Part shown: piece by piece, positions 1 through 63,268 of the stretch
Layout: each line of letters opens with the position of its first letter
Position numbering within the stretch: position 1 is the first letter of the stretch
Assembly (NCBI GenBank): GCA_050302495.1
Contig: JBNLBP010000001.1
Location: 1-63,268 of the forward strand
Length of the DNA: 63,268 nucleotides
From: Candidatus Pacearchaeota archaeon
GTDB taxonomy: Archaea > Nanobdellota > Nanobdellia > Pacearchaeales > GW2011-AR1
Reading direction: 5' to 3'
Position numbers and translations under genes: made by a program
Notes under the pieces: generated by a model
What the model saw: the letters and a program-made list of their open reading frames with translations, nothing else
Told to the model about the DNA's origin: nothing
Databases searched by the model: none

Positions 1-537
1 GAAATAGAAGTTCAGACTTCATTAGGATATGATGACGGAAAGGCGGTTTGTTCTTTCAGTGATACTGGTCAGGAAGGAACATTTATTGGATTCTTCTATG
101 GGCAAGGAGTTGAACCATACACTCAATATATGCACACCCAATCATTAAATTTAGAAGAAGGAGATTATACTTATTACATAAGATGTTCAGATTTGGGTGG
201 AAATGTTGATGAAACAACAATAAGCTTTAGTGTTGAAACTGATTTGAATCCTCCTGAGATAGTGAGGGTTTTCAAAGACCAAGGAAATCTAAAGGTTATA
301 ACTAGTGAAGAAGGAAGATGTGTTTATTCTGACTTTGGTTGTGCTTATGACTTTGATCAAGATGGAACATATATGAGCACTTTGTCCGGAGGAGATGATG
401 CAGAACATTATGCTAGCTGGCCTGAAAATGCCAAGACTACTTATTACATAAAATGTCAAGACTCTTATGGAAATAGACCTCAATCTAACCAGTGTAGTTT
501 AGTTGTAAGACCTTTTGATATACCTGATGTAAGGTAA
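1..537 (+). CDS. C-terminal part of a secreted Cys-rich repeat protein (5' end outside window)
   Basis: Frame 1 is open from nt 1 with no stop before 537; internal repeat TYYIRCSDxGGN / TYYIKCQDSYGN; many Cys; no TM. Confidence 0.5.
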   Translation, partial: EIEVQTSLGYDDGKAVCSFSDTGQEGTFIGFFYGQGVEPYTQYMHTQSLNLEEGDYTYYIRCSDLGGNVDETTISFSVETDLNPPEIVRVFKDQGNLKVITSEEGRCVYSDFGCAYDFDQDGTYMSTLSGGDDAEHYASWPENAKTTYYIKCQDSYGNRPQSNQCSLVVRPFDIPDVR

Positions 538-582
538 TTTCTTAGAGAATAGTTTTATAAAATATATTTGTTATTTTATTAA

Positions 583-1020
583 ATGAAAAGGGTTGATAAG
601 AAAGGGCAATTGAATATTTCTTTTGGTATGATTTTTTCAATTATTCTTGTAGTGGTTTTTCTTGCCTTTGCTTTCTTTGGAATAAAAAAGGTATTATCTA
701 TTCAAGAGACCGCATTGATTTCACAGTTTAAACAAGATGTACAAAACGATATAAATAAAATGTGGAACGGTCCTCAAGGGCAACAACAAGTCAAATATAA
801 ACTCCCAAATAAAATTGAAGGTATTTGTATTGAAGATGAAGCCTCACAGAATTTTTATTTTGTTCCTAGAGGAAAATTTGGAGGAGGGATATTGAATAAT
901 GTTGATTTGGCCAATACTTTAGGGAATAGTGCAAGCCTTTGTATAGAAAGTAAAGAAGGTTATGTGGGCTTCACAATAAAGAAAGATTTTGGAGAAAATT
1001 TGGTAACAATTTTAAGATGA
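583..1020 (+). CDS. archaeal type IV pilin-like protein (class III signal peptide)
   Basis: N-terminus MKRVDKKG|QLNISFGMIFSIILVVV: basic patch, then KG-Q, then hydrophobic helix (DUF361-like prepilin signal); overlaps next gene by 4 nt. Confidence 0.6.
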   Translation: MKRVDKKGQLNISFGMIFSIILVVVFLAFAFFGIKKVLSIQETALISQFKQDVQNDINKMWNGPQGQQQVKYKLPNKIEGICIEDEASQNFYFVPRGKFGGGILNNVDLANTLGNSASLCIESKEGYVGFTIKKDFGENLVTILR

Positions 1021-1976
1021 GAAGCTTAAACAAAAAAGGGGCCTTGGATATGTCTTTCGGATGGATATTTGCAATAATTGCTGGAGGAATAATACTTTCT
1101 TTAGCAATATATGGTGTTGTGAAGTTTACCGATATACAAAAAACTCAACAAAGTGCTGAGACAAGTAAAAATATCGATAGTTTATTGAATCCATTAGAGT
1201 CTAGTTTTGAGACGGGACAAAAAGTAACCATTACTGCACCTGTAGAAACAAGAATTTATGTTAAGTGTAATACAGATGGAGGTTTAGGATCTCAAAGAAT
1301 TCAGACTGCACAGAAAACATTTAATCAATGGTCGGATAACGGCCCAAGCATTTTATCAAAAGATAAATATATATTCGTTGAAAGTCCTGCAGAAGCCGAA
1401 GGATTTACTATATTTTCTAAATCATTCTCATTCCCTACCGATGAATCCTATGAATTTCCATTTAAAGTTGCAGACTTAATCTATTTGATACCAAATACAA
1501 AGACGTATTGTTTCTTGGATTCTCCTCAAGATATTGAAAGTGAGATAAATGATTTGAATATCGATAATGTTAAAACTGAAAATTGTAATTCTGGAGACAT
1601 AAGAGTTTGTTTTGGAAGTTCGGGTGATTGTGATATTGAAGTAGGCTATAGTCAAGGGATAGTTGAGAAGCAATCTAAAAGAGTTTATTTTGAAAGTGAT
1701 GCTCTTATGTATGGTGCAATATTCTCCGATGAAGCGAATTATGAATGTCAGTTAGAAAGATTAATTGGAAGGGCAGAAGATTTATCAAAAATATATCAGG
1801 AAAAGAGTAGAATTGAAAGAGAATTTGGGTGTGATGGTGATTTGGAAAGTGATTTAATTATATTTGAAAACTTGTTGGAGAGTTTTTCAAGTTCAAGAGA
1901 TATTATTGGTATAGGAAATCAGGCAAAGGTATTGAATAAATTAAATTCAAGGTTGGGGGATTGTAAATTATGGTAA
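1017..1976 (+). CDS. archaeal type IV pilin-like protein (class III signal peptide)
   Basis: N-terminus MRSLNKKG|ALDMSFGWIFAIIAGGIIL; Cys-rich extracellular part; translational overlap with flanking genes. Confidence 0.6.
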   Translation: MRSLNKKGALDMSFGWIFAIIAGGIILSLAIYGVVKFTDIQKTQQSAETSKNIDSLLNPLESSFETGQKVTITAPVETRIYVKCNTDGGLGSQRIQTAQKTFNQWSDNGPSILSKDKYIFVESPAEAEGFTIFSKSFSFPTDESYEFPFKVADLIYLIPNTKTYCFLDSPQDIESEINDLNIDNVKTENCNSGDIRVCFGSSGDCDIEVGYSQGIVEKQSKRVYFESDALMYGAIFSDEANYECQLERLIGRAEDLSKIYQEKSRIEREFGCDGDLESDLIIFENLLESFSSSRDIIGIGNQAKVLNKLNSRLGDCKLW

Positions 1977-2491
1977 ACAATAAAGGCCAAATAAAGATCC
2001 AGCAGATGGTTTTTATGATCATTGCTGTGTTCATTTTATTTGTTATAATAGGGGTAATTGTTTTATCTGGAAGAATCTCTAAATTGCAGAATACCGCTGA
2101 AGAAGCCCAGGAATTAAATGCATTGACTCTTGCTTCAAAGATTGCAAATTCTCCTGAGTTTTCTTGTGGGAACAGTTATGGTAACCAGATAAGTGATTGT
2201 GTGGATTTGGACAAAGTAATGGCTCTAAAGGGCTATATTGAGGAATATGAAGACTTCTGGGGGGTGTCTAATATAGAAATAAGAAAAATATATCCTTCTG
2301 AAAAAGAGGTAGAGTGCGATTATACCAACTATCCAGACTGTAATTGGATAAACTTGTTTGATAAAGAGGTTTCGGGGTATTCTGTGAGTAATTATGTTTC
2401 TATTTGTAATAAGAGATTAAATGGCCAGATTGCTTCAAATAATTGTGATTTGGGTAGAATAATTATAAGTTATGAGGGGGTTGAATTATGA
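1970..2491 (+). CDS. archaeal type IV pilin-like protein (class III signal peptide)
   Basis: N-terminus MVNNKG|QIKIQQMVFMIIAVFILFVI; overlapping stop/start with neighbours. Confidence 0.55.
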   Translation: MVNNKGQIKIQQMVFMIIAVFILFVIIGVIVLSGRISKLQNTAEEAQELNALTLASKIANSPEFSCGNSYGNQISDCVDLDKVMALKGYIEEYEDFWGVSNIEIRKIYPSEKEVECDYTNYPDCNWINLFDKEVSGYSVSNYVSICNKRLNGQIASNNCDLGRIIISYEGVEL

Positions 2492-2979
2492 GGAAATTTA
2501 TTAGTAAGAAGGCACAAGAGGAAATAATGGGTTTTGGTATAATACTTTTGTTAATTGCAGTGATAGGGATTGTGTTTTTGAGCATATCAATAAACAAGAA
2601 CGCTCAGAAGCAACAGTTGGAAGATTATGAAATATCTAGCTTTCTTAAAGCAATGATGGAAACTAGTACCAGTTGCGAGAAGAATACAAAGTATTTGTCC
2701 ATAAAGGATATAGCATTTGAATGTCAGAGAAATTATCTTTGTTACGATGGTGATGATTCGTGTGATGTGTTTAATAATACAGTCAAGGAAATAATGAGTG
2801 AAAGTTGGGATGTAGGTGTGAACAACTCAATAAAAGGCTATAATTTGCTAATACAATCGGAAGATGAAACGTTATTGAATATAAGTTCAGGTAGTTCAAC
2901 TTCTTCATATAAGGGGGCTTCTCAAAATTATGCAAAATCTCTTGATGAGATTAATGTTTTCTTAAAAGTATATACTTAA
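2488..2979 (+). CDS. archaeal type IV pilin-like protein (class III signal peptide)
   Basis: N-terminus MRKFISKKA|QEEIMGFGIILLLIAVIGIV; fourth member of the overlapping operon. Confidence 0.5.
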   Translation: MRKFISKKAQEEIMGFGIILLLIAVIGIVFLSISINKNAQKQQLEDYEISSFLKAMMETSTSCEKNTKYLSIKDIAFECQRNYLCYDGDDSCDVFNNTVKEIMSESWDVGVNNSIKGYNLLIQSEDETLLNISSGSSTSSYKGASQNYAKSLDEINVFLKVYT

Positions 2980-3326
2980 ACTTTGAAATGTACAGTTATT
3001 TGATCTGCTATGAGGAAAGGTTTGTGTCTTGTTCGACCGTTTATTACTTCTTCTTTAAATCCAATAAATCCAAATCTTTCAAGTATTTCTAGGTCTCGAG
3101 TTACGGATTTAAAGGTTCTACCTAATTTCTTAGCTAAATCGTAAATTGAGGTAGGATTTCTGGCTTTTATGGTGTGAATAATACGTGCCTTTTCATTACT
3201 CAATAATTGCCTTAGAGCAGAAATTCCAGAGAAATCGTAGTTTGTTTTATCTGGTTGGCTTTTTAGAAGTGAGAAAACCCCTTTGGATTCTTCAATTGTT
3301 ACTTCTCTTATCTTTCTCGTCGGCAT
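2976..3326 (-). CDS. winged helix-turn-helix transcriptional regulator
   Basis: 116 aa; segment IYDLAKKLGRTFKSVTRDLEILERFGFIGF resembles the HTH plus wing of small archaeal regulators; convergent with the pilin operon. Confidence 0.5.
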   Translation of the reverse strand: MPTRKIREVTIEESKGVFSLLKSQPDKTNYDFSGISALRQLLSNEKARIIHTIKARNPTSIYDLAKKLGRTFKSVTRDLEILERFGFIGFKEEVINGRTRHKPFLIADQITVHFKV

Positions 3327-3462
3327 CTTTTATCTTTGTGATTACAGATTTGTTTTAATTATTGAATATCTGTCTTTTCATGATAGATATAATCTTGGAT
3401 TAATAAATGTTTTGGAGACTGAAAAATAAGAGGTATACTTTTTATATAATAGTAACGAAAGC

Positions 3463-3472
3463 TTTATAAATA
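3463..3472 (+). promoter_or_regulatory. candidate archaeal TATA box upstream of the S-layer candidate gene
   Basis: TTTATAAATA in a long AT-rich intergenic region; a second TATA-like element ~20 nt upstream. Confidence 0.3.
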
Positions 3473-3692
3473 ACACCTATAAAAAAGGCAAATAGATGGA
3501 ATGGACCGAAAATAGGGAGAACAAGCTTTTTAAAGGAAAATTCACTCTCCATAATACACCTTAAAGGTGAATAGGGATTAACCTAATGTGTGTTGACAAA
3601 TAGTTCCCTATGCTATGTTAAGACACAGAGGTTGTCATAGACAACAGATACGGACTGGTAACAGTTTAGGAGAGATGAAAGGAGGTCAAAAA

Positions 3693-6080
3693 ATGAAAAA
3701 ATTTAATTTTAAAAAAATAACTGCGCTTGCAGGTAGTTTGCTTATGGCAGGTGCTACAATGGGATTAGCTGCTGCAGCTAGTTACCCTGCTCCATTCGTA
3801 AGTGGAAGCAGCGCTAATGTTGCTATCGTTTACGGTACTGGGACTGGAGTTTCATCTCTAGACCTTATACAAGCAGGTAACTTACAAGCTGATTTACAAG
3901 CTTACTTGGGTACTGACTCTACAAACAGTGGATCAACAGTAACTGGAGGAGACTCATATAAATTTGAGAAGACTTCAACAAAGTTCCACTTAGGAGACAA
4001 CATAACTCAAGTTATCTCATCTAGTGTTGATGATGACGAGTTGCCAACTCTTCTTGCAGATGGAAAATACGTCGACAATGATAACGACGAATTTGACTAC
4101 ACTCAGAAGATTGACATCGGAGCAAACTTACAGCTAGGAATGTTCGAAGATAACGACTACGCTGAAGACCAACCTACAATTGGGTTCAGAGTTGCTTCTG
4201 GTACAGCTGTTCTAACATATACGTTAGATTTCAGTGATGAACCTGTTATCGGAGATCTTCCAACATCTGACTTGCCTATAATGGGTAAAAGCTACTACGT
4301 ATTGTCAAATAGTACAAGTGGAAGTAATATCATTTTAACTTTGTTAGATTCTGCTGATTCAACAATCTTGACAGAAGGAGAATCTGCGACTGTTGATGGT
4401 AAAGAAGTTGTTATAACTTACATAAGTTCTACAGAAGTTAAGTTACAAGTAGATGGACAAACTACAAACAGCTTGGCTGAAGGACAGACTCAAAAATTAA
4501 CTGATGGGTCATATGTAGGTGTAAAGGATATCTTGTACGACGCAAAAGATACTGGTGTTTCAAAAGTTGAATTCAGTATTGGTACAGGAAAATTAACTCT
4601 TACTAGCGGTTCAGATATACAAATGAACGATGAGTCAGTTTCTGGAATTAATGTAACTATTACAAATAGTACAGATAGCTTAAGTGATATTAAAATATCA
4701 TGGCTTGCAGATGATGATTTATTCATCACTGAAGATTCAGAAATTGAGATGCCTGGATTTGAAGCTGTTAAATTATCTTTCGGAGGATTAACTTATCCTT
4801 CTGAGGAGACTGTAACAATTCAACAAGGTGGAGACACTTATGCAGTTTTAGATAACTTCCCTCTTAAGGATGGTGAAGCAGATATAAATCTTTTATACGG
4901 AGCTTCTGGAGCATTTACAGGACTCGGTAAAGATGCTAACAATAAGTTAGTTACTGCTGCTACAGGAAGTACATTTACTTTCGACGGGGACACTGATGAC
5001 TATTTCGTTGCTTCATGGAGTGATGGTAGTGATGGTGAATCTTACCTTATGAGAGCTACAAACTTTGTAGTTGATGGTAGTGATAATAAGACTACTTTCC
5101 AATATTACAAAGATGGTTCTTGGGTGGATACTAAGACTGGAGCTAAAGAAGGAGACACTTTCTCATTAGGAAGTGTTGAAATTGTGGTAGATGTTGTTAA
5201 CAAAACAGATAAAACTGTTTTATTAGGAAACAATAGTGCTAACACAAACTTCAATACGCTTTACTCAAAGACTGGTTTGAAAGTTTTCTTACCTTATGAG
5301 GCAACAAACGCAACAATCGTTACTGGTGCTCCAGGTTCAATTAACTTTACTGCTGTTACAACAGGAGTTGGAGGAGATTTGGGTCTAGGACACAACGCTA
5401 CTTCATTCTATTTAACAATGGTTGAAGAAGACAAAGACGATAACGTTGCTAGCGGAGATACAATCAACGCTACAATTGGTTGGGACAGTTCTACAACTCA
5501 AGAAGTTGAAGTAAGTACCTATACTACTACAAACACTGACGCTACAAAGACTGAAATTGGAGATACAGACGTGTGGAGAGATTTCACATACTCTGCTCTT
5601 GCTACTGAGATATTAAGTAACGAGCCAAGTTCAGGTCAGAAGAGTTTGAAAGTAGTTTACCATGGCGGAGAAGTATCTGCTGATGTTTACATAACATCAC
5701 CGGACGCTACTGTTACAACAACAACTACAGGAGCTGGTTCTCTTGGAGATGTTCTTGTTAAAGATACAGAAGTAAGCTCAGTTTCTACTAAGAACTTGAT
5801 AGTAGTTGGAGGAAGTTGTATTAACTCAGCTGCTGCTTCACTAGTTGGAGGAGCATACTGTGGTGCAATGTTCACAGAACAAACAGGAGTAGGATCAGGA
5901 CAATTTGTAATAAAAGGATATTCTGATTCAACAATAACTAGTAAAATGGCTTTGCTTGTTGCTGGTTATGAAGCTGCTGATACTGTAAACGCTGCAACAT
6001 ACTTGAGAACACAAAAACCTGATACAAGCCAAGCTTGGGTCGGAACATCTTCTTCAAGTGCTACACTTCAGGTTGCGTAA
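3693..6080 (+). CDS. S-layer / major surface (glyco)protein candidate
   Basis: ATG at 3693 preceded by GGAGGT (3681-3686); signal peptide MKKFNFKKITALAGSLLMAGATMGLAAAAS; 795 aa Thr/Ser/Asp-rich with many N-x-S/T sequons; codon usage visibly GC-richer than surrounding genes (high expression); oligo-T terminator downstream. Confidence 0.55.
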   Translation: MKKFNFKKITALAGSLLMAGATMGLAAAASYPAPFVSGSSANVAIVYGTGTGVSSLDLIQAGNLQADLQAYLGTDSTNSGSTVTGGDSYKFEKTSTKFHLGDNITQVISSSVDDDELPTLLADGKYVDNDNDEFDYTQKIDIGANLQLGMFEDNDYAEDQPTIGFRVASGTAVLTYTLDFSDEPVIGDLPTSDLPIMGKSYYVLSNSTSGSNIILTLLDSADSTILTEGESATVDGKEVVITYISSTEVKLQVDGQTTNSLAEGQTQKLTDGSYVGVKDILYDAKDTGVSKVEFSIGTGKLTLTSGSDIQMNDESVSGINVTITNSTDSLSDIKISWLADDDLFITEDSEIEMPGFEAVKLSFGGLTYPSEETVTIQQGGDTYAVLDNFPLKDGEADINLLYGASGAFTGLGKDANNKLVTAATGSTFTFDGDTDDYFVASWSDGSDGESYLMRATNFVVDGSDNKTTFQYYKDGSWVDTKTGAKEGDTFSLGSVEIVVDVVNKTDKTVLLGNNSANTNFNTLYSKTGLKVFLPYEATNATIVTGAPGSINFTAVTTGVGGDLGLGHNATSFYLTMVEEDKDDNVASGDTINATIGWDSSTTQEVEVSTYTTTNTDATKTEIGDTDVWRDFTYSALATEILSNEPSSGQKSLKVVYHGGEVSADVYITSPDATVTTTTTGAGSLGDVLVKDTEVSSVSTKNLIVVGGSCINSAAASLVGGAYCGAMFTEQTGVGSGQFVIKGYSDSTITSKMALLVAGYEAADTVNAATYLRTQKPDTSQAWVGTSSSSATLQVA

Positions 6081-6090
6081 GTAAACACAA

Positions 6091-6123
6091 TTTTTATTTT
6101 TCTTTTTTTCTTTCTTTTTTTTT
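6091..6123 (+). terminator. oligo-T archaeal terminator after the S-layer candidate gene
   Basis: TTTTTATTTTTCTTTTTTTCTTTCTTTTTTTTT directly after stop at 6080. Confidence 0.55.
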
Positions 6124-6204
6124 AACTTCTGGCGATAGCCTTATTGGTTTACCGTCGGCAAAAACAATAAAAACCTTTTTATACTGAAATTCTTTTTATC
6201 CTTC

Positions 6205-6783
6205 ATGAGAAAAATAACTTCTAGAAGAAATGAAATGAGAAAACAGAAGAGGAACGGTACGATCTTAGTTGTTTTCCTTATAGTCGTGTTGTTTGGTAGT
6301 GTTTTTGGAGTTATAGTTAATTCTTTTGGATCTCAAGAAGCAGAAGGAAATTTGAAGTATAAAGGCCATACCTTCTTATACAACAACGGTTTTTGGACTG
6401 TAAAGGATATATCTAATGCGGTATTCACTTATAATCCTCAAGAGACTGAATCAGTAATTCTTGATAGGAAAAATATTGTTTCTGACCTTAGCAAATATTC
6501 TGGAGTTCCCGTTTATATTTATTCGGAAGATTCTGCTTCAGAGCTAGAAATTTATAGGAATTTATTTTACGTATCTGAAAGAATACAAAATGCGTGCCCT
6601 TTAGATAAAGAATGTTCTGAGGATATTCCAACAAAAGACTGCACAAGCAACTTTGTTATAATAGAGGTTTCAAACCAAAGTGAGATATATGAAGACCAAA
6701 ATTGTGTTTATATAAAAGGGCAAAAAGAAAACTTAATAAAGATAAGTGACGAATTCTTATTTAGTTTATATGGAATAAATTAA
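6205..6783 (+). CDS. hypothetical membrane-anchored protein
   Basis: Basic N-terminus plus one TM (ILVVFLIVVLFGSVFGVIV), Cys-containing ectodomain; TATA-like TTTTATAC ~25 nt upstream (possibly leaderless). Confidence 0.5.
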   Translation: MRKITSRRNEMRKQKRNGTILVVFLIVVLFGSVFGVIVNSFGSQEAEGNLKYKGHTFLYNNGFWTVKDISNAVFTYNPQETESVILDRKNIVSDLSKYSGVPVYIYSEDSASELEIYRNLFYVSERIQNACPLDKECSEDIPTKDCTSNFVIIEVSNQSEIYEDQNCVYIKGQKENLIKISDEFLFSLYGIN

Positions 6784-6784
6784 C

Positions 6785-7483
6785 ATGGCAAAGAAAACAA
6801 AGAAGAGCAATAAGAAATCTGTTAAAGAGGTCTTTGAAGTTGAGGATAAAAAGACAGGAGAATCAAAACAGATAGTTAAGAATTCTAAAGAACCTTCCGA
6901 ACATTCAGATAAAAAAGAAATTAAGAGAAATGAAAAACAACTTAAAGTAATACTAATCGTTCTTGGGGCATTAATTGTCTTCTTTTTTATAGTTTTCTTT
7001 GGATTAAACGGCATAAGGAATGCAAAATATGAAAATACTGAGTTTCAGACAGTTCAGGAAGGCCAACTTATATTCTATCAAACTTCAATACCAGTGATTT
7101 ATCAAGGAGCGGTAGTTCCATACAATTTCTACTTGAGAACTCACCCAAGAGATTTGAAGAAGATACCTTTCGAAGGTACGTTGGAACTTAAGAAGGGGTA
7201 TGCTCTTAATGTTACTCAGGACTTTAATTGTTACGGAGATGGGGTTATTGCTTTAGCTAATCTTGTTAAACAGAGAGATGTTATGGGAGTTACTACAATA
7301 AGTGGGGAAGTTGGGTGTGATGCTCAAAGTAGATATAATTATTATGAGATAATCGAGGGAGATGAAACAAAGATAGTTCAGAGAGGAGATACATCTTGTT
7401 ATGATCTTTACGTGAGCGACTGTGAAATTCTTCCGGTAACCGAAAAACTTATGGCAGAGACTTTTGTTAAGTTTAATGAATAA
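6785..7483 (+). CDS. hypothetical membrane-anchored protein with lysine-rich N-terminus
   Basis: KK-rich N-terminal 60 aa, one TM (VILIVLGALIVFFFIVFFGL), Cys-containing C-terminal domain; 1-nt spacing to upstream gene. Confidence 0.5.
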   Translation: MAKKTKKSNKKSVKEVFEVEDKKTGESKQIVKNSKEPSEHSDKKEIKRNEKQLKVILIVLGALIVFFFIVFFGLNGIRNAKYENTEFQTVQEGQLIFYQTSIPVIYQGAVVPYNFYLRTHPRDLKKIPFEGTLELKKGYALNVTQDFNCYGDGVIALANLVKQRDVMGVTTISGEVGCDAQSRYNYYEIIEGDETKIVQRGDTSCYDLYVSDCEILPVTEKLMAETFVKFNE

Positions 7484-8020
7484 TTATTTTATGTTCTTAA
7501 ATAAGAATTTTATATCTGAGTAGAAAGGTATTCCTTTTATCTTATATTTATTTACTTGATAGAACCAAATCAATATTACAAGAACTATGCTGCCAAAATA
7601 CCATAAGAATTTGTGTAGAATATCTGCAACGGGAGAGGTATTTAGGAAAAGAACACCTATTACAAATATTCTAATTATATTGAAAACCAAGAAGATTAAG
7701 AAAGACAATAAAAGGAGTTTTATTCTCTTAGGGAATTTCAATCCAGGAGTGGATAAATTAAGCATCAATAGTAAAAAATAAGCTGATCCAGCTATGCATG
7801 CCCCAATAATCTCTAGGGAAATAGGAAAACCTCTGAAATTTATTATATTTACAGGCGTTACATAAATGTCATAGAAGATATTGAATAAAAAATAAGTAGG
7901 ATATTTTGTAAGGGGTTCAAAGATGAAATAAAGGATAGATAGCCCAGATATTGCTATTATTAATAGAACTGCATATCTTATTACTAAATCAGTAAACCTC
8001 TTTTTGTTTGACTTATTCAT
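7484..8020 (-). CDS. small polytopic membrane protein, possible exosortase/archaeosortase-family protein
   Basis: 178 aa, ~4 TM; Cys in GACIAGS followed ~45 aa later by N-x-x-R (FNIIRIF) inside TM segments, resembling the Cys/Arg core of exosortase/archaeosortase; lies downstream of an adhesin gene with a C-terminal sorting-signal-like tail. Confidence 0.35.
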   Translation of the reverse strand: MNKSNKKRFTDLVIRYAVLLIIAISGLSILYFIFEPLTKYPTYFLFNIFYDIYVTPVNIINFRGFPISLEIIGACIAGSAYFLLLMLNLSTPGLKFPKRIKLLLLSFLIFLVFNIIRIFVIGVLFLNTSPVADILHKFLWYFGSIVLVILIWFYQVNKYKIKGIPFYSDIKFLFKNIK

Positions 8021-8050
8021 AGGTTATTTAGATAAATATAATTTAAAAGA

Positions 8051-8494
8051 TTATAGCTTTATTTCAAGATCTTTGTAATACTCTTCTGGAGACAAAGCCT
8101 CATTGCCATTAATCCCATCCATTTCTGGATCGAATAACAACAATAAATCATCTTTTGGAGGGTCTTGTTTTCCATATTTGTTGAAGATATAAATTATCGG
8201 GAATTGTGATCGAGTTACGCTATCACCTCTTATCTTGAGGGGTGTAAATTCAACAACATCAAATATTGAATCCTTCGGGGAATCTAGGTCATAATAATCC
8301 ACCCTCATAAGATTGCTACCGCTGTTACCAAAATAGTAACCGCTAGAATAATCTGGAACAGGGTTTCTTTTCTGATAACCCTTAAACTTTCCAGGGAGAA
8401 AATCCTGTGAATTAGAATTTGAAGAAAGGGCAAAAAAGGCTAAAGGCAAAATTAATTTAGATAGGCTTTTCATAATAGAATTACTTTCTTGCAA
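8051..8494 (-). CDS. secreted hypothetical protein
   Basis: Signal peptide MKSLSKLILPLAFFALSSNSNS; 14-nt overlap with upstream adhesin gene (operon). Confidence 0.5.
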   Translation of the reverse strand: MQESNSIMKSLSKLILPLAFFALSSNSNSQDFLPGKFKGYQKRNPVPDYSSGYYFGNSGSNLMRVDYYDLDSPKDSIFDVVEFTPLKIRGDSVTRSQFPIIYIFNKYGKQDPPKDDLLLLFDPEMDGINGNEALSPEEYYKDLEIKL

Positions 8495-10061
8495 CTCTTA
8501 CTGCAATTATAATTATAACTATTACAAGGATTAAATTAAGTAATCCAATTCCCCATAAGTGCCAGTTTGATCCACTTATTGCGAATCCAGTTATCAAAGA
8601 TTTCTTTGATACTTCAACAGATACAGGTTGATTTGCAATTAAAGCTCCACTTGAGATAACTTCTATGTTGAATATTTCTTCTCCGAAAGCATCAGATTTA
8701 ACGTCAAGAGTTATCAAAACATCTTCTGATTCTCCAGCGTCAAGAGTCAAAGTAGTCTTAGTTAAGTCAGCTCCATCAGCCCAAGATCCGTAACCTGCAA
8801 CGTTTAAAGTATAAGTAGTAGTTTTTTCTCCTGAATTGATTAATGTAGCTTTAACAGTTAAAGGTTTTCCAGCTTGTCCTCCATCTTGAAGAACTGCGTG
8901 TACTTCAGCATCAGTAGAACTCGAACACTCACCAGAAATTGTTACAGATTGTGAAAATGTAGATAACTCGTCATCATGGTCTGCTTCGTATATGTCTCCG
9001 TCTTCGTCAAGTACAGAGAACTTAAAGTTGTAAGTTCCTGAAGCATCTTCTGGAATTGGAATAGTTAAACTGAATGATTCTGAATTTAAAGCATCAATAT
9101 CTCCAACTGAAACATATTTTTCAATTCCAAGTCTTGATTCAACAACTTTAACTTCTATATCATCTTGGTCTCTGTCTCCAATATTCCAAACGTCTCCTGA
9201 AATAATCATATCAGAACCACATTGAAGATTTTCTGGTAATTTAAGGTCATCTAATACAGCAAAATCTCTTTCAATAATTATATCAACTGATTCAGAAGTG
9301 AAATCACAAGTATTTGGTTTTGAATCAATATCTACTTCACCTGTTGCTCTTGCATATAATTCGTAAGATCCATCTTCAAGATCTTCAAGGTCAATATCTA
9401 AATCATGATCATCAAGTGTGAAGCTGATTGTAACTGTCTCATCATCTCCATCCTTTATTTTAAAGCTATCAACATCATCTATTTCAATAATCCATTCATT
9501 GCTTGAGCTGTCGTAAATACCCCATTCAAGTTCAACATCTCTCAAGTCTTCATCTCCATTGTTTTCGATTCTAACTTCAATTTCTATTTGGTCTAGAGGG
9601 AACCATTCTTCATCGTCACCGATACCTTCTTTTATTTGAATATCTCTTATTTCTATGTCTAAATCTCCCCCATAGTTCTCATATTTACACAAATTAGTGT
9701 TTTGTGCAGTAACTGAGTAAGATAGAGTTTCAGATCCTGATTGAGTTATATCAAATGTAGAAGTGTAAGATTTAAGGAAATCAAAATCTCTTAAATTAAC
9801 TTGAGGAGTAACTGTCAAAACAGTTTCATTGTTAGAGTCAAGTGTTGTATTTCCTGAAACGGCAAAAGTAACCCCATTAATAGTAAAATCACTGTAAGAG
9901 ATATCACTTGAAATATTTGAACTAACAGTAATAGTTTGTGAGTTATTGTTATTAAAGGTTAATGAGGAAGGGCTTACACCTAAAGTTGCACTAGTAAATC
10001 CAGCTAAAAGCAATAATGCAAACATGCTTACAAACACTAAAACTAAATTTTTGTTTTTCAT
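8481..10061 (-). CDS. acidic surface adhesin-like protein (CARDB-like repeats) with C-terminal TM anchor / sorting-signal-like tail
   Basis: Signal peptide MKNKNLVLVFVSMFALLLLAGFTSA; Asp/Glu-rich beta-repeat regions; C-terminus TGFAISGSNWHLWGIGLLNLILVIVIIIIAVRVARK is a short motif + TM helix + basic tail, the tripartite layout of PGF-CTERM-type archaeosortase signals. Confidence 0.55.
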   Translation of the reverse strand: MKNKNLVLVFVSMFALLLLAGFTSATLGVSPSSLTFNNNNSQTITVSSNISSDISYSDFTINGVTFAVSGNTTLDSNNETVLTVTPQVNLRDFDFLKSYTSTFDITQSGSETLSYSVTAQNTNLCKYENYGGDLDIEIRDIQIKEGIGDDEEWFPLDQIEIEVRIENNGDEDLRDVELEWGIYDSSSNEWIIEIDDVDSFKIKDGDDETVTISFTLDDHDLDIDLEDLEDGSYELYARATGEVDIDSKPNTCDFTSESVDIIIERDFAVLDDLKLPENLQCGSDMIISGDVWNIGDRDQDDIEVKVVESRLGIEKYVSVGDIDALNSESFSLTIPIPEDASGTYNFKFSVLDEDGDIYEADHDDELSTFSQSVTISGECSSSTDAEVHAVLQDGGQAGKPLTVKATLINSGEKTTTYTLNVAGYGSWADGADLTKTTLTLDAGESEDVLITLDVKSDAFGEEIFNIEVISSGALIANQPVSVEVSKKSLITGFAISGSNWHLWGIGLLNLILVIVIIIIAVRVARK

Positions 10062-10170
10062 TTGTAATCATTTTGGAGTTACTATGGTTTATAAATATTT
10101 CTATTTTACAAAATATGAATTAATTTTCCTATCTCAAAACATTTATATAATTGTCTGGCTGTAAGTAGAT

Positions 10171-10557
10171 ATGCTTAAGTCAAAAGAGAACGAAATAGGT
10201 GCATGGTCTTTTTTGGTAGGAGTTATTCTTGCTATTTTAATAGGTTTGACTACCTCACTTATCCCCATTCCTGCTTTGGTTAGGTTAAGCTCTCCAATTT
10301 ACGCTCTTTTAGTTATTTTAGGTCTTTTGATAGGGGGTTGGAATGTTCCGAGTGGAAAGGATTCTCAGAAGTTCTTGATTGCGGGAGCAGTATTAGTAAT
10401 AGTTAGTAGATTTGGTATGGATAGTGTTACAGGCTCTTTAATTGGTATTGGAATAGGTGATGCTGTTGCAGCTGTATTTAGTGCTTTATTAGTGTTGTTT
10501 GTGCCTGCTACAATAGTTGTAGCGCTGAAGAACGTGTTTTCTGTGGCAAGAGTTTAG
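10171..10557 (+). CDS. small integral membrane protein
   Basis: 128 aa, 3-4 hydrophobic helices, Gly-rich. Confidence 0.45.
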   Translation: MLKSKENEIGAWSFLVGVILAILIGLTTSLIPIPALVRLSSPIYALLVILGLLIGGWNVPSGKDSQKFLIAGAVLVIVSRFGMDSVTGSLIGIGIGDAVAAVFSALLVLFVPATIVVALKNVFSVARV

Positions 10558-10608
10558 TTTTCAAATTGGAACAATAATGATTATAAATAAGGATCTTCTT
10601 TAGGATGC

Positions 10609-11160
10609 ATGTATTCAGGCCTTAGAGAGAAGTTAATTGGAGAAAAGACCTTTGAAAAGGGAAGATTAATTGATGTCTTGGGAGAAGATGAGTTTGTTAA
10701 AGGGATAAGAAAATTAAATCCGGGGGAGAAATATATTTTTGTATATGAAGACCCAGAAAGAGATTGTAAAATAAACCCAAAGAGTTTTGAAAATTGTTAT
10801 TTTGGTAGGGGAAGTCTTTATTTGAAGAAAGAAGAATCTGAAGAAGAATCTCTTAAAGAAGAGGTTATATACTTTGATAAAGAAATGTTTTTATGGCAAG
10901 GTTCACCTCTTAAAGGTATTCTGGACATAGTTCCAGTGAAGAGCTTTAAAGAAAATAGAGCTAAAGAAGATATGAAGATATACCCTTTTTGGAATGGTTC
11001 GAGCTATATTAAGATAATTCATGTGAATCCTGTTGAAGCTTGGGCAAGCGCATACAAAGAGTCAGAACAAGGCCTTTGGAAAAATCATTTGGGGAAGCCG
11101 GAAAAAATTAAACCAGGGATATTTTCAAAGCATGTAAATAATTCAAATAACGATTGGTAA
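10609..11160 (+). CDS. hypothetical protein
   Basis: 183-aa ORF, no recognisable motif. Confidence 0.4.
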   Translation: MYSGLREKLIGEKTFEKGRLIDVLGEDEFVKGIRKLNPGEKYIFVYEDPERDCKINPKSFENCYFGRGSLYLKKEESEEESLKEEVIYFDKEMFLWQGSPLKGILDIVPVKSFKENRAKEDMKIYPFWNGSSYIKIIHVNPVEAWASAYKESEQGLWKNHLGKPEKIKPGIFSKHVNNSNNDW

Positions 11161-11161
11161 A

Positions 11162-11557
11162 CTAATAGAATTCCATATCTTTCTTTTCTTTTTCAGGCTT
11201 AGGTATATCTTTGTGTACCTTAGCGAAAGAAGGTGTTGCTATAACTAAATTCTCTCCAAATCCAGCAATTGAACCTTCAAGAGCGTCTACAGTCTTTTTT
11301 ACCTTGGAAACGGCTCTCTTTAGTTCAATAGAATCTCTTTGTTTTATAGGTTTTATGTCAATAACAGCAATTGTATAACCTTCTCTTAAAGAATTTAAGA
11401 TTTCGTTAACATCATCGTAGTTTTTTAGTTGAAAAAGCTTAACTACAACCTTGTTATCTTTCTCTTTTTGTTGTTCTAAATCAATTTCTAGGTATTCATC
11501 ACCGTCTTCGGACATTGAAGAATTGGATAGTGCTTTTTTAAGTTTATCAAACATCAT
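11162..11557 (-). CDS. sepF: cell division protein SepF (DUF552)
   Basis: 131 aa; core VVVKLFQLKNYDDVNEILNSLREGYTIAVIDIKPI...ELKRAVSKVKKTVDALEGSIAGFGENLVIATP matches the SepF/DUF552 pattern; FtsZ encoded nearby. Confidence 0.65.
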   Translation of the reverse strand: MMFDKLKKALSNSSMSEDGDEYLEIDLEQQKEKDNKVVVKLFQLKNYDDVNEILNSLREGYTIAVIDIKPIKQRDSIELKRAVSKVKKTVDALEGSIAGFGENLVIATPSFAKVHKDIPKPEKEKKDMEFY

Positions 11558-11625
11558 GGTAAAATGATACCGGACAGATTTATAAAGATTTCGTAATTTG
11601 ATTATGTATAATTCCCGAGGTAGAA

Positions 11626-11937
11626 TTATTTCTTCTCAAATAGACCTTCTCTGAGCTTTTCTATCTGTTCATTTACAGAATCTTCTTGCCCATCAAGGTT
11701 TTTTAGTCTTAATTCAAGCATTTTTTTCTTATTTTCAAGATCTTTTAGAACAGAATCCTTATTTGACTTTATCATTAATTGTCCTACAATCTTAAACACA
11801 TCTTCTTTTGAAGAATTTATCTCTTTTATAGAATTATCAGTTTCAGAAAGTTCCATATTAAAGGCTTGCTTTTGTAGAAGGATATTTTGAAGTGTATTTT
11901 CAAGCATAGGGATTTCTTCGGGAGAATGTTGATCCAT
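11626..11937 (-). CDS. pfdB: prefoldin beta subunit
   Basis: 103 aa coiled-coil / beta-hairpin / coiled-coil with VFKIVGQLMIK hairpin; directly downstream of rpoP as in many archaea. Confidence 0.6.
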   Translation of the reverse strand: MDQHSPEEIPMLENTLQNILLQKQAFNMELSETDNSIKEINSSKEDVFKIVGQLMIKSNKDSVLKDLENKKKMLELRLKNLDGQEDSVNEQIEKLREGLFEKK

Positions 11938-11938
11938 T

Positions 11939-12076
11939 TTATTCTGCCTTTAGAACTTTTACTTTAGTCCTTGGCTTGAAGAAAATCTTACTACCGCAGT
12001 TAGGACAGATAAATCTTTTTTCTAAGTCTTTACTTGTCAACTTCTTTCCACATTTGAAACATTTGTAGTTTGCCAT
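11939..12076 (-). CDS. rpoP: DNA-directed RNA polymerase subunit P (Rpo12/RpoP), zinc ribbon
   Basis: 45-aa ORF (below ORF-track cutoff) MANYKCFKCGKKLTSKDLEKRFICPNCGSKIFFKPRTKVKVLKAE with CxxC-x16-CxxC; sits between L37ae and prefoldin beta. Confidence 0.7.
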   Translation of the reverse strand: MANYKCFKCGKKLTSKDLEKRFICPNCGSKIFFKPRTKVKVLKAE

Positions 12077-12077
12077 T

Positions 12078-12302
12078 TTATTGTTCGTCTAGTGCGTATG
12101 CATTGTCTGCAAAAACTTTACCTGTTTTTGAGCATTTCCAGATTCCAGCTGCAATTCTTTTTGCAACCCCTCTTGGATGGAAGGGAGATTTTTGTTTAAC
12201 TCTTTGTTTTGATTCAACTTGGACCAGTCTATCTCGAACTCTCTTACCATATCTAGGTCCGAATCTTCCTGCTGATTTTGTTTTTTTTGATTTGTTTGGC
12301 AT
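12078..12302 (-). CDS. rpl37ae: ribosomal protein L37Ae (eL43), zinc-free variant
   Basis: Start at internal Met (MPNKSKKTKSAGRFGPRYGKRVRDRL...AAGIWKCSKTGKVFADNAY); the longer 12341 start would overlap the tRNA; three of four Zn-ribbon Cys replaced. Confidence 0.7.
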   Translation of the reverse strand: MPNKSKKTKSAGRFGPRYGKRVRDRLVQVESKQRVKQKSPFHPRGVAKRIAAGIWKCSKTGKVFADNAYALDEQ

Positions 12303-12311
12303 TTTATTAAA

Positions 12312-12385
12312 TGGGGATACGCGGATTTGAACCGCGGTCATGAAGTCCCAAACCTCATAGGCTAACCAGGCTACCCCATATCCCC
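12312..12385 (-). tRNA. tRNA-Pro (anticodon UGG)
   Basis: 74-nt cloverleaf read on minus strand: acceptor GGGGATA/TATCCCC, anticodon stem TGAGG/CTTCA with loop TTTGGGA, T-arm CGCGG-TTCAAAT-CCGCG; no encoded CCA. Confidence 0.8.
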
Positions 12386-12406
12386 ATATGTTTTGGAGAT
12401 TATGGA

Positions 12407-12416
12407 TATTTATAAA
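12407..12416 (-). promoter_or_regulatory. TATA box ~26 nt upstream of tRNA-Pro (minus strand TTTATAAATA)
   Basis: Plus-strand TATTTATAAA at 12407-12416; standard archaeal spacing to the tRNA 5' end at 12385. Confidence 0.45.
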
Positions 12417-12417
12417 G

Positions 12418-13023
12418 CTATTTCTTTGCTTTCTCCTCGGCAGCTTCCTTTGCAGCTTGTTCTTGCTTCATGAGCTTATCTTGTTTTGCTTTTAGTTCTG
12501 CAAAATTTGAATCTAATTCTTTTTTCTTTTCTTCAGGAGTTTCTGTTGACTCTTGAGAAATCTCTTTATCATATTTCCCTTCTTCAATTTCTTTTTCGAT
12601 TTCTTTTGCAGGTTTATTTTCTATCAATATACCTGCACTAACACATGTTCCTACAACAAGTTTAACAGCAGACTTTAGATCTTTAGCTAAAAGGTTCTGC
12701 ATCTTTGTTTTAGCAACAGAAATTATTTGTTCAATTGAAGCATTTGCAACTTGGAATTTCAACTGTTGTCCTGAACCGGTTTTTATGTTTAATTCTTGCT
12801 TTAATAATTCAGAAACAGGAGGTGAGAAAACTTTTATTTCAAAAGTCTTTGTTTTTGGATCAACATCAAGTTCAACGGGAACTTTTAATCCTTTGAAATC
12901 TTTAGTTGCATCATTAACATCTTGTATTACTTTGTTTATCGGTATTCCTGCAGGCCCAAGTTTTTGGCTAAGAGCAGGACCGGGTTTCATACTTCCGCCT
13001 TCTGCTAAAATCTTAATTATCAT
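12418..13023 (-). CDS. rpl11: ribosomal protein L11 (uL11) with acidic/lysine-rich C-terminal extension
   Basis: N-terminal domain GGSMKPGPALSQKLGPAGIPINKVIQDVNDATKDFKG matches uL11; ~40 extra Lys/Glu-rich residues at C-terminus. Confidence 0.85.
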   Translation of the reverse strand: MIIKILAEGGSMKPGPALSQKLGPAGIPINKVIQDVNDATKDFKGLKVPVELDVDPKTKTFEIKVFSPPVSELLKQELNIKTGSGQQLKFQVANASIEQIISVAKTKMQNLLAKDLKSAVKLVVGTCVSAGILIENKPAKEIEKEIEEGKYDKEISQESTETPEEKKKELDSNFAELKAKQDKLMKQEQAAKEAAEEKAKK

Positions 13024-13378
13024 TTTTTATTTTCTCTCTATATTTAATTGATTTTTCAAGGTTGTCTTCTCCAACAGAATAATATACCTCGAGAAAATCG
13101 CTAGTAGAAGATATAATTTTGTCCCTATATACATTAAACAGCCTAATCAAATTTGTGGTGTCTTTATTGGTAAGTTTGAAGTCTATATAAAACGCTTGCA
13201 TTCCATGGTAGAAATTACTTACCATATCCTCTGATGCATTCCCTTCATAGATTTTCTTTTTTACATTTTCCATTTTCTTATTCCAATCTTTAAAATCTTT
13301 TTTGGTTAATCCGACAGCGACCAAACCCTCTAAATTTTCTCTTTTAATCAAATTTATATGATTTCTACTAGTTGTCAT
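13013..13378 (-). CDS. hypothetical protein inserted between Spt5 and L11
   Basis: 121 aa, no TM, no recognised motif; overlaps L11 start by 11 nt and Spt5 end by 4 nt (co-transcribed). Confidence 0.45.
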   Translation of the reverse strand: MTTSRNHINLIKRENLEGLVAVGLTKKDFKDWNKKMENVKKKIYEGNASEDMVSNFYHGMQAFYIDFKLTNKDTTNLIRLFNVYRDKIISSTSDFLEVYYSVGEDNLEKSIKYREKIKNDN

Positions 13379-13824
13379 TCTTCCTCGTCTTCTCTTCTAA
13401 TAACTTTAACGTTATCCAATTTAATTGTAACTGGTAATGGAACAACAGCTCCAAGCAAGCTAACCACAACTTCTTCTTTCTGTTTGTCAATTCTTAAAAC
13501 TTTTGCTTTTTCTTTCTTGAAAGGTTCAGACAAAAGTTCAACAATATCTCCTTCTTTTATTGAGATTGTTTCTACAGAAGGTTGGATCATAGATTCAAGT
13601 TCTTCATAAGCAATTGTCTTTGGTATTATTCCTTTTACATATGGTAAATTGAAAACTGCATCTTCAGCAGAATCCCTATCTTCAGATTCAAGAATAATGT
13701 ATCCTCTTAGTCCTGCCGGTCTTGAAACGGAGTAAACATTAAGGTCTTTTTTCTTAACTCTATCTGAAATCATATCAAGAGCTCTTTCTTCTTTGTTCGT
13801 CGTTACTTTTATAATAAAGATCAT
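13375..13824 (-). CDS. spt5: transcription elongation factor Spt5 (NusG homolog)
   Basis: 149 aa; NGN domain MIFIIKVTTNKEERALDMI... plus KOW motif (GDIVELLSEPFKKEKAKVLRID). Confidence 0.75.
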   Translation of the reverse strand: MIFIIKVTTNKEERALDMISDRVKKKDLNVYSVSRPAGLRGYIILESEDRDSAEDAVFNLPYVKGIIPKTIAYEELESMIQPSVETISIKEGDIVELLSEPFKKEKAKVLRIDKQKEEVVVSLLGAVVPLPVTIKLDNVKVIRREDEEE

Positions 13825-13893
13825 TTTATTCGTTCCACTACGACTTAATACTTAAGAAGTAGTAATAATAATTAAAATTCTTGGTTTATAAAA

Positions 13894-14340
13894 TTATTGT
13901 TTTATCTTTTCTTCCAATAAATCCCTGTAGTAGGACTTTTGGTAGAGAGGGATCTTTACAGGATAATTTCTCCCTAAATTCAAGACATTTCCATTTAATT
14001 TGAAGTCTTTAAACATTCTTATATGAAATCCCTCTTTACATCTTTTGGTTCCTGGGGCTTTCAACAATATTTTTCTTGGAAAAGACAGCTCCAAATTAGA
14101 CTCTCCAAGATAAATTCCTTTGCATTTCTGAGTTGAAGACTCAAAATCATATACTTTCATATATTCTAATTCTAACATAAAAAGATTTTGCATCTGGAGA
14201 TTAATAAGAATTGTTATAGGAAAGACTTCATGATTATTGAGATAAGAAATCCAAGTAACCCAATTATTAAGATACCTATTGCAGAAACCTTGGATATTTG
14301 TTGGAATTCTTCTTTTGTTGGCTTCTTTAATGTGTGCCAA
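13894..14340 (-). CDS. hypothetical protein
   Basis: 148 aa, no TM; occupies the position where SecE is usually found upstream of Spt5 but is not SecE-like. Confidence 0.4.
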   Translation of the reverse strand: MAHIKEANKRRIPTNIQGFCNRYLNNWVTWISYLNNHEVFPITILINLQMQNLFMLELEYMKVYDFESSTQKCKGIYLGESNLELSFPRKILLKAPGTKRCKEGFHIRMFKDFKLNGNVLNLGRNYPVKIPLYQKSYYRDLLEEKIKQ

Positions 14341-14416
14341 ACTCTCTTACATTTCAATAAAAATGATTTTAATGCCATAGCAAATATAGATTGGAGAGGT
14401 TTTTAAAATTATTCAA

Positions 14417-15502
14417 TTACTCATAAAATTCAATGCCCAATTCTTCTTCAATTTCTTTGTGTTTTAGTTCATCTATAGACTCTCCGCCGCCTACTATTTG
14501 GTTACTCTTAACACCTGTAACAATTAGTAAAACTCTTATTGCTTTACCCATGTCTTCTGAGATTTGAGCTCCACCAATAAGCTTAGCATCAGGGCTTAGT
14601 TTATCTCCAACTTCCCCTATGATTGTTTTGTATTCGTCAAGACTCATATTTGCCCCTCCGACTACATTCACCAATGCTCCTGTTGCATTCGATATATCCA
14701 CGTCAAGAAGAGGGTTGTGTATTGCTTTTTCTATTGCATCTTTTGCTCTATTATCTGTATCTGACTCACCCATTCCAATTAATGAAACTCCTCCATTAGA
14801 CATTACGGCTCTTATATCTGCAAAGTCTAGGTTAACTAAACCAGAAGTTGTTACAAGCTCGGTTACACCTTTTACAGCATTTGTTAGAATCTCGTCCGCA
14901 ATTTTAAATGCTGTTTGAAGAGGCAAATCTGGAGCAAGTTCAAGAAGTTTATCATTGGGTATAACAATTAAAGTATCTACAATAGATTCCATTTTTTCAA
15001 GGCCGTTCATAGCATTTTCTATTCTTTTTTGACCTTCTATTGTGAAAGGCATGGTTATTATTCCAATAGTTAATGCATTTTGTTTTTTAGCTAGGCTTGC
15101 TATTACAGGAGCGGCACCTGTACCAGTTCCACCCCCCATACCACAAGTTATGAAAATTAAATCACTTCCAGAAATCTTCTTTTTTATTTCAGATTCGGAT
15201 TCTTTAGCAGATTCTTCACCAACTCTGGGATTACTTCCTGCTCCAAGACCCTGGGTTAATTCTTTACCAATAAGTATCTTTTGATCAGCATTAGCATACA
15301 ACAAATCCTGAGCATCTGTATTTACTGCTATTAATTCGCCACCTTTTATTCCAATTTCACGCATTCTAGATAAAGAATTATTTCCTCCACCACCTACGCC
15401 GATGACTTTTATCTTTGCAGACTGTTTTTTCAATAACTCTGCAAGTTCTTGATCTATATCATTTACCGCAGAAGAAGAACCCGATTCATATATCTCCACC
15501 AT
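14417..15502 (-). CDS. ftsZ: cell division GTPase FtsZ
   Basis: Tubulin signature [11 protein letters not shown]7 loop region, [14 protein letters not shown]-terminal GTP-binding motif. Confidence 0.9.
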
Positions 15503-15558
15503 CTTCTATAGAAGATTTGTTAAGTTTTTAAAAATTGTTGTGTTTTGTTCCAAAGAAA

Positions 15559-16227
15559 TTATTCTGTTTTTGGAGATTCAGTTTGAATTTCATTAACTTC
15601 TAGATCTAAACTAAGGATTTCCTTAAATTTATCTTTAAACATTTCTAAAACAGGTTTCATTTCTTTTTCTGAGTCGATAATCAATTTATTGTTTTCAATT
15701 TTGAAAGGAAATTCTTTTCTGAACAAGAAATCCATTAAAGCTTTCACTTTCTCATTCACATCATCAATTTTACGAAGTATTTCAATATCATAAACTACAT
15801 CTTTTCCTGCTAAAGGGTTATTGAAGTCTACTATAACTCTTCCCCCTGATACAGAAAGTATTTTTCCTATACGACCATCAAAATTAAAGGGCATGCCTTG
15901 AACGGGCCTTAATCCATGTTGGTGGAATACTTTTATTGGCATTAGTTGAACCATTTTTGAGTCTCTTTTTCCAAAAGAGTTCTCGGGAGATAGTTCTATA
16001 TTGTAACTCATAGGGAAATTTGAAATATCCTTTCCAATTAGGTAGTCATCAACACCTTTTAGAAACATTGAGTTTCCGATTGAGAAGATAAATGGTTTTG
16101 ATTGATCTGGGGAAGGATTAGGGTTAAGCTTCTTTAATTCTTCTGGAATGTTTGAATCAAAGACCCCTCCGTCTTTAATTTTTCCAGTGAATTTTATTTC
16201 TATGAAATCATTTTTTTGTAGGTTCAT
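15559..16227 (-). CDS. FKBP-type peptidyl-prolyl cis-trans isomerase (SlyD-like with insert domain)
   Basis: FIEIKFTGKIKDGGVFDSN... FKBP fold signature; ~220 aa typical of archaeal long FKBP. Confidence 0.65.
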   Translation of the reverse strand: MNLQKNDFIEIKFTGKIKDGGVFDSNIPEELKKLNPNPSPDQSKPFIFSIGNSMFLKGVDDYLIGKDISNFPMSYNIELSPENSFGKRDSKMVQLMPIKVFHQHGLRPVQGMPFNFDGRIGKILSVSGGRVIVDFNNPLAGKDVVYDIEILRKIDDVNEKVKALMDFLFRKEFPFKIENNKLIIDSEKEMKPVLEMFKDKFKEILSLDLEVNEIQTESPKTE

Positions 16228-16277
16228 GATTTTGCAATTTACTAAAACTTTATAAATCTATTTTTTTTGAATAATTT

Positions 16278-16670
16278 ATGGTGTTGAAAATTATTGATGC
16301 TACAGAAGCAAGGGTTGGAACAAATATTATTGTTGATGGTATGCCATGTACCGTTAAGAGTATTGATATCTCTAAGACGGGTAAACACGGTCATGCAAAA
16401 TGCCGTATTGAAGCTGTTGGAATAATAACTGGAAGTAAAAAAGTATTTGTAGTTCCAGGACACGATAGACTTGAAGTTCCAAATGTTGAAAAGAGAAAGG
16501 GTCAAGTTCTTTCTAAGGCGGATGGAAGAGTTACTTTAATGGATCTTGAAAGTTTTGAGACAATTGAAGTTCCATGCCCAGAACAAGAGGTATATGATTC
16601 CCTTGAAGAAAGCGGAAATTGTGAATATTGGGATATTGAAGGGGAAAAGATCGTTAAACGGAAACTTTAA
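16278..16670 (+). CDS. eif5a: translation initiation factor 5A (aIF-5A)
   Basis: Hypusine loop SKTGKHGHAKCRIEAVGI; 130 aa. Confidence 0.85.
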   Translation: MVLKIIDATEARVGTNIIVDGMPCTVKSIDISKTGKHGHAKCRIEAVGIITGSKKVFVVPGHDRLEVPNVEKRKGQVLSKADGRVTLMDLESFETIEVPCPEQEVYDSLEESGNCEYWDIEGEKIVKRKL

Positions 16671-16701
16671 AAGCTAAACATTAATTTTATTTCTGATTAA
16701 G

Positions 16702-16872
16702 ATGGCACAAAAAATACCAGAAGCTCAAGCACGAATGACAAAGAATGTTTTTGTCTGTATGAAGTGTGAAGGAAAAATGAGGGCAGATCCTCAGAAGATC
16801 TTGAAAGGTAAAGTTAAGTGTAGAAAAAAAGATTGTAGAGGAAGAAGCTTCAGAATTTTGAAAAAGAAGTAA
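16702..16872 (+). CDS. rpl40e: ribosomal protein L40e
   Basis: 56-aa ORF (below ORF-track cutoff) MAQKIPEAQARMTKNVFVCMKCEGKMRADPQKILKGKVKCRKKDCRG... matches the L40e PEAEAR...C-x2-C...C pattern. Confidence 0.6.
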   Translation: MAQKIPEAQARMTKNVFVCMKCEGKMRADPQKILKGKVKCRKKDCRGRSFRILKKK

Positions 16873-16902
16873 TTTAACTAATTTTAAATAGATAGTGTCT
16901 TT

Positions 16903-17379
16903 TTGGTTTTTATGATTAAAGCGGTTATTTTTGATATTGGAGGCGTTCTTTTAGAGGATCCCAAGGATGCTGAAAAATTCTGGAAGTGGAAGCCCGAATC
17001 AATAGAAATAAGGAAACAATTTGGAGAAAATAAGATATCTATTGAAGAATTTATTTCAAAGGGTTCAAATCTTTTAGGTATGAGTAAAGAAGAGTTTTTG
17101 GATAAATATAAAGAAGAATATTTGGGCACCAAGCCAATGAAGGAAATGTATGACTTTTATTTGGGATTGCAAATTGAAAAATATATACTATCTGATACAA
17201 ATCCTATCTATATGGATTATGTAAAAGAAAATTATAATGAATTGATTGATAGTGCTAAAAAGGCCTATTTTTCTATTGATACAGGGTTGAGGAAAGATAG
17301 TGATGAAGTTTTTAAGAAAGTTCTGAAAGAAATAAATCTTGAGCCGGAAGAGGTAGTATTCATAGATAATAAAGAATAG
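16903..17379 (+). CDS. HAD-superfamily hydrolase-like protein, interrupted by an in-frame TAG (possible pseudogene)
   Basis: Degenerate motif I AVIFDIGGVL; ORF ends VVFIDNKE-TAG and the same frame continues IIDIALGIGINAIQFKS... to 17475, i.e. HAD motif IV is split by the stop. Confidence 0.5.
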   Translation: MVFMIKAVIFDIGGVLLEDPKDAEKFWKWKPESIEIRKQFGENKISIEEFISKGSNLLGMSKEEFLDKYKEEYLGTKPMKEMYDFYLGLQIEKYILSDTNPIYMDYVKENYNELIDSAKKAYFSIDTGLRKDSDEVFKKVLKEINLEPEEVVFIDNKE

Positions 17380-17514
17380 ATAATTGACATTGCTTTGGGA
17401 ATTGGAATAAACGCAATTCAATTTAAGAGCTTAGGAAAATTAAAAGAGGATCTTTCTAAATTTGGAATACAGTAATTTTATAAATGAAATTCTCATTTAG
17501 TTAAAGAGGTCAAA

Positions 17515-18918
17515 ATGAATTTTACGGTTATTGATATTGGTTTGTTAATATTATTTGTAATCTTTATGTCTGTGTTCTTATACAAAAATAAGAAGAATTT
17601 GACAAAAGATGGACTCATGTATTTGTACAGAACAAAATGGGGAATGAATCTTATTGATAAAACAGGAAAGAAATATCAAAAGACTTTGAAGTTCTTGAGT
17701 TACATCTCAATAACTGTTGGCTATATTCTTATGGCAAGTATCCTTTACTTGTTTGGAAAGATAATTTATTTGTATGTTGCATTCCCTTCTATTGTTAAGG
17801 CGATAAAAATCCCTCCGATTACCCCCTTAGTTCCTTATATTGATAAATTAGTACCAGATTTGGGATTACCTAGCTTCAGATTTGTTTATTGGATTATTAT
17901 ATTGGCAATAATTGCGATATCTCATGAGTTTGCTCACGGTATATTTATGAGAAGATATAACATAAAAATAAAATCTACTGGATTCGGGTTTTTTCCTTTC
18001 TTCTTACCTATATTTTTGGCAGCATTTGTTGAGCAAGATGAGAGGAGTATGAATAAATCAACAACTTTCCACCAGCTTTCCGTTTTGTCTGCGGGAACAT
18101 TTGCAAATATATTAACAACAATATTATTTGGACTAATAATGGCCGGATTCTTTGTTTTGAGTTTCTCTGCAGCAGGAGTTCAGTTTAATACGTATGCTTA
18201 TTCTACAATAAATGTATCGGGTATTGATTCGATTAATGGGAATTATCTAGATAATCCGACTTTTGATCAATTATTGGAATTAACTGAAAGTATGGGTTAC
18301 AATAATATAACTTACAATGGAGAGAGTTACTTGATTAAGAAAGACGGTCTTGTTGAATCTAACGGACAAATATTAGCATATTACTCTGCACCTGCAATAA
18401 ATTCTAAGTTAAAGGGTGCAATTACAGGGATAGATGGAATGGAAATAAAAGATTGGAGTGCGTTAGGGGAAGAACTGAACAGACATTCTCCGGGGGATAG
18501 CATTACAATAACAACTACTGAAGGAGATTACAACATTGTTCTTGGAGAAAACCCCGAATATTTGGATAAACCTTGGGCGGGAATAGGATATGTTGAAAAT
18601 GCAAGAAAAGGAATAATTGGGAGATTTATAGGTTGGATATCTTCTTTCAACGATCAAAGTATTTACTACAAGCCAAATTATGAATTTGCAGGATTTATTT
18701 ATGATTTATTGTGGTGGTTGGTATTAATTTCGTTCAGTGTTGCACTAGTTAATATGTTACCTATGGGTATCTTTGATGGAGGAAAATTCTTCTATTTGAC
18801 AATCTTTGCATTAACAGGAAGTAAGAGAAAAGCAGAGAAATGGTTTAAGGGAGTTACAAAATTCTTGTTGTTCTTGTTATTAGTATTAATGGTATTCTGG
18901 GTTATTGGAGTTGTTTAA
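17515..18918 (+). CDS. site-2 protease, M50 family membrane metalloprotease with PDZ domain
   Basis: HExxH (AISHEFAHGIF) in TM segment, later NMLPMGIFDGG (LDG motif), multiple TMs, central PDZ-like region. Confidence 0.8.
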   Translation: MNFTVIDIGLLILFVIFMSVFLYKNKKNLTKDGLMYLYRTKWGMNLIDKTGKKYQKTLKFLSYISITVGYILMASILYLFGKIIYLYVAFPSIVKAIKIPPITPLVPYIDKLVPDLGLPSFRFVYWIIILAIIAISHEFAHGIFMRRYNIKIKSTGFGFFPFFLPIFLAAFVEQDERSMNKSTTFHQLSVLSAGTFANILTTILFGLIMAGFFVLSFSAAGVQFNTYAYSTINVSGIDSINGNYLDNPTFDQLLELTESMGYNNITYNGESYLIKKDGLVESNGQILAYYSAPAINSKLKGAITGIDGMEIKDWSALGEELNRHSPGDSITITTTEGDYNIVLGENPEYLDKPWAGIGYVENARKGIIGRFIGWISSFNDQSIYYKPNYEFAGFIYDLLWWLVLISFSVALVNMLPMGIFDGGKFFYLTIFALTGSKRKAEKWFKGVTKFLLFLLLVLMVFWVIGVV

Positions 18919-19229
18919 TTTTTATTTTCTGAATAAAACTCTTTGTAGAAATTTGTGAAGACTTTTCTTTCTTCATCAGTTAAATATCTCTTTAACTCGA
19001 AAGTGTATCCCGTGTCTCCACCATCGTATTCGACTTTTTGCTTTTTCTCCACAGCTGCAAATGCATTCCAGTCCTGATCAATGGCAATTATTGTTTCAGA
19101 GGGATAAATCCTTAATCCTTCTTTTAACCCCTTGATAAACACCCTTCCCTTGGATTCAATCTCTTTCCTAATCTCTTTTTCCAACTTATTTATTTTCAAG
19201 ACGTGATTGAATTCGAGTTTTGTTCCCAT
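18915..19229 (-). CDS. hypothetical protein
   Basis: 104-aa ORF overlapping the S2P stop by 4 nt. Confidence 0.4.
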   Translation of the reverse strand: MGTKLEFNHVLKINKLEKEIRKEIESKGRVFIKGLKEGLRIYPSETIIAIDQDWNAFAAVEKKQKVEYDGGDTGYTFELKRYLTDEERKVFTNFYKEFYSENKN

Positions 19230-19230
19230 T

Positions 19231-19818
19231 TTATTGGCCCAAAGTATCTTCTTTTATTTTTGTGAGTATTTCTCTTACTTCATCGATATTTGTCCCATCA
19301 TATCTAGTTACTTGAGGGTGGACATAACTTTCGTTTAATTTATTAGCAGGCATGATAACATGTCCATTCTTTCTCCATTTAAGCCATTTCTCAATATACC
19401 CTGGATAGTCATCAACAAGGACCTTTGCATAAACTAAACCCTTGTCTCTTGTAAAAGTACGATCAAAATCTTCTCCAAGATGTTTGTCAATACACTTATG
19501 TTTTCCAGACCAAGCTGCAGATTTTTTTCTTGGTCCTTGAGTTAAGATCATATTTCTATATCCTAAAGATTTTGTGATGTTCAATACATCCCATCCCAAC
19601 TGAAATACAGGCATATCAGCCCAAAAAGATTCTTGACTCGTGATCAAGTCGATTCTATTTTGTAAATAAACCGGATTATCATTAAAATTAAAATCAATTT
19701 TGGGTTCATTTGGAGATCTTATCTTTTCTAACTCAAATTCTAGAGACCCTTCATAATCAAAGAGAGTTCCATCCATATCATATAAAGCTATTAAATCTGG
19801 TTGCATTTTACAAATCAA
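19231..19818 (-). CDS. HAD-superfamily 5'-nucleotidase-like hydrolase (NT5C-like)
   Basis: Motif I LYDMDGTLFDY, motif IV VLVDDYPGYI, ~195 aa as in 5'(3')-deoxyribonucleotidases. Confidence 0.5.
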   Translation of the reverse strand: MICKMQPDLIALYDMDGTLFDYEGSLEFELEKIRSPNEPKIDFNFNDNPVYLQNRIDLITSQESFWADMPVFQLGWDVLNITKSLGYRNMILTQGPRKKSAAWSGKHKCIDKHLGEDFDRTFTRDKGLVYAKVLVDDYPGYIEKWLKWRKNGHVIMPANKLNESYVHPQVTRYDGTNIDEVREILTKIKEDTLGQ

Positions 19819-20158
19819 TAACGCCTTCTTTTGTTAAAGCAGCGAATCTTACTCCAATAGGGAGGTTAATCAAGGCAGAGATTAAAGCCATGTGTTCTTT
19901 TCCATCTCCCGAAGCTATAGAACAAGCAACTTCCATACCTTCAAATTTTCCTTTAAGCTTCTTTTGAAGATCTTCCTTAAGCTCTCTTATCTTTTGATTT
20001 AAATCTACTTTTACAAACTCAAATTTTTTTTCATGAGTGAACTGTTTTGCAAAGTCATCTCCAATAAGAACAATTTTATCCCAATCTCCGTGCTTCATTA
20101 GCCCAGAAACTTGAGCCCAGGTTCCCTCTCCTTTTGATAATAGACAAATTAATTCCAT
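19808..20158 (-). CDS. hypothetical protein
   Basis: 116-aa ORF in operon-like array on minus strand. Confidence 0.4.
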   Translation of the reverse strand: MELICLLSKGEGTWAQVSGLMKHGDWDKIVLIGDDFAKQFTHEKKFEFVKVDLNQKIRELKEDLQKKLKGKFEGMEVACSIASGDGKEHMALISALINLPIGVRFAALTKEGVIDL

Positions 20159-20159
20159 T

Positions 20160-20465
20160 TTAAATTACCCAGTTTGGAACCCCTCTATTTTCTTTCTGCA
20201 CCTCGGAGAGATATCGGGAATTTATCAAGGTGTATGGAGCATCATAAGCTATAGCAAATCCCCTTTCCCAAGAATCAAGATCTTCTTTTGATCTTGATGA
20301 ATCCCCATAAGTTTTTTCCGATAATTTAACATATTTATTGATTAAATTTTTTGCCTTAACTTTATCAAAAACACCTTCATTTGAAAGCATCTCCATTTGT
20401 TCACATATTTCATCTAGCATTCCGATATAGACTTTATCTCTAATAGAATTGTGAGTTGTTTCCAT
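20160..20465 (-). CDS. hypothetical protein
   Basis: 101-aa ORF. Confidence 0.4.
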   Translation of the reverse strand: METTHNSIRDKVYIGMLDEICEQMEMLSNEGVFDKVKAKNLINKYVKLSEKTYGDSSRSKEDLDSWERGFAIAYDAPYTLINSRYLSEVQKENRGVPNWVI

Positions 20466-20544
20466 ATCTTGAAAATGATGATCTTATTTTTAAGGATTGT
20501 TGTATTGGCAAAGATAAATAAATCCGAATTTCCTAATTTGATTT

Positions 20545-21420
20545 ATGGAAAAAAAGGTGTGTTTAGTGACTGGTGCTAATGGAGGGATAGGGAAGGAAAC
20601 ATCTTTGGCTTTTGCTAAGCTTGGATACAAGGTTTTGATGGTTTGTAGGGATAAAGAGAAAGGAGAGGAAGCTAGAAAAAAAGTTATTTCTGAAAGCGAG
20701 AATAAGGACATAGATCTATTGATTGGAGATTTAGGTTCGTTTAAATCAATAAGAAGACTGGCTAAGACTGTTAATTCAAAATATAGGAAATTAGATATTT
20801 TGGTTAATAATGCAGGAATATTCTTTTCGGATCTTGGCTATACCGAGGATAAAATTGAAAGACAGTTTCAGATAAATTATTTATCTCCTTTTTTATTAAC
20901 AAACCTTCTTGAGAAAGCTCTTGAGAGATCGGGACATGCCAAAGTTCTCAATGTAGCATCTCATGCCCATGAAAGAGTTAAAGGGATAAATTTTGGTGAC
21001 ATTTACCTAAAGAAACATTATAATGGTTTGATTGCATACTCTCAATCAAAATTAGCGGTAGTTATGTCTACTTTTGAATTAGCTAAAAGATGGAAGGATA
21101 AAAATATTAGAGTTAATTGTTTACATCCAGGGAAGATTTCTAGCAACATAGCGACTAAACATGCTTCAGGGATATATACTTGGATATGGAAGATTGCGAA
21201 ACCTTTTTTTTCTAGTCCAGAGAAAGCCGCAGAGGCCATCGTCTATATAACAACCTCTAAAGAAACAGAGAATGTTACTGGAGAGTATTTTGTTAAGAAG
21301 AAGGTTAGAAAGAGTTCAAAGGAATCTCATAATCAAGAGTCAATAGACAAATTATGGAAATTGAGCAGGAAATTGGCTAAATTGCCAACCGAGAGATTGT
21401 CTAAGAATCGGGACTTATAG
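20545..21420 (+). CDS. short-chain dehydrogenase/reductase (SDR)
   Basis: TGANGGIGKE Rossmann motif, NNAG, catalytic YSQSK (YxxxK); ends with TAG stop. Confidence 0.85.
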   Translation: MEKKVCLVTGANGGIGKETSLAFAKLGYKVLMVCRDKEKGEEARKKVISESENKDIDLLIGDLGSFKSIRRLAKTVNSKYRKLDILVNNAGIFFSDLGYTEDKIERQFQINYLSPFLLTNLLEKALERSGHAKVLNVASHAHERVKGINFGDIYLKKHYNGLIAYSQSKLAVVMSTFELAKRWKDKNIRVNCLHPGKISSNIATKHASGIYTWIWKIAKPFFSSPEKAAEAIVYITTSKETENVTGEYFVKKKVRKSSKESHNQESIDKLWKLSRKLAKLPTERLSKNRDL

Positions 21421-21499
21421 ATAAAAACAACAACTCTGTCAAATGGCAGGAGTTTTTAGAAATAATATATTTTTTAACTAAGGTTCTTTTAATTTTTCT

Positions 21500-21781
21500 A
21501 TGGGAAAAAAGAAAAATGAAGCAAAAATGAGAGAACTAGGAGATATTTCTCAGGAAGTGAGAAAACTAGAGCGTTCTTTAGATTTTAAAGAAAATTTGGT
21601 TGCAGGGATAATCTCGGGAGTGGTTGTTACCCTATTTTTTACAATTTCAGATTATGCTACTCGCTTTGGATTAACAGGATTTCTTGTTTTTATATTCTTA
21701 ATGATTGTAGGAATAAGACTCTTTACTCTAAAGGAAGAAAAAACAATCAAGCGTTTAAAAAAACGTCTTGCAGAAATTTAA
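21500..21781 (+). CDS. small membrane protein
   Basis: 93 aa, two hydrophobic helices. Confidence 0.4.
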   Translation: MGKKKNEAKMRELGDISQEVRKLERSLDFKENLVAGIISGVVVTLFFTISDYATRFGLTGFLVFIFLMIVGIRLFTLKEEKTIKRLKKRLAEI

Positions 21782-21791
21782 GGAATGATAT

Positions 21792-22181
21792 TTAGAATAC
21801 TGGGTTTTGGAAATAACTTAAAAATAATTGTGCTAAACTGACAACTATAGACATTCCTCCAATAACAACTGCAACCCATTTAAAAATATCTACTCTCTTT
21901 CTGGTTGATAAAGAGGAAGCAAGTTGGGCACCTTTTCCTGTGAGAGAATAACCAAGAACCTCTTTTTCACCTATTTTAATCTTCCAAAATTTTATGATTC
22001 CATCCTCTTTTAGCTGATTCCTTATTTCTGTAGCTACGTCAGGATCGAATTCAGATTCAATAATCCCGTAATATTTATGTGCAGGATAACCTCTTAAGAA
22101 ATCTATCAAAATAGATTTTACTTTCTTGTACATACTTATTTCTCTTATCCTGTCCCCCTTAATGCGTTGTTCCATTTTCAA
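21792..22181 (-). CDS. winged-helix-like protein with C-terminal TM anchor
   Basis: 129 aa; YSLTGKGAQLA wing-like motif; C-terminal TM VAVVIGGMSIVVSLAQLFL. Confidence 0.35.
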   Translation of the reverse strand: MKMEQRIKGDRIREISMYKKVKSILIDFLRGYPAHKYYGIIESEFDPDVATEIRNQLKEDGIIKFWKIKIGEKEVLGYSLTGKGAQLASSLSTRKRVDIFKWVAVVIGGMSIVVSLAQLFLSYFQNPVF

Positions 22182-22437
22182 TACTGTTCAACAGCAAATT
22201 TTCCCATTTATTAACATTATTGAGATGTATACCACATTTCTCAGAAGGTGTTGTTCCATCTCTTACGTTCTTTCTCATAACTCCCGCCATTTGACACCCT
22301 TTTTAGCTCCCGATTTCTTGACAAACCCGGCAACCGAATGATTTATAAATCAAAGAAATCTCTGAAAAACTATCGCTAAACTACATCGTTGATGTATACT
22401 TTCTAGGACATCGGCGCATCATGTAGGAGATAACAAT

Positions 22438-23067
22438 ATGGAATTAGACGAACAGTTTAAGAAGGCATTAGAAGAATTGAAAAATTCTAAGGAAAGAAAG
22501 TTTAATCAGACAGTGGAACTTATAATAAATCTACAGAAATTTGATGTTAAAAAGACTCCTTTGAATATTTTTGTTAATGTTCCTCATAAAGTTAAGGAAA
22601 AAAGAGTAGGTGCATTCTTGGAAAGTAAGAATGATAAAGTTGATACAATTGTTCCAGATCAATTTAAGAAATTTTCTTCTAAAAATGAGTTAAAGAAGCT
22701 TGTTAAGAATTATGATTTCTTTATAGCTCAAGGAAGCCTTATGCCAAAGGTTGCTGCTTCGTTTGGTAGAGCCTTGGGACCTGCGGGAAAAATGCCATCT
22801 CCACAATTAGGAATAATCTTGAATGCTGATGAAAAAACTATTTCTGAACTTAAAGAAAAAATCAATACAAGTGTTAGAATAAGAACTAAAGAATCAAGCA
22901 TAAAACTTGCGGTAGGAAAACAAGATATGAAAACAGAGGATTTGATTGAAAATATGAGTACAATCTTTGCTGAAGTCTTAAAACACCTTCCAAGGGAAAG
23001 AGAGAACATAAAGAATATTGAAGTAAAACTTACAATGAGTAAACCTCAAAAAATAGCAATAAGATAA
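22438..23067 (+). CDS. rpl1: ribosomal protein L1 (uL1)
   Basis: 209 aa; FDVKKTPLNIFVNVPH..., GRALGPAGKMPSPQLG match uL1. Confidence 0.85.
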   Translation: MELDEQFKKALEELKNSKERKFNQTVELIINLQKFDVKKTPLNIFVNVPHKVKEKRVGAFLESKNDKVDTIVPDQFKKFSSKNELKKLVKNYDFFIAQGSLMPKVAASFGRALGPAGKMPSPQLGIILNADEKTISELKEKINTSVRIRTKESSIKLAVGKQDMKTEDLIENMSTIFAEVLKHLPRERENIKNIEVKLTMSKPQKIAIR

Positions 23068-23068
23068 A

Positions 23069-23986
23069 ATGGCAGAAAGTAAAACAGTACCAAATATTCC
23101 AGAATTTAAGAAAGAAACGGTTAGTGAACTTGGAAAGCTGATGAAAGAAAAGGGAACAATTTTAGTTGCATCAATAAAGAACATTCCAGGAAATCAATTT
23201 CAAGAAATTTCTAAGAAATTGAGAGGAAAGGCTATCGTTAAGGTTCCCAAAAAGAGTTTAATATTTAGAGCTATTGAAGGATTAAAAAATGAAGATTTGA
23301 ATAAGATAAAGGAAAACATAGATGATAGTTTTGCACTTTTATTTTCAGATATTGATGCTTTTGAACTTGCAGGAATACTTTTGAGAAATAAGACTCCTGC
23401 TAAAGCTAAACCAGGGCAGATTGCTCCAGAAGATATAGAGATTGAGGCTGGACCAACAGAACTTCTTCCAGGACCAGCTATTTCAGAGTTGGGAGCTGTA
23501 GGATTGAAAGTTCAAGTTGAAGGAGGAAAATTATCAATTAAGGAAAACAAAGTTATAGTTAAGAAAGGGGAAGAAATATCTCAGAAGGCTGCAGATATAA
23601 TGAGCAAATTGGATATTAAGCCATTCTCAATAGGATTTGTTCCATTATGTGGTTTAGACGTTAAGAATAAAGTATTCTACCAAGAAATTGTAATTGATAC
23701 AGAAGGGACACTTGCAAACTTGAAATATGCTTATGGAAAGGCATTGCCATTTGCTGTTGAAATCGGATATATCTCTAATGACACTGTAAAGGTTATGATC
23801 ATGAAGGCTGGATCACAGGCTAAGAGAATTAATAGAATAATTACTGGTGAGCCTGAAGAGGTTGTTCCTGAAACAGGAGTAGAAGAAGTAAAAGAAGAAT
23901 CAAAAGATGCTCAAGAGAGCACAAGCGAAAAAAAGGAGGAGCCTAAGGCGGACGCTGGTGCTGGACTTAGTGCTTTATTCGGATAA
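23069..23986 (+). CDS. rplP0: ribosomal protein L10 / acidic P0 (uL10)
   Basis: 305 aa; C-terminal acidic tail ending GAGLSALFG. Confidence 0.85.
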   Translation: MAESKTVPNIPEFKKETVSELGKLMKEKGTILVASIKNIPGNQFQEISKKLRGKAIVKVPKKSLIFRAIEGLKNEDLNKIKENIDDSFALLFSDIDAFELAGILLRNKTPAKAKPGQIAPEDIEIEAGPTELLPGPAISELGAVGLKVQVEGGKLSIKENKVIVKKGEEISQKAADIMSKLDIKPFSIGFVPLCGLDVKNKVFYQEIVIDTEGTLANLKYAYGKALPFAVEIGYISNDTVKVMIMKAGSQAKRINRIITGEPEEVVPETGVEEVKEESKDAQESTSEKKEEPKADAGAGLSALFG

Positions 23987-23987
23987 A

Positions 23988-24305
23988 ATGACTAATATAG
24001 TAACTTATTTGCAAGATTTTGGAAAATTAGAAACTGGTAGAAAAGATAACAACAATAATTATTATTGTGAGCTTAAATACGGAAATGAGGTTATAAGGGG
24101 CGAGGGTAAGACCCAAGAAGAAGCTAAGGAGAATTTTGTAAAGAAGGTCAATGGTGAAAGAAATAATCTAATAAGAAAATCTTCAGATTTAGAGTATATA
24201 GCTGAAACAATGGTATCTGTAAAAGACCCTGATAAAGCTACAGATTATATTCTTGATTACTTCAAGACTCAAACTCTCCAAAATAAAATGGAGGGAGGAA
24301 ACTAA
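23988..24305 (+). CDS. small hypothetical protein (YegP/DUF1508-like or dsRBD-like motif) inserted between L10 and L12
   Basis: 105 aa from the internal ATG directly after the L10 stop (the 23907 start would overlap L10 out of frame); motif [30 protein letters not shown]. Confidence 0.5.
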
Positions 24306-24307
24306 AA

Positions 24308-24598
24308 ATGGAATACATCTATGCGGCACTTTTACTGCACAAAGCAGGAAAGGAAGTTAATGAAGCGAATGTGAAAAGTGTTGTTGCGGCTGCTGGTGTA
24401 AGTGTTGATGATGCAAAAATCAAATCACTTATCGCTAGTTTAGATGGTGTGGACATAGACAAAGAACTTGAATCTGCAAGTATGATGTCTGCTGCTCCTG
24501 CAAGTGCTAGTGCACCTGCTGAAGCTAAGAAAGAAGAAGCGCCAAAAGAAGAGAAGAAAGAAGCTGCAGCTGAAGGTCTTGGTGCATTGTTCGGTTAA
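24308..24598 (+). CDS. rpl12: ribosomal protein L12 / P1 stalk protein
   Basis: 96 aa; [18 protein letters not shown]-terminus, Ala-rich hinge, C-terminal [16 protein letters not shown]. Confidence 0.85.
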
Positions 24599-24709
24599 GT
24601 TTTGTTAGAATTACAAACGAATGCATCAAGTCAACTTTTCTAGTTGTGCTTGTACATTACTTCCTTGAAGGTTAAGTATAGTTGGCGATTGATCACATTT
24701 TTTTAGAAT

Positions 24710-25033
24710 ATGGCAAAGGAATACTTTATGATTAAAGGGAAGTACAATTTCTATGTTTCAAGGGATGAACAAGGAACAATTGAAGATTTTAGGCACCCTG
24801 GAAACAAACTGGATTTTTTGAAAGTAACTTTAGAAGATGATACTTATTCTTGCAACTTAAAAGATTACAAAATAAAAAAAGTGTCCCGGGAAGATCTTGA
24901 ATGGTCTATAGACGATGAAGCTCAACTTGAAGGGTGGGAAAGATTTTTCAACGCAACTGCGAAGGAAGGCCCGAAATTTTGTTTTGATGAAACAGGCAAC
25001 CTTGTAATGATTGAGGATGTGAAGAAGAGATGA
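24710..25033 (+). CDS. hypothetical protein
   Basis: 107-aa ORF. Confidence 0.4.
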   Translation: MAKEYFMIKGKYNFYVSRDEQGTIEDFRHPGNKLDFLKVTLEDDTYSCNLKDYKIKKVSREDLEWSIDDEAQLEGWERFFNATAKEGPKFCFDETGNLVMIEDVKKR

Positions 25034-25203
25034 ATAAAAAAGAATTATTTGGTTTCTTGACAGTAATTCTCCTTATGGCTGGTTTATTTACACAGCAAGA
25101 TACAGAACAGTGGAAAATTTTGCATTTTTTGGCCTAATTTCTTTAGGTATTTGGTAGTTTATTAAATAGAAAAATATAAAAAAAAGGTTTTGTTCGTAAC
25201 GTT

Positions 25204-25632
25204 ATGAAAAGAGGGACTAGAATAACTTTAATCGTTTTGGGAGTTATAATCTTTCTTGGGATAATCTGGGGATCAATAATCCTTGTAACTACAAACGATA
25301 AAGAATCAGAAACCCCACAAACTCTTGCCGAAAGAGCAATAGAGCAGAATAACGGTTCAATTTGTAATGAAGCTGGAGGCACATATAGAAGCGGGAGGGT
25401 GGATGATTGTCGATTAGAATTTTATATCGCGAAAGGAGATTTACAAGGTTGTGGCAATCTTTATTATCTTGGAGATGAGAAGATTTGCTATGGCAAAATA
25501 ACTCTCAAAGAAGGGGTTGAAAGATGTGAAGAATTGTCTGATGAATATTACAAAGAAATTTGCTATAAGGGATATGAATGTTACCAAATTGGAGAGGGGC
25601 CTGAGAGGTCTGATTGTATTAACCTTGTTTGA
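25204..25632 (+). CDS. membrane-anchored Cys-rich extracellular protein
   Basis: N-terminal TM ITLIVLGVIIFLGIIWGSIILV; 12 Cys in a 110-aa ectodomain. Confidence 0.45.
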   Translation: MKRGTRITLIVLGVIIFLGIIWGSIILVTTNDKESETPQTLAERAIEQNNGSICNEAGGTYRSGRVDDCRLEFYIAKGDLQGCGNLYYLGDEKICYGKITLKEGVERCEELSDEYYKEICYKGYECYQIGEGPERSDCINLV

Positions 25633-25675
25633 ACCTCCACAAAACTTATAACTATGTTTAGTTTTTGAAGGATTC

Positions 25676-27628
25676 ATGGCATGGAACTTGTATGAAGGTG
25701 ATAAATTTCTTGATCCTATGCGGTTTTCAAATGGTAAAACCCAAGAGGATGTTGTTAAAGAGGTTTTGAAAGCTATTGAAGACGGGGAGAAGATAATCTT
25801 CATTCACGGAATGTGTGGAACTGGAAAAAGTGCAATAGCCTTGAATATTGCGCGTGAACTAGGAAAGACTTCTATTGTGGTTCCGATAAAGAACCTTCAG
25901 CAACAATATAAACAAGATTATAGTGGAGAGGGAAGGAAATCTGTTGCGAAAGACAATAAAGAAAAATTAAAGATTTCTGTAATAACTGGAAGAAATAATC
26001 ATAAATGTAAATTCATTGAAGATAATGAAAATGCTATACCTCGGGTTAAGAAAGAGGTAGATTCTAAACTTCATGATATCTTTGAAGGTCGTAGAGAAGA
26101 GAGTAAAGAAAATCTTGGGGATGATATTTCTGCAGATAATCTTAATATACCGTGTAAGATCGAGATAAAAGAAAAGAATTGGGAAAAGATAAAAAGATAT
26201 TTAAGACAAAATCCAAGGATTGATGTAAAAAACTTTACCCAAATATCCGATGTAAAAAGGTTACCTGTTGCGGCAGTTTGTCCGTATTGGAGCCCGGTAT
26301 TTCCTGAAGAATACGATATAAAAGTTCTTGAAGAAGAATCCAGAAGAACTTATAGAGGTTTGAAGGGAAAGAATTTTGTGTTCTACCAAAGGAAGAGAGG
26401 TTGTTCATTTTATGAACAATTTCATTCATACATTGAATCAGATGTAATTGTGTTCAATTCTATGAAGTATCAACTCGAATCTGCACTAAATAGAAAACCG
26501 TATACTGAAGCAGAAATAGTAGATGAATGTGATGAATTCTTGGATAGTTTTTCTAATCAGAGAAATATCAATATTGATAGATTAATTAGTTCTTTGAAAG
26601 GAATATTTTCTACAGATGAGGATAATTTTATGAAAATCTCAGAAGTCCAACAAATATTACAACATCTAAAAAACGATAAGAGGATAAATGATGCTATTTA
26701 CAATAGAGATATCATTCCTTTAAAAGAAACAGGGATTTATGATTTATTCAAGGTATTCATAAAAAATTCAGAATTCTTAGAAGAAGCAGATGAAGAAAGT
26801 TATGTTTTTGATGTAGATAAAACTGCAAAAATGTTTGAGGAATTCTTGAATGATTCTCATGTTATATTTAGTAAGAAAGATGAAGCAATTATTGCAAGTG
26901 TTGTTACTGTTAATCTTTCTAAGAAATTTAAGGAAATGGTTAACAAAAACAAAGTTGTTGTCTTGATGTCAGGAACATTGCATTCGGAGGAAGTTCTTAG
27001 AGATATATTTGGTTTAGATAAATTCAAATTAATACAGGCTGAAGATAAATCTCCTGGAGAAATGTTTGTAAAAAGAACAGGTAAAGAAATGGATTGCAAA
27101 TATTCTAATTTTTCTTCGGGGAAACACACCAGAGAAGAATATCTTAAGGCTCTTGACTTGTGTGTTGGCAATTCAAAGAAGCCTACACTAATTCATGTAA
27201 ATGCGTTTCAAGATCTTCCAACATATCAGGAAATAGATGATTATGATTTGAAGAACCTTGTTTCCCCTGATGAATTGATTCGGGAACAGAAAGAAGATGA
27301 AAACGGTGGACTTATTTCAGACTTTAAATCAGGAAAGAAAGAGGTATTGTTCTCAACAAGAGCTTCAAGAGGGGTAGATTTTCCAGGAGATCAATGTAAT
27401 TCGATAATATTTACAAAGTATCCGAATCCGAATGTTAGAGATCCTTTTTGGCAGATATTAAACAAAACCAAACCTAACCAGTATTGGAGTTTTTACAGAG
27501 ATAAAGCCAAGAGAGAGTTATTGCAGCAAGTTTACAGAGGTTTAAGGTTTAAGGAAGATAAAGTAGAGGTTTGGAGTCCTGACACAAGAGTTTTAGATTT
27601 CTTTGAAGATAGTTCTAATTTTTCTTAG
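25676..27628 (+). CDS. XPD/Rad3-like superfamily 2 helicase (divergent, with Cys-rich putative FeS insert)
   Basis: Walker A GMCGTGKS, DECDEF (DExD-like) box, Cys cluster (HKCKF...PCKIE...VCPYW), C-terminal LFSTRASRGVDFPGDQCNSIIFTKYPNP resembling XPD-family motifs V/VI. Confidence 0.5.
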   Translation: MAWNLYEGDKFLDPMRFSNGKTQEDVVKEVLKAIEDGEKIIFIHGMCGTGKSAIALNIARELGKTSIVVPIKNLQQQYKQDYSGEGRKSVAKDNKEKLKISVITGRNNHKCKFIEDNENAIPRVKKEVDSKLHDIFEGRREESKENLGDDISADNLNIPCKIEIKEKNWEKIKRYLRQNPRIDVKNFTQISDVKRLPVAAVCPYWSPVFPEEYDIKVLEEESRRTYRGLKGKNFVFYQRKRGCSFYEQFHSYIESDVIVFNSMKYQLESALNRKPYTEAEIVDECDEFLDSFSNQRNINIDRLISSLKGIFSTDEDNFMKISEVQQILQHLKNDKRINDAIYNRDIIPLKETGIYDLFKVFIKNSEFLEEADEESYVFDVDKTAKMFEEFLNDSHVIFSKKDEAIIASVVTVNLSKKFKEMVNKNKVVVLMSGTLHSEEVLRDIFGLDKFKLIQAEDKSPGEMFVKRTGKEMDCKYSNFSSGKHTREEYLKALDLCVGNSKKPTLIHVNAFQDLPTYQEIDDYDLKNLVSPDELIREQKEDENGGLISDFKSGKKEVLFSTRASRGVDFPGDQCNSIIFTKYPNPNVRDPFWQILNKTKPNQYWSFYRDKAKRELLQQVYRGLRFKEDKVEVWSPDTRVLDFFEDSSNFS

Positions 27629-28370
27629 AAGAGAATATTATTAGAGCTATGAATAACACTAAATATAATATGCTGAATATTACCATTAATCCAAACAACA
27701 CAGGATGATTCTTTGTTATGATGTCTCCAAAATAAGTTTGTATAAATATCATTGGTATTAACCCGAGCATTGTTGCTAAAAGAAATTTGTAAGTCTTAAT
27801 CTTTGTAAACCCAGATAAGTAACTTACCAGATCAGAAGTTGTAAGAGGATTTATCCTTAATATAAAGATTGATAGTGCTCCGTATTTATCAAAGAATTTG
27901 TTAAATTTCTTTTGCATTCTTTTATCCATTCTATTTTGAATAAAATTTCCATCAAAATTTCTTGCAATCTTAAAATCTATAAAAGCCCCAATAAGATTTC
28001 CCCCAAATACTAGGATCCCCCCATAAAACCCTCCAAACAATGCCCCTGCTACAATATAGAGTATTAGAGGAGGCATAGGTGCTAAAACTACTTCAAGAAT
28101 AACTAGTAAAACAAATATTATTTCTGTAAAACCTTCAAAAGACTTCAAGAATAAAAGTAGATTTTCAACATCTCCTTTTATTAAAATATAAATTAAGCTT
28201 TTATTAATATAAGAATAAACCATCCATGCAATTAGTATTAAAAACATGGTTAAGATTAACCAATGCTTTTGAAAGAAATTTTTACCTCTTTTCATAAATG
28301 CTTTAGGAAAATATTCTATATAAGTCTTAAGGAATAAACGCCCCCGCCAGGAGTCGAACCTGGTTGCCAA
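27615..28370 (-). CDS. DedA / SNARE-associated (TVP38/TMEM64) family membrane protein
   Basis: VLAPMPPLILYIVAGALFGGFYGGILVFGGNLIGAFIDFKIARNFG matches the DedA core; 251 aa, multiple TMs. Confidence 0.7.
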   Translation of the reverse strand: MATRFDSWRGRLFLKTYIEYFPKAFMKRGKNFFQKHWLILTMFLILIAWMVYSYINKSLIYILIKGDVENLLLFLKSFEGFTEIIFVLLVILEVVLAPMPPLILYIVAGALFGGFYGGILVFGGNLIGAFIDFKIARNFDGNFIQNRMDKRMQKKFNKFFDKYGALSIFILRINPLTTSDLVSYLSGFTKIKTYKFLLATMLGLIPMIFIQTYFGDIITKNHPVLFGLMVIFSILYLVLFIALIIFSSKKN

Positions 28371-28417
28371 AAGGCCCAGTTCTCAAGACTGGTGCACGAC
28401 CGTTATGCGTCGGAGGC
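28339..28417 (-). tRNA. tRNA-Ser (anticodon UGA), long variable arm
   Basis: Minus-strand cloverleaf: acceptor GCCTCCG/CGGGGGC, anticodon stem CCAGT/ACTGG with loop CTTGAGA, 12-nt variable arm GCCTTTTGGCAA, T-arm CCAGG-TTCGACT-CCTGG; no encoded CCA. Confidence 0.75.
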
Positions 28418-28453
28418 GTAATTATAAAATTAAAGAGTAGATTAAAAAGATTT

Positions 28454-28729
28454 CTATTGCTTGAATAGTCTCTTCCACCAAGGCTTCTTTCTTATCTTAA
28501 CGGGTTGATCGTATTCGTCAACCAAAGTATAGCTTATTTTGGGTTTTTCCTTTACAACTGGAGCTTCCTGAGCTAGTTCTTTTATCGCTACCTCATAAGC
28601 ACTTTCTATCAAAATTCGGGAGTATCCTTGGTTCACAAGAGCCCAATGTAAAGCTTCTCCGGTGTAACCTTTACGTAGATTTTTCTTGAAATAGTTTACA
28701 AGCTTCCTCTTATAGTCTTCTGCCATCAA
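28454..28729 (-). CDS. hypothetical small basic protein
   Basis: 91-aa ORF. Confidence 0.35.
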   Translation of the reverse strand: MMAEDYKRKLVNYFKKNLRKGYTGEALHWALVNQGYSRILIESAYEVAIKELAQEAPVVKEKPKISYTLVDEYDQPVKIRKKPWWKRLFKQ

Positions 28730-28756
28730 AAAACATGGGAATATATGTTTAAAAAA

Positions 28757-30244
28757 TTAGTTGTATTTGATTATAACGGGTTTTTGTTTTCGATAGTATG
28801 AAATTGCCTCTTTCAAACGAGGTTTTGATTCTGAATAAATTGTAAGTATCTTATCACCTTTCTTTAGTCTTGTTCCAACATGATTGTACAAATATAGTCC
28901 AGAGGATTTATCTAAAGGGCATCCCGCAACTCTTGCAAGTGTATTAATCTCGACGTTATTTATCTCGGAAATCGTTCCATTTCTTTGTGCAATGATCTCT
29001 TTTTTGAATTTTGCGGGCTTTAGATTCTTTAAGCTTCCTTTTTGCGTCTTTATTATCTGCATGAACTTCTCAAAAGCTTTACCTGAATTGAGTATTTCTC
29101 TTGCTTTTTCAGTCCCTTTTCCGGGTTTTGCTTTCTTTGTCATTTCGAGTATTTGTCCTGCAAGAAAGGCTGACTTCTCGCTAAGGTCTTCTGGACCTTC
29201 TTCGGAAGGATTGAGAACTTTGATTATGTCAATTAGTTCTAGGATGGGCCCAATTCCATTTCCTATAGGCTCGTTTCCATTTGTCAAAACAACTTTTATG
29301 TTTATTTTGAAGTGTTTCCCTAATTTTTCAAAATCTTTCTTAAGCTTTAGTGCTTCAATTTTTCCAACTTTTGCGGTTTTACCGTAAGGGATATCAATTA
29401 GAATGTGTTTGCTTCCTGCAGCAATTTTCTTGGACATTATTGAAGCTAATAACTGTGATCTTGGATCAACTTTTAGCATCTTTTCTACTTTAAGGATTTT
29501 AGAATCAGCGGGCACAAGGCCTAAAGAACCTCCCCAAATAAGGAATGCTCCCGTCTTCTTTATTATGCTCTTGAGTTCTTTTAGATTAAACTCTACTTTT
29601 GCAATCGCCTCTATCACATCTGCAGTTCCAGCCGCACTTGTAATTGCCTTTGAAGAAGATTTAGGAAATATCAGTCCTGATGCGGCACAAATTGCAACTA
29701 CGATAGGAGTTGTTCTGTTTCCAGGAATTCCCCCAATACAATGCTTATCTACAACTATCCCTCTACTGAATTTCAAAATGTTTCCAAATTTTAGGAAAGA
29801 ATTTATTGTGCTCACTGTTTCTTTAAAATTCATTTTATTTTGGTATATTGCAGAAATGAACAGAGCTATTTCTGGTTCAGAAAGAGAATTATCTACTACG
29901 TCTTTTACAATTTCATCTATTTCTTGGGGAGTCAATCTTTTTCCATTTAGTTTTTTTCTTATGTAGCTTAAACTCATAGGAGATTTAGCAAGGTTAACAT
30001 CTATTTTTTGTCCATCTCTTAAACCCAAATGATTTGTTATTTCTGTAGATATTCCAAGCTCACCTTTTTTTACTAACTTATTTACAATATCAACAATAGT
30101 AGAAAACTCCCCATCTTTTTTTGATAGAGGGGTTATTGAAATTCTATCGCCTTCATGAACTCCAATTTCTGAAGAAGTATCCCTATGAAGCATAGCAACA
30201 GGCAATCCGGCAGACCAATCTAGAATTTTTACTTTTAATTCCAT
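28757..30244 (-). CDS. AMP phosphorylase / thymidine phosphorylase family (DeoA-like with N-terminal extension)
   Basis: 495 aa; DKHCIGGIPGNRTT corresponds to the KHSTGGVGD phosphate-binding motif of pyrimidine-nucleoside phosphorylases; length and N-terminal domain match archaeal AMP phosphorylases. Confidence 0.7.
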   Translation of the reverse strand: MELKVKILDWSAGLPVAMLHRDTSSEIGVHEGDRISITPLSKKDGEFSTIVDIVNKLVKKGELGISTEITNHLGLRDGQKIDVNLAKSPMSLSYIRKKLNGKRLTPQEIDEIVKDVVDNSLSEPEIALFISAIYQNKMNFKETVSTINSFLKFGNILKFSRGIVVDKHCIGGIPGNRTTPIVVAICAASGLIFPKSSSKAITSAAGTADVIEAIAKVEFNLKELKSIIKKTGAFLIWGGSLGLVPADSKILKVEKMLKVDPRSQLLASIMSKKIAAGSKHILIDIPYGKTAKVGKIEALKLKKDFEKLGKHFKINIKVVLTNGNEPIGNGIGPILELIDIIKVLNPSEEGPEDLSEKSAFLAGQILEMTKKAKPGKGTEKAREILNSGKAFEKFMQIIKTQKGSLKNLKPAKFKKEIIAQRNGTISEINNVEINTLARVAGCPLDKSSGLYLYNHVGTRLKKGDKILTIYSESKPRLKEAISYYRKQKPVIIKYN

Positions 30245-30247
30245 TGT

Positions 30248-31282
30248 TTATCTTGGGCTTTCTATAAATGCCCCTGGAACTTTTTTATCTCTATAAATTT
30301 CAAGAACTATAAGCAAGTAAGCTAGTATTAACGGCCCCAAAATAATTCCCATTATTCCGAATAAGAATAATCCTCCAATCATACCTATAAGTATAACAGA
30401 AGAATTCATTTGAGTTCTTCTTGATACAAACACTGGTTTTATGAAGTTCTCTATGATTGAAGATATCACCCCAAATATTGCAACACCAAATGCACCAAAG
30501 GTATTTCCACCTATGAGAAGATATATTGTAACGGGGATCCAAATAATGGTCGTACCAATTATAGGGAATATACCTGCAAGAGCTGCAAGGGCGGTAAGCA
30601 ATAACGCGTTAGGAACTTTAAACAAGTAGAAACCAATACCTGCAACAATACCCTGCACAATACCAATAATTATTTGTCCGTATAAAACAGAAAGTGTTAT
30701 GTCTTTAGAAGATTTGAATAATTTCTTTTCTACTTCTTTAGAGAAAGGTATCAAACTTTGTATATAGGCTATCATTTCTTTTTTGTCCCTTAAAACAAAA
30801 TAGAAAGTGAAGAAGGTTACCAATAATTGTAAAAATAATGTTGGGAAATTTAAAATCAAGTTAGAAAGAGAATTTGTCATAGAATTTGTTGTTCTTGTTA
30901 CAAAGGTTCTTATGGCAGATCCAATTTCATTTGAGAATGCTTCAGATTGGAATAGCGAAGGGAAAATCTTTTGGAAAGGTGTAACAAAATCAATTTGTTG
31001 TGAAGCTAAGTAGAATTTTATTGACTGCTGAATCATTATTGGAGCAAGGTACCAAATAGGCAAGACTATCAAAACCAATAAAATCAAACAAACAATCGTA
31101 GCAGAAATATCCTTAGAACGTAACATTTTGTAGAGCCATTGATATATTGGCATAAAAATAAAGGCCAATAATATACCTATGATAATTGCCATTAGTATCG
31201 GTTTTAGAAGTAGAAAAGATAAAACTATCAAAACTGCTAGAATAATTGTTGTGGAAATCTTTTTGAAATAATCGTCAACCAT
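30248..31282 (-). CDS. AI-2E family transporter (PerM/UPF0118)
   Basis: 344 aa, ~8 TM, long loop between TM clusters, topology typical of the AI-2E family. Confidence 0.6.
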   Translation of the reverse strand: MVDDYFKKISTTIILAVLIVLSFLLLKPILMAIIIGILLAFIFMPIYQWLYKMLRSKDISATIVCLILLVLIVLPIWYLAPIMIQQSIKFYLASQQIDFVTPFQKIFPSLFQSEAFSNEIGSAIRTFVTRTTNSMTNSLSNLILNFPTLFLQLLVTFFTFYFVLRDKKEMIAYIQSLIPFSKEVEKKLFKSSKDITLSVLYGQIIIGIVQGIVAGIGFYLFKVPNALLLTALAALAGIFPIIGTTIIWIPVTIYLLIGGNTFGAFGVAIFGVISSIIENFIKPVFVSRRTQMNSSVILIGMIGGLFLFGIMGIILGPLILAYLLIVLEIYRDKKVPGAFIESPR

Positions 31283-31388
31283 TTTTTTAACCTCTTTTAA
31301 CGTTAATGGGAAGAAGATTGTATATTTAAAGTTTGTCCATATAAGAATGGTTAAAAAAATTTATAAAGACAGTTGATAGAATCTATTT

Positions 31389-32096
31389 ATGAATTTCATA
31401 AAAAAAGTTGCTGATAAGCATTTTGATGAGTCTGTTCATTTGCAGTTTCAAAAATTCTCTAAAGGAGAGTTCAGAAATAGGGCTATAATTGAAGCTAAAA
31501 ATTCTAAAGGAAAATATACAATCAAAACTTCTGCGGAATTCTCCAATGAACTCGTTAGAGATGTTGCTGAAAAACTTGGAAGTAATAAATCAAAAATTAC
31601 AGGAGCGATTGTTTCTACCTCTGATCTAAAGGGAGAGTTAGAATTTAAAGAAGTTAAGCAATTTCAAGGCGTTAAAAGATATTTGATTGATAGTGAAATG
31701 TCGGGCGAGGAGATTATCAAGTTATTGGATAAATTCCCAAAGAATTTCTTTGCACTTTCTTTCAAATTGGAAGATGGAACTGAACTTAAGATAAAACCCA
31801 AAGCTCCTAAATCAGGAAAACCGGGGAAGGGAGAGGAAGCTCCTAAAGCAGATTTCTGTGTTTTGAAAACCACAGATAAAGATTTAGCAGAAGGATTTAT
31901 CTTTGAGCAACCAATGTTTAAGACTGCAAAGATTAATCATACTTTCTTTATTGATAAAATAGAGATACCAGAAGATTTGAAGAGTTCTAAAGATTTTGCA
32001 ATGATAAGGGAAATGTCAAAAAGAATTGGGAGAATTATAAGAAATGCTGAAATTGATGATAAAAAGCTTGAGGAAGAATTGAGCTTTGAGGCTTAA
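31389..32096 (+). CDS. hypothetical protein upstream of the r-protein operon
   Basis: 235-aa ORF, Lys-rich, no recognisable motif. Confidence 0.4.
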   Translation: MNFIKKVADKHFDESVHLQFQKFSKGEFRNRAIIEAKNSKGKYTIKTSAEFSNELVRDVAEKLGSNKSKITGAIVSTSDLKGELEFKEVKQFQGVKRYLIDSEMSGEEIIKLLDKFPKNFFALSFKLEDGTELKIKPKAPKSGKPGKGEEAPKADFCVLKTTDKDLAEGFIFEQPMFKTAKINHTFFIDKIEIPEDLKSSKDFAMIREMSKRIGRIIRNAEIDDKKLEEELSFEA

Positions 32097-32240
32097 ATGA
32101 GGATTAGGCCTTTATTTGCATGGTATGATTTTTGGGTTGGATTATTTTGGGATAAAAACAAGAAAATACTCTATTTCTTTCCTATTCCCATGTTTGGACT
32201 AAAGTTCGTGTTCTGATCTATGGGATCTACCCACACAAGG

Positions 32241-32248
32241 TTTATAAA
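32241..32248 (+). promoter_or_regulatory. candidate TATA box of the L3 r-protein operon
   Basis: GGTTTATAAACC ~70 nt upstream of the L3 ATG; a second TATA-like TTTATATT at 32265. Confidence 0.3.
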
Positions 32249-32318
32249 CCGAAATTTTCTATGATTTATATTCCAGGGTAGGACAAAATGAGATCCGCAT
32301 CATTGACAATTATAGAAA

Positions 32319-33275
32319 ATGCCAACAAGAAAATCACCAAGAAAAGGAAGCTTGCAATTTTGGCCTCGAAAGAGGATCAACAAATTTTTGCCTAGAGTTA
32401 ACTGGAGTGCTATTAATTCTGATAAGAAATTGAAGGGATTTGTTGGATATAAGGCAGGGATGGTTTCTGTTGAAGTTAAGGATTTAACTGCCAATTCAAT
32501 GACTAAAGATAAGAAGATAATTATTCCGGCTACAGTTATTGAATGTCCTAAGATGAAAATCTTTTCGGTTAGATTCTACAAAAATGGGGTCGTTAAGAAG
32601 GATGTTTTAGCTGAACAATTCGACAAGGAACTTAAGAAAAAGGTTAAGGTTCCAAAAGAGAATAAATTGAAGCTTGATTCTGTAAAAAGTGAGAATTATG
32701 ATGATGTTTCTGTTATTGCTTATACTGTTGTTAAGAAAACAGGATTGAAGAAGAAACCAGATATGGCTGAAATTGGTATTTCAGGTTCAAGTGTTGATGA
32801 GAAATTAAGTTTTGTTAAAGAGAATTTGAATAAAGAGTTGAGTGTTACGGATTTATTCGCTTCAGGAGATTTAGTTGACTTTAGAGGTTTAACTAAAGGT
32901 AAAGGTCTTGTTGGTCCTGTAAAGAGATTTGGAATTACATTAAAAGCTCATAAGTCGGAGAAAGGTGTTAGAAGACCAGGTAATGTTGGTCCGTGGCATC
33001 CTGCAAGAGTTACTTTTAGAATCCCTATGGCAGGTCAATTAGGGAAGTTTACAAGAGTACATTATAATCAAAAAGTTATTGTAACTGGAAATGATGAAGA
33101 AGTTAAGAAATCTTTGAAAGCGATAAAGAACTATGGAAATGTTAACATGGATTATGTTATTGTTTCTGGTTCAGTTCAAGGTCCAGCAAAGAGACAAGTG
33201 TTTATTACTGCTCCTTTGAGAAAAAGTAAAATGTCTGCAAAGAAGAATTATGAATTCGGGAGAATATTGAGATAA
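32319..33275 (+). CDS. rpl3: ribosomal protein L3 (uL3)
   Basis: MPTRKSPRKGSLQFWPRKR... and FVGYKAGMVSV match uL3. Confidence 0.9.
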   Translation: MPTRKSPRKGSLQFWPRKRINKFLPRVNWSAINSDKKLKGFVGYKAGMVSVEVKDLTANSMTKDKKIIIPATVIECPKMKIFSVRFYKNGVVKKDVLAEQFDKELKKKVKVPKENKLKLDSVKSENYDDVSVIAYTVVKKTGLKKKPDMAEIGISGSSVDEKLSFVKENLNKELSVTDLFASGDLVDFRGLTKGKGLVGPVKRFGITLKAHKSEKGVRRPGNVGPWHPARVTFRIPMAGQLGKFTRVHYNQKVIVTGNDEEVKKSLKAIKNYGNVNMDYVIVSGSVQGPAKRQVFITAPLRKSKMSAKKNYEFGRILR

Positions 33276-33276
33276 A

Positions 33277-33522
33277 ATGGATATTGGAGAATCAATGGCG
33301 AAGAGAAAAATGATTGAAGAATTTAAGAAGTTAGAAATTGTAGCAGAAGCATTTTCTGAGGTTAAGGGGAATGTTGCTAAAGACAAAGATCTTGGGATGA
33401 GGATTGATGAAACAACAGAATTTCATTATAATATTAAAACAAATTATGAAGAAGCAAAGGGAAAATTCGTTGGAGAAGATGGAATGCAATATGCTTTTGA
33501 AATAAGGAGATATAACGATTAA
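33277..33522 (+). CDS. small hypothetical protein inserted between L3 and L4 (YegP/DUF1508-like motif)
   Basis: 81 aa; 1-nt spacers to both neighbours; motif FHYNIKTNYEEAKGKFVGEDGMQYAFEIRRY. Confidence 0.55.
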   Translation: MDIGESMAKRKMIEEFKKLEIVAEAFSEVKGNVAKDKDLGMRIDETTEFHYNIKTNYEEAKGKFVGEDGMQYAFEIRRYND

Positions 33523-33523
33523 A

Positions 33524-34363
33524 ATGAAAACTAAAACATACGATTTAACAGGGAAAGAAAAAGCAGAAATTGCATTACCCAAAGAATTTAGTTCTAAGGT
33601 AAGAGAAGATATTGTTTCTAAAGTTCTTGAAGCTGCAAAGAAACATCAACCTTACTCTCCAAGTCCTGTTGCAGGAAAACAACATTCTGCCAAAGGAAAG
33701 ATTGTACATAGAAGACATGTTTGGAGAAGTGGTTATGGTAGAGGAGCATCAAGAGTACCAAGAAAAATATTCTCACAGAAAGGTTCAAGATTTAATTGGG
33801 AAGCTGCAGAAGTTCCATTCGCAAGAGGCGGTATGAGAGCTCACCCTCCAAAGATAGAACACTTCTTAAAAGAACTTAAGATCAATAAGAAAGAATTAAA
33901 GATTGCTTTTGTATCTGCATTGAGTGCAACAGCTTCTGAAAAATATGTTGTTGATAAATATGCTACAGTAAATAAATTGAATAAAAAAGTGCCATTCATC
34001 TTAACTCTTGGAAATACTGAAAACTTGAAAGTTAAAGATTTACTTAATGGTTTGAAAGGTATGCTTGGAGAAGAACTTTACAATATTGCAATAAAGAAAA
34101 AATCAATTAGGGCTGGAAAAGGAACAATGAGAGGTAGAAAATACAAATCAAATGCAGGTATGCTTTTAGTTGTTGGAAAAGATGAAATTGGAAAAGTAAA
34201 AACTAAAATGTTTGAAGTTGTTTCGGCTGGAGAACTTGGAGTTACAGATCTTGCCCGAGGAGGATTAGGAAGATTAACTGTTTATACTGAAAATTCTGTT
34301 AAAGAATTAGAAAATAAGTTTAATGGTAAAACTGAAAAGAAAGTGGAGGAAAAGAAAAAATGA
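33524..34363 (+). CDS. rpl4: ribosomal protein L4 (uL4)
   Basis: 279 aa; HRRHVWRSGYGRGASRVPR typical of uL4. Confidence 0.9.
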   Translation: MKTKTYDLTGKEKAEIALPKEFSSKVREDIVSKVLEAAKKHQPYSPSPVAGKQHSAKGKIVHRRHVWRSGYGRGASRVPRKIFSQKGSRFNWEAAEVPFARGGMRAHPPKIEHFLKELKINKKELKIAFVSALSATASEKYVVDKYATVNKLNKKVPFILTLGNTENLKVKDLLNGLKGMLGEELYNIAIKKKSIRAGKGTMRGRKYKSNAGMLLVVGKDEIGKVKTKMFEVVSAGELGVTDLARGGLGRLTVYTENSVKELENKFNGKTEKKVEEKKK

Positions 34364-34692
34364 ATAGTGTAGAAATTAAAGTTGTTGAAAATTGGGAAAA
34401 ACCTGAAGTTTTCAGGACTTTAAAAGAAAAAGATTTGATAAGTGATAAAGAAGTTGTATTTGAATCCTTCAAGTTGAGAGGAGAAGGAACTTCTTTAATT
34501 CATACGCTCCAGAGAGTCAAGCCAGGAATTGTGAAGGTTAAAAAATATTATTTTGAATCAGGTAAATTGAGCAGTAACGCAGGAGTGGATTATTGGACCA
34601 ATTCACTGGATATAGGATATAATCCAGAAGCAAAATCAGATCAAATACTTTATGATGCAGAAGATAAATTCCTAAGAGAGGCAGGATTATGA
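34360..34692 (+). CDS. small hypothetical protein inserted between L4 and L23
   Basis: 110 aa; ATGA overlaps at both ends; motif KKYYFESGKLSSNAGVDYWTNSLDIGY. Confidence 0.55.
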   Translation: MNSVEIKVVENWEKPEVFRTLKEKDLISDKEVVFESFKLRGEGTSLIHTLQRVKPGIVKVKKYYFESGKLSSNAGVDYWTNSLDIGYNPEAKSDQILYDAEDKFLREAGL

Positions 34693-34925
34693 GACCAATA
34701 GCAACTGAAAAAGCAGTAATGAAAATTGAAGCAGAGAATGTAATGACCTTTGAATTTGATAAAAGAATGAATAAAGAGGACATTAAGAAAGAAATTGAAG
34801 AGCTTTTAGATGTTAAAGTTGATTCGGTTAAAACGCAAATAAGAAAGAACAAGAAAATTGTTTACGCTAAATTAAATAAGAAGAACCTTGCAATTGATCT
34901 TGCAACTAAATTAGGAATGATGTAA
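34689..34925 (+). CDS. rpl23: ribosomal protein L23 (uL23)
   Basis: 78 aa; typical uL23 size and basic beta-rich sequence. Confidence 0.85.
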   Translation: MRPIATEKAVMKIEAENVMTFEFDKRMNKEDIKKEIEELLDVKVDSVKTQIRKNKKIVYAKLNKKNLAIDLATKLGMM

Positions 34926-34926
34926 A

Positions 34927-35625
34927 ATGGGAAAGAGAATAATACAACAGGCACGGGGAAAGGGAAGTTCAACTTATAGAGTTAAGAGAAAAGCTTTCAG
35001 TCACAAAATCCAATATCCAAGAGGATTAACTGGAGAAGGAAGAATTGTAAAGTTATTCTTAACTGGTGGACATAGTGCTCCGCTTGCAAAGATAAACTGG
35101 TCTGGAGAGAGTTTTTATGTTCCTGCATTCAAAGGAATGGTTCAAGGAGAGAAGATTAATTTTGATTCAAAAGAAATTGTTAAAGGAAGTATCCTTGAGT
35201 TAGGAGATATTCCACTTAAGACAAAGATATTTTGCATTGAATCGAGACCTGGAGATGGTGGAAAGTTCATAAAGACTGCAGGAAGTTCTGCAGAAGTTGT
35301 TAGAAGGGTCGGCAAAAATGTTCATGTATTAATGCCGTCGAAAAAAGAAAAACCTTTTAACCCGAAATGTCGGGCTATTATTGGTGAAGCTGCTGGTCAT
35401 GGTAGAACAGACAAACCAATAATGAAAGCTGGAAAGCAACATCATATTAAGAAAGCAAAAAGTAAATTATGGCCAAGAACAGGTGCATTGAAAGTTAATG
35501 CTATCGATCATCCTTTCGGTTCAGGTAGAGGAAAGAACCCTAAGAGCAAGATTGCAAAGAGAAATTCAGCTCCTGGTCAAAAGGTTGGTTTATTGAGACC
35601 AAGAAGGACAGGTAAGAGAAAGTAA
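34927..35625 (+). CDS. rpl2: ribosomal protein L2 (uL2)
   Basis: 232 aa; GRNSAPGQKVGLLRPRRTG and conserved His region match uL2. Confidence 0.9.
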   Translation: MGKRIIQQARGKGSSTYRVKRKAFSHKIQYPRGLTGEGRIVKLFLTGGHSAPLAKINWSGESFYVPAFKGMVQGEKINFDSKEIVKGSILELGDIPLKTKIFCIESRPGDGGKFIKTAGSSAEVVRRVGKNVHVLMPSKKEKPFNPKCRAIIGEAAGHGRTDKPIMKAGKQHHIKKAKSKLWPRTGALKVNAIDHPFGSGRGKNPKSKIAKRNSAPGQKVGLLRPRRTGKRK

Positions 35626-35626
35626 A

Positions 35627-35995
35627 ATGGAAATGAAATTACAAACAACTGGAATAAAGTATGAAAATCTAGTTGGAAAAGGATTAGAACTTTTTTGTGA
35701 AAGTGCGGTCAATAAAGATGAAAATGTTGTGGGAAGGTATCTTCCTGGAATTGAGGGACAAGAGATAACCTATTTAGGAAATTTAGGACATAGATTCGGA
35801 GAAAGAGATTTATTTGGATTTGAAGAAGACAATAAATTGACTGTCCTTGTTGGAAACATAAAAGACATTACTGGAAACAGGGCAACGTTAAGCACCTTTG
35901 TTCAAAGCATTTCCCCAAATTTTTACGGAACTGAAAATTTGAGTGATGAGATTTTAAAACAATGCAAAGAGATTTTGTCAGGAGTAAAAGAATAA
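35627..35995 (+). CDS. small hypothetical protein inserted between L2 and S19
   Basis: 122 aa; 1-nt spacers on both sides; Gly-rich, no TM. Confidence 0.5.
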   Translation: MEMKLQTTGIKYENLVGKGLELFCESAVNKDENVVGRYLPGIEGQEITYLGNLGHRFGERDLFGFEEDNKLTVLVGNIKDITGNRATLSTFVQSISPNFYGTENLSDEILKQCKEILSGVKE

Positions 35996-35996
35996 A

Positions 35997-36401
35997 ATGG
36001 TAGATATAGGATCACAAAAGAAACAATTCAAGTATCGAGGCAAAGATATTGAAGAGTTGAAGGCTTTAGATACTCGAGAGGTTGCAAAATACCTTGATTC
36101 GAGAGCTAGAAGAACTGTACTTAGAAACTTCCAAGAAATTGAGGATTTCCTTCAGAGAGCTAAGAGAAAACAATCAAAGAATAAGAAGATTAAAACTCAT
36201 AAGAGAAAATTGATAGTTGTTCCTCAAATGGTTGGAATGCAAATCCAAGTACATAACGGAAGAATGTTTATTCCAATTGAGGTTGTCCCGGAGATGATCG
36301 GACATTATTTGGGAGAATTTTCATTAACAAGGGCAAAAGCTTCACATAGTAAATCAGGAGTTGGTGCTACTAAGGGTAGTAGAGCCAAATCCAAGAAGTA
36401 A
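35997..36401 (+). CDS. rps19: ribosomal protein S19 (uS19)
   Basis: 134 aa; HNGRMFIPIEVVPEMIGHYLGEFSLTR matches uS19. Confidence 0.9.
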   Translation: MVDIGSQKKQFKYRGKDIEELKALDTREVAKYLDSRARRTVLRNFQEIEDFLQRAKRKQSKNKKIKTHKRKLIVVPQMVGMQIQVHNGRMFIPIEVVPEMIGHYLGEFSLTRAKASHSKSGVGATKGSRAKSKK

Positions 36402-36406
36402 GTAAA

Positions 36407-37018
36407 ATGACAGAAAAACAATACGCTCCAAGTGCTAAAGAAAAGAAGATGTCTACAAAGAAAGTAGAATCCCCAGTAGCAGAAGCTCCTAAAAAGGTTG
36501 AAGCTAAAGAAAATAAAACTGAAGAGAAAAAAGTTGAAGAAAAGAAAACAGAAGTAAAGCAACCTGTTAAAGTTACAAAAGTTAAGAAAGATCTTGCTGT
36601 AGTTAATGCAAACAATTCAAAAGTTTCATTAAAATATGCAATAAGCATTTGTAAATTCATTAAAGGCAAAAGAATTGGCGATGCGATAAGAGATTTAGAA
36701 GCAGTTGTTGTTAAGAAAAAGGCAGTTCCAATGACTGGAGAGTATGCGCATAAGAAAAGTGTAAAGAAATATGCATCAGGTGCTGGAAAATACCCTGTTA
36801 ATGCTGCAAAGGCTTTCCTTGTGTTGGTTAAAAGCCTTTTAGGAAATGCTAATGCAAATGACATAAATGAACCTGTAATCACTGAATGTATTGCAAACAA
36901 AGCCCCCAAACCAATGGGAAGATTTGGAAGATGGGAAAGAAAAAGATGCCACATCAAATTGGTTGCAAGAGAAATTAAAGTTAAAGAGAATAAAGCTAAG
37001 ACAGAGGAAAAGAAATAA
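36407..37018 (+). CDS. rpl22: ribosomal protein L22 (uL22) with ~55-aa Lys/Glu-rich N-terminal extension
   Basis: C-terminal 150 aa match uL22; N-terminal KKVEAKENKTEEKKVEEKK low-complexity extension. Confidence 0.85.
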   Translation: MTEKQYAPSAKEKKMSTKKVESPVAEAPKKVEAKENKTEEKKVEEKKTEVKQPVKVTKVKKDLAVVNANNSKVSLKYAISICKFIKGKRIGDAIRDLEAVVVKKKAVPMTGEYAHKKSVKKYASGAGKYPVNAAKAFLVLVKSLLGNANANDINEPVITECIANKAPKPMGRFGRWERKRCHIKLVAREIKVKENKAKTEEKK

Positions 37019-37019
37019 A

Positions 37020-37712
37020 ATGGAAGAAAAACAAACTGTAAAATTCAAGAAGGAAGACTTTGCTATAAAGGAAATCATAAGAAAGACAATTGGAAAGGGA
37101 AAGATGAGCAGAGTTAGAATTGAATATACTCCGGTTGGAGAAAAAGTAATAATCTCCACAGATAAACCAGGTTTGGTTATTGGAAGGGGTGGAGAGAGTT
37201 TGAACGAATTAAGTGATATGCTTAGAAAGAATTTCAAATTCCAAAATTTACATATTGAAATTGAAGAAATAAAAGAACCTGAATTTGACTCTCAAACTAT
37301 TGCAGATGAGATTGCTTTAGGTTTAGAGAGAGCTGGACCATTAAAGTTCAAGGTTATTGCTTACAGAACACTTGAGAAAGTGATGAAAGCGGGAGCATTA
37401 GGTTGTGAAATAAGATTAAGCGGAAAACTTCCAAGTTCAAGAGCTAAGACATGGAGATTCGCTCAAGGATATTTAAAGAAAACAGGAGACTCTGCAAAGG
37501 TTGTAAGTCGTGCTCAAGCAAGAGCTGAGACTAAGCCGGGAACTGTGGGAGTTAAGGTTAGTATATTATCACCGCATGCAATATTGAAAGATAGAATAAA
37601 GATCAACGAAGATTTGATAAACCAGTTGAAAGAAAACGCTGAAAAATTAAATGAAGTTCCAGAGAAGAAAACTAAGAAAAAAGCTAAGACTGCTAAGGAG
37701 AGTAAAAAATGA
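37020..37712 (+). CDS. rps3: ribosomal protein S3 (uS3)
   Basis: Start at ATG 37020 directly after the L22 stop (the 36891 start overlaps L22); KH motif VIGRGGESLNEL; Lys-rich C-tail. Confidence 0.9.
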   Translation: MEEKQTVKFKKEDFAIKEIIRKTIGKGKMSRVRIEYTPVGEKVIISTDKPGLVIGRGGESLNELSDMLRKNFKFQNLHIEIEEIKEPEFDSQTIADEIALGLERAGPLKFKVIAYRTLEKVMKAGALGCEIRLSGKLPSSRAKTWRFAQGYLKKTGDSAKVVSRAQARAETKPGTVGVKVSILSPHAILKDRIKINEDLINQLKENAEKLNEVPEKKTKKKAKTAKESKK

Positions 37713-37903
37713 AACACTCAGAAGTAAAGAAATTAAGTAAGACAGACAGAGATAAGAAATTAAAAGAACTAAAGTTGGAATTAGTTAAAGAAAACGTATC
37801 AAAGCAAGGCGGAAATAAATCTGCTAAAATAAGAAAAATAATCGCAAGAATACACACACTCAACAACATGGAAAATAAACCCAAGGAGTTGAATAACAAA
37901 TAA
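37709..37903 (+). CDS. rpl29: ribosomal protein L29 (uL29)
   Basis: 64 aa helical, KLKELKLELVK pattern; ATGA overlap with S3. Confidence 0.8.
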   Translation: MKHSEVKKLSKTDRDKKLKELKLELVKENVSKQGGNKSAKIRKIIARIHTLNNMENKPKELNNK

Positions 37904-37907
37904 AACA

Positions 37908-38207
37908 ATGGAAATAGATCCAAAAACAGGATTGCCAGTTCAGGCAATGGAGTGGGAAGACCTTGCAAAGGGTTCCCAAAAAATACGGGTAACGACCGAT
38001 AAAAAAAGATACGGAAAGATCGTTACTCTAGTGAGTGGTTTCGACAAAGGAATCGACATAAAGAAAACCGCAAAGGCATTGAAGAATGAACTTGCGTGTG
38101 GCGGGACCTTTAAGGACGATGCAGTTGAACTGCAAGGAGACCACACAAAGAAAGTAAAGCAAGTCCTTGTAAAAATGGGATTTGACGAAAGCTCCATAGA
38201 AGACTGA
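37908..38207 (+). CDS. sui1: translation initiation factor SUI1 (aSUI1/eIF1)
   Basis: 99 aa; IRVTTDKKRYGKIVTLVSGF...LACGGT matches the SUI1 fold; canonical position after L29. Confidence 0.8.
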   Translation: MEIDPKTGLPVQAMEWEDLAKGSQKIRVTTDKKRYGKIVTLVSGFDKGIDIKKTAKALKNELACGGTFKDDAVELQGDHTKKVKQVLVKMGFDESSIED

Positions 38208-38225
38208 AGAGGTGAAAAATAAAAA

Positions 38226-38570
38226 ATGGAAAGTAAGAAAATGAAAAAAACAGAAGTAAAAGAATCAAAAATAGTTGGAACTGAAAAGAGTATAAACCCA
38301 AGAGGAAAGATCTTCGAGGGAGTTGTAACAGCAAAGTTCCACAAGAGAATAACAATCGAATTCGAAAGAATGGTTTATATTAGAAAGTATGAAAGATATG
38401 CAAAGTCGAAGACAAAAATCCATGCAAGACTCCCAGTTTCAATGGAAAACGAAGTTAATGTTGGAGATTTGATAAGAGTTCAAGAGTGTAGACCTTTAAG
38501 TAAGATAATCCATTTCATCGTGGTTAAGAAATTAAAAGATGCTTCAGAAATTTTAGGAGGAAAGAAATAA
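38226..38570 (+). CDS. rps17: ribosomal protein S17 (uS17)
   Basis: 114 aa; GKIFEGVVTAKFHKRITIEFERMVYIRKYERY matches uS17. Confidence 0.9.
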   Translation: MESKKMKKTEVKESKIVGTEKSINPRGKIFEGVVTAKFHKRITIEFERMVYIRKYERYAKSKTKIHARLPVSMENEVNVGDLIRVQECRPLSKIIHFIVVKKLKDASEILGGKK

Positions 38571-38571
38571 G

Positions 38572-38973
38572 ATGAAAGCAATAAGTTCAAGAGCTACAGA
38601 AGGATTGAATTTGGGGGCAATAATGGTTGCTGCAGACAATAGTGGGGCTAAAGTTGTAAAATTAGTTTCGGTTAAGAAAGCTAAAGCTAAGAAGGGAAAA
38701 CAAGTTGCTGGAAAGATTGCTGACTGGGTTAAAGTATCCGTAAGAAAAGGTGTTCCAGATATGAAAGGAAAAGTGTTTGATGCAGTAATAGTTAGACAGA
38801 AAAAACCATGGAGAAGGAATACGGGGGAGAGAGTTGCATTTGAAGATAACGCTGTTGCAATCTTGAAAGACGATAAAGGTAATCCGAAAGGAACTCAAAT
38901 TAAAGGACCAATTGCAAGGGAGGTTCAGGAGCGATGGCAATCTGTTGCTAAAATAGCTCAAACTGTTTATTAA
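38572..38973 (+). CDS. rpl14: ribosomal protein L14 (uL14)
   Basis: 133 aa; LNLGAIMVAADNSGAK matches uL14. Confidence 0.9.
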   Translation: MKAISSRATEGLNLGAIMVAADNSGAKVVKLVSVKKAKAKKGKQVAGKIADWVKVSVRKGVPDMKGKVFDAVIVRQKKPWRRNTGERVAFEDNAVAILKDDKGNPKGTQIKGPIAREVQERWQSVAKIAQTVY

Positions 38974-38974
38974 A

Positions 38975-39472
38975 ATGAAGAACAAATTTTCAACAAAATG
39001 GAAGGCAAGTAAGAGACCTTCAAAGCAGAGAAAGTATTTAGCAAATGCTCCTTTACATATAAAGGCAAAACTAGTTAGCGTAAATCTTGCAAAACCTCTT
39101 AGAAAGACTTCAGAAAAGAGAAATGTTCCAGTAAGAAAGGATGACAAGGTAAAGATTATGAGAGGTAAATTCAAAGGGAAAGAAGGAAAGGTTTTGAGTG
39201 TAAGTACAAAATATTCAAAAGTAATTGTCGAAGGAATAACAATCAAGAAAATGGATGGTTCACAAGCAAATGTTCCATTAAAACCTTCAAACTTACAGAT
39301 AATTGAGATGACAGATAGAAAACAAAAAGCAGTTTCTGAGAAGAAGACTGAAGTAAAAAAAAGAGTCTCTGAAACAAAGTCTCAGGACTCATCCGCTGTA
39401 GCGACGTCGAACGAAACACCTAAAAAGGAAGTTAAAGAAGTAAAAGATAAAGGTAAGGAGAATAAAAAATGA
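38975..39472 (+). CDS. rpl24: ribosomal protein L24 (uL24) with Lys-rich C-terminal extension
   Basis: KOW motif KDDKVKIMRGKFKGKEGKV; ~50 extra C-terminal residues. Confidence 0.85.
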   Translation: MKNKFSTKWKASKRPSKQRKYLANAPLHIKAKLVSVNLAKPLRKTSEKRNVPVRKDDKVKIMRGKFKGKEGKVLSVSTKYSKVIVEGITIKKMDGSQANVPLKPSNLQIIEMTDRKQKAVSEKKTEVKKRVSETKSQDSSAVATSNETPKKEVKEVKDKGKENKK

Positions 39473-40119
39473 AACATCTAAAGAGAGAAGTAGTACCAAA
39501 GAGTTGGCCAGTTCCAAGGAAAGGAACAACTTTTGTAGTTAGATCTAACTCAAATCCTGAAAAGGGTGTTCCAATGTTGATATTCCTTAGAGATATGGTA
39601 AAGGTTTCTCAAAATAGAAAAGAAGTGAAGAGAGCTTTAGTTAACAAGAATATTCTAATTAATGGAAAATACGTTTCAGATGAGAAAAACGCAGTTGTAT
39701 TACTTGATGTTGTTACAATTGTTCCATCAAAGAAATATTTCGTTCTTGATTTAACAGAAAACGGAAAGTTCGTTGCTAGAGAAATATCTGAGAAAGAGTC
39801 AATGAATAAAGTTTCAAAGATTACCGGAAAGAAATCTCTAAGAGGGAAGAAAACTCAAATTAATTTGATAGACGGAAGAAATTTCATCTCAAATGTAAAA
39901 TGTGTAGTAGGAGATTCTGTTTTGATTGATTTCAAAGGAAATAAAATTGAGAAATGTGTTCCATTGAAAGATAAAGCGAAAGTAATTATTTTTGCAGGAA
40001 AACACGCAGGAATGAAAGGAGAAATAGAAAAGATTGACGAGGAAAGAAAGATGGCTTCAGTGTCTTCAAATGGAGAAAAAATAAATGTTCTTGTTGAACA
40101 ACTAATGGTAACAGAATAA
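39469..40119 (+). CDS. rps4e: ribosomal protein S4e (eS4)
   Basis: 216 aa; MKHLKREVVPKSWPVPRKGTTFVV matches eS4. Confidence 0.9.
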   Translation: MKHLKREVVPKSWPVPRKGTTFVVRSNSNPEKGVPMLIFLRDMVKVSQNRKEVKRALVNKNILINGKYVSDEKNAVVLLDVVTIVPSKKYFVLDLTENGKFVAREISEKESMNKVSKITGKKSLRGKKTQINLIDGRNFISNVKCVVGDSVLIDFKGNKIEKCVPLKDKAKVIIFAGKHAGMKGEIEKIDEERKMASVSSNGEKINVLVEQLMVTE

Positions 40120-40120
40120 A

Positions 40121-40639
40121 ATGGCAGAAGAAAAAACTGAAAAAGTAAACCCTATGAATGAGGTTAAAATTGAAAAGGTAGTTTTAAGCATAGGTGGGAC
40201 TGGAGATTATTTGGATAGAGGTTACAGATTGTTGAAATATCTTACAGGAAAGAATCCTATGAAGACAAAGGCTCAGAAAAGAATTCCAGCATGGGGGGTT
40301 AGACCTGGTTTGGAAGTTGGAGCAACAGTAACATTAAGGAAAGATGCTATTGATTTTTTGAAGAGAATGTTGGTTACAATAGATAATAACTTGAAAAAGA
40401 AGCAAGTAAGTGAAAATAGTCTTTCATTTGGAATAAAAGAGTATATTGAAATACCTGATGTAGAATATCAAAGGGATATCGGTATAATGGGGTTCGATGT
40501 AACAATAACATTTAAGAGATCAGGAAGAAGAGTTAAATTAAGAAAGATAAAATCTGGAAAAGTTGGAAAAAAACAGATTATAAAGAAGGAAGAAATAGTA
40601 AAATATATGGAGGATAATTTCGGAACGGAATTTATATAA
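40121..40639 (+). CDS. rpl5: ribosomal protein L5 (uL5)
   Basis: 172 aa; NPMNEVKIEKVVLSIGGTG matches uL5. Confidence 0.9.
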   Translation: MAEEKTEKVNPMNEVKIEKVVLSIGGTGDYLDRGYRLLKYLTGKNPMKTKAQKRIPAWGVRPGLEVGATVTLRKDAIDFLKRMLVTIDNNLKKKQVSENSLSFGIKEYIEIPDVEYQRDIGIMGFDVTITFKRSGRRVKLRKIKSGKVGKKQIIKKEEIVKYMEDNFGTEFI

Positions 40640-40640
40640 A

Positions 40641-40907
40641 ATGGCAAATAAAATAACTTTAAAGAATAGGGAGAAATTGAGGGAAGAGCTTGAGAAGTTA
40701 GTTGTACAAGTTGATGAGATAAACGACTTCATGGGGCAGTTACCTCATAACAATCATGGGCAGGCAACTAGGAGCTTAAACCCTAAGAAAGGTGAATATT
40801 TAAGTCACTTTGATGGAAATAGCGAAGGCATAGTTGGAAAATATCGTTCAAAAAATGGAGAGGTTTATACTATTAGCGTATCAAAAGAATACGGAGGTGG
40901 AAAATAA
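40641..40907 (+). CDS. small hypothetical protein inserted between L5 and S14 (YegP/DUF1508-like motif)
   Basis: 88 aa; 1-nt spacers to both neighbours; N-terminal helix then GIVGKYRSKNGEVYTISVSKEY. Confidence 0.55.
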   Translation: MANKITLKNREKLREELEKLVVQVDEINDFMGQLPHNNHGQATRSLNPKKGEYLSHFDGNSEGIVGKYRSKNGEVYTISVSKEYGGGK

Positions 40908-40908
40908 A

Positions 40909-41139
40909 ATGACAGCAAGCAATTACGAAAAGATGTTGAAGCAATTAAGAAGCAAACCTGCAAAGATGCAGAGATACTTGAAGCACAATAAGCCAAAAAC
41001 TAGAACTACTGGTAAGGCTTTGAGAAGATGTGAACAGACGGGACAATTCGGAGGACACATAAAAATGTACGGATTGAACTTATGTAGACAGGCATTCAGA
41101 GAAATAGCGGAGGAATTAGGATTTAAGAAATACTCTTAA
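40909..41139 (+). CDS. rps14: ribosomal protein S14 (uS14), zinc-free variant
   Basis: Internal start MTASNYEKMLKQ... directly after the upstream stop; C-terminus YGLNLCRQAFREIAEELGFKKY matches uS14, but the CxxC pairs are RRCEQTG / LCRQAF (Zn ligands lost). Confidence 0.8.
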   Translation: MTASNYEKMLKQLRSKPAKMQRYLKHNKPKTRTTGKALRRCEQTGQFGGHIKMYGLNLCRQAFREIAEELGFKKYS

Positions 41140-41153
41140 ATTGCAAAAGTAAA

Positions 41154-41534
41154 ATGAGTCACGATGTTGTAGCAGATGGATTGAATATGTTGAGAAATGC
41201 AGCTGTAGCTGGAAAAGAAACCGTGAAGATAAATAGAATCTCAAATGTTTTGATAGAAGTTCTTAAAATAATGAAGCAAGATGGAGCAATAAAGAAATAT
41301 AAAATAGATTCTGAAGATAAATCTCTTACAGTTACAATAGACAAATTAGATGAATGTAAGGCAATAAAACCAAGATTCACTTGTGATGTTTCGCAAATAG
41401 AGAACTATAGAAGAAGATATCTTCCAGCAAGAGATGTTGGAACAATGATACTTTCTACAAACAAAGGGTTAATGACTCACAAAGAGGCAACAGAAGAAAA
41501 TATTGGAGGATGCCTAATTGCATATTTCTATTAA
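41154..41534 (+). CDS. rps8: ribosomal protein S8 (uS8)
   Basis: 126 aa; DGLNMLRNA N-terminus and C-terminal GGCLIAYFY match uS8. Confidence 0.9.
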   Translation: MSHDVVADGLNMLRNAAVAGKETVKINRISNVLIEVLKIMKQDGAIKKYKIDSEDKSLTVTIDKLDECKAIKPRFTCDVSQIENYRRRYLPARDVGTMILSTNKGLMTHKEATEENIGGCLIAYFY

Positions 41535-41535
41535 A

Positions 41536-42078
41536 ATGAAAAAACCTTTATCAAAAATAATTGAAATTCCTGAAGGAGTGGAAGTTGCTCTAGATGGAAG
41601 AGATGTTAAGGTAAAAGGCCCAGAAGGAGAGATAACTAAAGATTTTGATTTTGGGACTTTAGATATTGTTATCAAAGATGGAAAGATAGAATTAAGCCAT
41701 AAAAGTGCAACAAAGACTGAAAAGAGAACAATGAATACTTTTGCAGCGCATATACTAAACATGATTAAAGGTGTTCAAGAGAAATTCGAATATACGCTTA
41801 AGGTTGCTTCAAGCCACTTCCCTATGACTGTGAAGGTAGAAGGAAACATTGCAACAATAAAGAATTATTACGGAGAAAAAACTGATAGAAAAACAAAAAT
41901 TCCGAAAGGAGTTGAGGTAGAAGTTAACAAAGATTCAATTGTTGTTAAGTCTGTTGATAAAGAACTTGCAGGTCAGGCTGCAGCAAATTTCGAGAACGCT
42001 ACAAAAGTTAGAAATAGGGATAGAAGAATTTTCCAAGATGGAATTTACATAACTAAAAAACACGATAAAGCTATTTAA
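41536..42078 (+). CDS. rpl6: ribosomal protein L6 (uL6)
   Basis: Start MKKPLSKIIEIPEGVEV immediately after the S8 stop; two-domain uL6 pattern. Confidence 0.85.
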   Translation: MKKPLSKIIEIPEGVEVALDGRDVKVKGPEGEITKDFDFGTLDIVIKDGKIELSHKSATKTEKRTMNTFAAHILNMIKGVQEKFEYTLKVASSHFPMTVKVEGNIATIKNYYGEKTDRKTKIPKGVEVEVNKDSIVVKSVDKELAGQAAANFENATKVRNRDRRIFQDGIYITKKHDKAI

Positions 42079-42083
42079 TTAAA

Positions 42084-42488
42084 ATGACCGAAAAGAAAAA
42101 ACCAAATTTCAAGAGAAAGGACTCACACAAGTATTCTAAGCTTGGAAAGTCAAGAAAGAATAAACAGAAGTGGAAGAAACCTACTGGAAGAGATAACAAA
42201 ATGCGTGAGAAGAAGAAGGGTCATCCAGCGGTTGTTTCAATAGGGTATAAGACAAACACTTCAATAAGAGGAAAAGTGGAAGAAAAGAAACCAGTTTATG
42301 TTTACAACATCAAGGATTTGGAAAATGTAAACACAAATGAAATTGTAATTGTTGGAAATGTTGGGATGAAGAAGAAAGTAGAAATTACAAAGGTTGCAAA
42401 AGAAAAGAAAATCAAAATAAAAAACATTAATGAGAAAAAATTAATGAAGAAAGTTAAGAAAAAAACAACTAAGGAGAGTAAAAAATGA
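42084..42488 (+). CDS. rpl32e: ribosomal protein L32e (eL32)
   Basis: 134 aa; FKRKDSHKYSKLGKSRKNKQKWKKPTGRDNKMR matches eL32. Confidence 0.85.
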   Translation: MTEKKKPNFKRKDSHKYSKLGKSRKNKQKWKKPTGRDNKMREKKKGHPAVVSIGYKTNTSIRGKVEEKKPVYVYNIKDLENVNTNEIVIVGNVGMKKKVEITKVAKEKKIKIKNINEKKLMKKVKKKTTKESKK

Positions 42489-42952
42489 ATTTGAGATCAA
42501 AGAAGGAGCTAGCTGCAAGAACATTCAAGGTTGGTAAAGAAAGAATTACTTTCATTAAAGAAAGATTGGATGAAGTAAAAGAAGCTATAACTAAACAAGA
42601 TATGATTGGTTTGGAGAAAGACGGAGCAATAAAGGTAAAGGAAGTAAGTGGGAGAAAGAAGGTACATACTGTAAGAAATAGAAGCCCAGGGAACGTAAGA
42701 AAGAAGGTTAACACTAGAAAAAGGGACTATGTTATCATGACTAGAAAGCTTAGACAACACGTTAGACACCTTAAATCCAATGGAGAATTAAGCCCTGAAG
42801 AAGTTAAAGAAATAAGAAAAAGAATAAGAAACAAAGGATTTAAGAGTAAAGCACATATGAAAGAACAGATAGCAACAAAGAATTATTCCTCTGTTCAAGT
42901 ATCAGGAAAATCAAAAAATAAAAAAACTAAATCAAGTAAAAAGAAAAAATGA
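42485..42952 (+). CDS. rpl19e: ribosomal protein L19e (eL19)
   Basis: 155 aa; LRSKKELAARTFKVGKERI N-terminus typical of eL19. Confidence 0.85.
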   Translation: MNLRSKKELAARTFKVGKERITFIKERLDEVKEAITKQDMIGLEKDGAIKVKEVSGRKKVHTVRNRSPGNVRKKVNTRKRDYVIMTRKLRQHVRHLKSNGELSPEEVKEIRKRIRNKGFKSKAHMKEQIATKNYSSVQVSGKSKNKKTKSSKKKK

Positions 42953-43437
42953 AAGTACAAAAACGAAGAAGAAGAGAAAATAAGACAGACTATCTTAAGA
43001 GAATGAAGCTTCTTAAGAGCGCAAAGCCAAGAGTAGTATTCAGAAAAACAAACAAATATGTTATTGCGCAATATGTTGTTAGTGATGAAGCTAAAGATAA
43101 AGTTGTATTTGGAGTAAGTTCAAAAGATTTGTTAAAGAAAGGTTGGGATGAAAATGCTAAAGGATCTTTGAAGTCAATACCTGCAACATATTTAACAGGG
43201 TATTATGCTGGTAAAAAAATCTTGAAAGAAGGGCTTGAAACTCCAATAGTGGATTTAGGTATGATAAAAACTTTACATAAAACAAAGGTTTTTGCTTTTA
43301 TCAAAGGTTTAATTGATTCTGGAGTAGAAATTGGATCAAAAGAAGAAGCATTCCCTGAAGAAGAAAGAATAAATGGAGAAAGTTTAAAGAACAAGGTAGA
43401 CATTCAAAAAATTAAATCAAGTTTAGATAAAGAATAA
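42949..43437 (+). CDS. rpl18: ribosomal protein L18 (uL18)
   Basis: 162 aa; RRRRENKTDYLKRMKLLKS...PRVVFRKTNKYVIAQ matches uL18. Confidence 0.85.
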   Translation: MKVQKRRRRENKTDYLKRMKLLKSAKPRVVFRKTNKYVIAQYVVSDEAKDKVVFGVSSKDLLKKGWDENAKGSLKSIPATYLTGYYAGKKILKEGLETPIVDLGMIKTLHKTKVFAFIKGLIDSGVEIGSKEEAFPEEERINGESLKNKVDIQKIKSSLDKE

Positions 43438-43438
43438 A

Positions 43439-44305
43439 ATGACCGAAAAAGAACTTAATAAAAAAACTGCAGAAGCATACAAAGATAATTTGAATACTGA
43501 CGCGGAAGAAGCTACAGAGAAAATGATAAAGGATGAAGAAAATGATGAATATGCAGAAGTTCCTGAAGAAGTTTTAGATGAGAAAGAACTTAAGGAATTA
43601 AAAGAGATGGAAAAGGACACTAAGAAGCCTGGAAGGGACAGAAGAGATAGCGCTCCTGCAGAAGCATGGTCTCCTATTACAAAGTTAGGGGTTGCTGTAA
43701 AAGAAGGAACAATCAAAGATATTGATGAAATTATTGAGAAAAAAATGAAGATCCTTGAACCAGAAATAGTTGATAAATTAATACCTGTTGAATCAGATTT
43801 AATTTCTATAGGGCAATCTAAAGGTAAGTTTGGTGGTGGAAAAAGGAGAGCATGGAGACAGACTCAAAGAAAAAAGAAGGAAGGAAATGTTGCTACATTC
43901 TCAGCTATGGCCGTTATTGGCGATGGTAATGGTCATGTGGGTATTGGAACAGGAAAGTCTACAGAGACTCTTCCAGCAAGAGATAAAGCTACAAGAAAAG
44001 CTAAAATTAATGTAATAAAAATTATTAGGGGGGATGGAAGTTTCGATTCTGTTGGAGGAGGAAATACAAGTATTCCATTCAAAGTTTCAGGTCAAGCAGG
44101 AAGTGTAAGAATTACTTTAATGCCTGCTGCTCCAGGTACAGGTCTTGTTGCAGGGGATGAAATGAAGAAGATACTTAGAATTGCAGGAATAAAAGATATA
44201 TACTCAAAAACAGAAGGAAAATTGTCTACAAAGTTTAACCTTGCAAAAGCAACAATAGATGCACTTAAGAAAACAAATCCTTTGTATAAGAGGGCAAAAC
44301 AATAA
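43439..44305 (+). CDS. rps5: ribosomal protein S5 (uS5) with ~65-aa acidic N-terminal extension
   Basis: Core AEAWSPITKLG...GKFGGGKRRAW...; extra N-terminal D/E/K-rich segment. Confidence 0.85.
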   Translation: MTEKELNKKTAEAYKDNLNTDAEEATEKMIKDEENDEYAEVPEEVLDEKELKELKEMEKDTKKPGRDRRDSAPAEAWSPITKLGVAVKEGTIKDIDEIIEKKMKILEPEIVDKLIPVESDLISIGQSKGKFGGGKRRAWRQTQRKKKEGNVATFSAMAVIGDGNGHVGIGTGKSTETLPARDKATRKAKINVIKIIRGDGSFDSVGGGNTSIPFKVSGQAGSVRITLMPAAPGTGLVAGDEMKKILRIAGIKDIYSKTEGKLSTKFNLAKATIDALKKTNPLYKRAKQ

Positions 44306-44306
44306 A

Positions 44307-44669
44307 ATGAAAATCGCAGTAATAAGGATAAAAGGAATGGTTGGACTAAAAACAGACATAGCTGAGACTTTGGATAGATTAAGATTGAGAAGAAAATATG
44401 CGTGTGTGGTTATAGAAGATACACCAGAGAATTTAGGAATGATAAAGAAGGTTGGAGACTTTGTTGCACATGGCCCTATTGATGAAAAAACCTACAAAGA
44501 ATTAGTTGATAAGAGAGGAAAGAAAGATTCTGAAGGCAAACTTAAACCATTCTTTAGATTGCACCCTGCTAGAGGCGGAATGGAAACTAAAAAACACTTT
44601 GGAGTGGGTAAAGGAGTTTTAGGAAATAATAAAGATAAAATAAATGAATTAATAGGGAGGATGTTGTGA
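44307..44669 (+). CDS. rpl30: ribosomal protein L30 (uL30)
   Basis: Internal start MKIAVIRIKGMVGLK directly after the S5 stop; uL30 ferredoxin-like pattern. Confidence 0.8.
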   Translation: MKIAVIRIKGMVGLKTDIAETLDRLRLRRKYACVVIEDTPENLGMIKKVGDFVAHGPIDEKTYKELVDKRGKKDSEGKLKPFFRLHPARGGMETKKHFGVGKGVLGNNKDKINELIGRML

Positions 44670-44670
44670 A

Positions 44671-44889
44671 GTGTCCGAGTACTATAAGGGCAAAAAAATT
44701 AATGGCGAGCTTATTTGCGGAGTGAGTGATCAGGGAAACTACAATCCTATAATTACAACCGTTTCAAAGTCAGAGGACGAGAATTTAAGGAATACTTATG
44801 TTCTCAAAGAAGACATCCTTGAGTTTGTCAAGGCCGATCCGCTAACAGACAAACAAGCTAGAAATTACATAAACAAATCAAAAAGATAA
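44671..44889 (+). CDS. small hypothetical protein inserted between L30 and L15 (YegP/DUF1508-like motif), GTG start
   Basis: 72 aa; GTG start 10 nt after GGGAGG; motif YYKGKKINGELICGVSDQGNY; locally GC-richer codons. Confidence 0.5.
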   Translation: MSEYYKGKKINGELICGVSDQGNYNPIITTVSKSEDENLRNTYVLKEDILEFVKADPLTDKQARNYINKSKR

Positions 44890-44890
44890 A

Positions 44891-45382
44891 ATGGCGCAAA
44901 GAACACATAAAAGAAAAAAATCAACAAGATACCATGGAAGGAATATGGGTACTTCTAGCAATGGTTCTAGAAAAACACATAGAAGTTCAGGTAATAAAGG
45001 TGGAACGGGATTATCTGGTACTGGAAAGAGAGCAGACCATAAGAAAACATTGATAAACAAATTATACGGAAATAATTACTTTGGGAAACAAGGAATTACC
45101 TCTAAGAAGACTCAGAGAGATAAGAGATTAAGAATAACTCTTTCTCAAATAATGAATAACCTTGAAAGCTATGGAAAAAAGACTGCAAAAGGTTGGGAAA
45201 TTGATTTAAGCAAGTACAAAATACTTGGTAAAATTGAAGTTAAGGAAAAATTAATAATAAAGGCTCTTGAAGCATCAAAAGGAGCAATTGAATCGGTTAA
45301 GAAATCTGGTGGAGAGATAGTTTTGCCTGTTCCTAAAAAGAAGGTTGAAGTCAAAAGTTCCGACGATGGCAAAGAAGAATAG
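44891..45382 (+). CDS. rpl15: ribosomal protein L15 (uL15)
   Basis: 163 aa; Gly/basic-rich N-terminus TRYHGRNMGTSSNGSRKTHRSSGNKGGTG typical of uL15; precedes secY. Confidence 0.85.
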   Translation: MAQRTHKRKKSTRYHGRNMGTSSNGSRKTHRSSGNKGGTGLSGTGKRADHKKTLINKLYGNNYFGKQGITSKKTQRDKRLRITLSQIMNNLESYGKKTAKGWEIDLSKYKILGKIEVKEKLIIKALEASKGAIESVKKSGGEIVLPVPKKKVEVKSSDDGKEE

Positions 45383-45413
45383 TTTTAAAAACACTCTTTC
45401 TTAATTCTATACT

Positions 45414-46808
45414 ATGGCAAATCTTACGAAGATATTCTCTTTAATTCCTGAAGTTAGGAATCCAGATGAAAAGAAGCTAGCTTTTAATGTGAAGCTTAAG
45501 TGGACACTTGTTGTATTGATAGGATTTTTTATTTTAGCAAACATACCTTTGTTTGGTTTGACGAATAATGCTTTGGAGAGATTCCAATATTTAGCTATAA
45601 TTTTAGGGACAGATTTTGGTTCAATAATTTCTTTAGGTATTGGTCCGATCGTTATGGCTTCGATTATATTGCAGTTGTTAACGGGAGCGGGTATTTTAAA
45701 CATAAATACAAACACTGCAGAAGGAAAGAAGTTTTTCCAAGGAGTTCAGAAATTAATGGTGTTCTTCTTTATATTATTTGAAGCCACAGTTTATGTATTA
45801 ATGAAAGGTCTTGAAGCTGCCCCTGGACTTGCAGGAATAGTTATCTTCCAACTTATAATTGGAGGTATTGCGATTTACTATATGAATGAACTTTGTGAAA
45901 AATGGGGATTCGGTTCGGGAGTTAGTTTGTTCATTGCAGCGGGAGTATCTTGGAATCTATTTACTGGTGCATTCCAGTTCATAAATCAGCAAGGTAGAAA
46001 CTGTCTTGCAGATTTCTCGGGAACTGCATGTTCAGGAAAGATTTTCGTATTAATACAATCAATTGTGAATAAGTACCCTGTTGAATTTATGTCCGCACTT
46101 GGGGCTATTGTAGCAACGGTTGCTATATTTTTGTTGGTAGTTTGGGCCCAATCGCTTAAGGTAGAAATTCCTTTGAGTTTTGGAAGAATTAGAGGATATG
46201 GTGTAAAGTGGCCTTTGAGTTTCTTCTACGCTTCAGTTATCCCTGTTATTTTAACTGCTGCTTTAGTTGCAAACATACAACTATTTGGAGGGCTTTTGGA
46301 GAATTGGAGAGGTCATGCAACATTCCTAGGTCATTTCGTAAATGGTCAGGCAGTGTCCGGTTTAGGGTTCTGGCTTGGGCATACGAATTTGCTTGAATTG
46401 GCAATAAGAGGAGGATTCTTACCTAGGTTCTTAGTCCAAGGATTGACGCACATAATATTCTATACTGGACTTGCAATGTTGTTCTCGATATTTTGGGTTA
46501 AAAGTTCTGGAATGGACTCAAAAGCTCAAGCTCAAAAGATATCTTCATCAGGATTACAAGTTGCAGGTTTCAGACAAGATAACAGAGTTTTGGAAAGCAT
46601 ATTAGATAGATATATAATGCCTTTAACAGTTATGGGAGGAGCGGCAATAGGATTGCTAGCTGCTTTAACAGACTTGTTAGGTGCTATGGTTTCAGGAACA
46701 GCGATACTTTTGGTTATCATGATAATGTTCCAATTCTATCAGAGTATTGCACAACAACACATGACAGATATGAATCCTGCTATGAGGAAGTTTATGGGAA
46801 ATGCATAA
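45414..46808 (+). CDS. secY: protein translocase subunit SecY
   Basis: 464 aa, 10 TM; conserved position after L15. Confidence 0.9.
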   Translation: MANLTKIFSLIPEVRNPDEKKLAFNVKLKWTLVVLIGFFILANIPLFGLTNNALERFQYLAIILGTDFGSIISLGIGPIVMASIILQLLTGAGILNINTNTAEGKKFFQGVQKLMVFFFILFEATVYVLMKGLEAAPGLAGIVIFQLIIGGIAIYYMNELCEKWGFGSGVSLFIAAGVSWNLFTGAFQFINQQGRNCLADFSGTACSGKIFVLIQSIVNKYPVEFMSALGAIVATVAIFLLVVWAQSLKVEIPLSFGRIRGYGVKWPLSFFYASVIPVILTAALVANIQLFGGLLENWRGHATFLGHFVNGQAVSGLGFWLGHTNLLELAIRGGFLPRFLVQGLTHIIFYTGLAMLFSIFWVKSSGMDSKAQAQKISSSGLQVAGFRQDNRVLESILDRYIMPLTVMGGAAIGLLAALTDLLGAMVSGTAILLVIMIMFQFYQSIAQQHMTDMNPAMRKFMGNA

Positions 46809-47523
46809 GATGACAGAAGAAGAAAATACAAAAAAAGAGGAAGTGGACGATACTGTTTCTGAAGAAGTTTTGAAGGTTGAAGAGAAAACTCCCGAGGAAG
46901 ATAAAAAAACTGAAGAAGTTAAAGAGGAAATTGTTCAAGAGAAAAAAACTGATCCAAGGAATTCAAGCAACCTTATGAAAGATAAGAATGCTAAAGAAGG
47001 AAGTTTTACACCATTAGTTTTGATTATGATTGCTTCACTAGTTATTGCATTTTATTGGGATAAAATATCATTCATAAAAGAAGCGATACACTTTATTTTT
47101 AATCCAACCGCTGGAGCATTATTGGATTGGAATTTAAACATTGGTATGTTGATTATAGTTTTTATTATTTCTATTATTACAACACTAGTTCAGAAATATG
47201 CAACGGACCAAGATAAGTTGAAAGAATTGAAGAAAGAGCAGAAAGAAATACAAAAGCAGATGAAAGAGTTCAAGAATCATCCTGAGAAAATCATGGAGTT
47301 GCAGAAAAAACAATTTGCAATGATGCCAAAGCAGATGAAGTTGTCTATGAGAGGTATTGCTTATACAGGTATACCGTTTATATTGTTCTTTAGATGGTTT
47401 AATGATTATTTCTTAGCTGCAGGAAATCCAAAATTCATTCTTGGATTGAGTTGGTTCTGGTTCTATTTGATATTTGCAATGGTATTCAGTTCTATCCTTA
47501 GGAAGAAAATGGATGTTGTTTAG
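46801..47523 (+). CDS. DUF106-family membrane protein (archaeal YidC/Oxa1/EMC3-like insertase homolog) with acidic N-terminal extension
   Basis: Two N-terminal TM helices, Lys/Glu-rich coiled-coil (KLKELKKEQKEIQKQMKEFK), then two C-terminal TMs, the DUF106 topology; located after secY as in other archaea. Confidence 0.5.
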   Translation: MHKMTEEENTKKEEVDDTVSEEVLKVEEKTPEEDKKTEEVKEEIVQEKKTDPRNSSNLMKDKNAKEGSFTPLVLIMIASLVIAFYWDKISFIKEAIHFIFNPTAGALLDWNLNIGMLIIVFIISIITTLVQKYATDQDKLKELKKEQKEIQKQMKEFKNHPEKIMELQKKQFAMMPKQMKLSMRGIAYTGIPFILFFRWFNDYFLAAGNPKFILGLSWFWFYLIFAMVFSSILRKKMDVV

Positions 47524-47565
47524 ACCATTCAAAACCCTTAAAAATGCTTTTTATCTGGATTATTC

Positions 47566-47967
47566 ATGGCTAAAAGTGAGAAATCAGAACAAGAACTTAT
47601 GATGAAGTTTAGTATGTTTGAACAGCAAATAAGACTAATTCAAGATCAACTTCAGGCAGTTGAACAGAAAATACTAGAATTGAAAGATATAGAATTAGGC
47701 CTTGAAGAATTAATCGGTAAAGCGAACTCAGAAATCTATGCTCCAGTTGGAAGCGGAATATATGTTAAAGCAAAATTGGAATCAGAAGAGTTATTAGTTA
47801 ATGTTGGAGGGAGAAACCTTATTTCAAAAGATATTCCTGAAACAAGAAAGATTTTACAAGAACAAATAAAGAAATTAGAGGGAATAAGAGGGGACTTGAA
47901 TAAAGAAATGGATAAAATCAATGACGAAGTAACTAAGGTTTTTATGGAACACAAAGAAAATAACTAA
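47566..47967 (+). CDS. pfdA: prefoldin alpha subunit
   Basis: 133 aa; coiled coil flanking two beta-hairpins (IYAPVGSGIYVKAKL...VNVGGRNLIS). Confidence 0.65.
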   Translation: MAKSEKSEQELMMKFSMFEQQIRLIQDQLQAVEQKILELKDIELGLEELIGKANSEIYAPVGSGIYVKAKLESEELLVNVGGRNLISKDIPETRKILQEQIKKLEGIRGDLNKEMDKINDEVTKVFMEHKENN

Positions 47968-47970
47968 TAA

Positions 47971-48789
47971 TTATTTCATCATTTTTCTTATGAAAGTATT
48001 GTAGGACATAAAACCCTCTTCAGTTATTATTCCAGAAATGTATTTTTTATCGATAAATTCAAATGCGGGATTTTTTATTTTTATTTTTCTTGGAGCGTTA
48101 TCCCAAATTTCATTTAATTTTCTTTGTTCAATAGGCACAGGGCTTTTTGTGAATTTCCAAGAGTCTGCAACTATGTAAAAAGGTATTTTTTCGTCCTTGG
48201 CGATTCTGGCTACAAGTTCCGAACCCACTTTATTGATAACTCCATTTTTTGTCAGGGCATCGGCTCCAAGAAAGACAATTGAGACTTTTTTTGTTCCTTG
48301 TTCCTTCCCAAGTGCAATTCCAATAGCAGAATCTACAAACATAGTAACTTTTATTCCTGCTTTACGAAGTTCTTTTGAAGTTTTTCTTCCTTGGAATAGA
48401 GGTCGAGTCTCAGTGTTATACACTTCAAACTTTTTTCCCTTATTATGAGAATATTTTAGAGCATTAGAAACATTTGTAGAATGGCAATGTGTGAATATTA
48501 CTGAATTTGGTTTTATTATTTTATGAACGTAAGAATTTATTTTATCTTGAGCGGAATCAAAATGGTATAGAATTGTCTCTTTTGGAATTCCCAATTCGGC
48601 CATTTCCAACACATTTTCCATCATTGGCTCGGTAGGTCTAGATTTAAGGAGGGCTTTCTTTGATTTCTTTGAAGGAACTAAGAAATAAGCTTTTATTGCT
48701 GCTTTAGCAACATTACGCGCCCCTTGTATTTTTACGGATTTTATATCCCTTACAACTTTATCAAACTTCTTTTGTTTTGAAAACATCAT
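47971..48789 (-). CDS. eIF-2B alpha/beta/delta-family protein (aIF-2B subunit or ribose-1,5-bisphosphate isomerase-like)
   Basis: 272 aa; Rossmann-like core VIFTHCHSTNV...IVFLGADALTKNGVINKVGS typical of the e2b2/MtnA family. Confidence 0.6.
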   Translation of the reverse strand: MMFSKQKKFDKVVRDIKSVKIQGARNVAKAAIKAYFLVPSKKSKKALLKSRPTEPMMENVLEMAELGIPKETILYHFDSAQDKINSYVHKIIKPNSVIFTHCHSTNVSNALKYSHNKGKKFEVYNTETRPLFQGRKTSKELRKAGIKVTMFVDSAIGIALGKEQGTKKVSIVFLGADALTKNGVINKVGSELVARIAKDEKIPFYIVADSWKFTKSPVPIEQRKLNEIWDNAPRKIKIKNPAFEFIDKKYISGIITEEGFMSYNTFIRKMMK

Positions 48790-48899
48790 ACACCTCTTTG
48801 AGTCTTAAGAAAGATGAATATAAAAATTGTTCGTAAGAATATTATTTCTAATGTGTCCAACCTAAGAACATTTAAAAATATCTTTTATTATTTTTAGTT

Positions 48900-49766
48900 A
48901 TGCTTGAAAGAATAATAAGCCCAAAAACAGGTGAGAAATATCCGTGGAGAATGTTCTTTGTAGGAATAATTTACGCTTCTCTTTCACTATTGCTTGTTCA
49001 TTGGTTGTTTGGAGATGACCCTAGTCTGTCTGGAGCATCAGGGATGATGGTTGTTCTATTTTGCATAATGTTTACATTACCTTATATGTATTTTATAATA
49101 CGTAGAGAGGAAAGAGAAGACGAAGGCGTAGAGGGTTTCTTTGGTGTTTGGAAAGTTCATAAAGACGCAATTTATTCCCTTATGTGGTTGTTCTTTGGTT
49201 TTATAGTTGCTTTTGCTTTCTGGAATATGATCTTGCAAGACCCAAATCTTCTAAATTTCCAAGTTCAAACTTACTGTCAAATAAATGATCCTGCAAATGT
49301 TTCAAGATGTGTCTCTGACTATTCATTTGAAAGTATTGGGCAGTCTCTTGGAACTGGTGCTGCAACAAAGGAATTAAGATTGTTGGCAATTATCGAAAAT
49401 AATGTATATGTTATGATCTTTACTTTAATATTTTCATTGTTGTTTGGTGCTGGAGCAATATTTATTTTGGTATGGAATGCTAGCGTTATATCCGCAGCAA
49501 TAGGTATTTTCTCCAGATATAATCTGAAAGATCTTCCATTGGGCATTGCAAGATATATGATCCATGGATTCCCTGAAATCGCAGCTTACTTCATAACGGC
49601 TCTTGCAGGAGGAATGTTTGGAGTAGGAATTTTAAGGCATGGCTTCAAGGATAAAAGAACACTTAGAGTAATTGAGAATTCTATAATACTTCTGTTTATT
49701 GCAATAATTGTAATTATTCTTGCAGGGATTATTGAGGTTTATATAACTCCTCTTCTGTTTGGGTAG
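48900..49766 (+). CDS. SpoIIM-like (DUF95) family membrane protein
   Basis: 288 aa, ~6 TM; HGFPEIAAYFITALAGGMFG resembles the DUF95/SpoIIM signature. Confidence 0.45.
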   Translation: MLERIISPKTGEKYPWRMFFVGIIYASLSLLLVHWLFGDDPSLSGASGMMVVLFCIMFTLPYMYFIIRREEREDEGVEGFFGVWKVHKDAIYSLMWLFFGFIVAFAFWNMILQDPNLLNFQVQTYCQINDPANVSRCVSDYSFESIGQSLGTGAATKELRLLAIIENNVYVMIFTLIFSLLFGAGAIFILVWNASVISAAIGIFSRYNLKDLPLGIARYMIHGFPEIAAYFITALAGGMFGVGILRHGFKDKRTLRVIENSIILLFIAIIVIILAGIIEVYITPLLFG

Positions 49767-49796
49767 ATTTAAAAAAACCCAAATCAATAGAAAAGT

Positions 49797-50783
49797 ATGG
49801 AACCCTTAATTGCAATAACAATTTTTGCGAGTTTTTTTTGCTCATTTTTGATAACACCCCTTTGGATAAGGAAAGCCAAGTCTTTAGGGTTAACAGGTAA
49901 AGATATTCACAAGAAAAAATCTGAAGAGGTAGCAGAAGGGGGAGGAGTAGGTATCTTGTTTGGATTTACAATAGGCGTTTTACTTTATGTTGCAATAAAT
50001 ACGTTCTACTTTAACAATACTACCAAACTTACAGAAATATTTGCTTTACTTTGTGTTATATTCATAGGGTCAATTGTAGGAATAGTTGATGATTTGACTG
50101 GATGGAAAAAGGGGTTGAGTAGGAAGATAAGAATTGCGATAGTTGTATTTGCTGCAATTCCTTTAATGGTTATAAACGCGGGGGAATCTTCTATACTTGG
50201 AATAAATCTGGGCATATTCTTCCCATTGATAGTTATACCTCTTGGGATTGTTGGGGCGACAACAGTTTACAACACTCTAGCTGGATACAATGGTCTTGAA
50301 ACTTCGCAAGGTATGCTTTTACTTGGAGCTTTGGCTTATATTACATACATTACGGGAAACCCTTGGTTAAGTGTTGTTGCATTGTGTATGGTTGCTGCTC
50401 TTCTTGCATTCTACTTTTTCAATATGAATCCTGCTAAAATCTTCCCAGGAGATATTACAACATACTCAATTGGGGCTCTATTTGGGGGGATTGCTATAAT
50501 TGGAAATGTAGAAAAAATAGCTTTGTTCTTTTTCATACCCTATATATTTGAGATCATATTAAAGATCAGAGGTAAATTGGAAAAGGAGAGTTTTGGTAAA
50601 TTAAACCAAGATGGAGAAAGTCTTGATTTGAGGTATAATAAGATATATGGTCTTGAACATCTTGCTATAAAAATATTAAAGAAAGTCAAGAAATCTGGAA
50701 AAGCATACGAAAACGAAGTGGTCTGGTTGATAAATGGTTTCCAATTATTAATAATTATTCTTGGACTTTTGATATTCTTTTAA
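49797..50783 (+). CDS. aglH: UDP-GlcNAc:dolichyl-phosphate GlcNAc-1-phosphate transferase (AglH/GPT, MraY-WecA family)
   Basis: 328 aa polytopic; VGIVDDL (DDxxD) and NGLE motifs of polyprenyl-phosphate sugar-1-P transferases. Confidence 0.75.
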   Translation: MEPLIAITIFASFFCSFLITPLWIRKAKSLGLTGKDIHKKKSEEVAEGGGVGILFGFTIGVLLYVAINTFYFNNTTKLTEIFALLCVIFIGSIVGIVDDLTGWKKGLSRKIRIAIVVFAAIPLMVINAGESSILGINLGIFFPLIVIPLGIVGATTVYNTLAGYNGLETSQGMLLLGALAYITYITGNPWLSVVALCMVAALLAFYFFNMNPAKIFPGDITTYSIGALFGGIAIIGNVEKIALFFFIPYIFEIILKIRGKLEKESFGKLNQDGESLDLRYNKIYGLEHLAIKILKKVKKSGKAYENEVVWLINGFQLLIIILGLLIFF

Positions 50784-50820
50784 TAAAAAAGGTTTTAAAT
50801 GATCATTATTTATCAAGAAG

Positions 50821-53562
50821 ATGAGTGATAAAGAATTTTCCCTAAATGTTAAGGAAATTAAGAGTAGTTACAAAAAATCTAAGCATTTCTTTATGGACAA
50901 AAGAGTACAATTAATCCTTACTGCAGTTATTTTTCTTATTATACTAATATCTGCTTCTGTAATAAGAACCTCCAATTTGGACAATCTTAAAGACATGACT
51001 ACCGGAAACTATTCTGCAGCAGATCCAGATGCTCTTTATTTCCTAAGGCTGTCCCACGTTGTTCTTGACCAAGGAAATTTAAATGGTGTTGATGCTTTAA
51101 GGGCTCCAGGTTTAAACATACCTTATCTTAAGGAGATTGCCCCTTACACAATTGTTGGAATTTACAAAATAGCTAGTGTGTTTAGCCAGGGGGCAGATCT
51201 TAACTTCATTGCGGTAATTTCGCCAGTAATATTCTTCATTTTGGGACTAATTGTCTTTTTCTTTCTCTGTTATTATTTAACAAAATCAAAACTTGTTGCT
51301 TTACTTTCTTCCGCATTTTTAGCATTTTCACCTGCATATTTGTTTAGAACTATGTCTGGAGTTTTAGATCACGATTCTATAGGTATGTTGGGAATATTTG
51401 CGACACTACTCGTTTTTGCTGTAGGCTCTAAGAGATATAATAAATCAAAAAATAAAACTTTGTTGTGGGGAGGAATTTTGGGCCTATCAACAGCATTCGC
51501 ATTGGGAGCATGGGCAGGAGGGGTTACATTCTTGTTTATGATTATACCTCTTGCAATAATTGTTAATTACTTGTTTAACCTTGAAGGGAAAAAGGAGGAA
51601 AAAGAGAAACTAATTTTATTCAATATAACTTGGCTTGTTTCATATGTAATCTTCACTAGAATCATTGGATTTGCTATGTCTGATATACTTAATCGGTTGA
51701 CAAATCCTTCAAGTATGTTGGTATTACTCGTCTTAGGTTTTATCGTGGTGGATTATCTTGTTGAAAGAAACATGAAGAAGTTGAAAATGATTAAAGAAGA
51801 AAATAGGGTTGCTTATTCTATTGTTGCAGCAATAATTTTGGGAATCTTATTATTGACTTTGACGGGAAACAATTTCTTCTCTATGGTCTCTCAAATATAT
51901 TATAAAATCTTGAATCCTTTCGGTTACGGAGGAAGATTAGGTTCCACCGTTTCAGAAAATGCCCAACCGTATCTAACCTCTTGGATAAGCCAAATAGGAA
52001 AGGGTCTGTTCGCTTTATTCTTTGCAGGAATGGTTCTTATGGGGTTTGATTTTTCTAAGAAGATCGGCTCTAAAAAACACCGTATTTATTTTGTTGCGTT
52101 TTGGATAATCCTTATATCAGGGATATTATTTAGTAGAATCTCTCAAGGCCATATACTAAACGGAGAAAATTTCATAAGTCAAATATTTTACATTGGAGGA
52201 TTTTTATTATTCCTTATTTATTTCGTAAGACTATATTTCAAAAACAGATTTGAGATAGACAAAGACATGATCTTGGTTTTCTCTTGGATGTTATTCATGT
52301 TAGTTCTTAGTAGGGCTGCTGCAAGAACAATATTTGTTGCAACACCCTTTGCATGTTTCGCTGCAAGCTATTTGCTTGTTGGGTTGGGAAAGAGATTGAG
52401 AAAACCTAGAGAAGATACGATGAAAATGATTCTTTGGTTAATTTTCATAATAGGAGTTATACTTGCATTCGTTTCTTTATTTGGAAACCCTTTAACTCAG
52501 TCTCCAGGTACGTATCAAATACTTAAGAATCAGGCGTCAGGCATCGGTCAAGCAGCAAATTATCAATGGCAATACGCAATGGAGTGGGCAAGAGATAATA
52601 CTGGAGAAGGAGATATTTTTGTACACTGGTGGGATTATGGGTATCTCGTCCAAACCCTAGCAAATAGAAAGACCGTTAGTGATGGAGGTCATGCTGCAGG
52701 AGATTCAGGAGACCATAATGTAGGGAGATACATCTTAACAACCCCTAACCCTATTACTGCCTTGAGCTATATGAAGACTTGGAATGTTTCCTATTTGATA
52801 ATTGATCCAACAGATCTTGGAAAATATGGAGCATATTCAAAGATTGGAAGTGATAAGGATTATGATAGATACTCAGCTCCATTTGCTTTAGCAAAAGAAG
52901 ATAGTCAAACTGTTGAAACTTCTTCAGGAAACAAATTTGTTTACCAAGGAAGTAGTTTTGTTGACGGAGATATCAGCTATCAAGATATATTCATCCCTGG
53001 ACCAAGCTTTACAGAATCAGGACAAGCAACTGCGAACGCATACATTATAGGATTACTTTTAGAAACCTCCGATGTGTCGGAAGGAAGAACCGAGATAAAA
53101 CAACCCCAAGCAGTATTCTACTATAAAGATAAACAATATCAAATTCCCATAAGATATGTGTATTATCAAGGAAGGATTATGGATTTCCAATCAGGTATAG
53201 AATCAACATTCGTTTTGATTCCTAAAGTAAATGAAGACTCTTTAGGGTCAATAGGCATTGATTATACAGGGGCAGGAATGTATTTATCAGAAAAAGTCTC
53301 CGATAGTCTATTTGCAAACCTTTATTTGATGGATGATCCATTCAATAAATACCCTACAATCACTCTTGCAAATTCTGAAGATGATTACGTTGTTAATGCT
53401 TTGAAACAACAGGGTGCAGAGGTTGGGGACTTTGTATATTATGGTGGTTTCAGAGGTCCTTTAAAAATTTGGAAAGTAGAATACCCTCAAGGAACTGAAA
53501 CACATGATGAATTCTTGCAGTTGACTTCTAATTGGGAAGGAGAATTAGATAAATTATTTTGA
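50821..53562 (+). CDS. aglB: archaeal oligosaccharyltransferase AglB (STT3 family)
   Basis: 913 aa; 13-TM N-terminal domain, WWDYGY motif (IFVHWWDYGYLV), large C-terminal soluble domain. Confidence 0.9.
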   Translation: MSDKEFSLNVKEIKSSYKKSKHFFMDKRVQLILTAVIFLIILISASVIRTSNLDNLKDMTTGNYSAADPDALYFLRLSHVVLDQGNLNGVDALRAPGLNIPYLKEIAPYTIVGIYKIASVFSQGADLNFIAVISPVIFFILGLIVFFFLCYYLTKSKLVALLSSAFLAFSPAYLFRTMSGVLDHDSIGMLGIFATLLVFAVGSKRYNKSKNKTLLWGGILGLSTAFALGAWAGGVTFLFMIIPLAIIVNYLFNLEGKKEEKEKLILFNITWLVSYVIFTRIIGFAMSDILNRLTNPSSMLVLLVLGFIVVDYLVERNMKKLKMIKEENRVAYSIVAAIILGILLLTLTGNNFFSMVSQIYYKILNPFGYGGRLGSTVSENAQPYLTSWISQIGKGLFALFFAGMVLMGFDFSKKIGSKKHRIYFVAFWIILISGILFSRISQGHILNGENFISQIFYIGGFLLFLIYFVRLYFKNRFEIDKDMILVFSWMLFMLVLSRAAARTIFVATPFACFAASYLLVGLGKRLRKPREDTMKMILWLIFIIGVILAFVSLFGNPLTQSPGTYQILKNQASGIGQAANYQWQYAMEWARDNTGEGDIFVHWWDYGYLVQTLANRKTVSDGGHAAGDSGDHNVGRYILTTPNPITALSYMKTWNVSYLIIDPTDLGKYGAYSKIGSDKDYDRYSAPFALAKEDSQTVETSSGNKFVYQGSSFVDGDISYQDIFIPGPSFTESGQATANAYIIGLLLETSDVSEGRTEIKQPQAVFYYKDKQYQIPIRYVYYQGRIMDFQSGIESTFVLIPKVNEDSLGSIGIDYTGAGMYLSEKVSDSLFANLYLMDDPFNKYPTITLANSEDDYVVNALKQQGAEVGDFVYYGGFRGPLKIWKVEYPQGTETHDEFLQLTSNWEGELDKLF

Positions 53563-54368
53563 GAACAATGGATGGCAAAATTAAGAATAGCTTGAAAGAG
53601 AACTATGTCAAAAGAATAGCTAATAGAGTGATGAACACGCTTTATATCTACCCTTTCTTCAAACTAAAGGGTCCTTTGAAAGGCCATACGGCAAAAATAA
53701 TTAATTTGCATTACATAGAGAGGGCTCCAGAAACTCAAGTTGCGGAAATAATTGAGAGTAAAGTAAACCTCGGAGACAAGGTAATTGATGTGGGAACACA
53801 TTTTGGATACTATACCTTACTCATGGCAAAGAAGGTTGGATCGGAAGGAAAAGTCATATGTTTTGAGCCTTCTAAAGAGACAAGAAATATTCTTAGGAAC
53901 AATATTAAGAAAAATAAATACCAAGATAGAACAATAATTGAGAGCAAAGGCGTTTCCAATGAAAGAAAAACTCTCCCATTTAGCGTTAGGAAATTTAGTC
54001 CAATGAATACTTTTACGATTGAGGAATATGGAAATGTCAAAAAAATTGAATGTATTGATTTAGACACTTATTGTAAAGAGAAGGATATTACCCCTTCTTT
54101 CCTAAAGATTGATGTAGAGGGTGTGGAAAAAGAAGTTATTGAAGGTATGAAGAAGCTAATAAGAATAAGTAAACCAAAGGTTCTCCTTGAAGCTTCAAAA
54201 GAAACAGAAGGTATGGAAGAAATATTTGATATGTTTATTAAAAATGGATACAAAGTTTACACTTGGAGAACAAGGGTTGATGAGGACTCTTGGAAAGATC
54301 TGGTTGAAATAAAAAGGCCAGGAGAAGTGATTACAAAACACATCTACTTCGAGTATCCTCTTTTCTAG
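53559..54368 (+). CDS. FkbM-family methyltransferase
   Basis: VIDVGTHFGYYT (SAM-binding) and FLKIDVEGVE motifs; 4-nt overlap with aglB; TAG stop. Confidence 0.7.
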   Translation: MRTMDGKIKNSLKENYVKRIANRVMNTLYIYPFFKLKGPLKGHTAKIINLHYIERAPETQVAEIIESKVNLGDKVIDVGTHFGYYTLLMAKKVGSEGKVICFEPSKETRNILRNNIKKNKYQDRTIIESKGVSNERKTLPFSVRKFSPMNTFTIEEYGNVKKIECIDLDTYCKEKDITPSFLKIDVEGVEKEVIEGMKKLIRISKPKVLLEASKETEGMEEIFDMFIKNGYKVYTWRTRVDEDSWKDLVEIKRPGEVITKHIYFEYPLF

Positions 54369-55471
54369 TTTATCGCTTTAGAATATATTTCTCTTAGAAT
54401 TTCATTTCTTTTTTCTATGGAAAATTTCTCTTTTGATTCTTTTATAGCATTCTTAGACATTTTATTAAGTAGTTTTTTATTCTTTATTAGCAATGAAGTT
54501 TTCTCAACAAGATTACTTATGAACGTTTCATCCATTTCAGCATACCCTTTCCAATTTTTAGGAAGATCTATTAGAAAACCTGTTTTCCCTTCAGAAACCA
54601 ATTCTGATTTTGCAAAACTATTTGTTGTTATTACAGGTAATCCGTACGCCAATGCTTCTGGAACTGCAAAACCATAAGAATCTCCAAACCCGGGGTAAAA
54701 GAATATATCTGAAGAAGGATAAATTTCTTTGAATAACTTCTCTTGAGGAATAAGGTCCATTATTTTTATCTGTTTGTTTTTAGAATACTTATCTTTAAAC
54801 TCCTTTGGAATCGGACAGAGAAATATAAATTCAACATTCTTATGATTTTTTGATAAACGATCAAAGACCTCCAAAGTTTGACGGCCCCCTTTTGCATCAA
54901 ACCACCTTGCAACGAATAAAACTCTTGTTTTTTTGTGAGGTATTTTCTTAAAATTAACGGGAGGTGTTGCGAAAGGCACAATAGCCATTTTGTCTAAGAT
55001 CTTTCTATTTCTATGGAATGCTTTTTCAAAAGTTTTTTTGCAATCTTCTGACCAAACCAATATTTTCTTACAATATTTACTCTCTAGCCTATTTCTTATT
55101 ATTGCTTTTCCTAAGCCCTTTGTGGCAGTATTTCTACCTGCAGAAGCTAATTGATCATAAACTTCAGTATCTACCACCCATGGTTTCCTATTTAAGCTTA
55201 AACAGTGAGCACAATGAATTAGATCAAAATTTCTTGAGGTAGTAAAGGTTAAGTTAGGCAAGTGGATCAGCCTCAATAATTTCCTTATTCTATTTTTGAA
55301 AACCCTCATAGATTCGAATTTCCTTCCAGATCCAATAATTTCCATTTTCTTTGAATTCTTTTTGTAGTTAACATAACTAATATTTTTTGGAGGAAAATCA
55401 AGAATGTTTTTGTAGTATGAACTATCTGGAAATTTCCATGGATATTGCAGATGAACCTTGATTTCTTTCAT
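54365..55471 (-). CDS. glycosyltransferase family 4 (GT-B, retaining)
   Basis: C-terminal YPGFGDSYGFAVPEALAYGLPVITT...GKTGFLI matches the GT4 E-x7-E region. Confidence 0.8.
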   Translation of the reverse strand: MKEIKVHLQYPWKFPDSSYYKNILDFPPKNISYVNYKKNSKKMEIIGSGRKFESMRVFKNRIRKLLRLIHLPNLTFTTSRNFDLIHCAHCLSLNRKPWVVDTEVYDQLASAGRNTATKGLGKAIIRNRLESKYCKKILVWSEDCKKTFEKAFHRNRKILDKMAIVPFATPPVNFKKIPHKKTRVLFVARWFDAKGGRQTLEVFDRLSKNHKNVEFIFLCPIPKEFKDKYSKNKQIKIMDLIPQEKLFKEIYPSSDIFFYPGFGDSYGFAVPEALAYGLPVITTNSFAKSELVSEGKTGFLIDLPKNWKGYAEMDETFISNLVEKTSLLIKNKKLLNKMSKNAIKESKEKFSIEKRNEILREIYSKAIN

Positions 55472-55523
55472 ATATATTTTGCATACCAGAAGAGTTTATA
55501 AAATTATAACCTTGATAATAAGT

Positions 55524-56717
55524 ATGGTTAAGGAAGTGGACGCGGTTTACGTTGTTGCATCCAAATTGGGAAGTATTGGAATGGGTTCTGCAGCATATAG
55601 TGCTATAAAAGGTATTGATAAATCAAAAGACATATCTTATAGAATTTTCTGTAGAGGATATAATTCTAAAGTTAAAATAAATAAAAAAAATCTTATTTCT
55701 TATGGATATTTAGAATATCTTTCTTACCCTTTTCGTTTTTTGGAGAAAAAACTTAAGATAAAGATTGATTCATTCAAATGGGTAAACTATCTTTTTGGCA
55801 AAAGAATTTATAAAAATCTGCCAAAGTGTAAGATCTACCATACTTGGATGGGGATATCTCCAGAAGCGATAAAAAAGGCAAAAAAGAACGGAGCAATATT
55901 GATTCTAGAAGCGGCAAATTCCCACCCCCTAAATTTCTTAAATCTTATTAATGAAGAATACAAAACTTTTGATTGCGATAAATTCATTTTAGAAACTGAA
56001 AAATTTAAGAAAGATGTGGAATACATAAAATCATTTGACTATATTTCTTGCCCGTCTGATTTCGTTTATAATTCTTTTTTGGAAGAAGGCTTTGCAAAAG
56101 AAAAACTAATAAAGATTAACTATGGGGTTGATGTGGACAAATTTTCTCCTTCTAGAAGAAAGAAAGATAAGAAATTTCGGGTGTTATTTGTGGGATCAAT
56201 ACAAATGAGAAAAGGAATTCCTTATTTACTAAAAGCGTGGGAAGAATTGAATTTAAAAGATTCTGAACTAGTTGTTGTAGGAAGTGTTTATCCTGAAGCT
56301 GTTCAAATTATTAAGAAATATTTAAAAAACCCTTCAATAAAATTCTGCGGTTTTAACCCTGATTTGAGGGAATACTATTCAAATGCGGATGTTTTTGTAT
56401 TTCCTTCTATTGAAGAGGGTTCTGCTTTAGTTAATTATGAGGCTATGGCTTCAGGTTTACCATTAATCACAACATTTAATTCAGGAAGTGTTGCAAGAGA
56501 CGGAAAGGAGGGATTTATTATACCTATAAGAAATACAGAGAAGTTAAAAGAAAAAATAAAATTTATGCATGACAACCCTAAAAAACGTATTCAAATGGGC
56601 AAAAATGCTAGAAAAAGAATCGAAGAATTTACTTGGGACATATACGGAAAGAAGTTATCAAATCTTTATCGAGATCTCCTGAAGAAATCAAAATATACTT
56701 CTCTTACAATTATTTAA
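55524..56717 (+). CDS. glycosyltransferase family 4
   Basis: Start chosen at MVKEVDAVYVV (the 55458 start overlaps the convergent gene); FPSIEEGSALVNYEAMASGLPLITT...GKEGFII GT4 signature. Confidence 0.8.
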   Translation: MVKEVDAVYVVASKLGSIGMGSAAYSAIKGIDKSKDISYRIFCRGYNSKVKINKKNLISYGYLEYLSYPFRFLEKKLKIKIDSFKWVNYLFGKRIYKNLPKCKIYHTWMGISPEAIKKAKKNGAILILEAANSHPLNFLNLINEEYKTFDCDKFILETEKFKKDVEYIKSFDYISCPSDFVYNSFLEEGFAKEKLIKINYGVDVDKFSPSRRKKDKKFRVLFVGSIQMRKGIPYLLKAWEELNLKDSELVVVGSVYPEAVQIIKKYLKNPSIKFCGFNPDLREYYSNADVFVFPSIEEGSALVNYEAMASGLPLITTFNSGSVARDGKEGFIIPIRNTEKLKEKIKFMHDNPKKRIQMGKNARKRIEEFTWDIYGKKLSNLYRDLLKKSKYTSLTII

Positions 56718-56736
56718 GAATAATAATGTTTATTAA

Positions 56737-57759
56737 ATGTCATTTTTTGAGGTTCTTATGGATTTAACAAATGAATATTTGAATAAAAAAGTATTGATTA
56801 CAGGCGGTGGCGGCTTTATTGGAAGCAACCTTGCAATAAAATTAGTAGAATTAGGCGCAGAAGTTTCGGTAATGGATTCGAAATTAAAGCCTTATGGGTT
56901 TAATTTGTTTAATCTTGATCCAGTGTTGGATAAAATAAATATAGATTATTCGGATATAAGGGATAGAAATGCTGTTGAAAGGAATATTGCTGGACAAGAT
57001 ATAATCTTTAATTTGGCTGCACAGGTAGGTGAAAAAGTAGGAGAGGAAAATCCTTTTTTAGACTGGGACATAAATGTTAGAGGGCACATGGAAGTATTAA
57101 ATGCATGCAAAAACAAAAATAAAGAAGCAAGAATAATATTTCCAGGTTCAAGGTTACAATATGGTAAGACAAATGGGGCAGAGATAATTTCTGAAAGCCA
57201 CCCCATGAACCCCTTAACTAATTATGCCAGAAACAAAGTCGTGGGGGAAGAAATGTACCAAAAACTTAACAAAGAGGGTTTAGAAACGGTAACATTTAGA
57301 ATTGCTAATCCTTTCGGTCCTCGTGCATCAATTAATAATCCTGGTTATTGTATTGTCAATTGGTTTATTGGTAGGGCCTTGGATGGAAAAGATTTACCCA
57401 TTTATGGAGAAGGGTCTCAGGCAAGAGATTATATTTTTATAGAAGATTTAACAGATGCTATGGCAATCGCAGGAGTCCATAAAAATTCTCCAGGAAACAC
57501 TTACAATTTAGGGTCAGGCCAGAAGACTTTATTCAAAGATATGGCTGAGAAAATAGTTGCACTTTCAGAAAATAATTATTCAAAAATAAATTTTGTTGAA
57601 TGGCCAAAAGATGCAAAAGAAAGAGAGACTGGAAATTTTGTCGCAGATATCTCAAAGATAGAAAGAGAATTGGGTTGGAAGCCTAAGTATAGTTTAGAAG
57701 AGGGTCTGAAAAGAACAATTGAATTTTATAGAGAAAATAAGAACAATTATATTGGATAA
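56737..57759 (+). CDS. NAD-dependent epimerase/dehydratase (extended SDR; UDP-sugar 4-epimerase/decarboxylase-like)
   Basis: VLITGGGGFIGSNL Rossmann motif, YARNKVVGE (YxxxK). Confidence 0.75.
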   Translation: MSFFEVLMDLTNEYLNKKVLITGGGGFIGSNLAIKLVELGAEVSVMDSKLKPYGFNLFNLDPVLDKINIDYSDIRDRNAVERNIAGQDIIFNLAAQVGEKVGEENPFLDWDINVRGHMEVLNACKNKNKEARIIFPGSRLQYGKTNGAEIISESHPMNPLTNYARNKVVGEEMYQKLNKEGLETVTFRIANPFGPRASINNPGYCIVNWFIGRALDGKDLPIYGEGSQARDYIFIEDLTDAMAIAGVHKNSPGNTYNLGSGQKTLFKDMAEKIVALSENNYSKINFVEWPKDAKERETGNFVADISKIERELGWKPKYSLEEGLKRTIEFYRENKNNYIG

Positions 57760-57841
57760 AATCACGAGAATATTTATAAAATAGAAAAAAATTCTAGATG
57801 AATGAGGAATAATTTTATTACATTTTGTAGGAGGTTATTGG

Positions 57842-58426
57842 ATGGAAGATCAAGAAAGTAAAGTTTATTTTTCGATTGGGGAGAGTATAAATGCAAAAAA
57901 ATCTTTTTATAGTCGCCCAAAAGATCTTGTTGATATTTCAAACAAAATTTATGAGTCTTTAAATAAAGGTCAAAAAATACTTGTTTTTGGGAATGGAGGT
58001 AGTGCGGCAGATGCACAACACATTGCAGGAGAGTTAGTTGGAAGGTTTAAGAAAGAACGTAAAGCTTTAGCAGCAATGGCTTTAACCACAGATACATCCG
58101 TAATAACATCATTATCTAATGATTATGATTATTCAAAGGTATTCGAGAGGCAAATTGAAGCATTTGCTAGGGAAGGAGATATTTTATGGGGAATTTCAAC
58201 CTCAGGAAACTCGGAAAACGTTATTAAAGGTCTTGAAAAAGGAAGAGAAATAGGCACTTATAATTTTTCTATGACTGGTAAAGATGGAGGCATAGTAAAG
58301 AAATTAAGTGATTTTAATATAAATATTGATTCTAAAAACACTCCAAGAATTCAGGAAGCACATCAATTGGCGTACCATATTATTTGCGAATTGGTTGAAG
58401 ATAAAATATATCATAATAATCTTTAA
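57842..58426 (+). CDS. gmhA: SIS-domain phosphoheptose isomerase (GmhA-like)
   Basis: 194 aa; ILVFGNGGSAADAQHIAGEL matches GmhA/SIS; GGAGGT 7 nt upstream. Confidence 0.7.
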   Translation: MEDQESKVYFSIGESINAKKSFYSRPKDLVDISNKIYESLNKGQKILVFGNGGSAADAQHIAGELVGRFKKERKALAAMALTTDTSVITSLSNDYDYSKVFERQIEAFAREGDILWGISTSGNSENVIKGLEKGREIGTYNFSMTGKDGGIVKKLSDFNINIDSKNTPRIQEAHQLAYHIICELVEDKIYHNNL

Positions 58427-58452
58427 AAAGAAAAACAAAGTTTTAGGAAGGT

Positions 58453-59433
58453 ATGGTAAGAAATCTTATAACAGGCACTACAGGGATGGTGGGTTCTCAT
58501 TTGGCAGAATTTCTTTTGGACAAAGGGGAAGAAGTTTATGGAACACGTCGTTGGCGAAGTAGGATGGATAATTGTAGAGGATTTGAGGACAAAATAAATT
58601 GGGTGAATATGGAATTAATTGACGCCCATTCTGTTAGAAATGCTATTGAAAGTGTAAGACCTGATGTGATCTATCATCTTGCTGCACAAAGCTATGTTGT
58701 TGATTCAAAAGATGAGCCTGTAGCCACAATGGAAATTAACGCCCATGGAACTGCTCATATTCTTGAAACCGTGAAGGAAATGAAGAAAAGAGATGGGTAC
58801 AACCCTGTTATTCATGTTTGTAGTAGTAGTGAAGTTTATGGGCAGGTGAATCCGGACGAAGTTCCAATAAAAGAAACAAACCAATATCGACCGGCCTCTC
58901 CTTATGCGATAGGAAAGCTAGGAGCAGATATGCTTGCTAGGTGGTATTTTGAAGAATATGATCTGAAGACGATACGTACAAGAATGTTTACTCATACAGG
59001 GCCAAGAAGAGGGGATGTTTTTGTAGTTTCAGCTTTTGCCAAACAAATTGCAAAAATTGAGAAAGGATTACAAAAACCAAAATTAAAAGTAGGTAATCTA
59101 GAATCTGTTAGGACTTTTGCAGATGTTAGAGATACTGTGCATGCATACTATCTCTTAACTAAGCATTGTAAGCCTGGAGAAGTCTATAACATAGGAGGAA
59201 ATAGAACAATGAAGATTGGAGAGATGTTGGATATCCTTTTAAGCTACTCTCCAATGAAAGATAAAATAGAAGTTGAAGTGGATCCGAATCTTCTAAGAAA
59301 AACTGATGTAACATATCAAATACCCGACACATCTAAGTTCAAAAAAGAAACCGGATGGGATAGCCCAATTCCTCTTGAGAAGACTTTAGAAGACACCCTA
59401 GACTATTGGAGAGGGGAATTTAAGAATGAGTAA
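58453..59433 (+). CDS. gmd: GDP-mannose 4,6-dehydratase family (NDP-sugar 4,6-dehydratase)
   Basis: LITGTTGMVGSHLAEFLLDKGEEVYG and catalytic ASPYAIGKLGADMLARWY closely follow Gmd motifs (ITG-TGQDGSYLAEFLL, SPYAxAKLY). Confidence 0.8.
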   Translation: MVRNLITGTTGMVGSHLAEFLLDKGEEVYGTRRWRSRMDNCRGFEDKINWVNMELIDAHSVRNAIESVRPDVIYHLAAQSYVVDSKDEPVATMEINAHGTAHILETVKEMKKRDGYNPVIHVCSSSEVYGQVNPDEVPIKETNQYRPASPYAIGKLGADMLARWYFEEYDLKTIRTRMFTHTGPRRGDVFVVSAFAKQIAKIEKGLQKPKLKVGNLESVRTFADVRDTVHAYYLLTKHCKPGEVYNIGGNRTMKIGEMLDILLSYSPMKDKIEVEVDPNLLRKTDVTYQIPDTSKFKKETGWDSPIPLEKTLEDTLDYWRGEFKNE

Positions 59434-60496
59434 AGAAGTAAAAGTAAAATTAAATCATTTTTCTGGGGAATATGAAAATGATGAAGAGTATTATGAGAAA
59501 TATTGGTCAATTAAAGTTTTGTTAGATAATTTTAATGTAAAAATTGTAGATAATGTGAAAGAGGCGGATGTTATATTTGAACAGTGTACAAGAGGAAGTA
59601 ATTATAATTTTTTAAATGAAAAGAATAAAAAAATAGTGCTCTTTTCTTCAGAAGATCTATATAAAAAAAGAGATATTTTTAATTTAATAGAATCCTTTCT
59701 TTATAAGGTAGGATTGGGGGATAAAAAGTGGAAAATTATAGATAAACTAGATAGTATTATTCCTTCAAGTATCTCAAGCATTCCATTGAAATATTTTCTA
59801 CCAAAACATTTGAAGTTTGTGAGAAAAATTTCAGAAGGAAAAATAAAAAATGCATACGCAATTGTTCAAAATGATATAAAAGGGGAAAACATCTTGATAA
59901 TTCCCTGTTTCTTGCATGTTTTTTATTATAATTTGAAAGATTTCACAAAAAAGAAAAAACAGGAATCAAGTAAAAGGAAGAAATTTTGTGCGTTTATTGT
60001 ATCTAGCAATTCCTCTAGGGAAAGGGTTAAATTTTTTAAGAAATTGTCCAAATACAAGAAAATTGATTCTTATGGAAGGGTCATGAATAATATGGGAGAT
60101 AGTATTTTTAATGGCCACTGGAGTGGAACCCACCCGGAGATATATAAAGACTATAAATTCGTGATTTGTTTTGAGAATAGTTTTACAAAAGAGTATATTT
60201 GTGAGAAATTGCCTAGGACTATGCTTTCTGGAGCAATACCTATATTCAGAGGTGCTCCAAACATTGGAGAATATTTCAATAAAAAATCTTTCATTAATTA
60301 TGATAATTATGGAAGTTATGAAAATATGATAAAGAAAATTATTGAGTTGGATAGTGATGATAAAAGATATGAATCATTCCTAAGAGAACCTTGGTTCAAA
60401 GATAACAAGATTCCAAAGATATTTAGAGATAAAGAGAAAGAATTAATTCAATTTTATACCAAGATTTTTGGACCTCCAAAGAGAAAATTAAAATGA
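59426..60496 (+). CDS. glycosyltransferase family 10-like alpha-(1,3)-fucosyltransferase homolog
   Basis: Both FucT signature regions present: KKFCAFIVSSNSSRERVKFFKKL...GRVMNNMG and YKFVICFENSFTKEYICEKL...GAIPIFRG (cf. H. pylori FASFVASN...R..F / YKFSLAFENS..YVTEK..IPIY-G). Confidence 0.7.
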   Translation: MSKEVKVKLNHFSGEYENDEEYYEKYWSIKVLLDNFNVKIVDNVKEADVIFEQCTRGSNYNFLNEKNKKIVLFSSEDLYKKRDIFNLIESFLYKVGLGDKKWKIIDKLDSIIPSSISSIPLKYFLPKHLKFVRKISEGKIKNAYAIVQNDIKGENILIIPCFLHVFYYNLKDFTKKKKQESSKRKKFCAFIVSSNSSRERVKFFKKLSKYKKIDSYGRVMNNMGDSIFNGHWSGTHPEIYKDYKFVICFENSFTKEYICEKLPRTMLSGAIPIFRGAPNIGEYFNKKSFINYDNYGSYENMIKKIIELDSDDKRYESFLREPWFKDNKIPKIFRDKEKELIQFYTKIFGPPKRKLK

Positions 60497-61149
60497 ACAA
60501 TATTTTTTATGGAATACTTTCTGTAGGGTTTGACATCGATCAAACAATGTACGCAAAAAATAGTGAAATAGACTTAATTATTCAAGATGAAATTGCGAGG
60601 AAGATTCTTGAAATAAAACCTTCTTTCAATAATCTTGAATCAGCAAAAGAATTTTCTGAAAGAAGATATTCTGAATTAGGGAGCCGAACAAGTGTGTTAG
60701 AAGAGGTTGGCTATAAAAATGCTCAAGAAATCTTGTACGGATGCATTTCAAGTGATAAAACAATAAACCCTCTCCAGAAAGACGAAAGGCTTCAGGAAAT
60801 GATTTCAAGATTGGGACATAAATATGATCTTTTTTTAATAACTAATAATTCGGAGGATATTGCGACTAAAAAATTAGATCGATTAGGTGTTGACAAGTCT
60901 TTATTTAACCTAAAATTTTATGGAGACACATTACCTGGAATAAAAAAATCTGATGGTTCTTTGTTCAAATATTTCCTAAGTAGGTCCAAACATTCCCCTG
61001 AAAACCACATATATGTCGGAGATAGCCTTAATGCAGACATAATCCCTTCTAAAAAGCTAGGTTTCAAAACAATTTGTGTAGGAAATCACTTTCTTGAAGC
61101 GAATTATTCTGTTAAAGAAATTTATGATATAGAAAATCTTCTTCTATAA
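60493..61149 (+). CDS. HAD-superfamily hydrolase (subfamily IA-like)
   Basis: Motif I VGFDIDQTM, motif IV YVGDSLNADI; 4-nt overlap with upstream gene. Confidence 0.6.
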   Translation: MNNIFYGILSVGFDIDQTMYAKNSEIDLIIQDEIARKILEIKPSFNNLESAKEFSERRYSELGSRTSVLEEVGYKNAQEILYGCISSDKTINPLQKDERLQEMISRLGHKYDLFLITNNSEDIATKKLDRLGVDKSLFNLKFYGDTLPGIKKSDGSLFKYFLSRSKHSPENHIYVGDSLNADIIPSKKLGFKTICVGNHFLEANYSVKEIYDIENLLL

Positions 61150-61208
61150 GGCAATTTAGGGTAACCTAGGACATAAATTCTTTTAAAGGAATCACCCATC
61201 AAATATTA

Positions 61209-62996
61209 ATGAAGTTAGCAGATTATGTTATTGATTATTTTGGAGATAAGGGAGTGAAGGATATATTTGAGGTCTATGGTGCTGCGAATGGTGATTTGAT
61301 TGATGCTTTTACGAGAACAGATAAAACAAGATATGTTGCTATAATGCACGAACAAGCTGCAGGGTTTGCTACAGAATGTTATTCTAAGATCAGCGGTAAG
61401 CCAGGTGTTGCGATAGCCACAAGTGGCCCTGGAGGCCAGAATTTTGTGACTCCAATTGCAAATTGTTATTATGATTCTGTTCCGGCAATTTTTATAACAG
61501 GTCAGGTAAACTCCAGATTTTTAAGGCCTGATGAAAGTATAAGACAGAGAGGATTCCAAGAAACCCCTATTGCAGAAATTGTTGCTCCCATAACAAAATA
61601 TTCTAAAATGATTACAGACCCAAGCACAATAAAACATGAACTTGAAAAAGCATGGTATATTTCCCAAGAAGGAAGACCAGGCCCAATTCTTCTTGATCTT
61701 CCGATAGATATTCAAAAAGCGGAAGTAGATCCGTCAAAACTATTTGGGTTTAATTCAGAAACTTATAAAACCAATTTTAATATGGAACAGGTTAATAACC
61801 AGATAGACCACTATCTTGAAGACTTGTCCCGTGCTGAAAGACCAGTTATTCTTGTTGGAGGAGGAGTAAGACCTTCAGGAGGAATAGAAAAACTTCTGAG
61901 TTTGGGAGAGAAATTAAAAATTCCGATGTTCCCCACATGGAATTCATTAGATATTGTTACTTCTGATTACAATTACTATGGAGGAAGGGTTGGAACTTAT
62001 GGCGGAAAAGGAAGAAACTTTGGTTTGCAGAACTCCGATTTAGTTTTGGCTTTGGGAAGCAGAATTTCTGGAAGACTTTATGGAAGCCAGACAAAGGCTT
62101 TCTTAAGAGATGCAAAGAAATATGTAGTAGATATTGATAAAGCTAACTTACAACAAATATTCCAAGAAGTTCCCTTTGACGAGAACATTTTTTGTGACGC
62201 GAAAACTTTTATAGAAAGTTTAGATAAAAAGTTGGAAGGTGTTCCTAAGAAAGATTTCTCTTCATGGACAAGTAAAGTTATGGGTTGGAGAAACAAGTAT
62301 GACCCTGTAAAGAAAGAATTTTTTGAGGCTAATGAGAATGCAAACCCCTATGCTTTTTTTAGAACACTTTCTCAAGAAATGAAATCTGGAGATATCCTTG
62401 TGGGAGACTGTGGGGGAAATATTGTTGTTGCTAGTCACGCTTTTGAAACAAAGAAAGGGCAAAGATTCATTACAAATAATGGAAACTCCCCTATGGGATT
62501 TTCATTTTCAGGAGCCATGGGGGCCTACCTTGCTGCAAATGAAGGCCAAAATGTAGTTTGCACGATTGGAGATGGAGGTTTCAATATGAATATCCAAGAA
62601 CTACAAACTTTAAAGAATTATGATCTAAATTTCAAGACATTCATAATTAACAATGGAATTTATGGTATCACTAAAGCATTCCAAGAAAAGAAGTTTGAGG
62701 GTAGGGCTGAAGCATGTGGTCCAAAAGGCTATGTTCCTCCTAATTTTATGGCCATATGTGATGCTTACGGAATTAAAACCGAATCTATAAAAGGAAATGA
62801 TATTGATAGCATGAGAGAGAAAATTGGAGATGTTTTGAATTCAAAAGGTCCTGTTGTGTGTGATGTAAGTTGTCCAGACTGGCATACTTACGAACCAACA
62901 GTTTTTGGATCAGTCCCAATCGAAGAAATGCACCCTCAGTTGCCTGAAGAAGAATTCAGAGAAAATATGATTATAAAACCTTGGAAAAAGAAATAA
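61209..62996 (+). CDS. thiamine-diphosphate-dependent enzyme of the acetolactate-synthase/POX family
   Basis: 595 aa; N-terminal PYR domain (IMHEQAAGFATECYSKISGKPGVAIATSGPGGQN), C-terminal ThDP motif GDGGFNMNIQELQT...NNGIYG. Confidence 0.8.
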   Translation: MKLADYVIDYFGDKGVKDIFEVYGAANGDLIDAFTRTDKTRYVAIMHEQAAGFATECYSKISGKPGVAIATSGPGGQNFVTPIANCYYDSVPAIFITGQVNSRFLRPDESIRQRGFQETPIAEIVAPITKYSKMITDPSTIKHELEKAWYISQEGRPGPILLDLPIDIQKAEVDPSKLFGFNSETYKTNFNMEQVNNQIDHYLEDLSRAERPVILVGGGVRPSGGIEKLLSLGEKLKIPMFPTWNSLDIVTSDYNYYGGRVGTYGGKGRNFGLQNSDLVLALGSRISGRLYGSQTKAFLRDAKKYVVDIDKANLQQIFQEVPFDENIFCDAKTFIESLDKKLEGVPKKDFSSWTSKVMGWRNKYDPVKKEFFEANENANPYAFFRTLSQEMKSGDILVGDCGGNIVVASHAFETKKGQRFITNNGNSPMGFSFSGAMGAYLAANEGQNVVCTIGDGGFNMNIQELQTLKNYDLNFKTFIINNGIYGITKAFQEKKFEGRAEACGPKGYVPPNFMAICDAYGIKTESIKGNDIDSMREKIGDVLNSKGPVVCDVSCPDWHTYEPTVFGSVPIEEMHPQLPEEEFRENMIIKPWKKK

Positions 62997-63268
62997 TTAA
63001 ATTAATATTTTCTCTAATTCGTTTATAAATTTCTTTGAACCTTTACGAACTATTTTTTTATCTAAATAATTTTCTTCGGTATTGAGAACTAAATAGGAAA
63101 CAAAATCAACCCCTGGATATTTGAAGTCAAGGTCTATATCTTCCCAGTACTTTGCTGTTTTATCCCAAACAGATACGTCTGAAGGATCTGAGATAAGTCC
63201 ATCTGAAGGGGGCCTAGATTTCATTCTTTTCTTTGCTTCAGCCTCAGAACAAACACATTCTACAACAA
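62997..63268 (-). CDS. C-terminal part of a hypothetical protein (5' end outside window)
   Basis: Minus-strand frame stays open upstream of Met 63224 to the window edge (...VVECVCSEAEAKKRMKSRPP...). Confidence 0.4.
   Translation of the reverse strand, partial: VVECVCSEAEAKKRMKSRPPSDGLISDPSDVSVWDKTAKYWEDIDLDFKYPGVDFVSYLVLNTEENYLDKKIVRKGSKKFINELEKILI

Follow-up and report, generated by a model that had tools for sequence, protein, structure and literature searches.

Bacterial minor-pilin and pseudopilin sets, exemplified by FimU-PilVWXE with PilY1 and by GspH-K, are encoded by four to six pilin-like genes in one tight operon, the products of which share a conserved N-terminal helix and carry unrelated heads. 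Such operons also include a large, Sec-secreted non-pilin partner, and the gene for the assembly ATPase often lies at another locus. Among archaea, the Epd pili of Methanococcus maripaludis (TFF system 1) are built from EpdA-E, which are processed by EppA; this peptidase cuts the Epd pilin sites KGQL, KGQI, KGQV and RAQI, and Gln at +1 is required (PMC4371748). An Epd-type TFF system 1 was described in DPANN archaea in a 2026 preprint, along with stand-alone pilin loci for system 1 in M. maripaludis, whereas one preprint reported type IV pilus components to be absent from DPANN genomes. Woesearchaeota have been found to express archaellins (PMC11606122), implying that class III processing machinery is present in that group. 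General statements in the literature are in conflict, and nothing was found there on the A-B-C-P1-P2-P3-P4 operon described below.

The DNA analysed here, hereafter the window, is a stretch of 63,268 nucleotides from a Candidatus Pacearchaeota archaeon, with the following features near its start:

1..537, + strand: 3' end of gene C, 178 codons, the frame being open from base 1
554..561, + strand: TATA-like box TTTATAAA, read from the sequence and centred ~25 nt upstream of the P1 ATG
583..1020, + strand: P1, 145 aa; leader MKRVDKKG, then QLNISFGMIFSIIL; pilin-like module with the invariant Cys pair C82/C120
1017..1976, + strand: P2, 319 aa; leader MRSLNKKG, then ALDMSFGWIFAII; globular part made of a beta domain and a helical bundle, with 8 conserved Cys
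1970..2491, + strand: P3, 173 aa; leader MVNNKG, then QIKIQQMVFMII; 6 Cys
2488..2979, + strand: P4, 163 aa; leader MRKFISKKA, then QEEIMGFGIILLL; 4 Cys and 3 N-glycosylation sequons
2976..3326, - strand: wHTH regulator, HVO_A0114/MarR-like (PF25212 HVO_A0114, 5e-16), convergent and overlapping the P4 stop by 4 nt
3693..6080, + strand: S-layer candidate; likely start ATG 3693 after GGAGG; Sec-type signal MKKFNFKKITALAGSLLMAGATMGLAAAA; ORF open from 3615
6205-6783, + strand: X192, a conserved neighbour with a single membrane helix
6785-7483, + strand: X232, a conserved neighbour with a single membrane helix

The initial annotation of four overlapping genes with prepilin-like leaders agrees with the ORF list in coordinates, in N-termini and in the overlaps of 4, 7 and 4 nt at P1/P2, P2/P3 and P3/P4. 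The predicted sites (arrow) are KG↓Q, KG↓A, KG↓Q and KA↓Q in P1, P2, P3 and P4, respectively, each with a basic leader before it and a hydrophobic helix of ~22 residues after it, and a hydropathy scan returned a single N-terminal hydrophobic segment per protein, located at residues 6-8. Later Met starts were picked for P2 and P3 by a gene caller on a Logan contig, at the cost of the basic leader; the long forms are favoured here because the orthologues carry the in-frame [KR][GA]Q/x motif upstream of the later Met codons. Judging from the sequence, the TATA-like box may be an internal promoter for a leaderless P1-P4 transcript. All four proteins have an even number of Cys (2, 8, 6 and 4), and no Cys varies in the alignments of the P1 and P2 families, a pattern that fits proteins lying outside the cytoplasm.

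The view that P1-P4 constitute a four-gene unit has to be revised, given that comparison with ~80 related genomes shows them to close a conserved operon of seven genes, A-B-C-P1-P2-P3-P4, followed by the convergent wHTH regulator and the S-layer candidate. The order P1-P2-P3-P4 was kept in 61 of 65 testable genomes, A-B-C-P1-P2 in 44 of 48, and P4-(regulator)-S-layer gene in 43 of 44. Relatives of P2 occur in at least 277 species-representative genomes, the 80 P2-relative loci listed all being titled as Woesearchaeota, Pacearchaeota, Nanoarchaeota, Nanoarchaeia or unclassified archaeal MAGs, and the P1 family comprises 1321 representative clusters at E<=1e-3. A chimeric P3+P4 query gave matches covering only about half of its length, apparently all of them P3 homologues and all unnamed. 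Six of the seven products (A, C and P1-P4) share a short basic leader, [KR][GA], usually Gln, and then a highly conserved hydrophobic helix, while B is a large Cys-rich protein with a clearly different N-terminus, namely an ordinary Sec-type signal; the mature parts of the operon products look like extracytoplasmic domains with even numbers of Cys. What had been taken upstream for a Cys-rich secreted protein is only the 3' end of gene C, which runs off the start of the window. Full-length orthologues of C (~590-1060 aa), present in loci L002, L003 and L006 and in most related loci, are large Cys-containing surface proteins that begin with KKGG-[IL]A[IL]SQI[IL]ILI, a class III-like N-terminus, and give weak Ig-like matches (Big_13).

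Downstream, the convergent winged-helix regulator was correctly recognised in the initial annotation and holds the same position in most related genomes. The S-layer candidate (821 aa as an ORF) is likewise as described, with an S_layer_C match (2.2e-4) lying below the curated cut-off, and its C-terminus, judged by reading the sequence, is without a membrane anchor. No family match was obtained for X192 or X232, the helices of which are preceded by R-N-Q or L-R-N and not by [GA]Q. A sortase/PACE-CTERM pair also lies close to the operon; its proximity, together with that of X192 and X232, suggests a cell-envelope gene neighbourhood.

The N-termini of P1-P4 all present a short basic leader ending in [KR][GA] directly before the N-terminal hydrophobic domain, the hallmark of a class III signal. 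When motif conservation was scored on ~55-80 orthologues per family, position -1 was Gly/Ala(/Ser) in at least 97% of the A, P1, P3 and P4 orthologues, positions -2/-3 were mostly K/R, and Gln occupied +1 in 54/54 A, 52/59 P1, 75/75 P3 and 68/68 P4 orthologues. P2 departs from this at +1, with Ala in the window protein and A/Y/F/G/Q across the family. Within the related loci, [KR][GA]Q immediately before the helix was recorded in 201 of the 357 proteins assigned to the A and P1-P4 families; among the 338 remaining ORFs that have a membrane helix at the N-terminus it was recorded in 4, one of which is a paralogue of gene A. When the whole window was scanned in six frames, only one other real N-terminus with [KR][GA]x and a hydrophobic helix turned up (ORF 25204-25632), in which the site is KRG↓T rather than one with Gln. 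An alternative cleavage of P1 at the conserved SFG↓M was considered and rejected, this site having no charged residue at -2 and its Gly not being conserved in P2.

Nowhere are P1 and P3 better conserved than in the hydrophobic N-terminus, at 0.79 against 0.55 for P1 and 0.73 against 0.64 for P3. By hhalign, the N-termini of P1-P4 align and the head domains are mutually unrelated, the N-terminal part of P2 being homologous to P1 (P1 vs P2, 97% probability); such a pairing of conserved N-termini with unrelated heads is the conservation pattern of pilins. In the AF2 models, P1 (pLDDT 88) is predicted as a helix at 14-62 followed by six strands, and P2 (pLDDT 89.8) as a helix at 14-56 followed by a beta and helical domain. 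The general plan of a type IV pilin, that is, an N-terminal helix of ~50 residues, a beta head and a better conserved N-terminus, is hence seen in the P1 and P2 models and in the conservation of P1 and P3. Taken together, the conservation at -1 and +1, the Epd-like sites, the conserved helix and the helix-plus-beta models uphold the prepilin-type reading of these N-termini, with EppA-type behaviour predicted.

Not every diagnostic agreed. The FlaFind-style pattern reportedly due to Szabo and co-workers in 2007, [KRDE][GA][ALIFQMVED][ILMVTAS]x3, a check of the kind that had been proposed, was matched in this form by none of the four proteins, since +2 to +4 are not all hydrophobic: polar or charged residues interrupt the pattern at +3 in all four and also at +2 in P4 (N, D, K and E/E). 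The gene A orthologues (RGQVTI) would pass the same pattern. The assignment to DUF361-type pilins found no support either, as the Class_IIIsignal/DUF361 profile (PF04021, with its QxSxE...L motif) gave no match to P1-P4 at E<=1, nor did Pilin_N match them, and PF04021 was absent among the 25 most often matched of the 68 Pfam families hit at E<=1 by 71 P1-family members. Three P1 homologues are named 'UPF0333 family' by JGI, the sole link to the PF04021 family. No pilin family was retrieved in Pfam and NCBIfam scans of P1-P4, A, B, C and 71 P1 homologues, nothing relevant in sequence-profile searches of the PDB, and no significant similarity of the predicted folds to solved pilin, pseudopilin or archaellin structures.

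Set beside the Epd pili, the locus has the same type of site, [KR][GA] with Gln at +1 (in P1, P3 and P4; Ala in P2), and its KG↓QL, KG↓QI and KA↓Q sites resemble KGQL, KGQI and RAQI, the first two being tetrapeptides identical to those of the EpdD and EpdE sites (PMC4371748). Several different pilin-like genes are, in addition, predicted to be co-transcribed with large adhesin-like proteins in both. The two differ in several respects: PF04021 is unmatched here; Glu is lacking at +5, which is Ser in P1/P2 and Gln in P3, with P4 having Glu at +2 and +3; the heads are far larger and rich in disulfides, in contrast to the headless major Epd pilin; and the operon is without ATPase, platform protein or EppA at its locus and is fixed beside the S-layer gene. 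The resemblance to FimU-PilVWXE/PilY1 and GspH-K extends to gene B, which would take the role of the large Sec-secreted partner, although these systems belong to another domain of life, share no sequence or fold match with the operon products, and carry Phe/Met at +1 with Glu at +5 in place of the Gln at +1 found here.

The genes for an assembly machinery were sought at several scales. With all large or multi-membrane-helix ORFs of the window annotated, no T2SSE-type ATPase, platform protein or A24 prepilin peptidase was present, and a Walker A scan of all frames detected only that of a helicase. None of the three components was encountered within ~10 kb of the operon in ~80 related genomes either, no T2SSE signature in 1.28 Mb of fetched related loci, and no recurrent ATPase-like neighbour upon clustering of the neighbouring genes in ~80 related loci. 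The search for these components that had accompanied the proposal of a type IV pilus locus thus came back empty over the window and these flanks, and the proposal survives as regards the pilin-type N-termini but not as a complete pilus locus.

P1-P4 are best explained, with a probability of roughly 55%, as new class III-signal pilin-like surface proteins comprising minor-pilin/pseudopilin-like subunits and large adhesin-like partners, with the machinery located elsewhere. The precursors would insert in the membrane with the N-terminus inside and be cut after Gly/Ala by a class III signal peptidase of the EppA/PibD type encoded elsewhere, upon which contacts between the N-terminal helices could bring the mature proteins together in an assembly resembling a type IV filament. 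The product might be a short fibre or a pilus tip or base complex, most likely a minor-pilin/pseudopilin-like set with adhesin-like components because six subunits with unrelated heads are accompanied by a large Sec-secreted partner. An ATPase and a platform protein encoded elsewhere would build the assembly, which would cross or dock onto the S-layer, and surface adhesion or host contact would be its most plausible role. For P1-P4 themselves, we infer cleavage, filament formation and function, and host attachment is inferred likewise.

The main rival to the pilin-like reading is an envelope complex anchored in the membrane and linked to the S-layer, in which the helices, cleaved or not, would hold in place a heteromeric structure of the pseudo-periplasm with a role in anchoring, spacing or organising the S-layer, and neither a filament nor a TFF ATPase would be involved. 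This is possible, if rather unlikely, and draws on the coupling of the operon to the S-layer gene (43 of 44 genomes), the lack of an ATPase or platform protein in the window and within ~10 kb in ~80 genomes, an S-layer candidate that by reading has no C-terminal membrane anchor, heads unlike those of solved pilins, the preprint reporting missing type IV pilus parts in DPANN, and the envelope neighbourhood suggested by X192, X232 and the sortase/PACE-CTERM pair. However, a plain anchor leaves unaccounted for both the near-invariant Gly/Ala-Gln directly ahead of the helix in four families and the sequence conservation of the helix itself, e.g. SFGMIFSI; the single-helix neighbours X192 and X232 are without the motif, and the non-filament class III-signal proteins of the Sulfolobus bindosome still depend on a TFF-like assembly system. 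P1-P4 might alternatively be ordinary Sec-secreted or signal-anchored proteins with a meaningless KG/KA-Q motif, in keeping with the want of a pilin family match, the failure of the strict FlaFind-style pattern and the downstream Met starts chosen by the gene caller for P2 and P3. Such an account is highly improbable in the face of a hydrophobic stretch of ~22 residues that starts within 5-6 residues of the motif and, by direct reading, has no small-x-small site after it, a motif conserved in frame over ~55-80 orthologues per family with an invariant Gln at +1 in three of them, the control frequency of 4/338, and the clearly different, ordinary signal peptide of gene B in the same operon.

Two further readings keep the pilin-type N-termini. 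Three P1-family members (P0343, P0395 and P0399) consist of a full P1 module with a C-terminal polysaccharide lyase 14 domain, P0343 also having a GDSL esterase; their genes are situated on other, shorter contigs in a different context, these contigs being too short to show machinery. A pilin-type N-terminal module bearing a functional C-terminal domain is likewise found in modular type IV pilins such as Streptococcus sanguinis PilB (PMC8179133) and in the class III-signal binding proteins of Sulfolobus, whereas the P1 of the window has no added domain. These fusions, and the known occurrence of class III signals on substrate-binding proteins of Sulfolobales, would accord with a bindosome-like system in which substrate-binding or enzyme-display proteins serve nutrient scavenging and not adhesion. 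That is improbable, for such fusions are infrequent (3 among the best 150 P1-family representatives), P1-P4 gave no enzyme or binding-protein domain in Pfam/NCBIfam, and no ABC transporter or solute-binding domain was found in or near the operon in ~80 genomes. A more far-reaching, doubtful proposition is an organelle specific to the Woesearchaeota/Pacearchaeota lineage, composed of six pilin-like subunits with new head folds and a large Cys-rich partner, tied to the S-layer gene and operating without a dedicated, or possibly any, TFF ATPase. One form that this might take is a stalk or pseudopilus integrated in the S-layer and used for anchoring or host contact; in lineage variants, the same module would serve as the carrier of cell-wall-degrading enzymes (PL14, GDSL).

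Of the tiny symbiotic DPANN archaea, Woesearchaeota and Pacearchaeota rank with the most widespread, and both lack cultivated members. The operon described here occurs in at least 277 species-level genomes, is devoid of annotated domains, has six pilin-type N-termini and adjoins the S-layer gene; it offers a concrete candidate for a surface or attachment apparatus in these organisms and adds about six new protein families. What A-B-C-P1-P4 encodes is probably a core surface or attachment structure, for which the cleavage site, the SFGMIFSI helix with its conserved sequence and the variants that carry enzymes provide testable handles.

The seven-gene operon A-B-C-P1-P2-P3-P4 is interpreted here as encoding class III-signal, pilin-like proteins, with a probability of about 0.7. 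In its last four genes, the ORF listing bore out the initial annotation as to coordinates, overlaps of 4, 7 and 4 nt, and a basic leader followed by KG↓Q, KG↓A, KG↓Q and KA↓Q ahead of a hydrophobic segment (the arrow marks the prepilin-type cut between −1 and +1):

583-1020, + strand: P1, 145 aa, N-terminus MKRVDKKG↓Q
1017-1976, + strand: P2, 319 aa, N-terminus MRSLNKKG↓A
1970-2491, + strand: P3, 173 aa, N-terminus MVNNKG↓Q
2488-2979, + strand: P4, 163 aa, N-terminus MRKFISKKA↓Q

A single hydrophobic segment, beginning at residue 6-8, is present in each protein. P2 and P3 were begun at internal Met codons by the gene caller on the Logan contig; their long forms are taken as real, since in orthologues the basic-[GA]-Q/x segment stays in frame 5' of those codons. 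G-rich Shine-Dalgarno-like boxes precede P3 and P4, and a TATA-like TTTATAAA at 554-561, ~25 nt 5' of the P1 ATG, points to a promoter within the operon and a leaderless mRNA from P1, by which P1-P4 may be transcribed separately from A-B-C.

Gene neighbourhoods combined with ORF and BLAST analysis of 82 genomes revealed that the conserved unit extends beyond P1-P4 and is widely kept, in the fixed order A (~260 aa), B (~480-790 aa), C (~590-1060 aa), P1, P2, P3, P4, a regulator on the − strand, an S-layer candidate, X192 and X232. P1-P4 are contiguous in 61 of 65 testable genomes, the A-B-C-P1-P2 run is kept in 44 of 48, and the run from P4 across the regulator to the S-layer candidate in 43 of 44. 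More than 550 homologues of P2, of the same length and ~45% identity, carry neither a Pfam domain nor an informative name; a relative occurs in at least 277 genomes (one genome per species scanned), and the titles of all 80 returned loci read Woesearchaeota, Pacearchaeota, Nanoarchaeota, Nanoarchaeia or unclassified archaeal MAGs. In one marine lineage (loci L003-L005, contigs up to 490 kb), P1 and P2 are separated by an additional gene (9049-9999) whose 316-aa product has a lipoprotein-like N-terminus. A C-like giant protein (1120-1290 aa) lies 5' of gene A in L020, L028, L041, L043, L059, L062 and L075, with an additional A-like gene ahead of it in L043 and L075, and such a gene occurs without the giant in L032 and L079; these additions suggest that the module is partly duplicated.

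Six of the seven families were found to possess their own strongly conserved N-terminus, the exception being B, whose signal is of the ordinary Sec type:

A: [KR]G↓QVTIFIIIAI
C: KKGG-[IL]A[IL]SQI[IL]ILI
P1: [KR][GA]↓Q.x[IL]SFGMIFSIIL
P2: [KR]G↓x[LM]x[IF]SFxW[LI]FAIIVG
P3: [KR][GA]↓Q[LIM]KIQQxxFML
P4: [KR][AG]↓QEE[MI]xGFxLI

At −1, at least 97% of the A, P1, P3 and P4 orthologues have Gly or Ala (in rare cases Ser); at +1, Gln occurs in 54/54, 52/59, 75/75 and 68/68 of them, respectively, and P2 is variable (A/Y/F/G/Q). As a control, of 338 other ORFs from the same loci whose N-terminus forms a membrane helix, only 4 have [KR][GA]Q nearby, one of the four being an A paralogue; the motif is absent from the single-helix neighbours X192 and X232. 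A six-frame scan of the window for [KR][GA]x joined to a hydrophobic helix returned one other real N-terminus (KRG↓T), that of a 142-aa ORF at 25204-25632 (+), which begins MKRG↓TRITLIVLGVIIFLGIIWG and matches no family. P1-P4 depart from a FlaFind-like pattern in that +2 to +4 are not wholly hydrophobic.

Conservation in P1 and P3 is highest in the hydrophobic N-terminus (0.79 vs 0.55 in P1; 0.73 vs 0.64 in P3), and hhalign shows homology between the N-termini of P1 and P2 (97%), whereas the head domains are unrelated across all families, which is the conservation pattern typical of pilin sequences. The proposed DUF361-type (PF04021) membership found no support, as P1-P4, in common with A, B and C, matched no Pfam or NCBIfam family, and neither PF04021 nor PF07790 is among the 25 Pfam families most matched (E<=1) by 71 P1 homologues; three of the latter bear the JGI label "UPF0333 family". 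The confident AF2 models of P1 (pLDDT 88; helix 14-62, six strands) and P2 (pLDDT 89.8; helix 14-56, beta domain, helical bundle) have a predicted pilin-like "lollipop" outline and matched no solved pilin fold. A Cys82/Cys120 pair is invariant in P1, and P2 has eight invariant or near-invariant Cys. The P1 family comprises 1321 representative clusters at E<=1e-3, three rare members of which (P0343, P0395 and P0399, in L088-L090) join a complete P1 module to a polysaccharide lyase 14 domain behind it, with a GDSL esterase in addition in P0343; the module therefore serves as a surface-enzyme carrier, like modular pilins. Behind the fused gene of L088 lie genes whose N-termini are of the canonical archaeal pilin-like kind, KRG↓ISIIIGYVLLIV and KRG↓LSVIVGYILLIV, the latter with a weak Pilin_N match (0.061).

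As for the surroundings, the convergent winged-helix regulator was confirmed (2976-3326; wHTH, PF25212, 5e-16). The upstream "Cys-rich secreted protein" is present on the + strand as the last 178 codons of a gene cut by the window edge. An S-layer candidate does lie downstream of P4 (+), probably starting at 3693 with a Sec-type signal; the S_layer_C match of this 821-aa protein is sub-threshold. X192 and X232 (6205-7483, +) follow it in all but one of the loci reaching far enough downstream, a conserved K-R-N-Q directly preceding the X192 helix. A pacearchaeosortase at 7484-8020 (−; NF033505, 7.5e-59) and its probable substrate, a PACE-CTERM "putative S-layer protein" with CARDB at 8481-10061 (−; NF033506, 1e-123), share the stretch 7484-10061 (−) with a 147-aa ORF of no family match; two different S-layer candidates therefore fall within 7 kb. 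The window also encodes FtsZ, AglB/STT3, glycosyltransferases and, judged by ORF size, order and a few N-termini, an apparent ribosomal protein cluster. These surroundings identify the organism as a Pacearchaeota/Woesearchaeota-type DPANN archaeon. A protein N-glycosylation neighbourhood at 49797-60496 holds a GT4 (AglH-like), a 913-aa AglB/STT3, an FkbM methyltransferase, two GT1 enzymes and two sugar epimerase/dehydratase-like genes assigned from N-termini alone. N-x-S/T sequons number three in P4, one in P1 (residue 11, Asn +3 of the N-terminal segment) and none in P2 and P3.

The candidate first suggested was a type IV pilus or adhesion filament locus; no assembly machinery was recovered in the window. 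Every large or multi-membrane-helix ORF of the window has a non-assembly identity (M50 protease, VTT/DedA, AI-2E transporter, SpoIIM, GT4, AglB, helicase, sortase, and a thymidine-phosphorylase-family (glycosyl transferase family 3) protein), and the sole Walker A motif in any frame is that of the helicase. As 1.28 Mb of related loci contain neither a T2SSE signature nor a recurrent ATPase-like neighbour, the operon never travels with its motor in the loci examined. The literature on DPANN pilus machinery is divided: one preprint reports type IV pilus parts to be missing, whereas a 2026 preprint describes Epd-type system 1 together with Aap-like and 4A systems, and mentions pilin loci that stand alone. 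Woesearchaeota strongly express archaellins, whose maturation depends on class III processing.

The operon resembles most closely in its working the Epd-type pilins and bacterial minor-pilin operons with a PilY1-like partner. The Epd sites of M. maripaludis (RA↓QI, KG↓QV, KG↓QL, KG↓QI), whose peptidase EppA requires Gln at +1 (PMC4371748), are of the same type as those of P1, P3, P4 and A. The operon proteins are not PF04021 members and the operon is not a complete filament locus. That four to six families keep Gly/Ala-Gln nearly invariant directly before the helix is difficult to account for without class III peptidase recognition, just as the conserved sequence of the helix is without specific helix contacts. 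Ordinary Sec signals on P1-P4, of the kind B carries, are most improbable, and a bindosome-like role is scarcely more credible.

In the main rival, the proteins would form an envelope complex anchored in the membrane and linked to the S-layer, with no filament; the fixed S-layer-gene link and the absence of a motor from the loci examined speak for this reading, which is deemed possible, at distinctly lower odds. The families, the seven-gene architecture and its S-layer-gene link appear undescribed in the literature searched. Beyond the pilin-like reading itself, a fuller model is judged somewhat better than even: the class III-signal precursors would be cleaved, and the resulting heterogeneous minor-pilin/pseudopilin-like subunits would join the adhesin-like partners B and C in a filament-type assembly, which would be built by machinery encoded elsewhere and may pass, or dock onto, the S-layer.

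Follow-up and report, generated by a model that had tools for sequence, protein, structure and literature searches.

Among described systems that anchor surface proteins through a C-terminal signal, archaeosortase A (ArtA, HVO_0915; MEROPS C106) of Haloferax is the experimentally studied archaeal reference. Its Cys173 and Arg214 lie 41 residues apart and are both experimentally critical, and a third critical residue is Arg253 (PMC9263693). Nine ArtA substrates have been counted in H. volcanii and up to 52 elsewhere, and archaeosortases as a whole were described as occurring in a subset of Euryarchaeota (2018 review). Across the exosortase/archaeosortase family, a Cys/Arg/His triad is nearly invariant (Haft 2023, bioRxiv 10.1101/2023.06.07.544157). 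The closest relatives of the locus described here are found in the curated pair NF033505 (pacearchaeosortase) and NF033506 (PACE-CTERM-PROT), with which it shares length class, Cys/Arg/His residues, C-terminal tail, gene order and, probably, the DPANN host range, and both of its proteins score above the respective cutoffs.

We analyzed a stretch of 63,268 nt (the window; 33% G+C), whose archaeal genes include those for L37ae, Spt5, prefoldin and SepF. Its minus strand carries three ORFs at the positions reported by a first-pass annotation, which had described a 526-aa surface protein, a small secreted protein and a 178-aa membrane protein (Table 1). The first gene ends at 8481, and the third, read in the same direction, starts at 8020. 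We conclude that these two very probably constitute a dedicated one-enzyme/one-substrate sorting pair of the exosortase/archaeosortase type, made up of a pacearchaeosortase and its PACE-CTERM target, of the kind known from Pacearchaeota-like DPANN archaea.

Table 1. Coordinates of the predicted sorting pair and its main features in the window
Feature	Position (nt)	Strand	Basis or remark
PACE-CTERM target gene	8481..10061	-	NF033506 and CARDB matches; 526 aa
Putative C-terminal sorting signal (aa 489-526 of target)	8484..8597	-	Column conservation, AlphaFold model
Intervening 140-aa ORF	8051..8473	-	Signal-peptide-like N-terminus; lineage-specific insert
Predicted pacearchaeosortase gene, 178 aa, four-span	7484..8020	-	NF033505, TIGR04178, AlphaFold model
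Cys75 codon, predicted catalytic nucleophile	7796..7798	-	Sole Cys; invariant in homologues
N114-I-I-R117 codons; Arg117 is the predicted catalytic arginine	7670..7681	-	Conservation; spacing to Cys75
His136 codon, third predicted active-site residue	7613..7615	-	Sole His; conserved

A search against NCBIfam profiles revealed that the 178-aa protein matches the pacearchaeosortase model NF033505 at 198.6 bits (cutoff 80, E 7.5e-59), with residues 10-178 aligned to model positions 2-167 of 167. It also scores 33.4 bits against TIGR04178 (cutoff 23), the signature model of exosortases and archaeosortases, where residues 69-155 cover positions 1-93 of 97. The minimal archaeosortase-like enzyme proposed at first pass, together with the TIGR04178 search suggested as a check, is therefore borne out by both profiles. 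The alternative named there, a CPBP or unrelated family, found no counterpart: Pfam and NCBIfam contained no match to CPBP/Rce1, rhomboid or any other family at E<=10, which ruled out a CPBP/Rce1 or rhomboid protease identity, and the ArtA model was likewise absent among the NCBIfam matches at this threshold. The Pfam model PF09721 (Exosortase_EpsH) reached 12.4 bits, under its cutoff of 25.7, and the last ~90 of its 254 positions alone align with the protein. Since the sortase is so short, this Pfam score is uninformative and the NCBIfam models settle membership; a few homologues do carry a precomputed PF09721 match. Judged by these profile comparisons, the 178-aa protein is a pacearchaeosortase of the exosortase/archaeosortase family, predicted to act as a membrane cysteine protease or transpeptidase.

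The system itself is already catalogued and not new. GenBank records of metagenome-assembled genomes (MAGs) already use the names pacearchaeosortase and PACE-CTERM, whereas the sortase and target of the window stand in NCBI assemblies without names. Of the earlier wording "reduced or novel," the small archaeosortase holds, but the novel option is ruled out by the existing curation and naming of both family and target in NCBIfam and in GenBank MAGs. We retrieved 175 word-indexed sortase homologues and 504 cluster representatives, and those listed are almost all ~165-210 aa long.

The 178-aa protein contains one Cys (C75, within IIGACIAGSAYF), the sequence N114-x-x-R117 (FNIIRIF), one His (H136) and no Arg after R117. 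Among 256 homologues that are 30-70% identical to the window protein, Cys75 and Arg117 were invariant (256/256 each), N114 was conserved in 99.2%, and His136 was kept in 255, the sole exception being a short sequence of 165 aa with a gap at this position. The sole Cys and the N-x-x-R that had been singled out from the window protein are thus the invariant residues of its family. The proposed layout, with the Cys ahead of N-x-x-R, also stands, although the true distance from Cys75 to Arg117 is 42 residues and not ~45; it remains exosortase/archaeosortase-like, as had been suggested, given the 41 residues in Haloferax ArtA. Lys and Arg residues cluster at the N-terminus (5), in the loop 90-103 (4) and at the C-terminus (6), and four membrane spans agree with the positive-inside rule. 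The AlphaFold model (pLDDT 91.7, pTM 0.85) has helices at 3-25, 73-89, 96-126 and 132-158. Based on the K/R clusters and the modeled helices, we predict that the N-terminus, the loop 90-103 and the C-terminus lie inside and that C75, R117 and H136 are placed in the outer leaflet.

The 526-aa protein matches NF033506 at 414.2 bits (cutoff 110), with residues 61-526 aligned to model positions 150-627 of 627; compared with the model, its N-terminal domain is reduced in length or has diverged further. Its earlier description as an acidic, CARDB-like surface protein agrees with a pI of 4.05 (99 D+E vs 30 K+R), an N-terminal signal-like helix and a Pfam CARDB (PF07705) match of 39.5 bits (cutoff 22.7) spread over three stretches, of which residues 266-364 score best. 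Hydrophobic segments occupy residues 6-24 and 505-523, the former within a sequence-predicted signal peptide (approximately aa 1-25). This is followed by four beta-sandwich (CARDB/Ig-like) domains at approximately aa 27-121, 134-261, 268-376 and 385-485, a flexible linker and the C-terminal sorting tail (AlphaFold pLDDT 88). We found no sequence relatives of the target in the PDB, and structure comparison returned generic Ig/macroglobulin domain strings alone (TM-score <0.27). Several of its 77 homologues bear the NCBI name "putative S-layer protein."

The target ends in ...LITGFAISGSNWHLWGIGLLNLILVIVIIIIAVRVARK, that is, a motif, a hydrophobic helix and a basic tail. This tripartite C-terminus, already read from the sequence at first pass, is compatible with the AlphaFold model, which has a helix at aa 500-525. 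An alignment of 74 homologous tails gave the strongly conserved consensus N-W-x-L-W-G-I-G-x-L-N-x-I-L...I-I-x-V-A-x-R-x-A-R-K. More specifically, the tail consists of an ITGFAISGS linker, N499-W-H-L-W503-G-I-G506 at the start of the helix, the TM helix itself and the R522-V-A-R-K526 end, and it contains no Cys. The best-conserved positions are N499-W-x-[LI]-W503-G-I-G506 together with N509 (70/74), L512 (72/74), I516 (73/74), I517, A520 (72/74) and R/K522. The helix carries 3-4 bits per column, against a mean column identity of 39% over the whole target; by this measure the ectodomain is by far the more variable part.

The TGFAISGS motif, in contrast, did not hold up as the core recognition element to which the first-pass annotation had assigned it. 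It is weakly to moderately conserved (T in 48/69 and G in 53/69), it lies in a linker modeled as disordered (pLDDT <50 at aa 490-497), and its ITG is missing from the tails at three of the further loci described below (L002-L004); the invariant part begins at N499. A DNA pattern derived from the tail occurred once in the window and in none of 100 shuffles. Given this result and the conservation of both the Cys/Arg/His residues and the tail in hundreds of homologues, chance does not account for these features. Inside the 63,268-nt window we found no second protein with the same tail; the ORF at 27615-28295 (minus strand), whose product has a C-terminal helix and a basic end (...IIFSSKKN), lacks the motif and was excluded as a second target.

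With a tail-only DNA pattern, we scanned 185,579 species genomes and obtained at least 119 loci. Among the 119 listed, 117 belong to Pacearchaeota/Woesearchaeota-type DPANN archaea and 2 are strays. Homology to target residues 1-470 was found in 112 of them, and the other 7 comprise the two strays and loci truncated at a contig end. In 111 of these 119 loci the tail is accompanied by a sortase homologue, which in 110 cases is encoded downstream and in the same direction, at a median distance of ~300 nt. Four additional loci (L002-L005), identified through their sortase homologues, all have the same tail upstream. Sortase homologues and tail matches, as far as listed, come almost exclusively from Pacearchaeota, Woesearchaeota or Nanoarchaeota MAGs. 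Among the matches listed, each contig and each assembly accession series is represented once, and contigs of 535 kb and 660 kb are included; the tail is seen there only on orthologues of this one target protein. We therefore observed a one-to-one pairing between sortase and target, and the earlier suggestion that the enzyme is dedicated to the neighboring adhesin is consistent with these counts. Since the pattern recovers approximately half of the known tails and the scan returned at least 119 loci, a second, divergent target per genome is possible.

The ORF between the two genes can be read as 147 aa from a TTG (8051-8494), but a 140-aa product from the ATG at 8473 is more plausible. It is co-directional, begins 7 nt past the target stop, and has no Pfam or NCBIfam match. 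A homologue exists in just 3 of the 119 listed loci, and at L003-L005 target and sortase are separated by empty sequence or by other, unrelated ORFs. These features led us to reject it as a third component, and it is a lineage-specific insert outside the system; the first-pass annotation had listed the small secreted protein in the operon. Apart from this ORF, we saw no meaningful departure of the window copy from other NF033505/NF033506 systems. A conserved 821-aa S_layer_C-like protein with no anchor of its own (3615-6080) is encoded convergently to the pair, in a group with two likewise conserved, N-anchored proteins of 192 aa and 232 aa. Beside the pair we saw no gene for lipid synthesis, pssA or pssD for instance, either in the window or at L002-L004.

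Compared with ArtA, the window sortase shares the TIGR04178 superfamily, a polytopic membrane architecture with a cysteine active site, and a similar Cys-Arg distance (41 vs 42). Both systems use a tripartite substrate signal in which the motif abuts the helix, and a major surface protein is among the ArtA substrates. However, ArtA has ~303 aa (912-bp gene) and the window protein 178 aa, in line with the first-pass remark that it is much shorter than ArtA. The third critical residue is Arg253 in ArtA and would be His136 here; the ArtA motif is PGF, which does not occur in the PACE tail, instead of N-W-x-L-W-G-I-G; and ArtA serves many substrates rather than one. By analogy, the window sortase probably works like ArtA, yet it is not an ArtA. 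Its small size has precedent, since the model lengths of archaeosortase B (TIGR04144, 156 positions) and exosortase X (NF046081, 168 positions) show that 160-170-aa members exist. Both models align with nearly the whole protein, but at 8.8 bits (cutoff 150) and 11.2 bits (cutoff 170), respectively; they are different subfamilies with other sorting signals.

Two further systems are similar in part. The JDVT-CTERM signal and its myxosortase-like protease (Haft 2023) also feature one target per genome, genes side by side and conserved residues within the TM helix. That enzyme is unrelated, however, being a CPBP/Rce1-type glutamic or metallo intramembrane protease rather than a protein of the Cys/Arg/His exosortase fold, and signals of this type have an invariant Cys, unlike the PACE tail. 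Sortase A of Gram-positive bacteria, with its LPXTG substrates, is a functional analogue: its chemistry involves Cys, His and Arg, an amine resolves the thioacyl intermediate, and its substrates end in a motif, a helix and a basic tail, as the PACE target does. Its fold, an extracellular beta-barrel on a single anchor, is nevertheless unrelated; in LPXTG proteins a spacer separates motif and helix, and the product is attached to peptidoglycan, not to lipid.

We propose that the target would be exported through Sec by means of its signal peptide, with the C-terminal helix temporarily held in the membrane and RVARK on the cytoplasmic side. The sortase may then recognize the tail within the membrane through N509, L512, I516/I517 and A520 and through the N-W-x-L-W-G-I-G cap. 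Cys75, assisted by Arg117 and His136, would attack the tail helix at a peptide bond close to its outer end, expected between about aa 497 and 506, and homology with Cys173/Arg214 of Haloferax ArtA suggests that a thioacyl-enzyme would form and the helix be released. In the least certain step, this intermediate might be resolved onto the amine of a membrane lipid, for example archaetidylethanolamine; the four-domain string would thereby be tethered to the cell surface by lipid, as a component of an S-layer or an adhesin. For cleavage, its site and the lipid attachment alike, the scheme is extrapolated from ArtA, which shares only the ~90-residue core.

Other readings of the same pair have to be weighed against this scheme. 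The protein might be a true pacearchaeosortase that acts solely as an endopeptidase, clipping the helix and letting water resolve the acyl-enzyme, so that the target is released to the S-layer or the medium and, if held at all, is held non-covalently. Proteolysis is indeed the sole archaeosortase role that is firmly established, Haft (2023, bioRxiv 10.1101/2023.06.07.544157) left open whether one transpeptidation accounts for both cleavage and lipid attachment, there is no pssA/pssD-type gene beside the pair (window and L002-L004), and the adjacent conserved S_layer_C-like protein could serve as a non-covalent docking partner. Nevertheless, we consider this outcome unlikely: loss of ArtA in the one studied system ends both cleavage and lipid modification, the Cys/Arg/His set of the family parallels that of transpeptidating sortases, and so tight a conservation of the intramembrane signal would be needless for a released protein.

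Even less probable, in our judgment, is permanent anchoring by the tail helix, with the small membrane protein as a stable partner of the target, such as a chaperone or an assembly or positioning factor. The near-invariant helix positions exceed the usual needs of a disposable segment and would suit a lasting helix-helix complex, but conserved helix positions also occur in other signals for intramembrane proteases, such as JDVT-CTERM (Haft 2023). Moreover, the 178-aa protein passes the protease-family signature model TIGR04178, and a non-catalytic partner would give no reason for Cys75 and Arg117 to be kept in 256/256 homologues and His136 in 255/256. Coincidental adjacency, with the 178-aa protein being a small membrane protein from elsewhere (CPBP/Rce1-like, rhomboid-like or a transporter fragment) that has its Cys and Arg by chance, was considered solely on account of the short length and the sub-threshold Pfam EpsH score, and we found nothing in its support. 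With a full-length NF033505 match, no other family at E<=10, a co-directional pair in 110 of 119 listed genomes and invariant residues, it is refuted and its probability is negligible.

A broader reading that starts from the preferred sorting pair is speculative and, in our estimate, rather improbable, though less so than any of these alternatives. The pair might be the anchoring half of a two-part DPANN envelope module, in which the lipid-anchored PACE-CTERM protein tethers the 821-aa S_layer_C-like protein. Pacearchaeota-like DPANN archaea are generally regarded as being without full lipid synthesis, and the acceptor in such a module would therefore be a lipid scavenged from the host. In the same reading, an intramembrane sortase might use the unusually fixed residues of the tail helix as a minimal recognition code that lends itself to study.

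In the literature searched (about 8 million papers), we found no mention of "pacearchaeosortase," "paceosortase" or "PACE-CTERM." The seven publications there that name both "archaeosortase" and "DPANN" were general reviews or dealt with other topics, and in one such paper the two terms are unconnected. The present locus and its relatives place archaeosortase-type anchoring, as predicted, in DPANN archaea. With ~175 aa, pacearchaeosortases rank with the smallest enzymes of the exosortase/archaeosortase class, and their one substrate is encoded adjacent to them; small size and a single neighboring substrate therefore make the pair a compact model for the recognition of a TM signal and for the question of whether cleavage and lipidation occur in one step. 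The conservation of the tail helix is unusually strong and would also suit a helix that is retained and functional.

The three minus-strand ORFs described by the first-pass annotation are all present (see the table): a 526-aa surface protein (the target), a small middle ORF, and a 178-aa membrane protein (the sortase). FtsZ, Spt5, L11, tRNA-Pro, L37ae, prefoldin beta, and SepF lie just upstream of this operon, which places it in the archaeal core chromosome. A TTTATAAA box whose end lies 27 nt before the target ATG would fit an archaeal TATA box and a transcript almost without a leader; this is weak evidence, because such strings are common at the G+C of the window (~33%). The 109-nt spacer upstream of the target is common to the divergent gene of a 128-aa membrane protein.

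Genes and other features of the window, and the most fixed positions of the target's C-terminal sorting tail
Feature	Coordinates	Strand	Observation
Target gene, 526 aa	8481-10061	-	ORF
Middle ORF	8051-8494 from TTG	-	ORF; more plausibly 140 aa from ATG at 8473, 7 nt past the preceding stop
Sortase gene, 178 aa	7484-8020	-	ORF
TTTATAAA box	10088-10095	-	putative promoter element
SepF			homologue in 58/62 related loci
128-aa membrane protein	10171-10557	+	homologue in 75/80 related loci
232-aa N-anchored protein	6785-7483	+	homologue in 78/86; opposite sortase strand in 77/78
192-aa N-anchored protein	6205-6783	+	homologue in 56/62; opposite sortase strand in 56/56
821-aa protein	3615-6080	+	homologue in 35/38; opposite sortase strand in 35/35
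226-aa ORF	27615-28295	-	tail-anchored layout
Run of short ORFs	34900-47500	+	co-directional
Tail N499			kept in 63/74 tails
Tail W503			kept in 67/74 tails
Tail G506			kept in 60/74 tails
Tail N509			kept in 70/74 tails
Tail L512			kept in 72/74 tails
Tail I516			kept in 73/74 tails
Tail A520			kept in 72/74 tails
Tail R/K522			kept in 74/74 tails

The sortase and its target are a pacearchaeosortase/PACE-CTERM pair. Along the whole model, the 178-aa protein matches NF033505 ('pacearchaeosortase', NCBIfam) at 198.6 bits against a cutoff of 80 (E 7.5e-59). It had been read from the sequence as archaeosortase-like, possibly novel, with an HMM search proposed as the check; that search was positive for TIGR04178 ('exosortase/archaeosortase family protein', 33.4 bits, cutoff 23). 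Both models support the archaeosortase-like reading, and the enzyme is not novel, since the pair is already known and the sortase already catalogued under NF033505. The long Pfam model Exosortase_EpsH remained under threshold (12.4 vs 25.7 bits), and Pfam and NCBIfam returned no other protease or membrane family at E<=10. A word-indexed search found 175 homologues (~165-210 aa among the matches listed), and an exhaustive profile search recovered 504 cluster representatives at E<=0.001 (345 at E<=1e-10), the best 150 of which were mostly ~165-210 aa, the exceptions being shorter fragments and a handful of longer proteins (up to 261 aa). In MAGs of Pacearchaeota, Woesearchaeota, and Nanoarchaeota deposited in GenBank, several homologues already carry the name 'pacearchaeosortase'. 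Collectively, these counts, lengths, and names indicate a large, coherent, and already catalogued family.

The sortase is basic (pI 9.9) and contains a single Cys (C75), a single His (H136), and N114-x-x-R117. Across 256 distinct homologues with 30-70% identity to it, Cys75 and Arg117 were each kept in all 256, His136 in 255 (the lone exception, a short protein of 165 aa, has a gap there), and N114 in 99%. The AlphaFold model built with the family alignment (pLDDT 91.7, pTM 0.85) has helices at 3-25, 28-49, 73-89, 96-126, 132-158, and 167-177, with residues 52-70 forming a beta-hairpin. Lys/Arg residues cluster at the N-terminus (5), in loop 90-103 (4), and at the C-terminus (6), and segments 28-72 and 127-133 are almost without charge. 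Under the positive-inside rule, this distribution implies four membrane spans, so the 4-TM topology proposed earlier is borne out, as a prediction, by the modelled helices and the charges. Helix 28-49 and the hairpin are predicted to lie outside, and C75, R117, and H136 in the outer leaflet, where, judging from the structure prediction and charge distribution, they would face the start of the tail helix.

The target is very acidic (pI 4.05; 99 D+E vs 30 K+R). A hydrophobic signal segment lies at its N-terminus, and its last residues are ...LITGFAISGSNWHLWGIGLLNLILVIVIIIIAVRVARK. It matches NF033506 ('PACE-CTERM-PROT, putative S-layer protein') at 414 bits (cutoff 110) and Pfam CARDB at 39.5 bits (cutoff 22.7). 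In its AlphaFold model, a signal peptide is followed by four beta-sandwich domains; a fold search returned generic Ig/macroglobulin-domain strings only, so that an adhesin and an S-layer subunit are indistinguishable on this evidence. Alignment of the last 50 residues of 74 target homologues gave the tail consensus ...V-S-V-x-I-E-K-x-G-(F)-G-I-T-G-x-x-I-s-G-d-N-[WK]-Y-[LI]-W-G-I-G-x-L-N-x-I-L-x-x-x-I-I-x-V-A-x-R-x-A-R-K-COOH. The TGFAISGS motif singled out by the first-pass annotation corresponds to the moderately conserved I-T-G...S-G, a stretch that three of four syntenic loci lack and that falls in the target's only disordered segment (pLDDT <50 at aa 490-497), directly before helix 500-525. 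Given this and the location of the most fixed positions (see the table), the recognised part is most likely the N-W-x-L-W-G-I-G cap plus one helix face. This is consistent with the remark that, for deeply embedded enzymes, the motif of the cut signal abuts the helix and helix residues may be conserved (Haft 2023 preprint).

A degenerate DNA pattern representing only the tail (N509 to R525) matched the window once and 100 shuffles not at all. Scanning one genome per species for 185,579 prokaryotic species yielded at least 119 loci. Among the matches listed, 117 of 119 belong to Pacearchaeota, Woesearchaeota, Nanoarchaeota, and similar DPANN MAGs; the two strays come from a Desulfamplus MAG, where the pattern lies in a 47-codon ORF with 29 residues beyond it, and an alphaproteobacterial MAG, and neither locus showed target or sortase homology. 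Homology to target residues 1-470, i.e., outside the tail, was found at 112 of the 119 listed loci, the remainder being strays or cut by a contig end. A sortase homologue is present at 111 of the 119, downstream on the same strand at 110, with a median gap of ~300 nt (range, 23-2508 nt). No contig or assembly accession series was repeated among the matches listed; this holds also for contigs as long as 535 kb and 660 kb, which must be most of a genome. No second tail-bearing protein occurs within the 63-kb window. Conversely, each of four distant sortase homologues on long contigs has a 543-560-aa same-tail protein just upstream. The suggestion that the sortase is dedicated to its neighbouring surface protein therefore holds, and the pairing fits what Haft defines as a 'dedicated' sorting system (Haft 2023 preprint). 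Three loci depart from this arrangement. At L070 (JAGVWP010000003.1), the best sortase match is on the strand opposite the tail-bearing gene; downstream of the tail, L103 (DYFY01000003.1, labelled Parvarchaeum) showed no sortase over 3.3 kb and L113 none over 1.4 kb. These may be rearranged or split systems.

The middle ORF, earlier taken for a small secreted operon partner, was rejected as a component: it has no family match in Pfam or NCBIfam, and its homologues occur in just 3 of the 119 listed loci. Elsewhere its place is taken by nothing, other small ORFs, or an opposite-strand PAP2 gene. In the Pacearchaeota genome of L005 (GCA_026002795.1, BPGA01000001.1), the PACE-CTERM gene is separated from the sortase by an opposite-strand gene for a PAP2-family lipid phosphatase (5335-5883), which may be coincidental or may connect the pair with the lipid side of the reaction.

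The exosortase/archaeosortase family has a presumed Cys/Arg/His triad (Haft 2023 preprint). Experiments on Haloferax volcanii ArtA, which acts on PGF-CTERM substrates, showed Cys173, Arg214, and Arg253 to be critical (PMC9263693); in the model of its reaction, Cys173 forms a thioester intermediate (PMC7157517). The Cys-Arg spacing matches (41 residues in ArtA, 42 from Cys75 to Arg117), whereas the counterpart of Arg253 in the sortase, which has no Arg after R117, is His136. In addition, the target lacks the PGF motif, and the sortase is smaller (178 vs ~303 aa), with one substrate instead of many. Other members of the superfamily are as small: NCBIfam has equally short models for archaeosortase B (156 positions) and exosortase X (168 positions), although the sortase scored far under both cutoffs.

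We observe family membership, invariant Cys, Arg, and His, a conserved tail, and strict gene pairing, and beside these we regard coincidence as negligible. By analogy, the pair would work like ArtA/PGF-CTERM, although the sortase is not an ArtA and its chemistry is read by homology only. On that homology, Cys75 would attack a bond near aa 497-506 of the target, the tail helix would then be released, and the acyl-enzyme would be resolved onto a lipid amine, leaving the four-domain protein lipid-anchored. One-step transpeptidation is still a hypothesis even for ArtA (Haft 2023 preprint). A protease-only role of the sortase appears unlikely, and it is more improbable still that the tail is a retained anchor and the small membrane protein its non-catalytic partner.

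A 2018 review places archaeosortases in a subset of Euryarchaeota. The pacearchaeosortase and PACE-CTERM names do not occur in searchable literature, and the publications there that mention both "archaeosortase" and "DPANN" either are general reviews or deal with other topics; one paper examined closely does not link the terms. The family is familiar to database curators and genome annotation. What value the pair retains lies in offering a minimal model sortase and in belonging to a conserved cluster of envelope genes in DPANN archaea.

The pair is embedded in a strongly conserved cluster (window 3615-7483 and 10171-10557, both +); neighbour counts in the table cover related loci with enough room only. 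The 232-aa, 192-aa, and 821-aa genes are convergent with the sortase in related loci, as in the window, and the small flanking proteins have no family assignment in Pfam or NCBIfam. The secreted 821-aa protein scores just under threshold for archaeal S_layer_C (21.3 vs 23.9 bits), has 11 N-X-S/T sequons, and lacks a C-terminal anchor; recorded PF05124 matches in its orthologues are unmarked at L005 and weak at L004, another locus reached from a sortase homologue. NCBI labels the PACE-CTERM protein a 'putative S-layer protein'; the 821-aa protein may be the real S-layer canopy and the PACE-CTERM protein a putative membrane tether. For the 821-aa ORF, the listed start (MLRHRG...) probably lies too far upstream; the true signal peptide is more likely MKKFNFKK....

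Elsewhere in the window, the 226-aa ORF has a C-terminal hydrophobic helix followed by SSKKN but no PACE tail motif; with the longer TTG start, its upstream end would overlap tRNA-Ser (28338-28418). The long run of short ORFs has strong purine and GC skew and looks like a large ribosomal-protein gene cluster.

Follow-up and report, generated by a model that had tools for sequence, protein, structure and literature searches.

Small orphan genes at the stop-start junctions of ribosomal protein operons in Pacearchaeota-like archaea

Our study identified small extra genes between the conserved members of the ribosomal protein (r-protein) operons of Candidatus Pacearchaeota archaeon (GCA_050302495.1) and of its relatives. 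These inserts are likely to be mutually unrelated, fast-evolving accessory orphans lodged at the stop-start junctions of core translation operons, and the habit of carrying them, ever-changing in form, is likely to be common to the whole Pacearchaeota-like DPANN radiation. The S10-spc r-protein array is a textbook case of frozen gene order in Bacteria and Archaea and is used for binning and phylogeny. We found no published description of these inserts. The analysis started from a stretch of 63,268 nucleotides (contig JBNLBP010000001.1, positions 1 to 63,268), hereafter called the window.

Six inserts, A to F, lie exactly where a preliminary description of this DNA had placed them (Table 1), between genes that Pfam names as L3, L4, L23, L2, S19, L5, S14, L30, L15, and L10, and the tight coupling claimed for them was confirmed at every one of their junctions. 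Most genes of the host operon from L3 to L15 are themselves linked either through TAAAATG or through an ATGA overlap of 4 nt, and TAAAATG borders inserts A, C, D, E, and F at one end or at both; the 3' end of insert D also contains GGAGGTG upstream of the S14 start. The GC content of the inserts (0.31-0.37) is like that of the neighbouring genes, whereas their products are acidic to neutral (pI 4.9-8.9) and nearly all neighbouring r-proteins have a pI above 9.2. The description of these junctions as normally contiguous also held, since four relatives (L012, L023, L028, and L044) are occupied at 0 of 22 junctions. A seventh insert, H, which was missing from the original list, gave no match in Pfam, PHROGs, or PADLOC.

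Table 1. Positions of the inserts, their host segments, and the stop-start motif in the window.
Feature	Position	Strand	Junction	Length (aa)	Remarks
Insert A	33277..33522	+	L3/L4	81	orphan; acidic, pI 5.1; 1-nt spacer each side
Insert B	34360..34692	+	L4/L23	110	orphan; ATGA overlap each side
Insert C	35627..35995	+	L2/S19	122	1-nt spacer each side
Insert D	40641..40907	+	L5/S14	88	1-nt spacer each side
Insert E	44671..44889	+	L30/L15	72	GTG start; 1-nt spacer each side
Insert F	23988..24305	+	L10/L12	105	spacers of 1 and 2 nt
Insert H	13013..13378	-	Spt5/NusG and L11	121	unknown ORF overlapping both neighbours
Host operon, L3 to L15	32319..45382	+			S10-spc type r-protein supercluster; Pfam-named genes
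L10 - F - L12 segment	23069..24598	+			part of the L1-L10-L12 operon
TAAAATG motif, example	33273..33279	+
TAAAATG motif, also at	33520, 35623, 35993, 40637, 40905, 44887, 23984

Among 67 non-redundant Pacearchaeota-like loci, gathered by a single S4e-derived pattern search, a coupled ORF occupies 89 of 681 r-protein junctions (13%), a count taken from tblastn HSPs over loci that are phylogenetically non-independent. Individual loci have between 0/22 and 11/18 of their junctions filled, a pattern scattered across the r-protein tree in which sister lineages differ from each other. Even strains L022 and L032, which are 97-99.7% identical, are distinguished by two inserts, for which gain is the more parsimonious history when L025 serves as the outgroup. 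Nucleotide identity falls from 99.65% to 96.9% exactly at the L24/S4e insert of L032, as recombination would lead one to expect. More clean pairs of empty and filled sites occur in the complex formed by L008, L048, L052, and L065. Clear homologues were found at differing junctions in six family cases; L011 has paralogues inside a single operon, and those of L076 probably represent a tandem duplicate. For the window inserts, ORFs at the same junctions in relatives are unrelated to them or absent (insert F is treated below). For example, in the close relative L075 the L3/L4 junction holds a 90-aa ORF unrelated to insert A, and L4/L23, the site of insert B, is empty; the one true homologue of insert C (P0002, 42% identity, E=1.5e-18, collinear) sits at L23/L2, one junction away from the position of C itself. 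Cargo has been gained, lost, duplicated, and moved between junctions over short evolutionary times.

Across the relatives this cargo is almost all orphan and diverges far faster than the adjacent r-protein genes, and its families are under purifying selection (dN/dS 0.15-0.46). Among the identified products are a DEDD exonuclease, a HATPase_c protein, and a receiver-like protein; L052 was the only relative with a toxin-antitoxin pair (HEPN-MNT), located at L15/SecY. Defence or toxin-antitoxin modules were considered for the inserts and set aside on Pfam and PADLOC grounds, the PADLOC search of the inserts giving nothing below E=0.038. The preliminary description had also raised the idea of a selfish small-gene family targeting r-protein operons. 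Its picture of variable cargo agrees in part with the junction-hopping seen in the relatives, but a specific targeting of the operon does not follow, because the cargo does not form a single family and orphans are equally frequent outside the operon, where 18 of 40 scanned genes have no Pfam match.

Insert F is the one with a usable structure model (AF2, pLDDT 72.9), and it folds confidently without an alignment. Its N-terminal half is predicted to adopt a dsRBD-like beta-beta-beta-alpha fold with a short helix before the strand-strand-strand-helix core, in agreement with the alpha-beta-beta-beta-alpha order of dsRBDs (PF00035 dsrm; also the HicB N-terminal domain). In three structure libraries the top neighbours of the model were dsRBDs, with YegP never among its matches, and the match to the Pfam dsrm profile was weak (E=0.097, 13.7 bits against a cutoff of 23, below the gathering score). 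A homologue with 61% identity (P0012) occupies the same L10/L12 junction in L076; dN/dS in this comparison is 0.19, with 86% identity for the adjacent L12 and 81% for the adjacent L10. Going by the model, insert F may bind RNA or protein, and its conservation at one junction, the purifying selection, and the RNA-binding-type fold suggest that it could be a genuine translation-related factor and not a passenger. On inspection, its long helix starts with KTQEEAKEN and not with a basic patch of the KKxAK type, which, together with a pI of 5.2, argues against classical dsRNA binding.

This case bears on the possibility that the inserts, while mutually unrelated, include new translation or ribosome-biogenesis factors, notably F, recruited to the operon because they must be expressed together with their neighbours in order to function. 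There is a precedent, since former unknown ORFs in archaeal r-protein clusters proved to be S4e, L32e, L19e, SUI1, and RNase P subunits. Coupled gene pairs also often encode the subunits of one complex (PMC10666635). It is important to note that, although these points and the predicted fold and conservation of F favour it, we consider this explanation unlikely: occupancy differs between strains, homologous cargo lies beside different r-proteins, the cargo comprises such products as an exonuclease, a HATPase, and a receiver-like protein, and F is acidic and, on inspection, lacks the basic helix start of dsRNA-binding dsRBDs. Moreover, 14 of the 54 listed loci have no coupled insert, and five of those show 17-22 junctions.

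The anatomy of the junctions was compared between filled and empty sites, which differ by exactly one ORF plus one junction. The TAAAATG context is found at the start of 48 of 94 inserts, and 37 of these 94 have a strong Shine-Dalgarno-like motif within their last 24 nt, as compared with 75 among 1099 internal windows. Duplications of the local junction, 16-34 nt long, flank some inserts (L5/S14 and L14/L24 in L048, S17/L14 in L061). These duplications could point to a dedicated and active mobile system, integron- or casposon-like or a homing process, in which a trans-acting enzyme integrates promoterless single-gene cassettes and duplicates the target junction. Two further results lean in this direction. 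First, occupancy differs strongly from junction to junction (chi-square p=1.7e-10): L30/L15 is most often filled (11/22), and the five junctions of the window's supercluster inserts are filled in 26% of relatives as compared with 10% for other junctions. Second, every cargo homologue detected was located inside the r-protein clusters (389 kb sampled) or at their border, with none elsewhere in 199 kb of flanks. This explanation is nevertheless improbable in our view. Domains of integrases, transposases, or homing nucleases are missing from the cargo, the inserts are not bordered by attC-like or terminal inverted repeats, the repeats found being the gene-junction consensus, and orphans are as frequent outside the operon. 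The duplications vary in length from 2 to 34 nt, and flanking repeats beyond the generic junction consensus are clear in few inserts, are not significant over the 93 tested, and are absent from the six inserts of the window. No insertion machinery or intermediate was found, and no Pfam scan detected an integrase, these scans covering all but about 15 long genes of the window. Free-standing homing endonuclease genes were also considered and rejected, as no GIY-YIG, HNH, LAGLIDADG, or similar domain occurs in the window ORFs or in the 91 cargo ORFs.

The preliminary description had instead read the six ORFs as paralogues of the YegP/DUF1508 type, at least five of them with a common motif, that act as lineage-specific ribosome- or translation-associated proteins, a reading that is now largely refuted and very improbable. 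In its favour are the coupling and presumed co-transcription with r-protein genes and the beta-beta-beta-alpha unit of F, which is followed by helices and superficially resembles the proposed motif. However, the DUF1508 profile (PF07411) matched none of the seven window ORFs A-G (hmmscan, E<=10) nor any of 91 junction ORFs of relatives (E<=0.01), NCBIfam profiles gave no match either, and F, E, and D, searched with phmmer against every PDB chain (E<=10), returned weak unrelated matches and no YegP-type chain. Neither BLASTP nor phmmer detected significant similarity when all inserts were compared with one another. The quoted peptide strings do occur in the sequences, but their similarity does not exceed that of shuffles: the best ungapped block common to the six ORFs, which differs from the proposed motif, is equalled or bettered in 7-16% of shuffles (p 0.07-0.16). 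We therefore rejected a single paralogous family A-F; what the inserts have in common with YegP is small size and, in F only, the beta-beta-beta-alpha unit, with no sequence or profile match and, for the model of F, no structural match. The ribosomal association fares no better, as the proteins are non-basic and close relatives lack these ORFs or carry unrelated ones in their place; the range of occupancy in relatives, together with the pI values, also led us to reject the inserts as ribosomal proteins.

Inserts A-F are likely to be real protein-coding genes, judging from two kinds of sequence evidence that speak against chance open frames. In 20,000 composition-preserving shuffles, the frame of E stayed open 68 times and that of each other insert only 0-5 times, and codon usage prefers the annotated frame over the other five in every one of the six ORFs. 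The dN/dS values of F and of the cargo families and the collinear homologue of C point the same way. This coding evidence disposes of the concern that they might be spurious ORFs in expanded spacers. For A, B, D, and E, a functional protein is suggested on the basis of these ORF statistics and codon usage. Insert E has the weakest coding signal and an unusable AF2 model (pLDDT 48.5). No homologue of A, B, D, or E was detected; A had no family match in profile searches, and B, the only one searched individually in a large protein database, matched solely itself among 5.8 billion proteins. Although the orphan status of these four and the weak signals of E would suit non-functional or newborn ORFs (translated spacers from junction duplication or expansion, with an irrelevant protein sequence), this is highly improbable given that long open frames are very unlikely by chance in an AT-rich genome, that dN/dS is below 0.5 in every family with at least two members, that the insert interiors have no similarity to neighbouring genes, and that F folds confidently.

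Among known systems, extra genes among conserved ones are an accessory-gene architecture of phage operons (for example, PMC4378225). The inserts resemble phage morons in being single, mostly unknown genes whose two neighbours adjoin each other in relatives, with cargo that varies by genome and is dispensable for the function of the host operon. Classical morons have their own promoter and terminator and often a deviant base composition. The inserts, in contrast, have 0-2 nt spacers with no room for either signal, a neighbour-like GC content, and a cellular core operon as host; a consensus scan for promoters and terminators, using bacterial signals only, gave nothing above chance. Like integron cassettes, they are promoterless single ORFs in one transcribed array that need an upstream promoter, and their largely orphan cargo is highly variable between strains, but they have no attC-like repeats and are spread over many junctions of essential operons and not at one attI. 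Archaeal r-protein clusters also house non-ribosomal residents, namely SUI1/eIF1, RNase P Rpp29, adenylate kinase, SecY, and, in some Asgard, Hsp20 (PMC10833476). These are likewise embedded in the S10-spc cluster and co-transcribed, yet they are phylum-wide, fixed in position, and of known families, whereas the inserts are orphan and vary by strain and position.

Taking the inserts as accessory orphans, we propose that they would be carried on the r-protein mRNA with no promoter of their own, because no spacer could hold one; their expression, unlike that of morons, must then come from coupling. Translational coupling at overlaps or very short spacers has been shown experimentally in archaea (PMC6728339, PMC10666635), and translation of the inserts would proceed by termination-reinitiation at UAAAAUG or AUGA junctions. 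The last codons of an insert would rebuild the junction, often with the Shine-Dalgarno sequence too, thereby preserving the expression of the essential downstream r-protein gene. Because an essential operon should retain only those insertions that are seamless, the inserts would be expected to fit perfectly. Between strains, cargo may spread when the strongly conserved r-protein genes on either side recombine homologously, and new sites may arise through short junction homology or junction duplication. The functions of the inserts are probably diverse. It is also possible, if on balance doubtful, that core translation operons serve as a capture-and-expression platform for promoterless orphans, with a process that regenerates or duplicates junctions placing single genes there. 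If so, the most conserved gene array would also be among the most variable loci of the cell, and the cell would use its strongest constitutive transcript for fast-evolving functions, which may serve host interaction or defence.

These results have consequences for an array otherwise regarded as frozen, since in this lineage orphans fill up to 11 of 18 junctions and strains of the same species differ in occupancy. They provide a practical warning for annotation and for pipelines that concatenate marker genes. They also offer a natural system in which to study the promoterless expression of new genes, the limits that termination-reinitiation sets on genome evolution, and the origin of the "dark matter" proteins of DPANN, with a turnover that is measurable in natural populations because the conserved flanks make the loci easy to recover from metagenomes. 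The S10-spc operon accepts new genes rapidly provided that they fit seamlessly into translation, and the most conserved operon in biology is, in this lineage, a site of gene turnover.

All six small ORFs lying between ribosomal protein (r-protein) genes, named A to F in the table (a hyphen between two gene names denotes their junction), are present in the window sequence where the preliminary description had placed them. The tight spacing it claimed is also found: A, C, D and E are separated by 1 nt from both neighbors, B forms ATGA overlaps on both sides, and F has spacers of 1 and 2 nt. Their flanks were identified with Pfam as L3, L4, L23, L2, S19, L5, S14, L30, L15 and L10, and the identity of L12 was obtained via a homologue carrying the Ribosomal_60s label in L076 (handles of this form denote loci of Pacearchaeota-like relatives). 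Considering the 33% G+C content of the genome and the counts from composition-preserving shuffling, where such frames stayed open in 0-5 of 20,000 cases for A, B, C, D and F and in 68 of 20,000 for E, these open frames are very unlikely to occur by chance. In a codon-usage model trained on the neighboring genes, the annotated frame of A to F outscores the other five, E being the weakest case. The isoelectric points of the six proteins range from 4.9 to 8.9 (acidic to neutral), while nearly all neighboring r-proteins exceed 9.2, and all six have entries in the public protein collection, derived from two NCBI contigs (268 and 232 kb). The inserts are real, heterogeneous genes and seamless residents of their junctions. 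G, the small ORF downstream of L12, is not coupled, given the gap that separates them; its exact sequence is absent from the public protein collection, in which its neighbors are present.

Coordinates of the inserts and of other small ORFs in the window
Feature	Position	Strand	Product	Location and remarks
A	33277-33522		81 aa	L3-L4
B	34360-34692		110 aa	L4-L23
C	35627-35995		122 aa	L2-S19
D	40641-40907		88 aa	L5-S14
E	44671-44889		72 aa, GTG start	L30-L15
F	23988-24305		105 aa	L10-L12
G	24710-25033	+	107 aa, acidic	111 nt downstream of L12; without family match
H	13013-13378	-	121 aa	Spt5-L11; overlaps Spt5/NusG (13375-13824) and L11 (12418-13023); without family match
Five-gene coupled array	18915-20711	-	104, 195, 116, 101 and 73 aa	TAAAATG junctions

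These ORFs had been proposed to form a single YegP/DUF1508-like family that shares one motif, a reading that is not supported by our profile, PDB, pairwise, block and structure results. Zero DUF1508 matches were obtained for A to F and G with hmmscan against Pfam (E<=10), the domain is also absent among 91 ORFs filling the junctions of relatives, and nothing meaningful was found for A to G in NCBIfam, PHROGs or PADLOC. When F, E and D were compared with all PDB chains (phmmer, E<=10), only unrelated weak matches were returned. All-against-all BLASTP and phmmer comparisons produced zero significant pairs among the six, and their best ungapped block of 10-30 residues, which differs from the motif originally described, is equalled by shuffled sequences (p 0.07-0.16). 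Structure prediction yielded a moderately confident model for F (pLDDT 72.9, pTM 0.66) but without a YegP-type match, and the model of E was unusable (pLDDT 48.5). In the model of F, a short helix precedes three strands, after which come a long helix and two additional ones, an arrangement that agrees with a sub-threshold match to the Pfam dsrm profile (E=0.097); F alone can be assigned a dsRBD-like fold, with moderate confidence. The suggested ribosome-associated role is likewise not supported. The fallback offered with it, a selfish population in r-protein operons, proved partly right in spirit, and the phenomenon is real and more general than had been recognized.

Among species-representative genomes a single relative was found, Candidatus Pacearchaeota archaeon RIFCSPHIGHO2_02_FULL_33_14 (S4e 57% identical), and its operon has four inserts, namely a 218-aa DEDD exonuclease at L4-L23 and unassigned ORFs at L22-S3, L14-L24 and L30-L15; its L3-L4, L2-S19 and L5-S14 junctions are all without an insert. 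A metagenome scan added 73 loci, whose S4e is 48-69% identical across the matched segment, in which junctions were mapped by locating 23 r-protein genes with tblastn and searching for ORFs of at least 60 aa starting a few bases from the upstream stop. The non-redundant set of 67 loci comprises 681 junctions, of which 89 (13%) carry an insert. The synteny comparison found that inserts at r-protein junctions recur in relatives, but that the cargo (the coupled ORF filling the junction) and the junctions differ. Occupancy ranges from 0/22 in L012, L023, L028 and L044 to 8/20 in L041 and 11/18 in L011 (1029-11452), the most extreme case, and in a concatenated r-protein tree sister branches pair high- with low-occupancy loci. 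It is also uneven among junctions (chi-square p=1.7e-10, a value that ignores phylogenetic non-independence): L30-L15 is filled in 11/22, L3-L4 in 7/19, L2-S19 in 8/23 and S17-L14 in 11/38, and S19-L22, L29-SUI1, SUI1-S17 and L6-L32e contain zero inserts in the relatives' loci. The five junctions filled in the S10-spc cluster of the window are filled in 26% of relatives, versus 10% at other junctions.

The cargo proteins have a median length of 102 aa, half of them are acidic, and only 12% have a pI >9.5. It consists mostly of singletons on clustering, and a Pfam domain was detected in only about four of the 91 cargo ORFs: an RNase_T exonuclease (twice), HATPase_c and a weak receiver domain. 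Cargo families show dN/dS values of 0.15-0.46, and they diverge much faster than their neighbors (for example, 82% versus 98% and 57% versus 94% identity); the versions at L001/L043 4375-5031 and L069 2174-2833 are 47% identical. At L15-SecY, L052 carries a HEPN and nucleotidyltransferase (MNT) toxin-antitoxin pair (16356-17023), and the inserts of L022, L025 and L032 are 2.5-3.3 kb long and contain large ORFs of 240-541 aa with hydrophobic N-termini.

For the inserts of the window, homologues are scarce. When 1.84 billion representatives were searched in full with HMMER, one true homologue of C was identified, the 117-aa database protein P0002 (42% identity, E=1.5e-18), which is collinear with C along its full length, with a dN/dS of about 0.5 at saturated dS. 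Two giant repeat proteins (P0003 and P0004) were rejected as homologues of C, because their scores add up 11-13 weak hits on a short strand motif, G-x-IKD-xx-GN-x-ATL. The only C homologue found sits at L23-L2 in L075, one junction away from its position in the window; L3, L4 and L23 of this locus are 69-81% identical to those of the window, its L3-L4 junction contains an unrelated 90-aa ORF, and its L4-L23 junction is empty. F also has one homologue, P0012 (61% identity, dN/dS 0.19), located in L076 at the same L10-L12 junction, where L12 is 86% and L10 81% identical. It is preceded there by an extra 115-aa ORF (621-968) that is similar to the F homologue in its C-terminal half and last ~40 nt (BLASTP E=0.006, small database) and is probably a diverged tandem duplicate of it. 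No homologue of B was found in the protein-database search, and relatives of A, D and E are absent from all 76 loci compared. A viral origin was considered for three inserts (C, F and a recent one in L032), but scans of viral contigs, by a method that sees close relatives only, gave zero matches.

It is important to consider whether inserts at the same junction could descend vertically from a common ancestor and have diverged past recognition. Vertically shared cargo is still recognizable at 42-56% identity where the r-proteins are only 67-70% identical, which argues that A, B, D and E, without a match at the same junctions of relatives, would represent different acquisitions. Consistent with this, same-junction inserts without clear homologues show no excess similarity (p=0.46), and cryptic homology was rejected as their explanation.

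Cargo turns over fast and changes position. Homologous cargo was identified at different junctions in L036 (S17-L14) and L048 (L5-S14; 43% identity, 128 aa), L029 (L4-L23) and L034/L041 (L22-S3), L020 (S17-L14) and L052 (L5-S14), L050 (S8-L6) and L071 (L14-L24), and L020 (L3-L4) and L036 (S3-L29), and L011 contains two paralogues, 58% identical, at L14-L24 and S4e-L5. The DNA of L022 and L032 is 97-99.7% identical, yet L032 has two extra inserts (L24-S4e and L30-L15), for which gain appears more parsimonious than two losses when L025 is taken as the outgroup. Nucleotide identity between these two loci falls from 99.65% to 96.9% precisely where the first of the two, the L24-S4e insert, lies (near position 9990); this step looks like a recombination breakpoint coinciding with the cargo, and suggests exchange by homologous recombination via the conserved flanks, the route by which cargo would spread. 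The L008/L048/L052/L065/L017 complex provides further clean pairs of empty and filled sites.

The anatomy of the junctions is that of the operon itself, whose genes are joined throughout by TAA-A-ATG or ATGA. The window contains 44 copies of TAAAATG, where about 30 would be expected, and about 18 of the copies are operon junctions. This 7-mer lies on both sides of A, C and D, only upstream of F and only downstream of E, and it forms the start context of 48 of the 94 inserts in the full set. Of 94 inserts, 37 have a strong Shine-Dalgarno-like motif in their final 24 nt, compared with 75 of 1099 internal windows. D ends in GGAGGTG and F in GGGAGG, and the motif accounts for the GG(G)N/K residues that recur at C-termini. 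Filled alleles have exactly one ORF and one junction more than empty ones. An origin by tandem duplication, joining the 5' part of the downstream gene to the 3' part of the upstream gene, was rejected because insert interiors match neither neighbor and cargo has homologues at other junctions. In L048 (L5-S14 and L14-L24) and L061 (S17-L14), the 3' end of the insert is a 16-34 nt copy of the 3' end of the upstream gene plus the junction. Target-site duplication was rejected as a general signature, since flank similarity beyond the generic motif was not significant over 93 inserts (local alignment p=0.18; ungapped 0.036), and none was found for the six inserts of the window. Repeat and Rfam scans found no terminal inverted repeats or RNA elements in the inserts.

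There is no space for promoters at the inserts, which would be co-transcribed with the operon. It has been demonstrated experimentally in archaea that overlaps and very short spacers lead to translational coupling by termination-reinitiation (PMC6728339, PMC10666635). Reinitiating ribosomes would translate an insert and then move to the next r-protein gene.

Coupled orphans are also found outside the S10-spc cluster. Spt5/NusG and L11 are normally adjacent in archaea, and in the window the seventh insert, H, overlaps both; the ftsZ - spt5 - L11 cluster lies on the opposite strand, apart from L1-L10-L12. The five-gene coupled array is an orphan operon outside conserved clusters, its sole match being a weak, NT5C-like one for the 195-aa protein, and 18 of the 40 genes scanned outside both r-protein operons, genes of this array among them, are without a Pfam match. 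Since orphans are also common elsewhere in the window, the r-protein operon is not obviously enriched for them; it is merely not spared. All detected homologues of cargo ORFs lie within or at the edge of r-protein clusters (389 kb sampled), and none at other places in the 199 kb of flanking sequence; shared ancestry inflates the homologue count, so a preference of cargo for these clusters is only suggestive.

Several other observations were made in the window. Runs of genes of 145-319 aa occupy 583-2979 (+) and 6205-8494, with 8 of 10 scanned lacking a Pfam match; by contrast, all of the 47-58 kb region can be annotated, with genes for prefoldin, an IF-2B family protein, glycosyltransferases, an epimerase and a SIS-domain protein. 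ARAGORN called a tRNA-Ser (TGA) at 28338-28418 (-) that overlaps the listed TTG start of ORF 27615-28370, and Rfam at the gathering threshold reported only tRNA-Pro (12312-12385). By eye, compared with relatives, L22 (36407-37018, 203 aa) is extended at its N-terminus by a long lysine-rich stretch and S5 (43439-44305, 288 aa) by an acidic one of about 80 aa, and L24 (38975-39472, 165 aa) has a long C-terminal tail.

Non-ribosomal residents of archaeal r-protein clusters include SUI1 and RNase P subunits, which, unlike the inserts, are fixed and belong to known families. The same applies to the Hsp20 gene in the r-protein cluster of some Asgard genomes (PMC10833476). No description of strain-variable orphan inserts at DPANN r-protein junctions was found in the literature, of which our coverage was incomplete, leaving novelty unproven. 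Phage morons and integron cassettes come closest to the inserts, being likewise variable, mostly unknown single genes that ride a host transcription unit; morons, however, carry their own signals and integrons carry attC and an integrase, and none of these was seen for the inserts. In an essential operon, only seamless insertions would survive, with selection acting as a filter. We rate the inserts as accessory genes resembling morons or cassettes, housed in this case in a cellular core operon.
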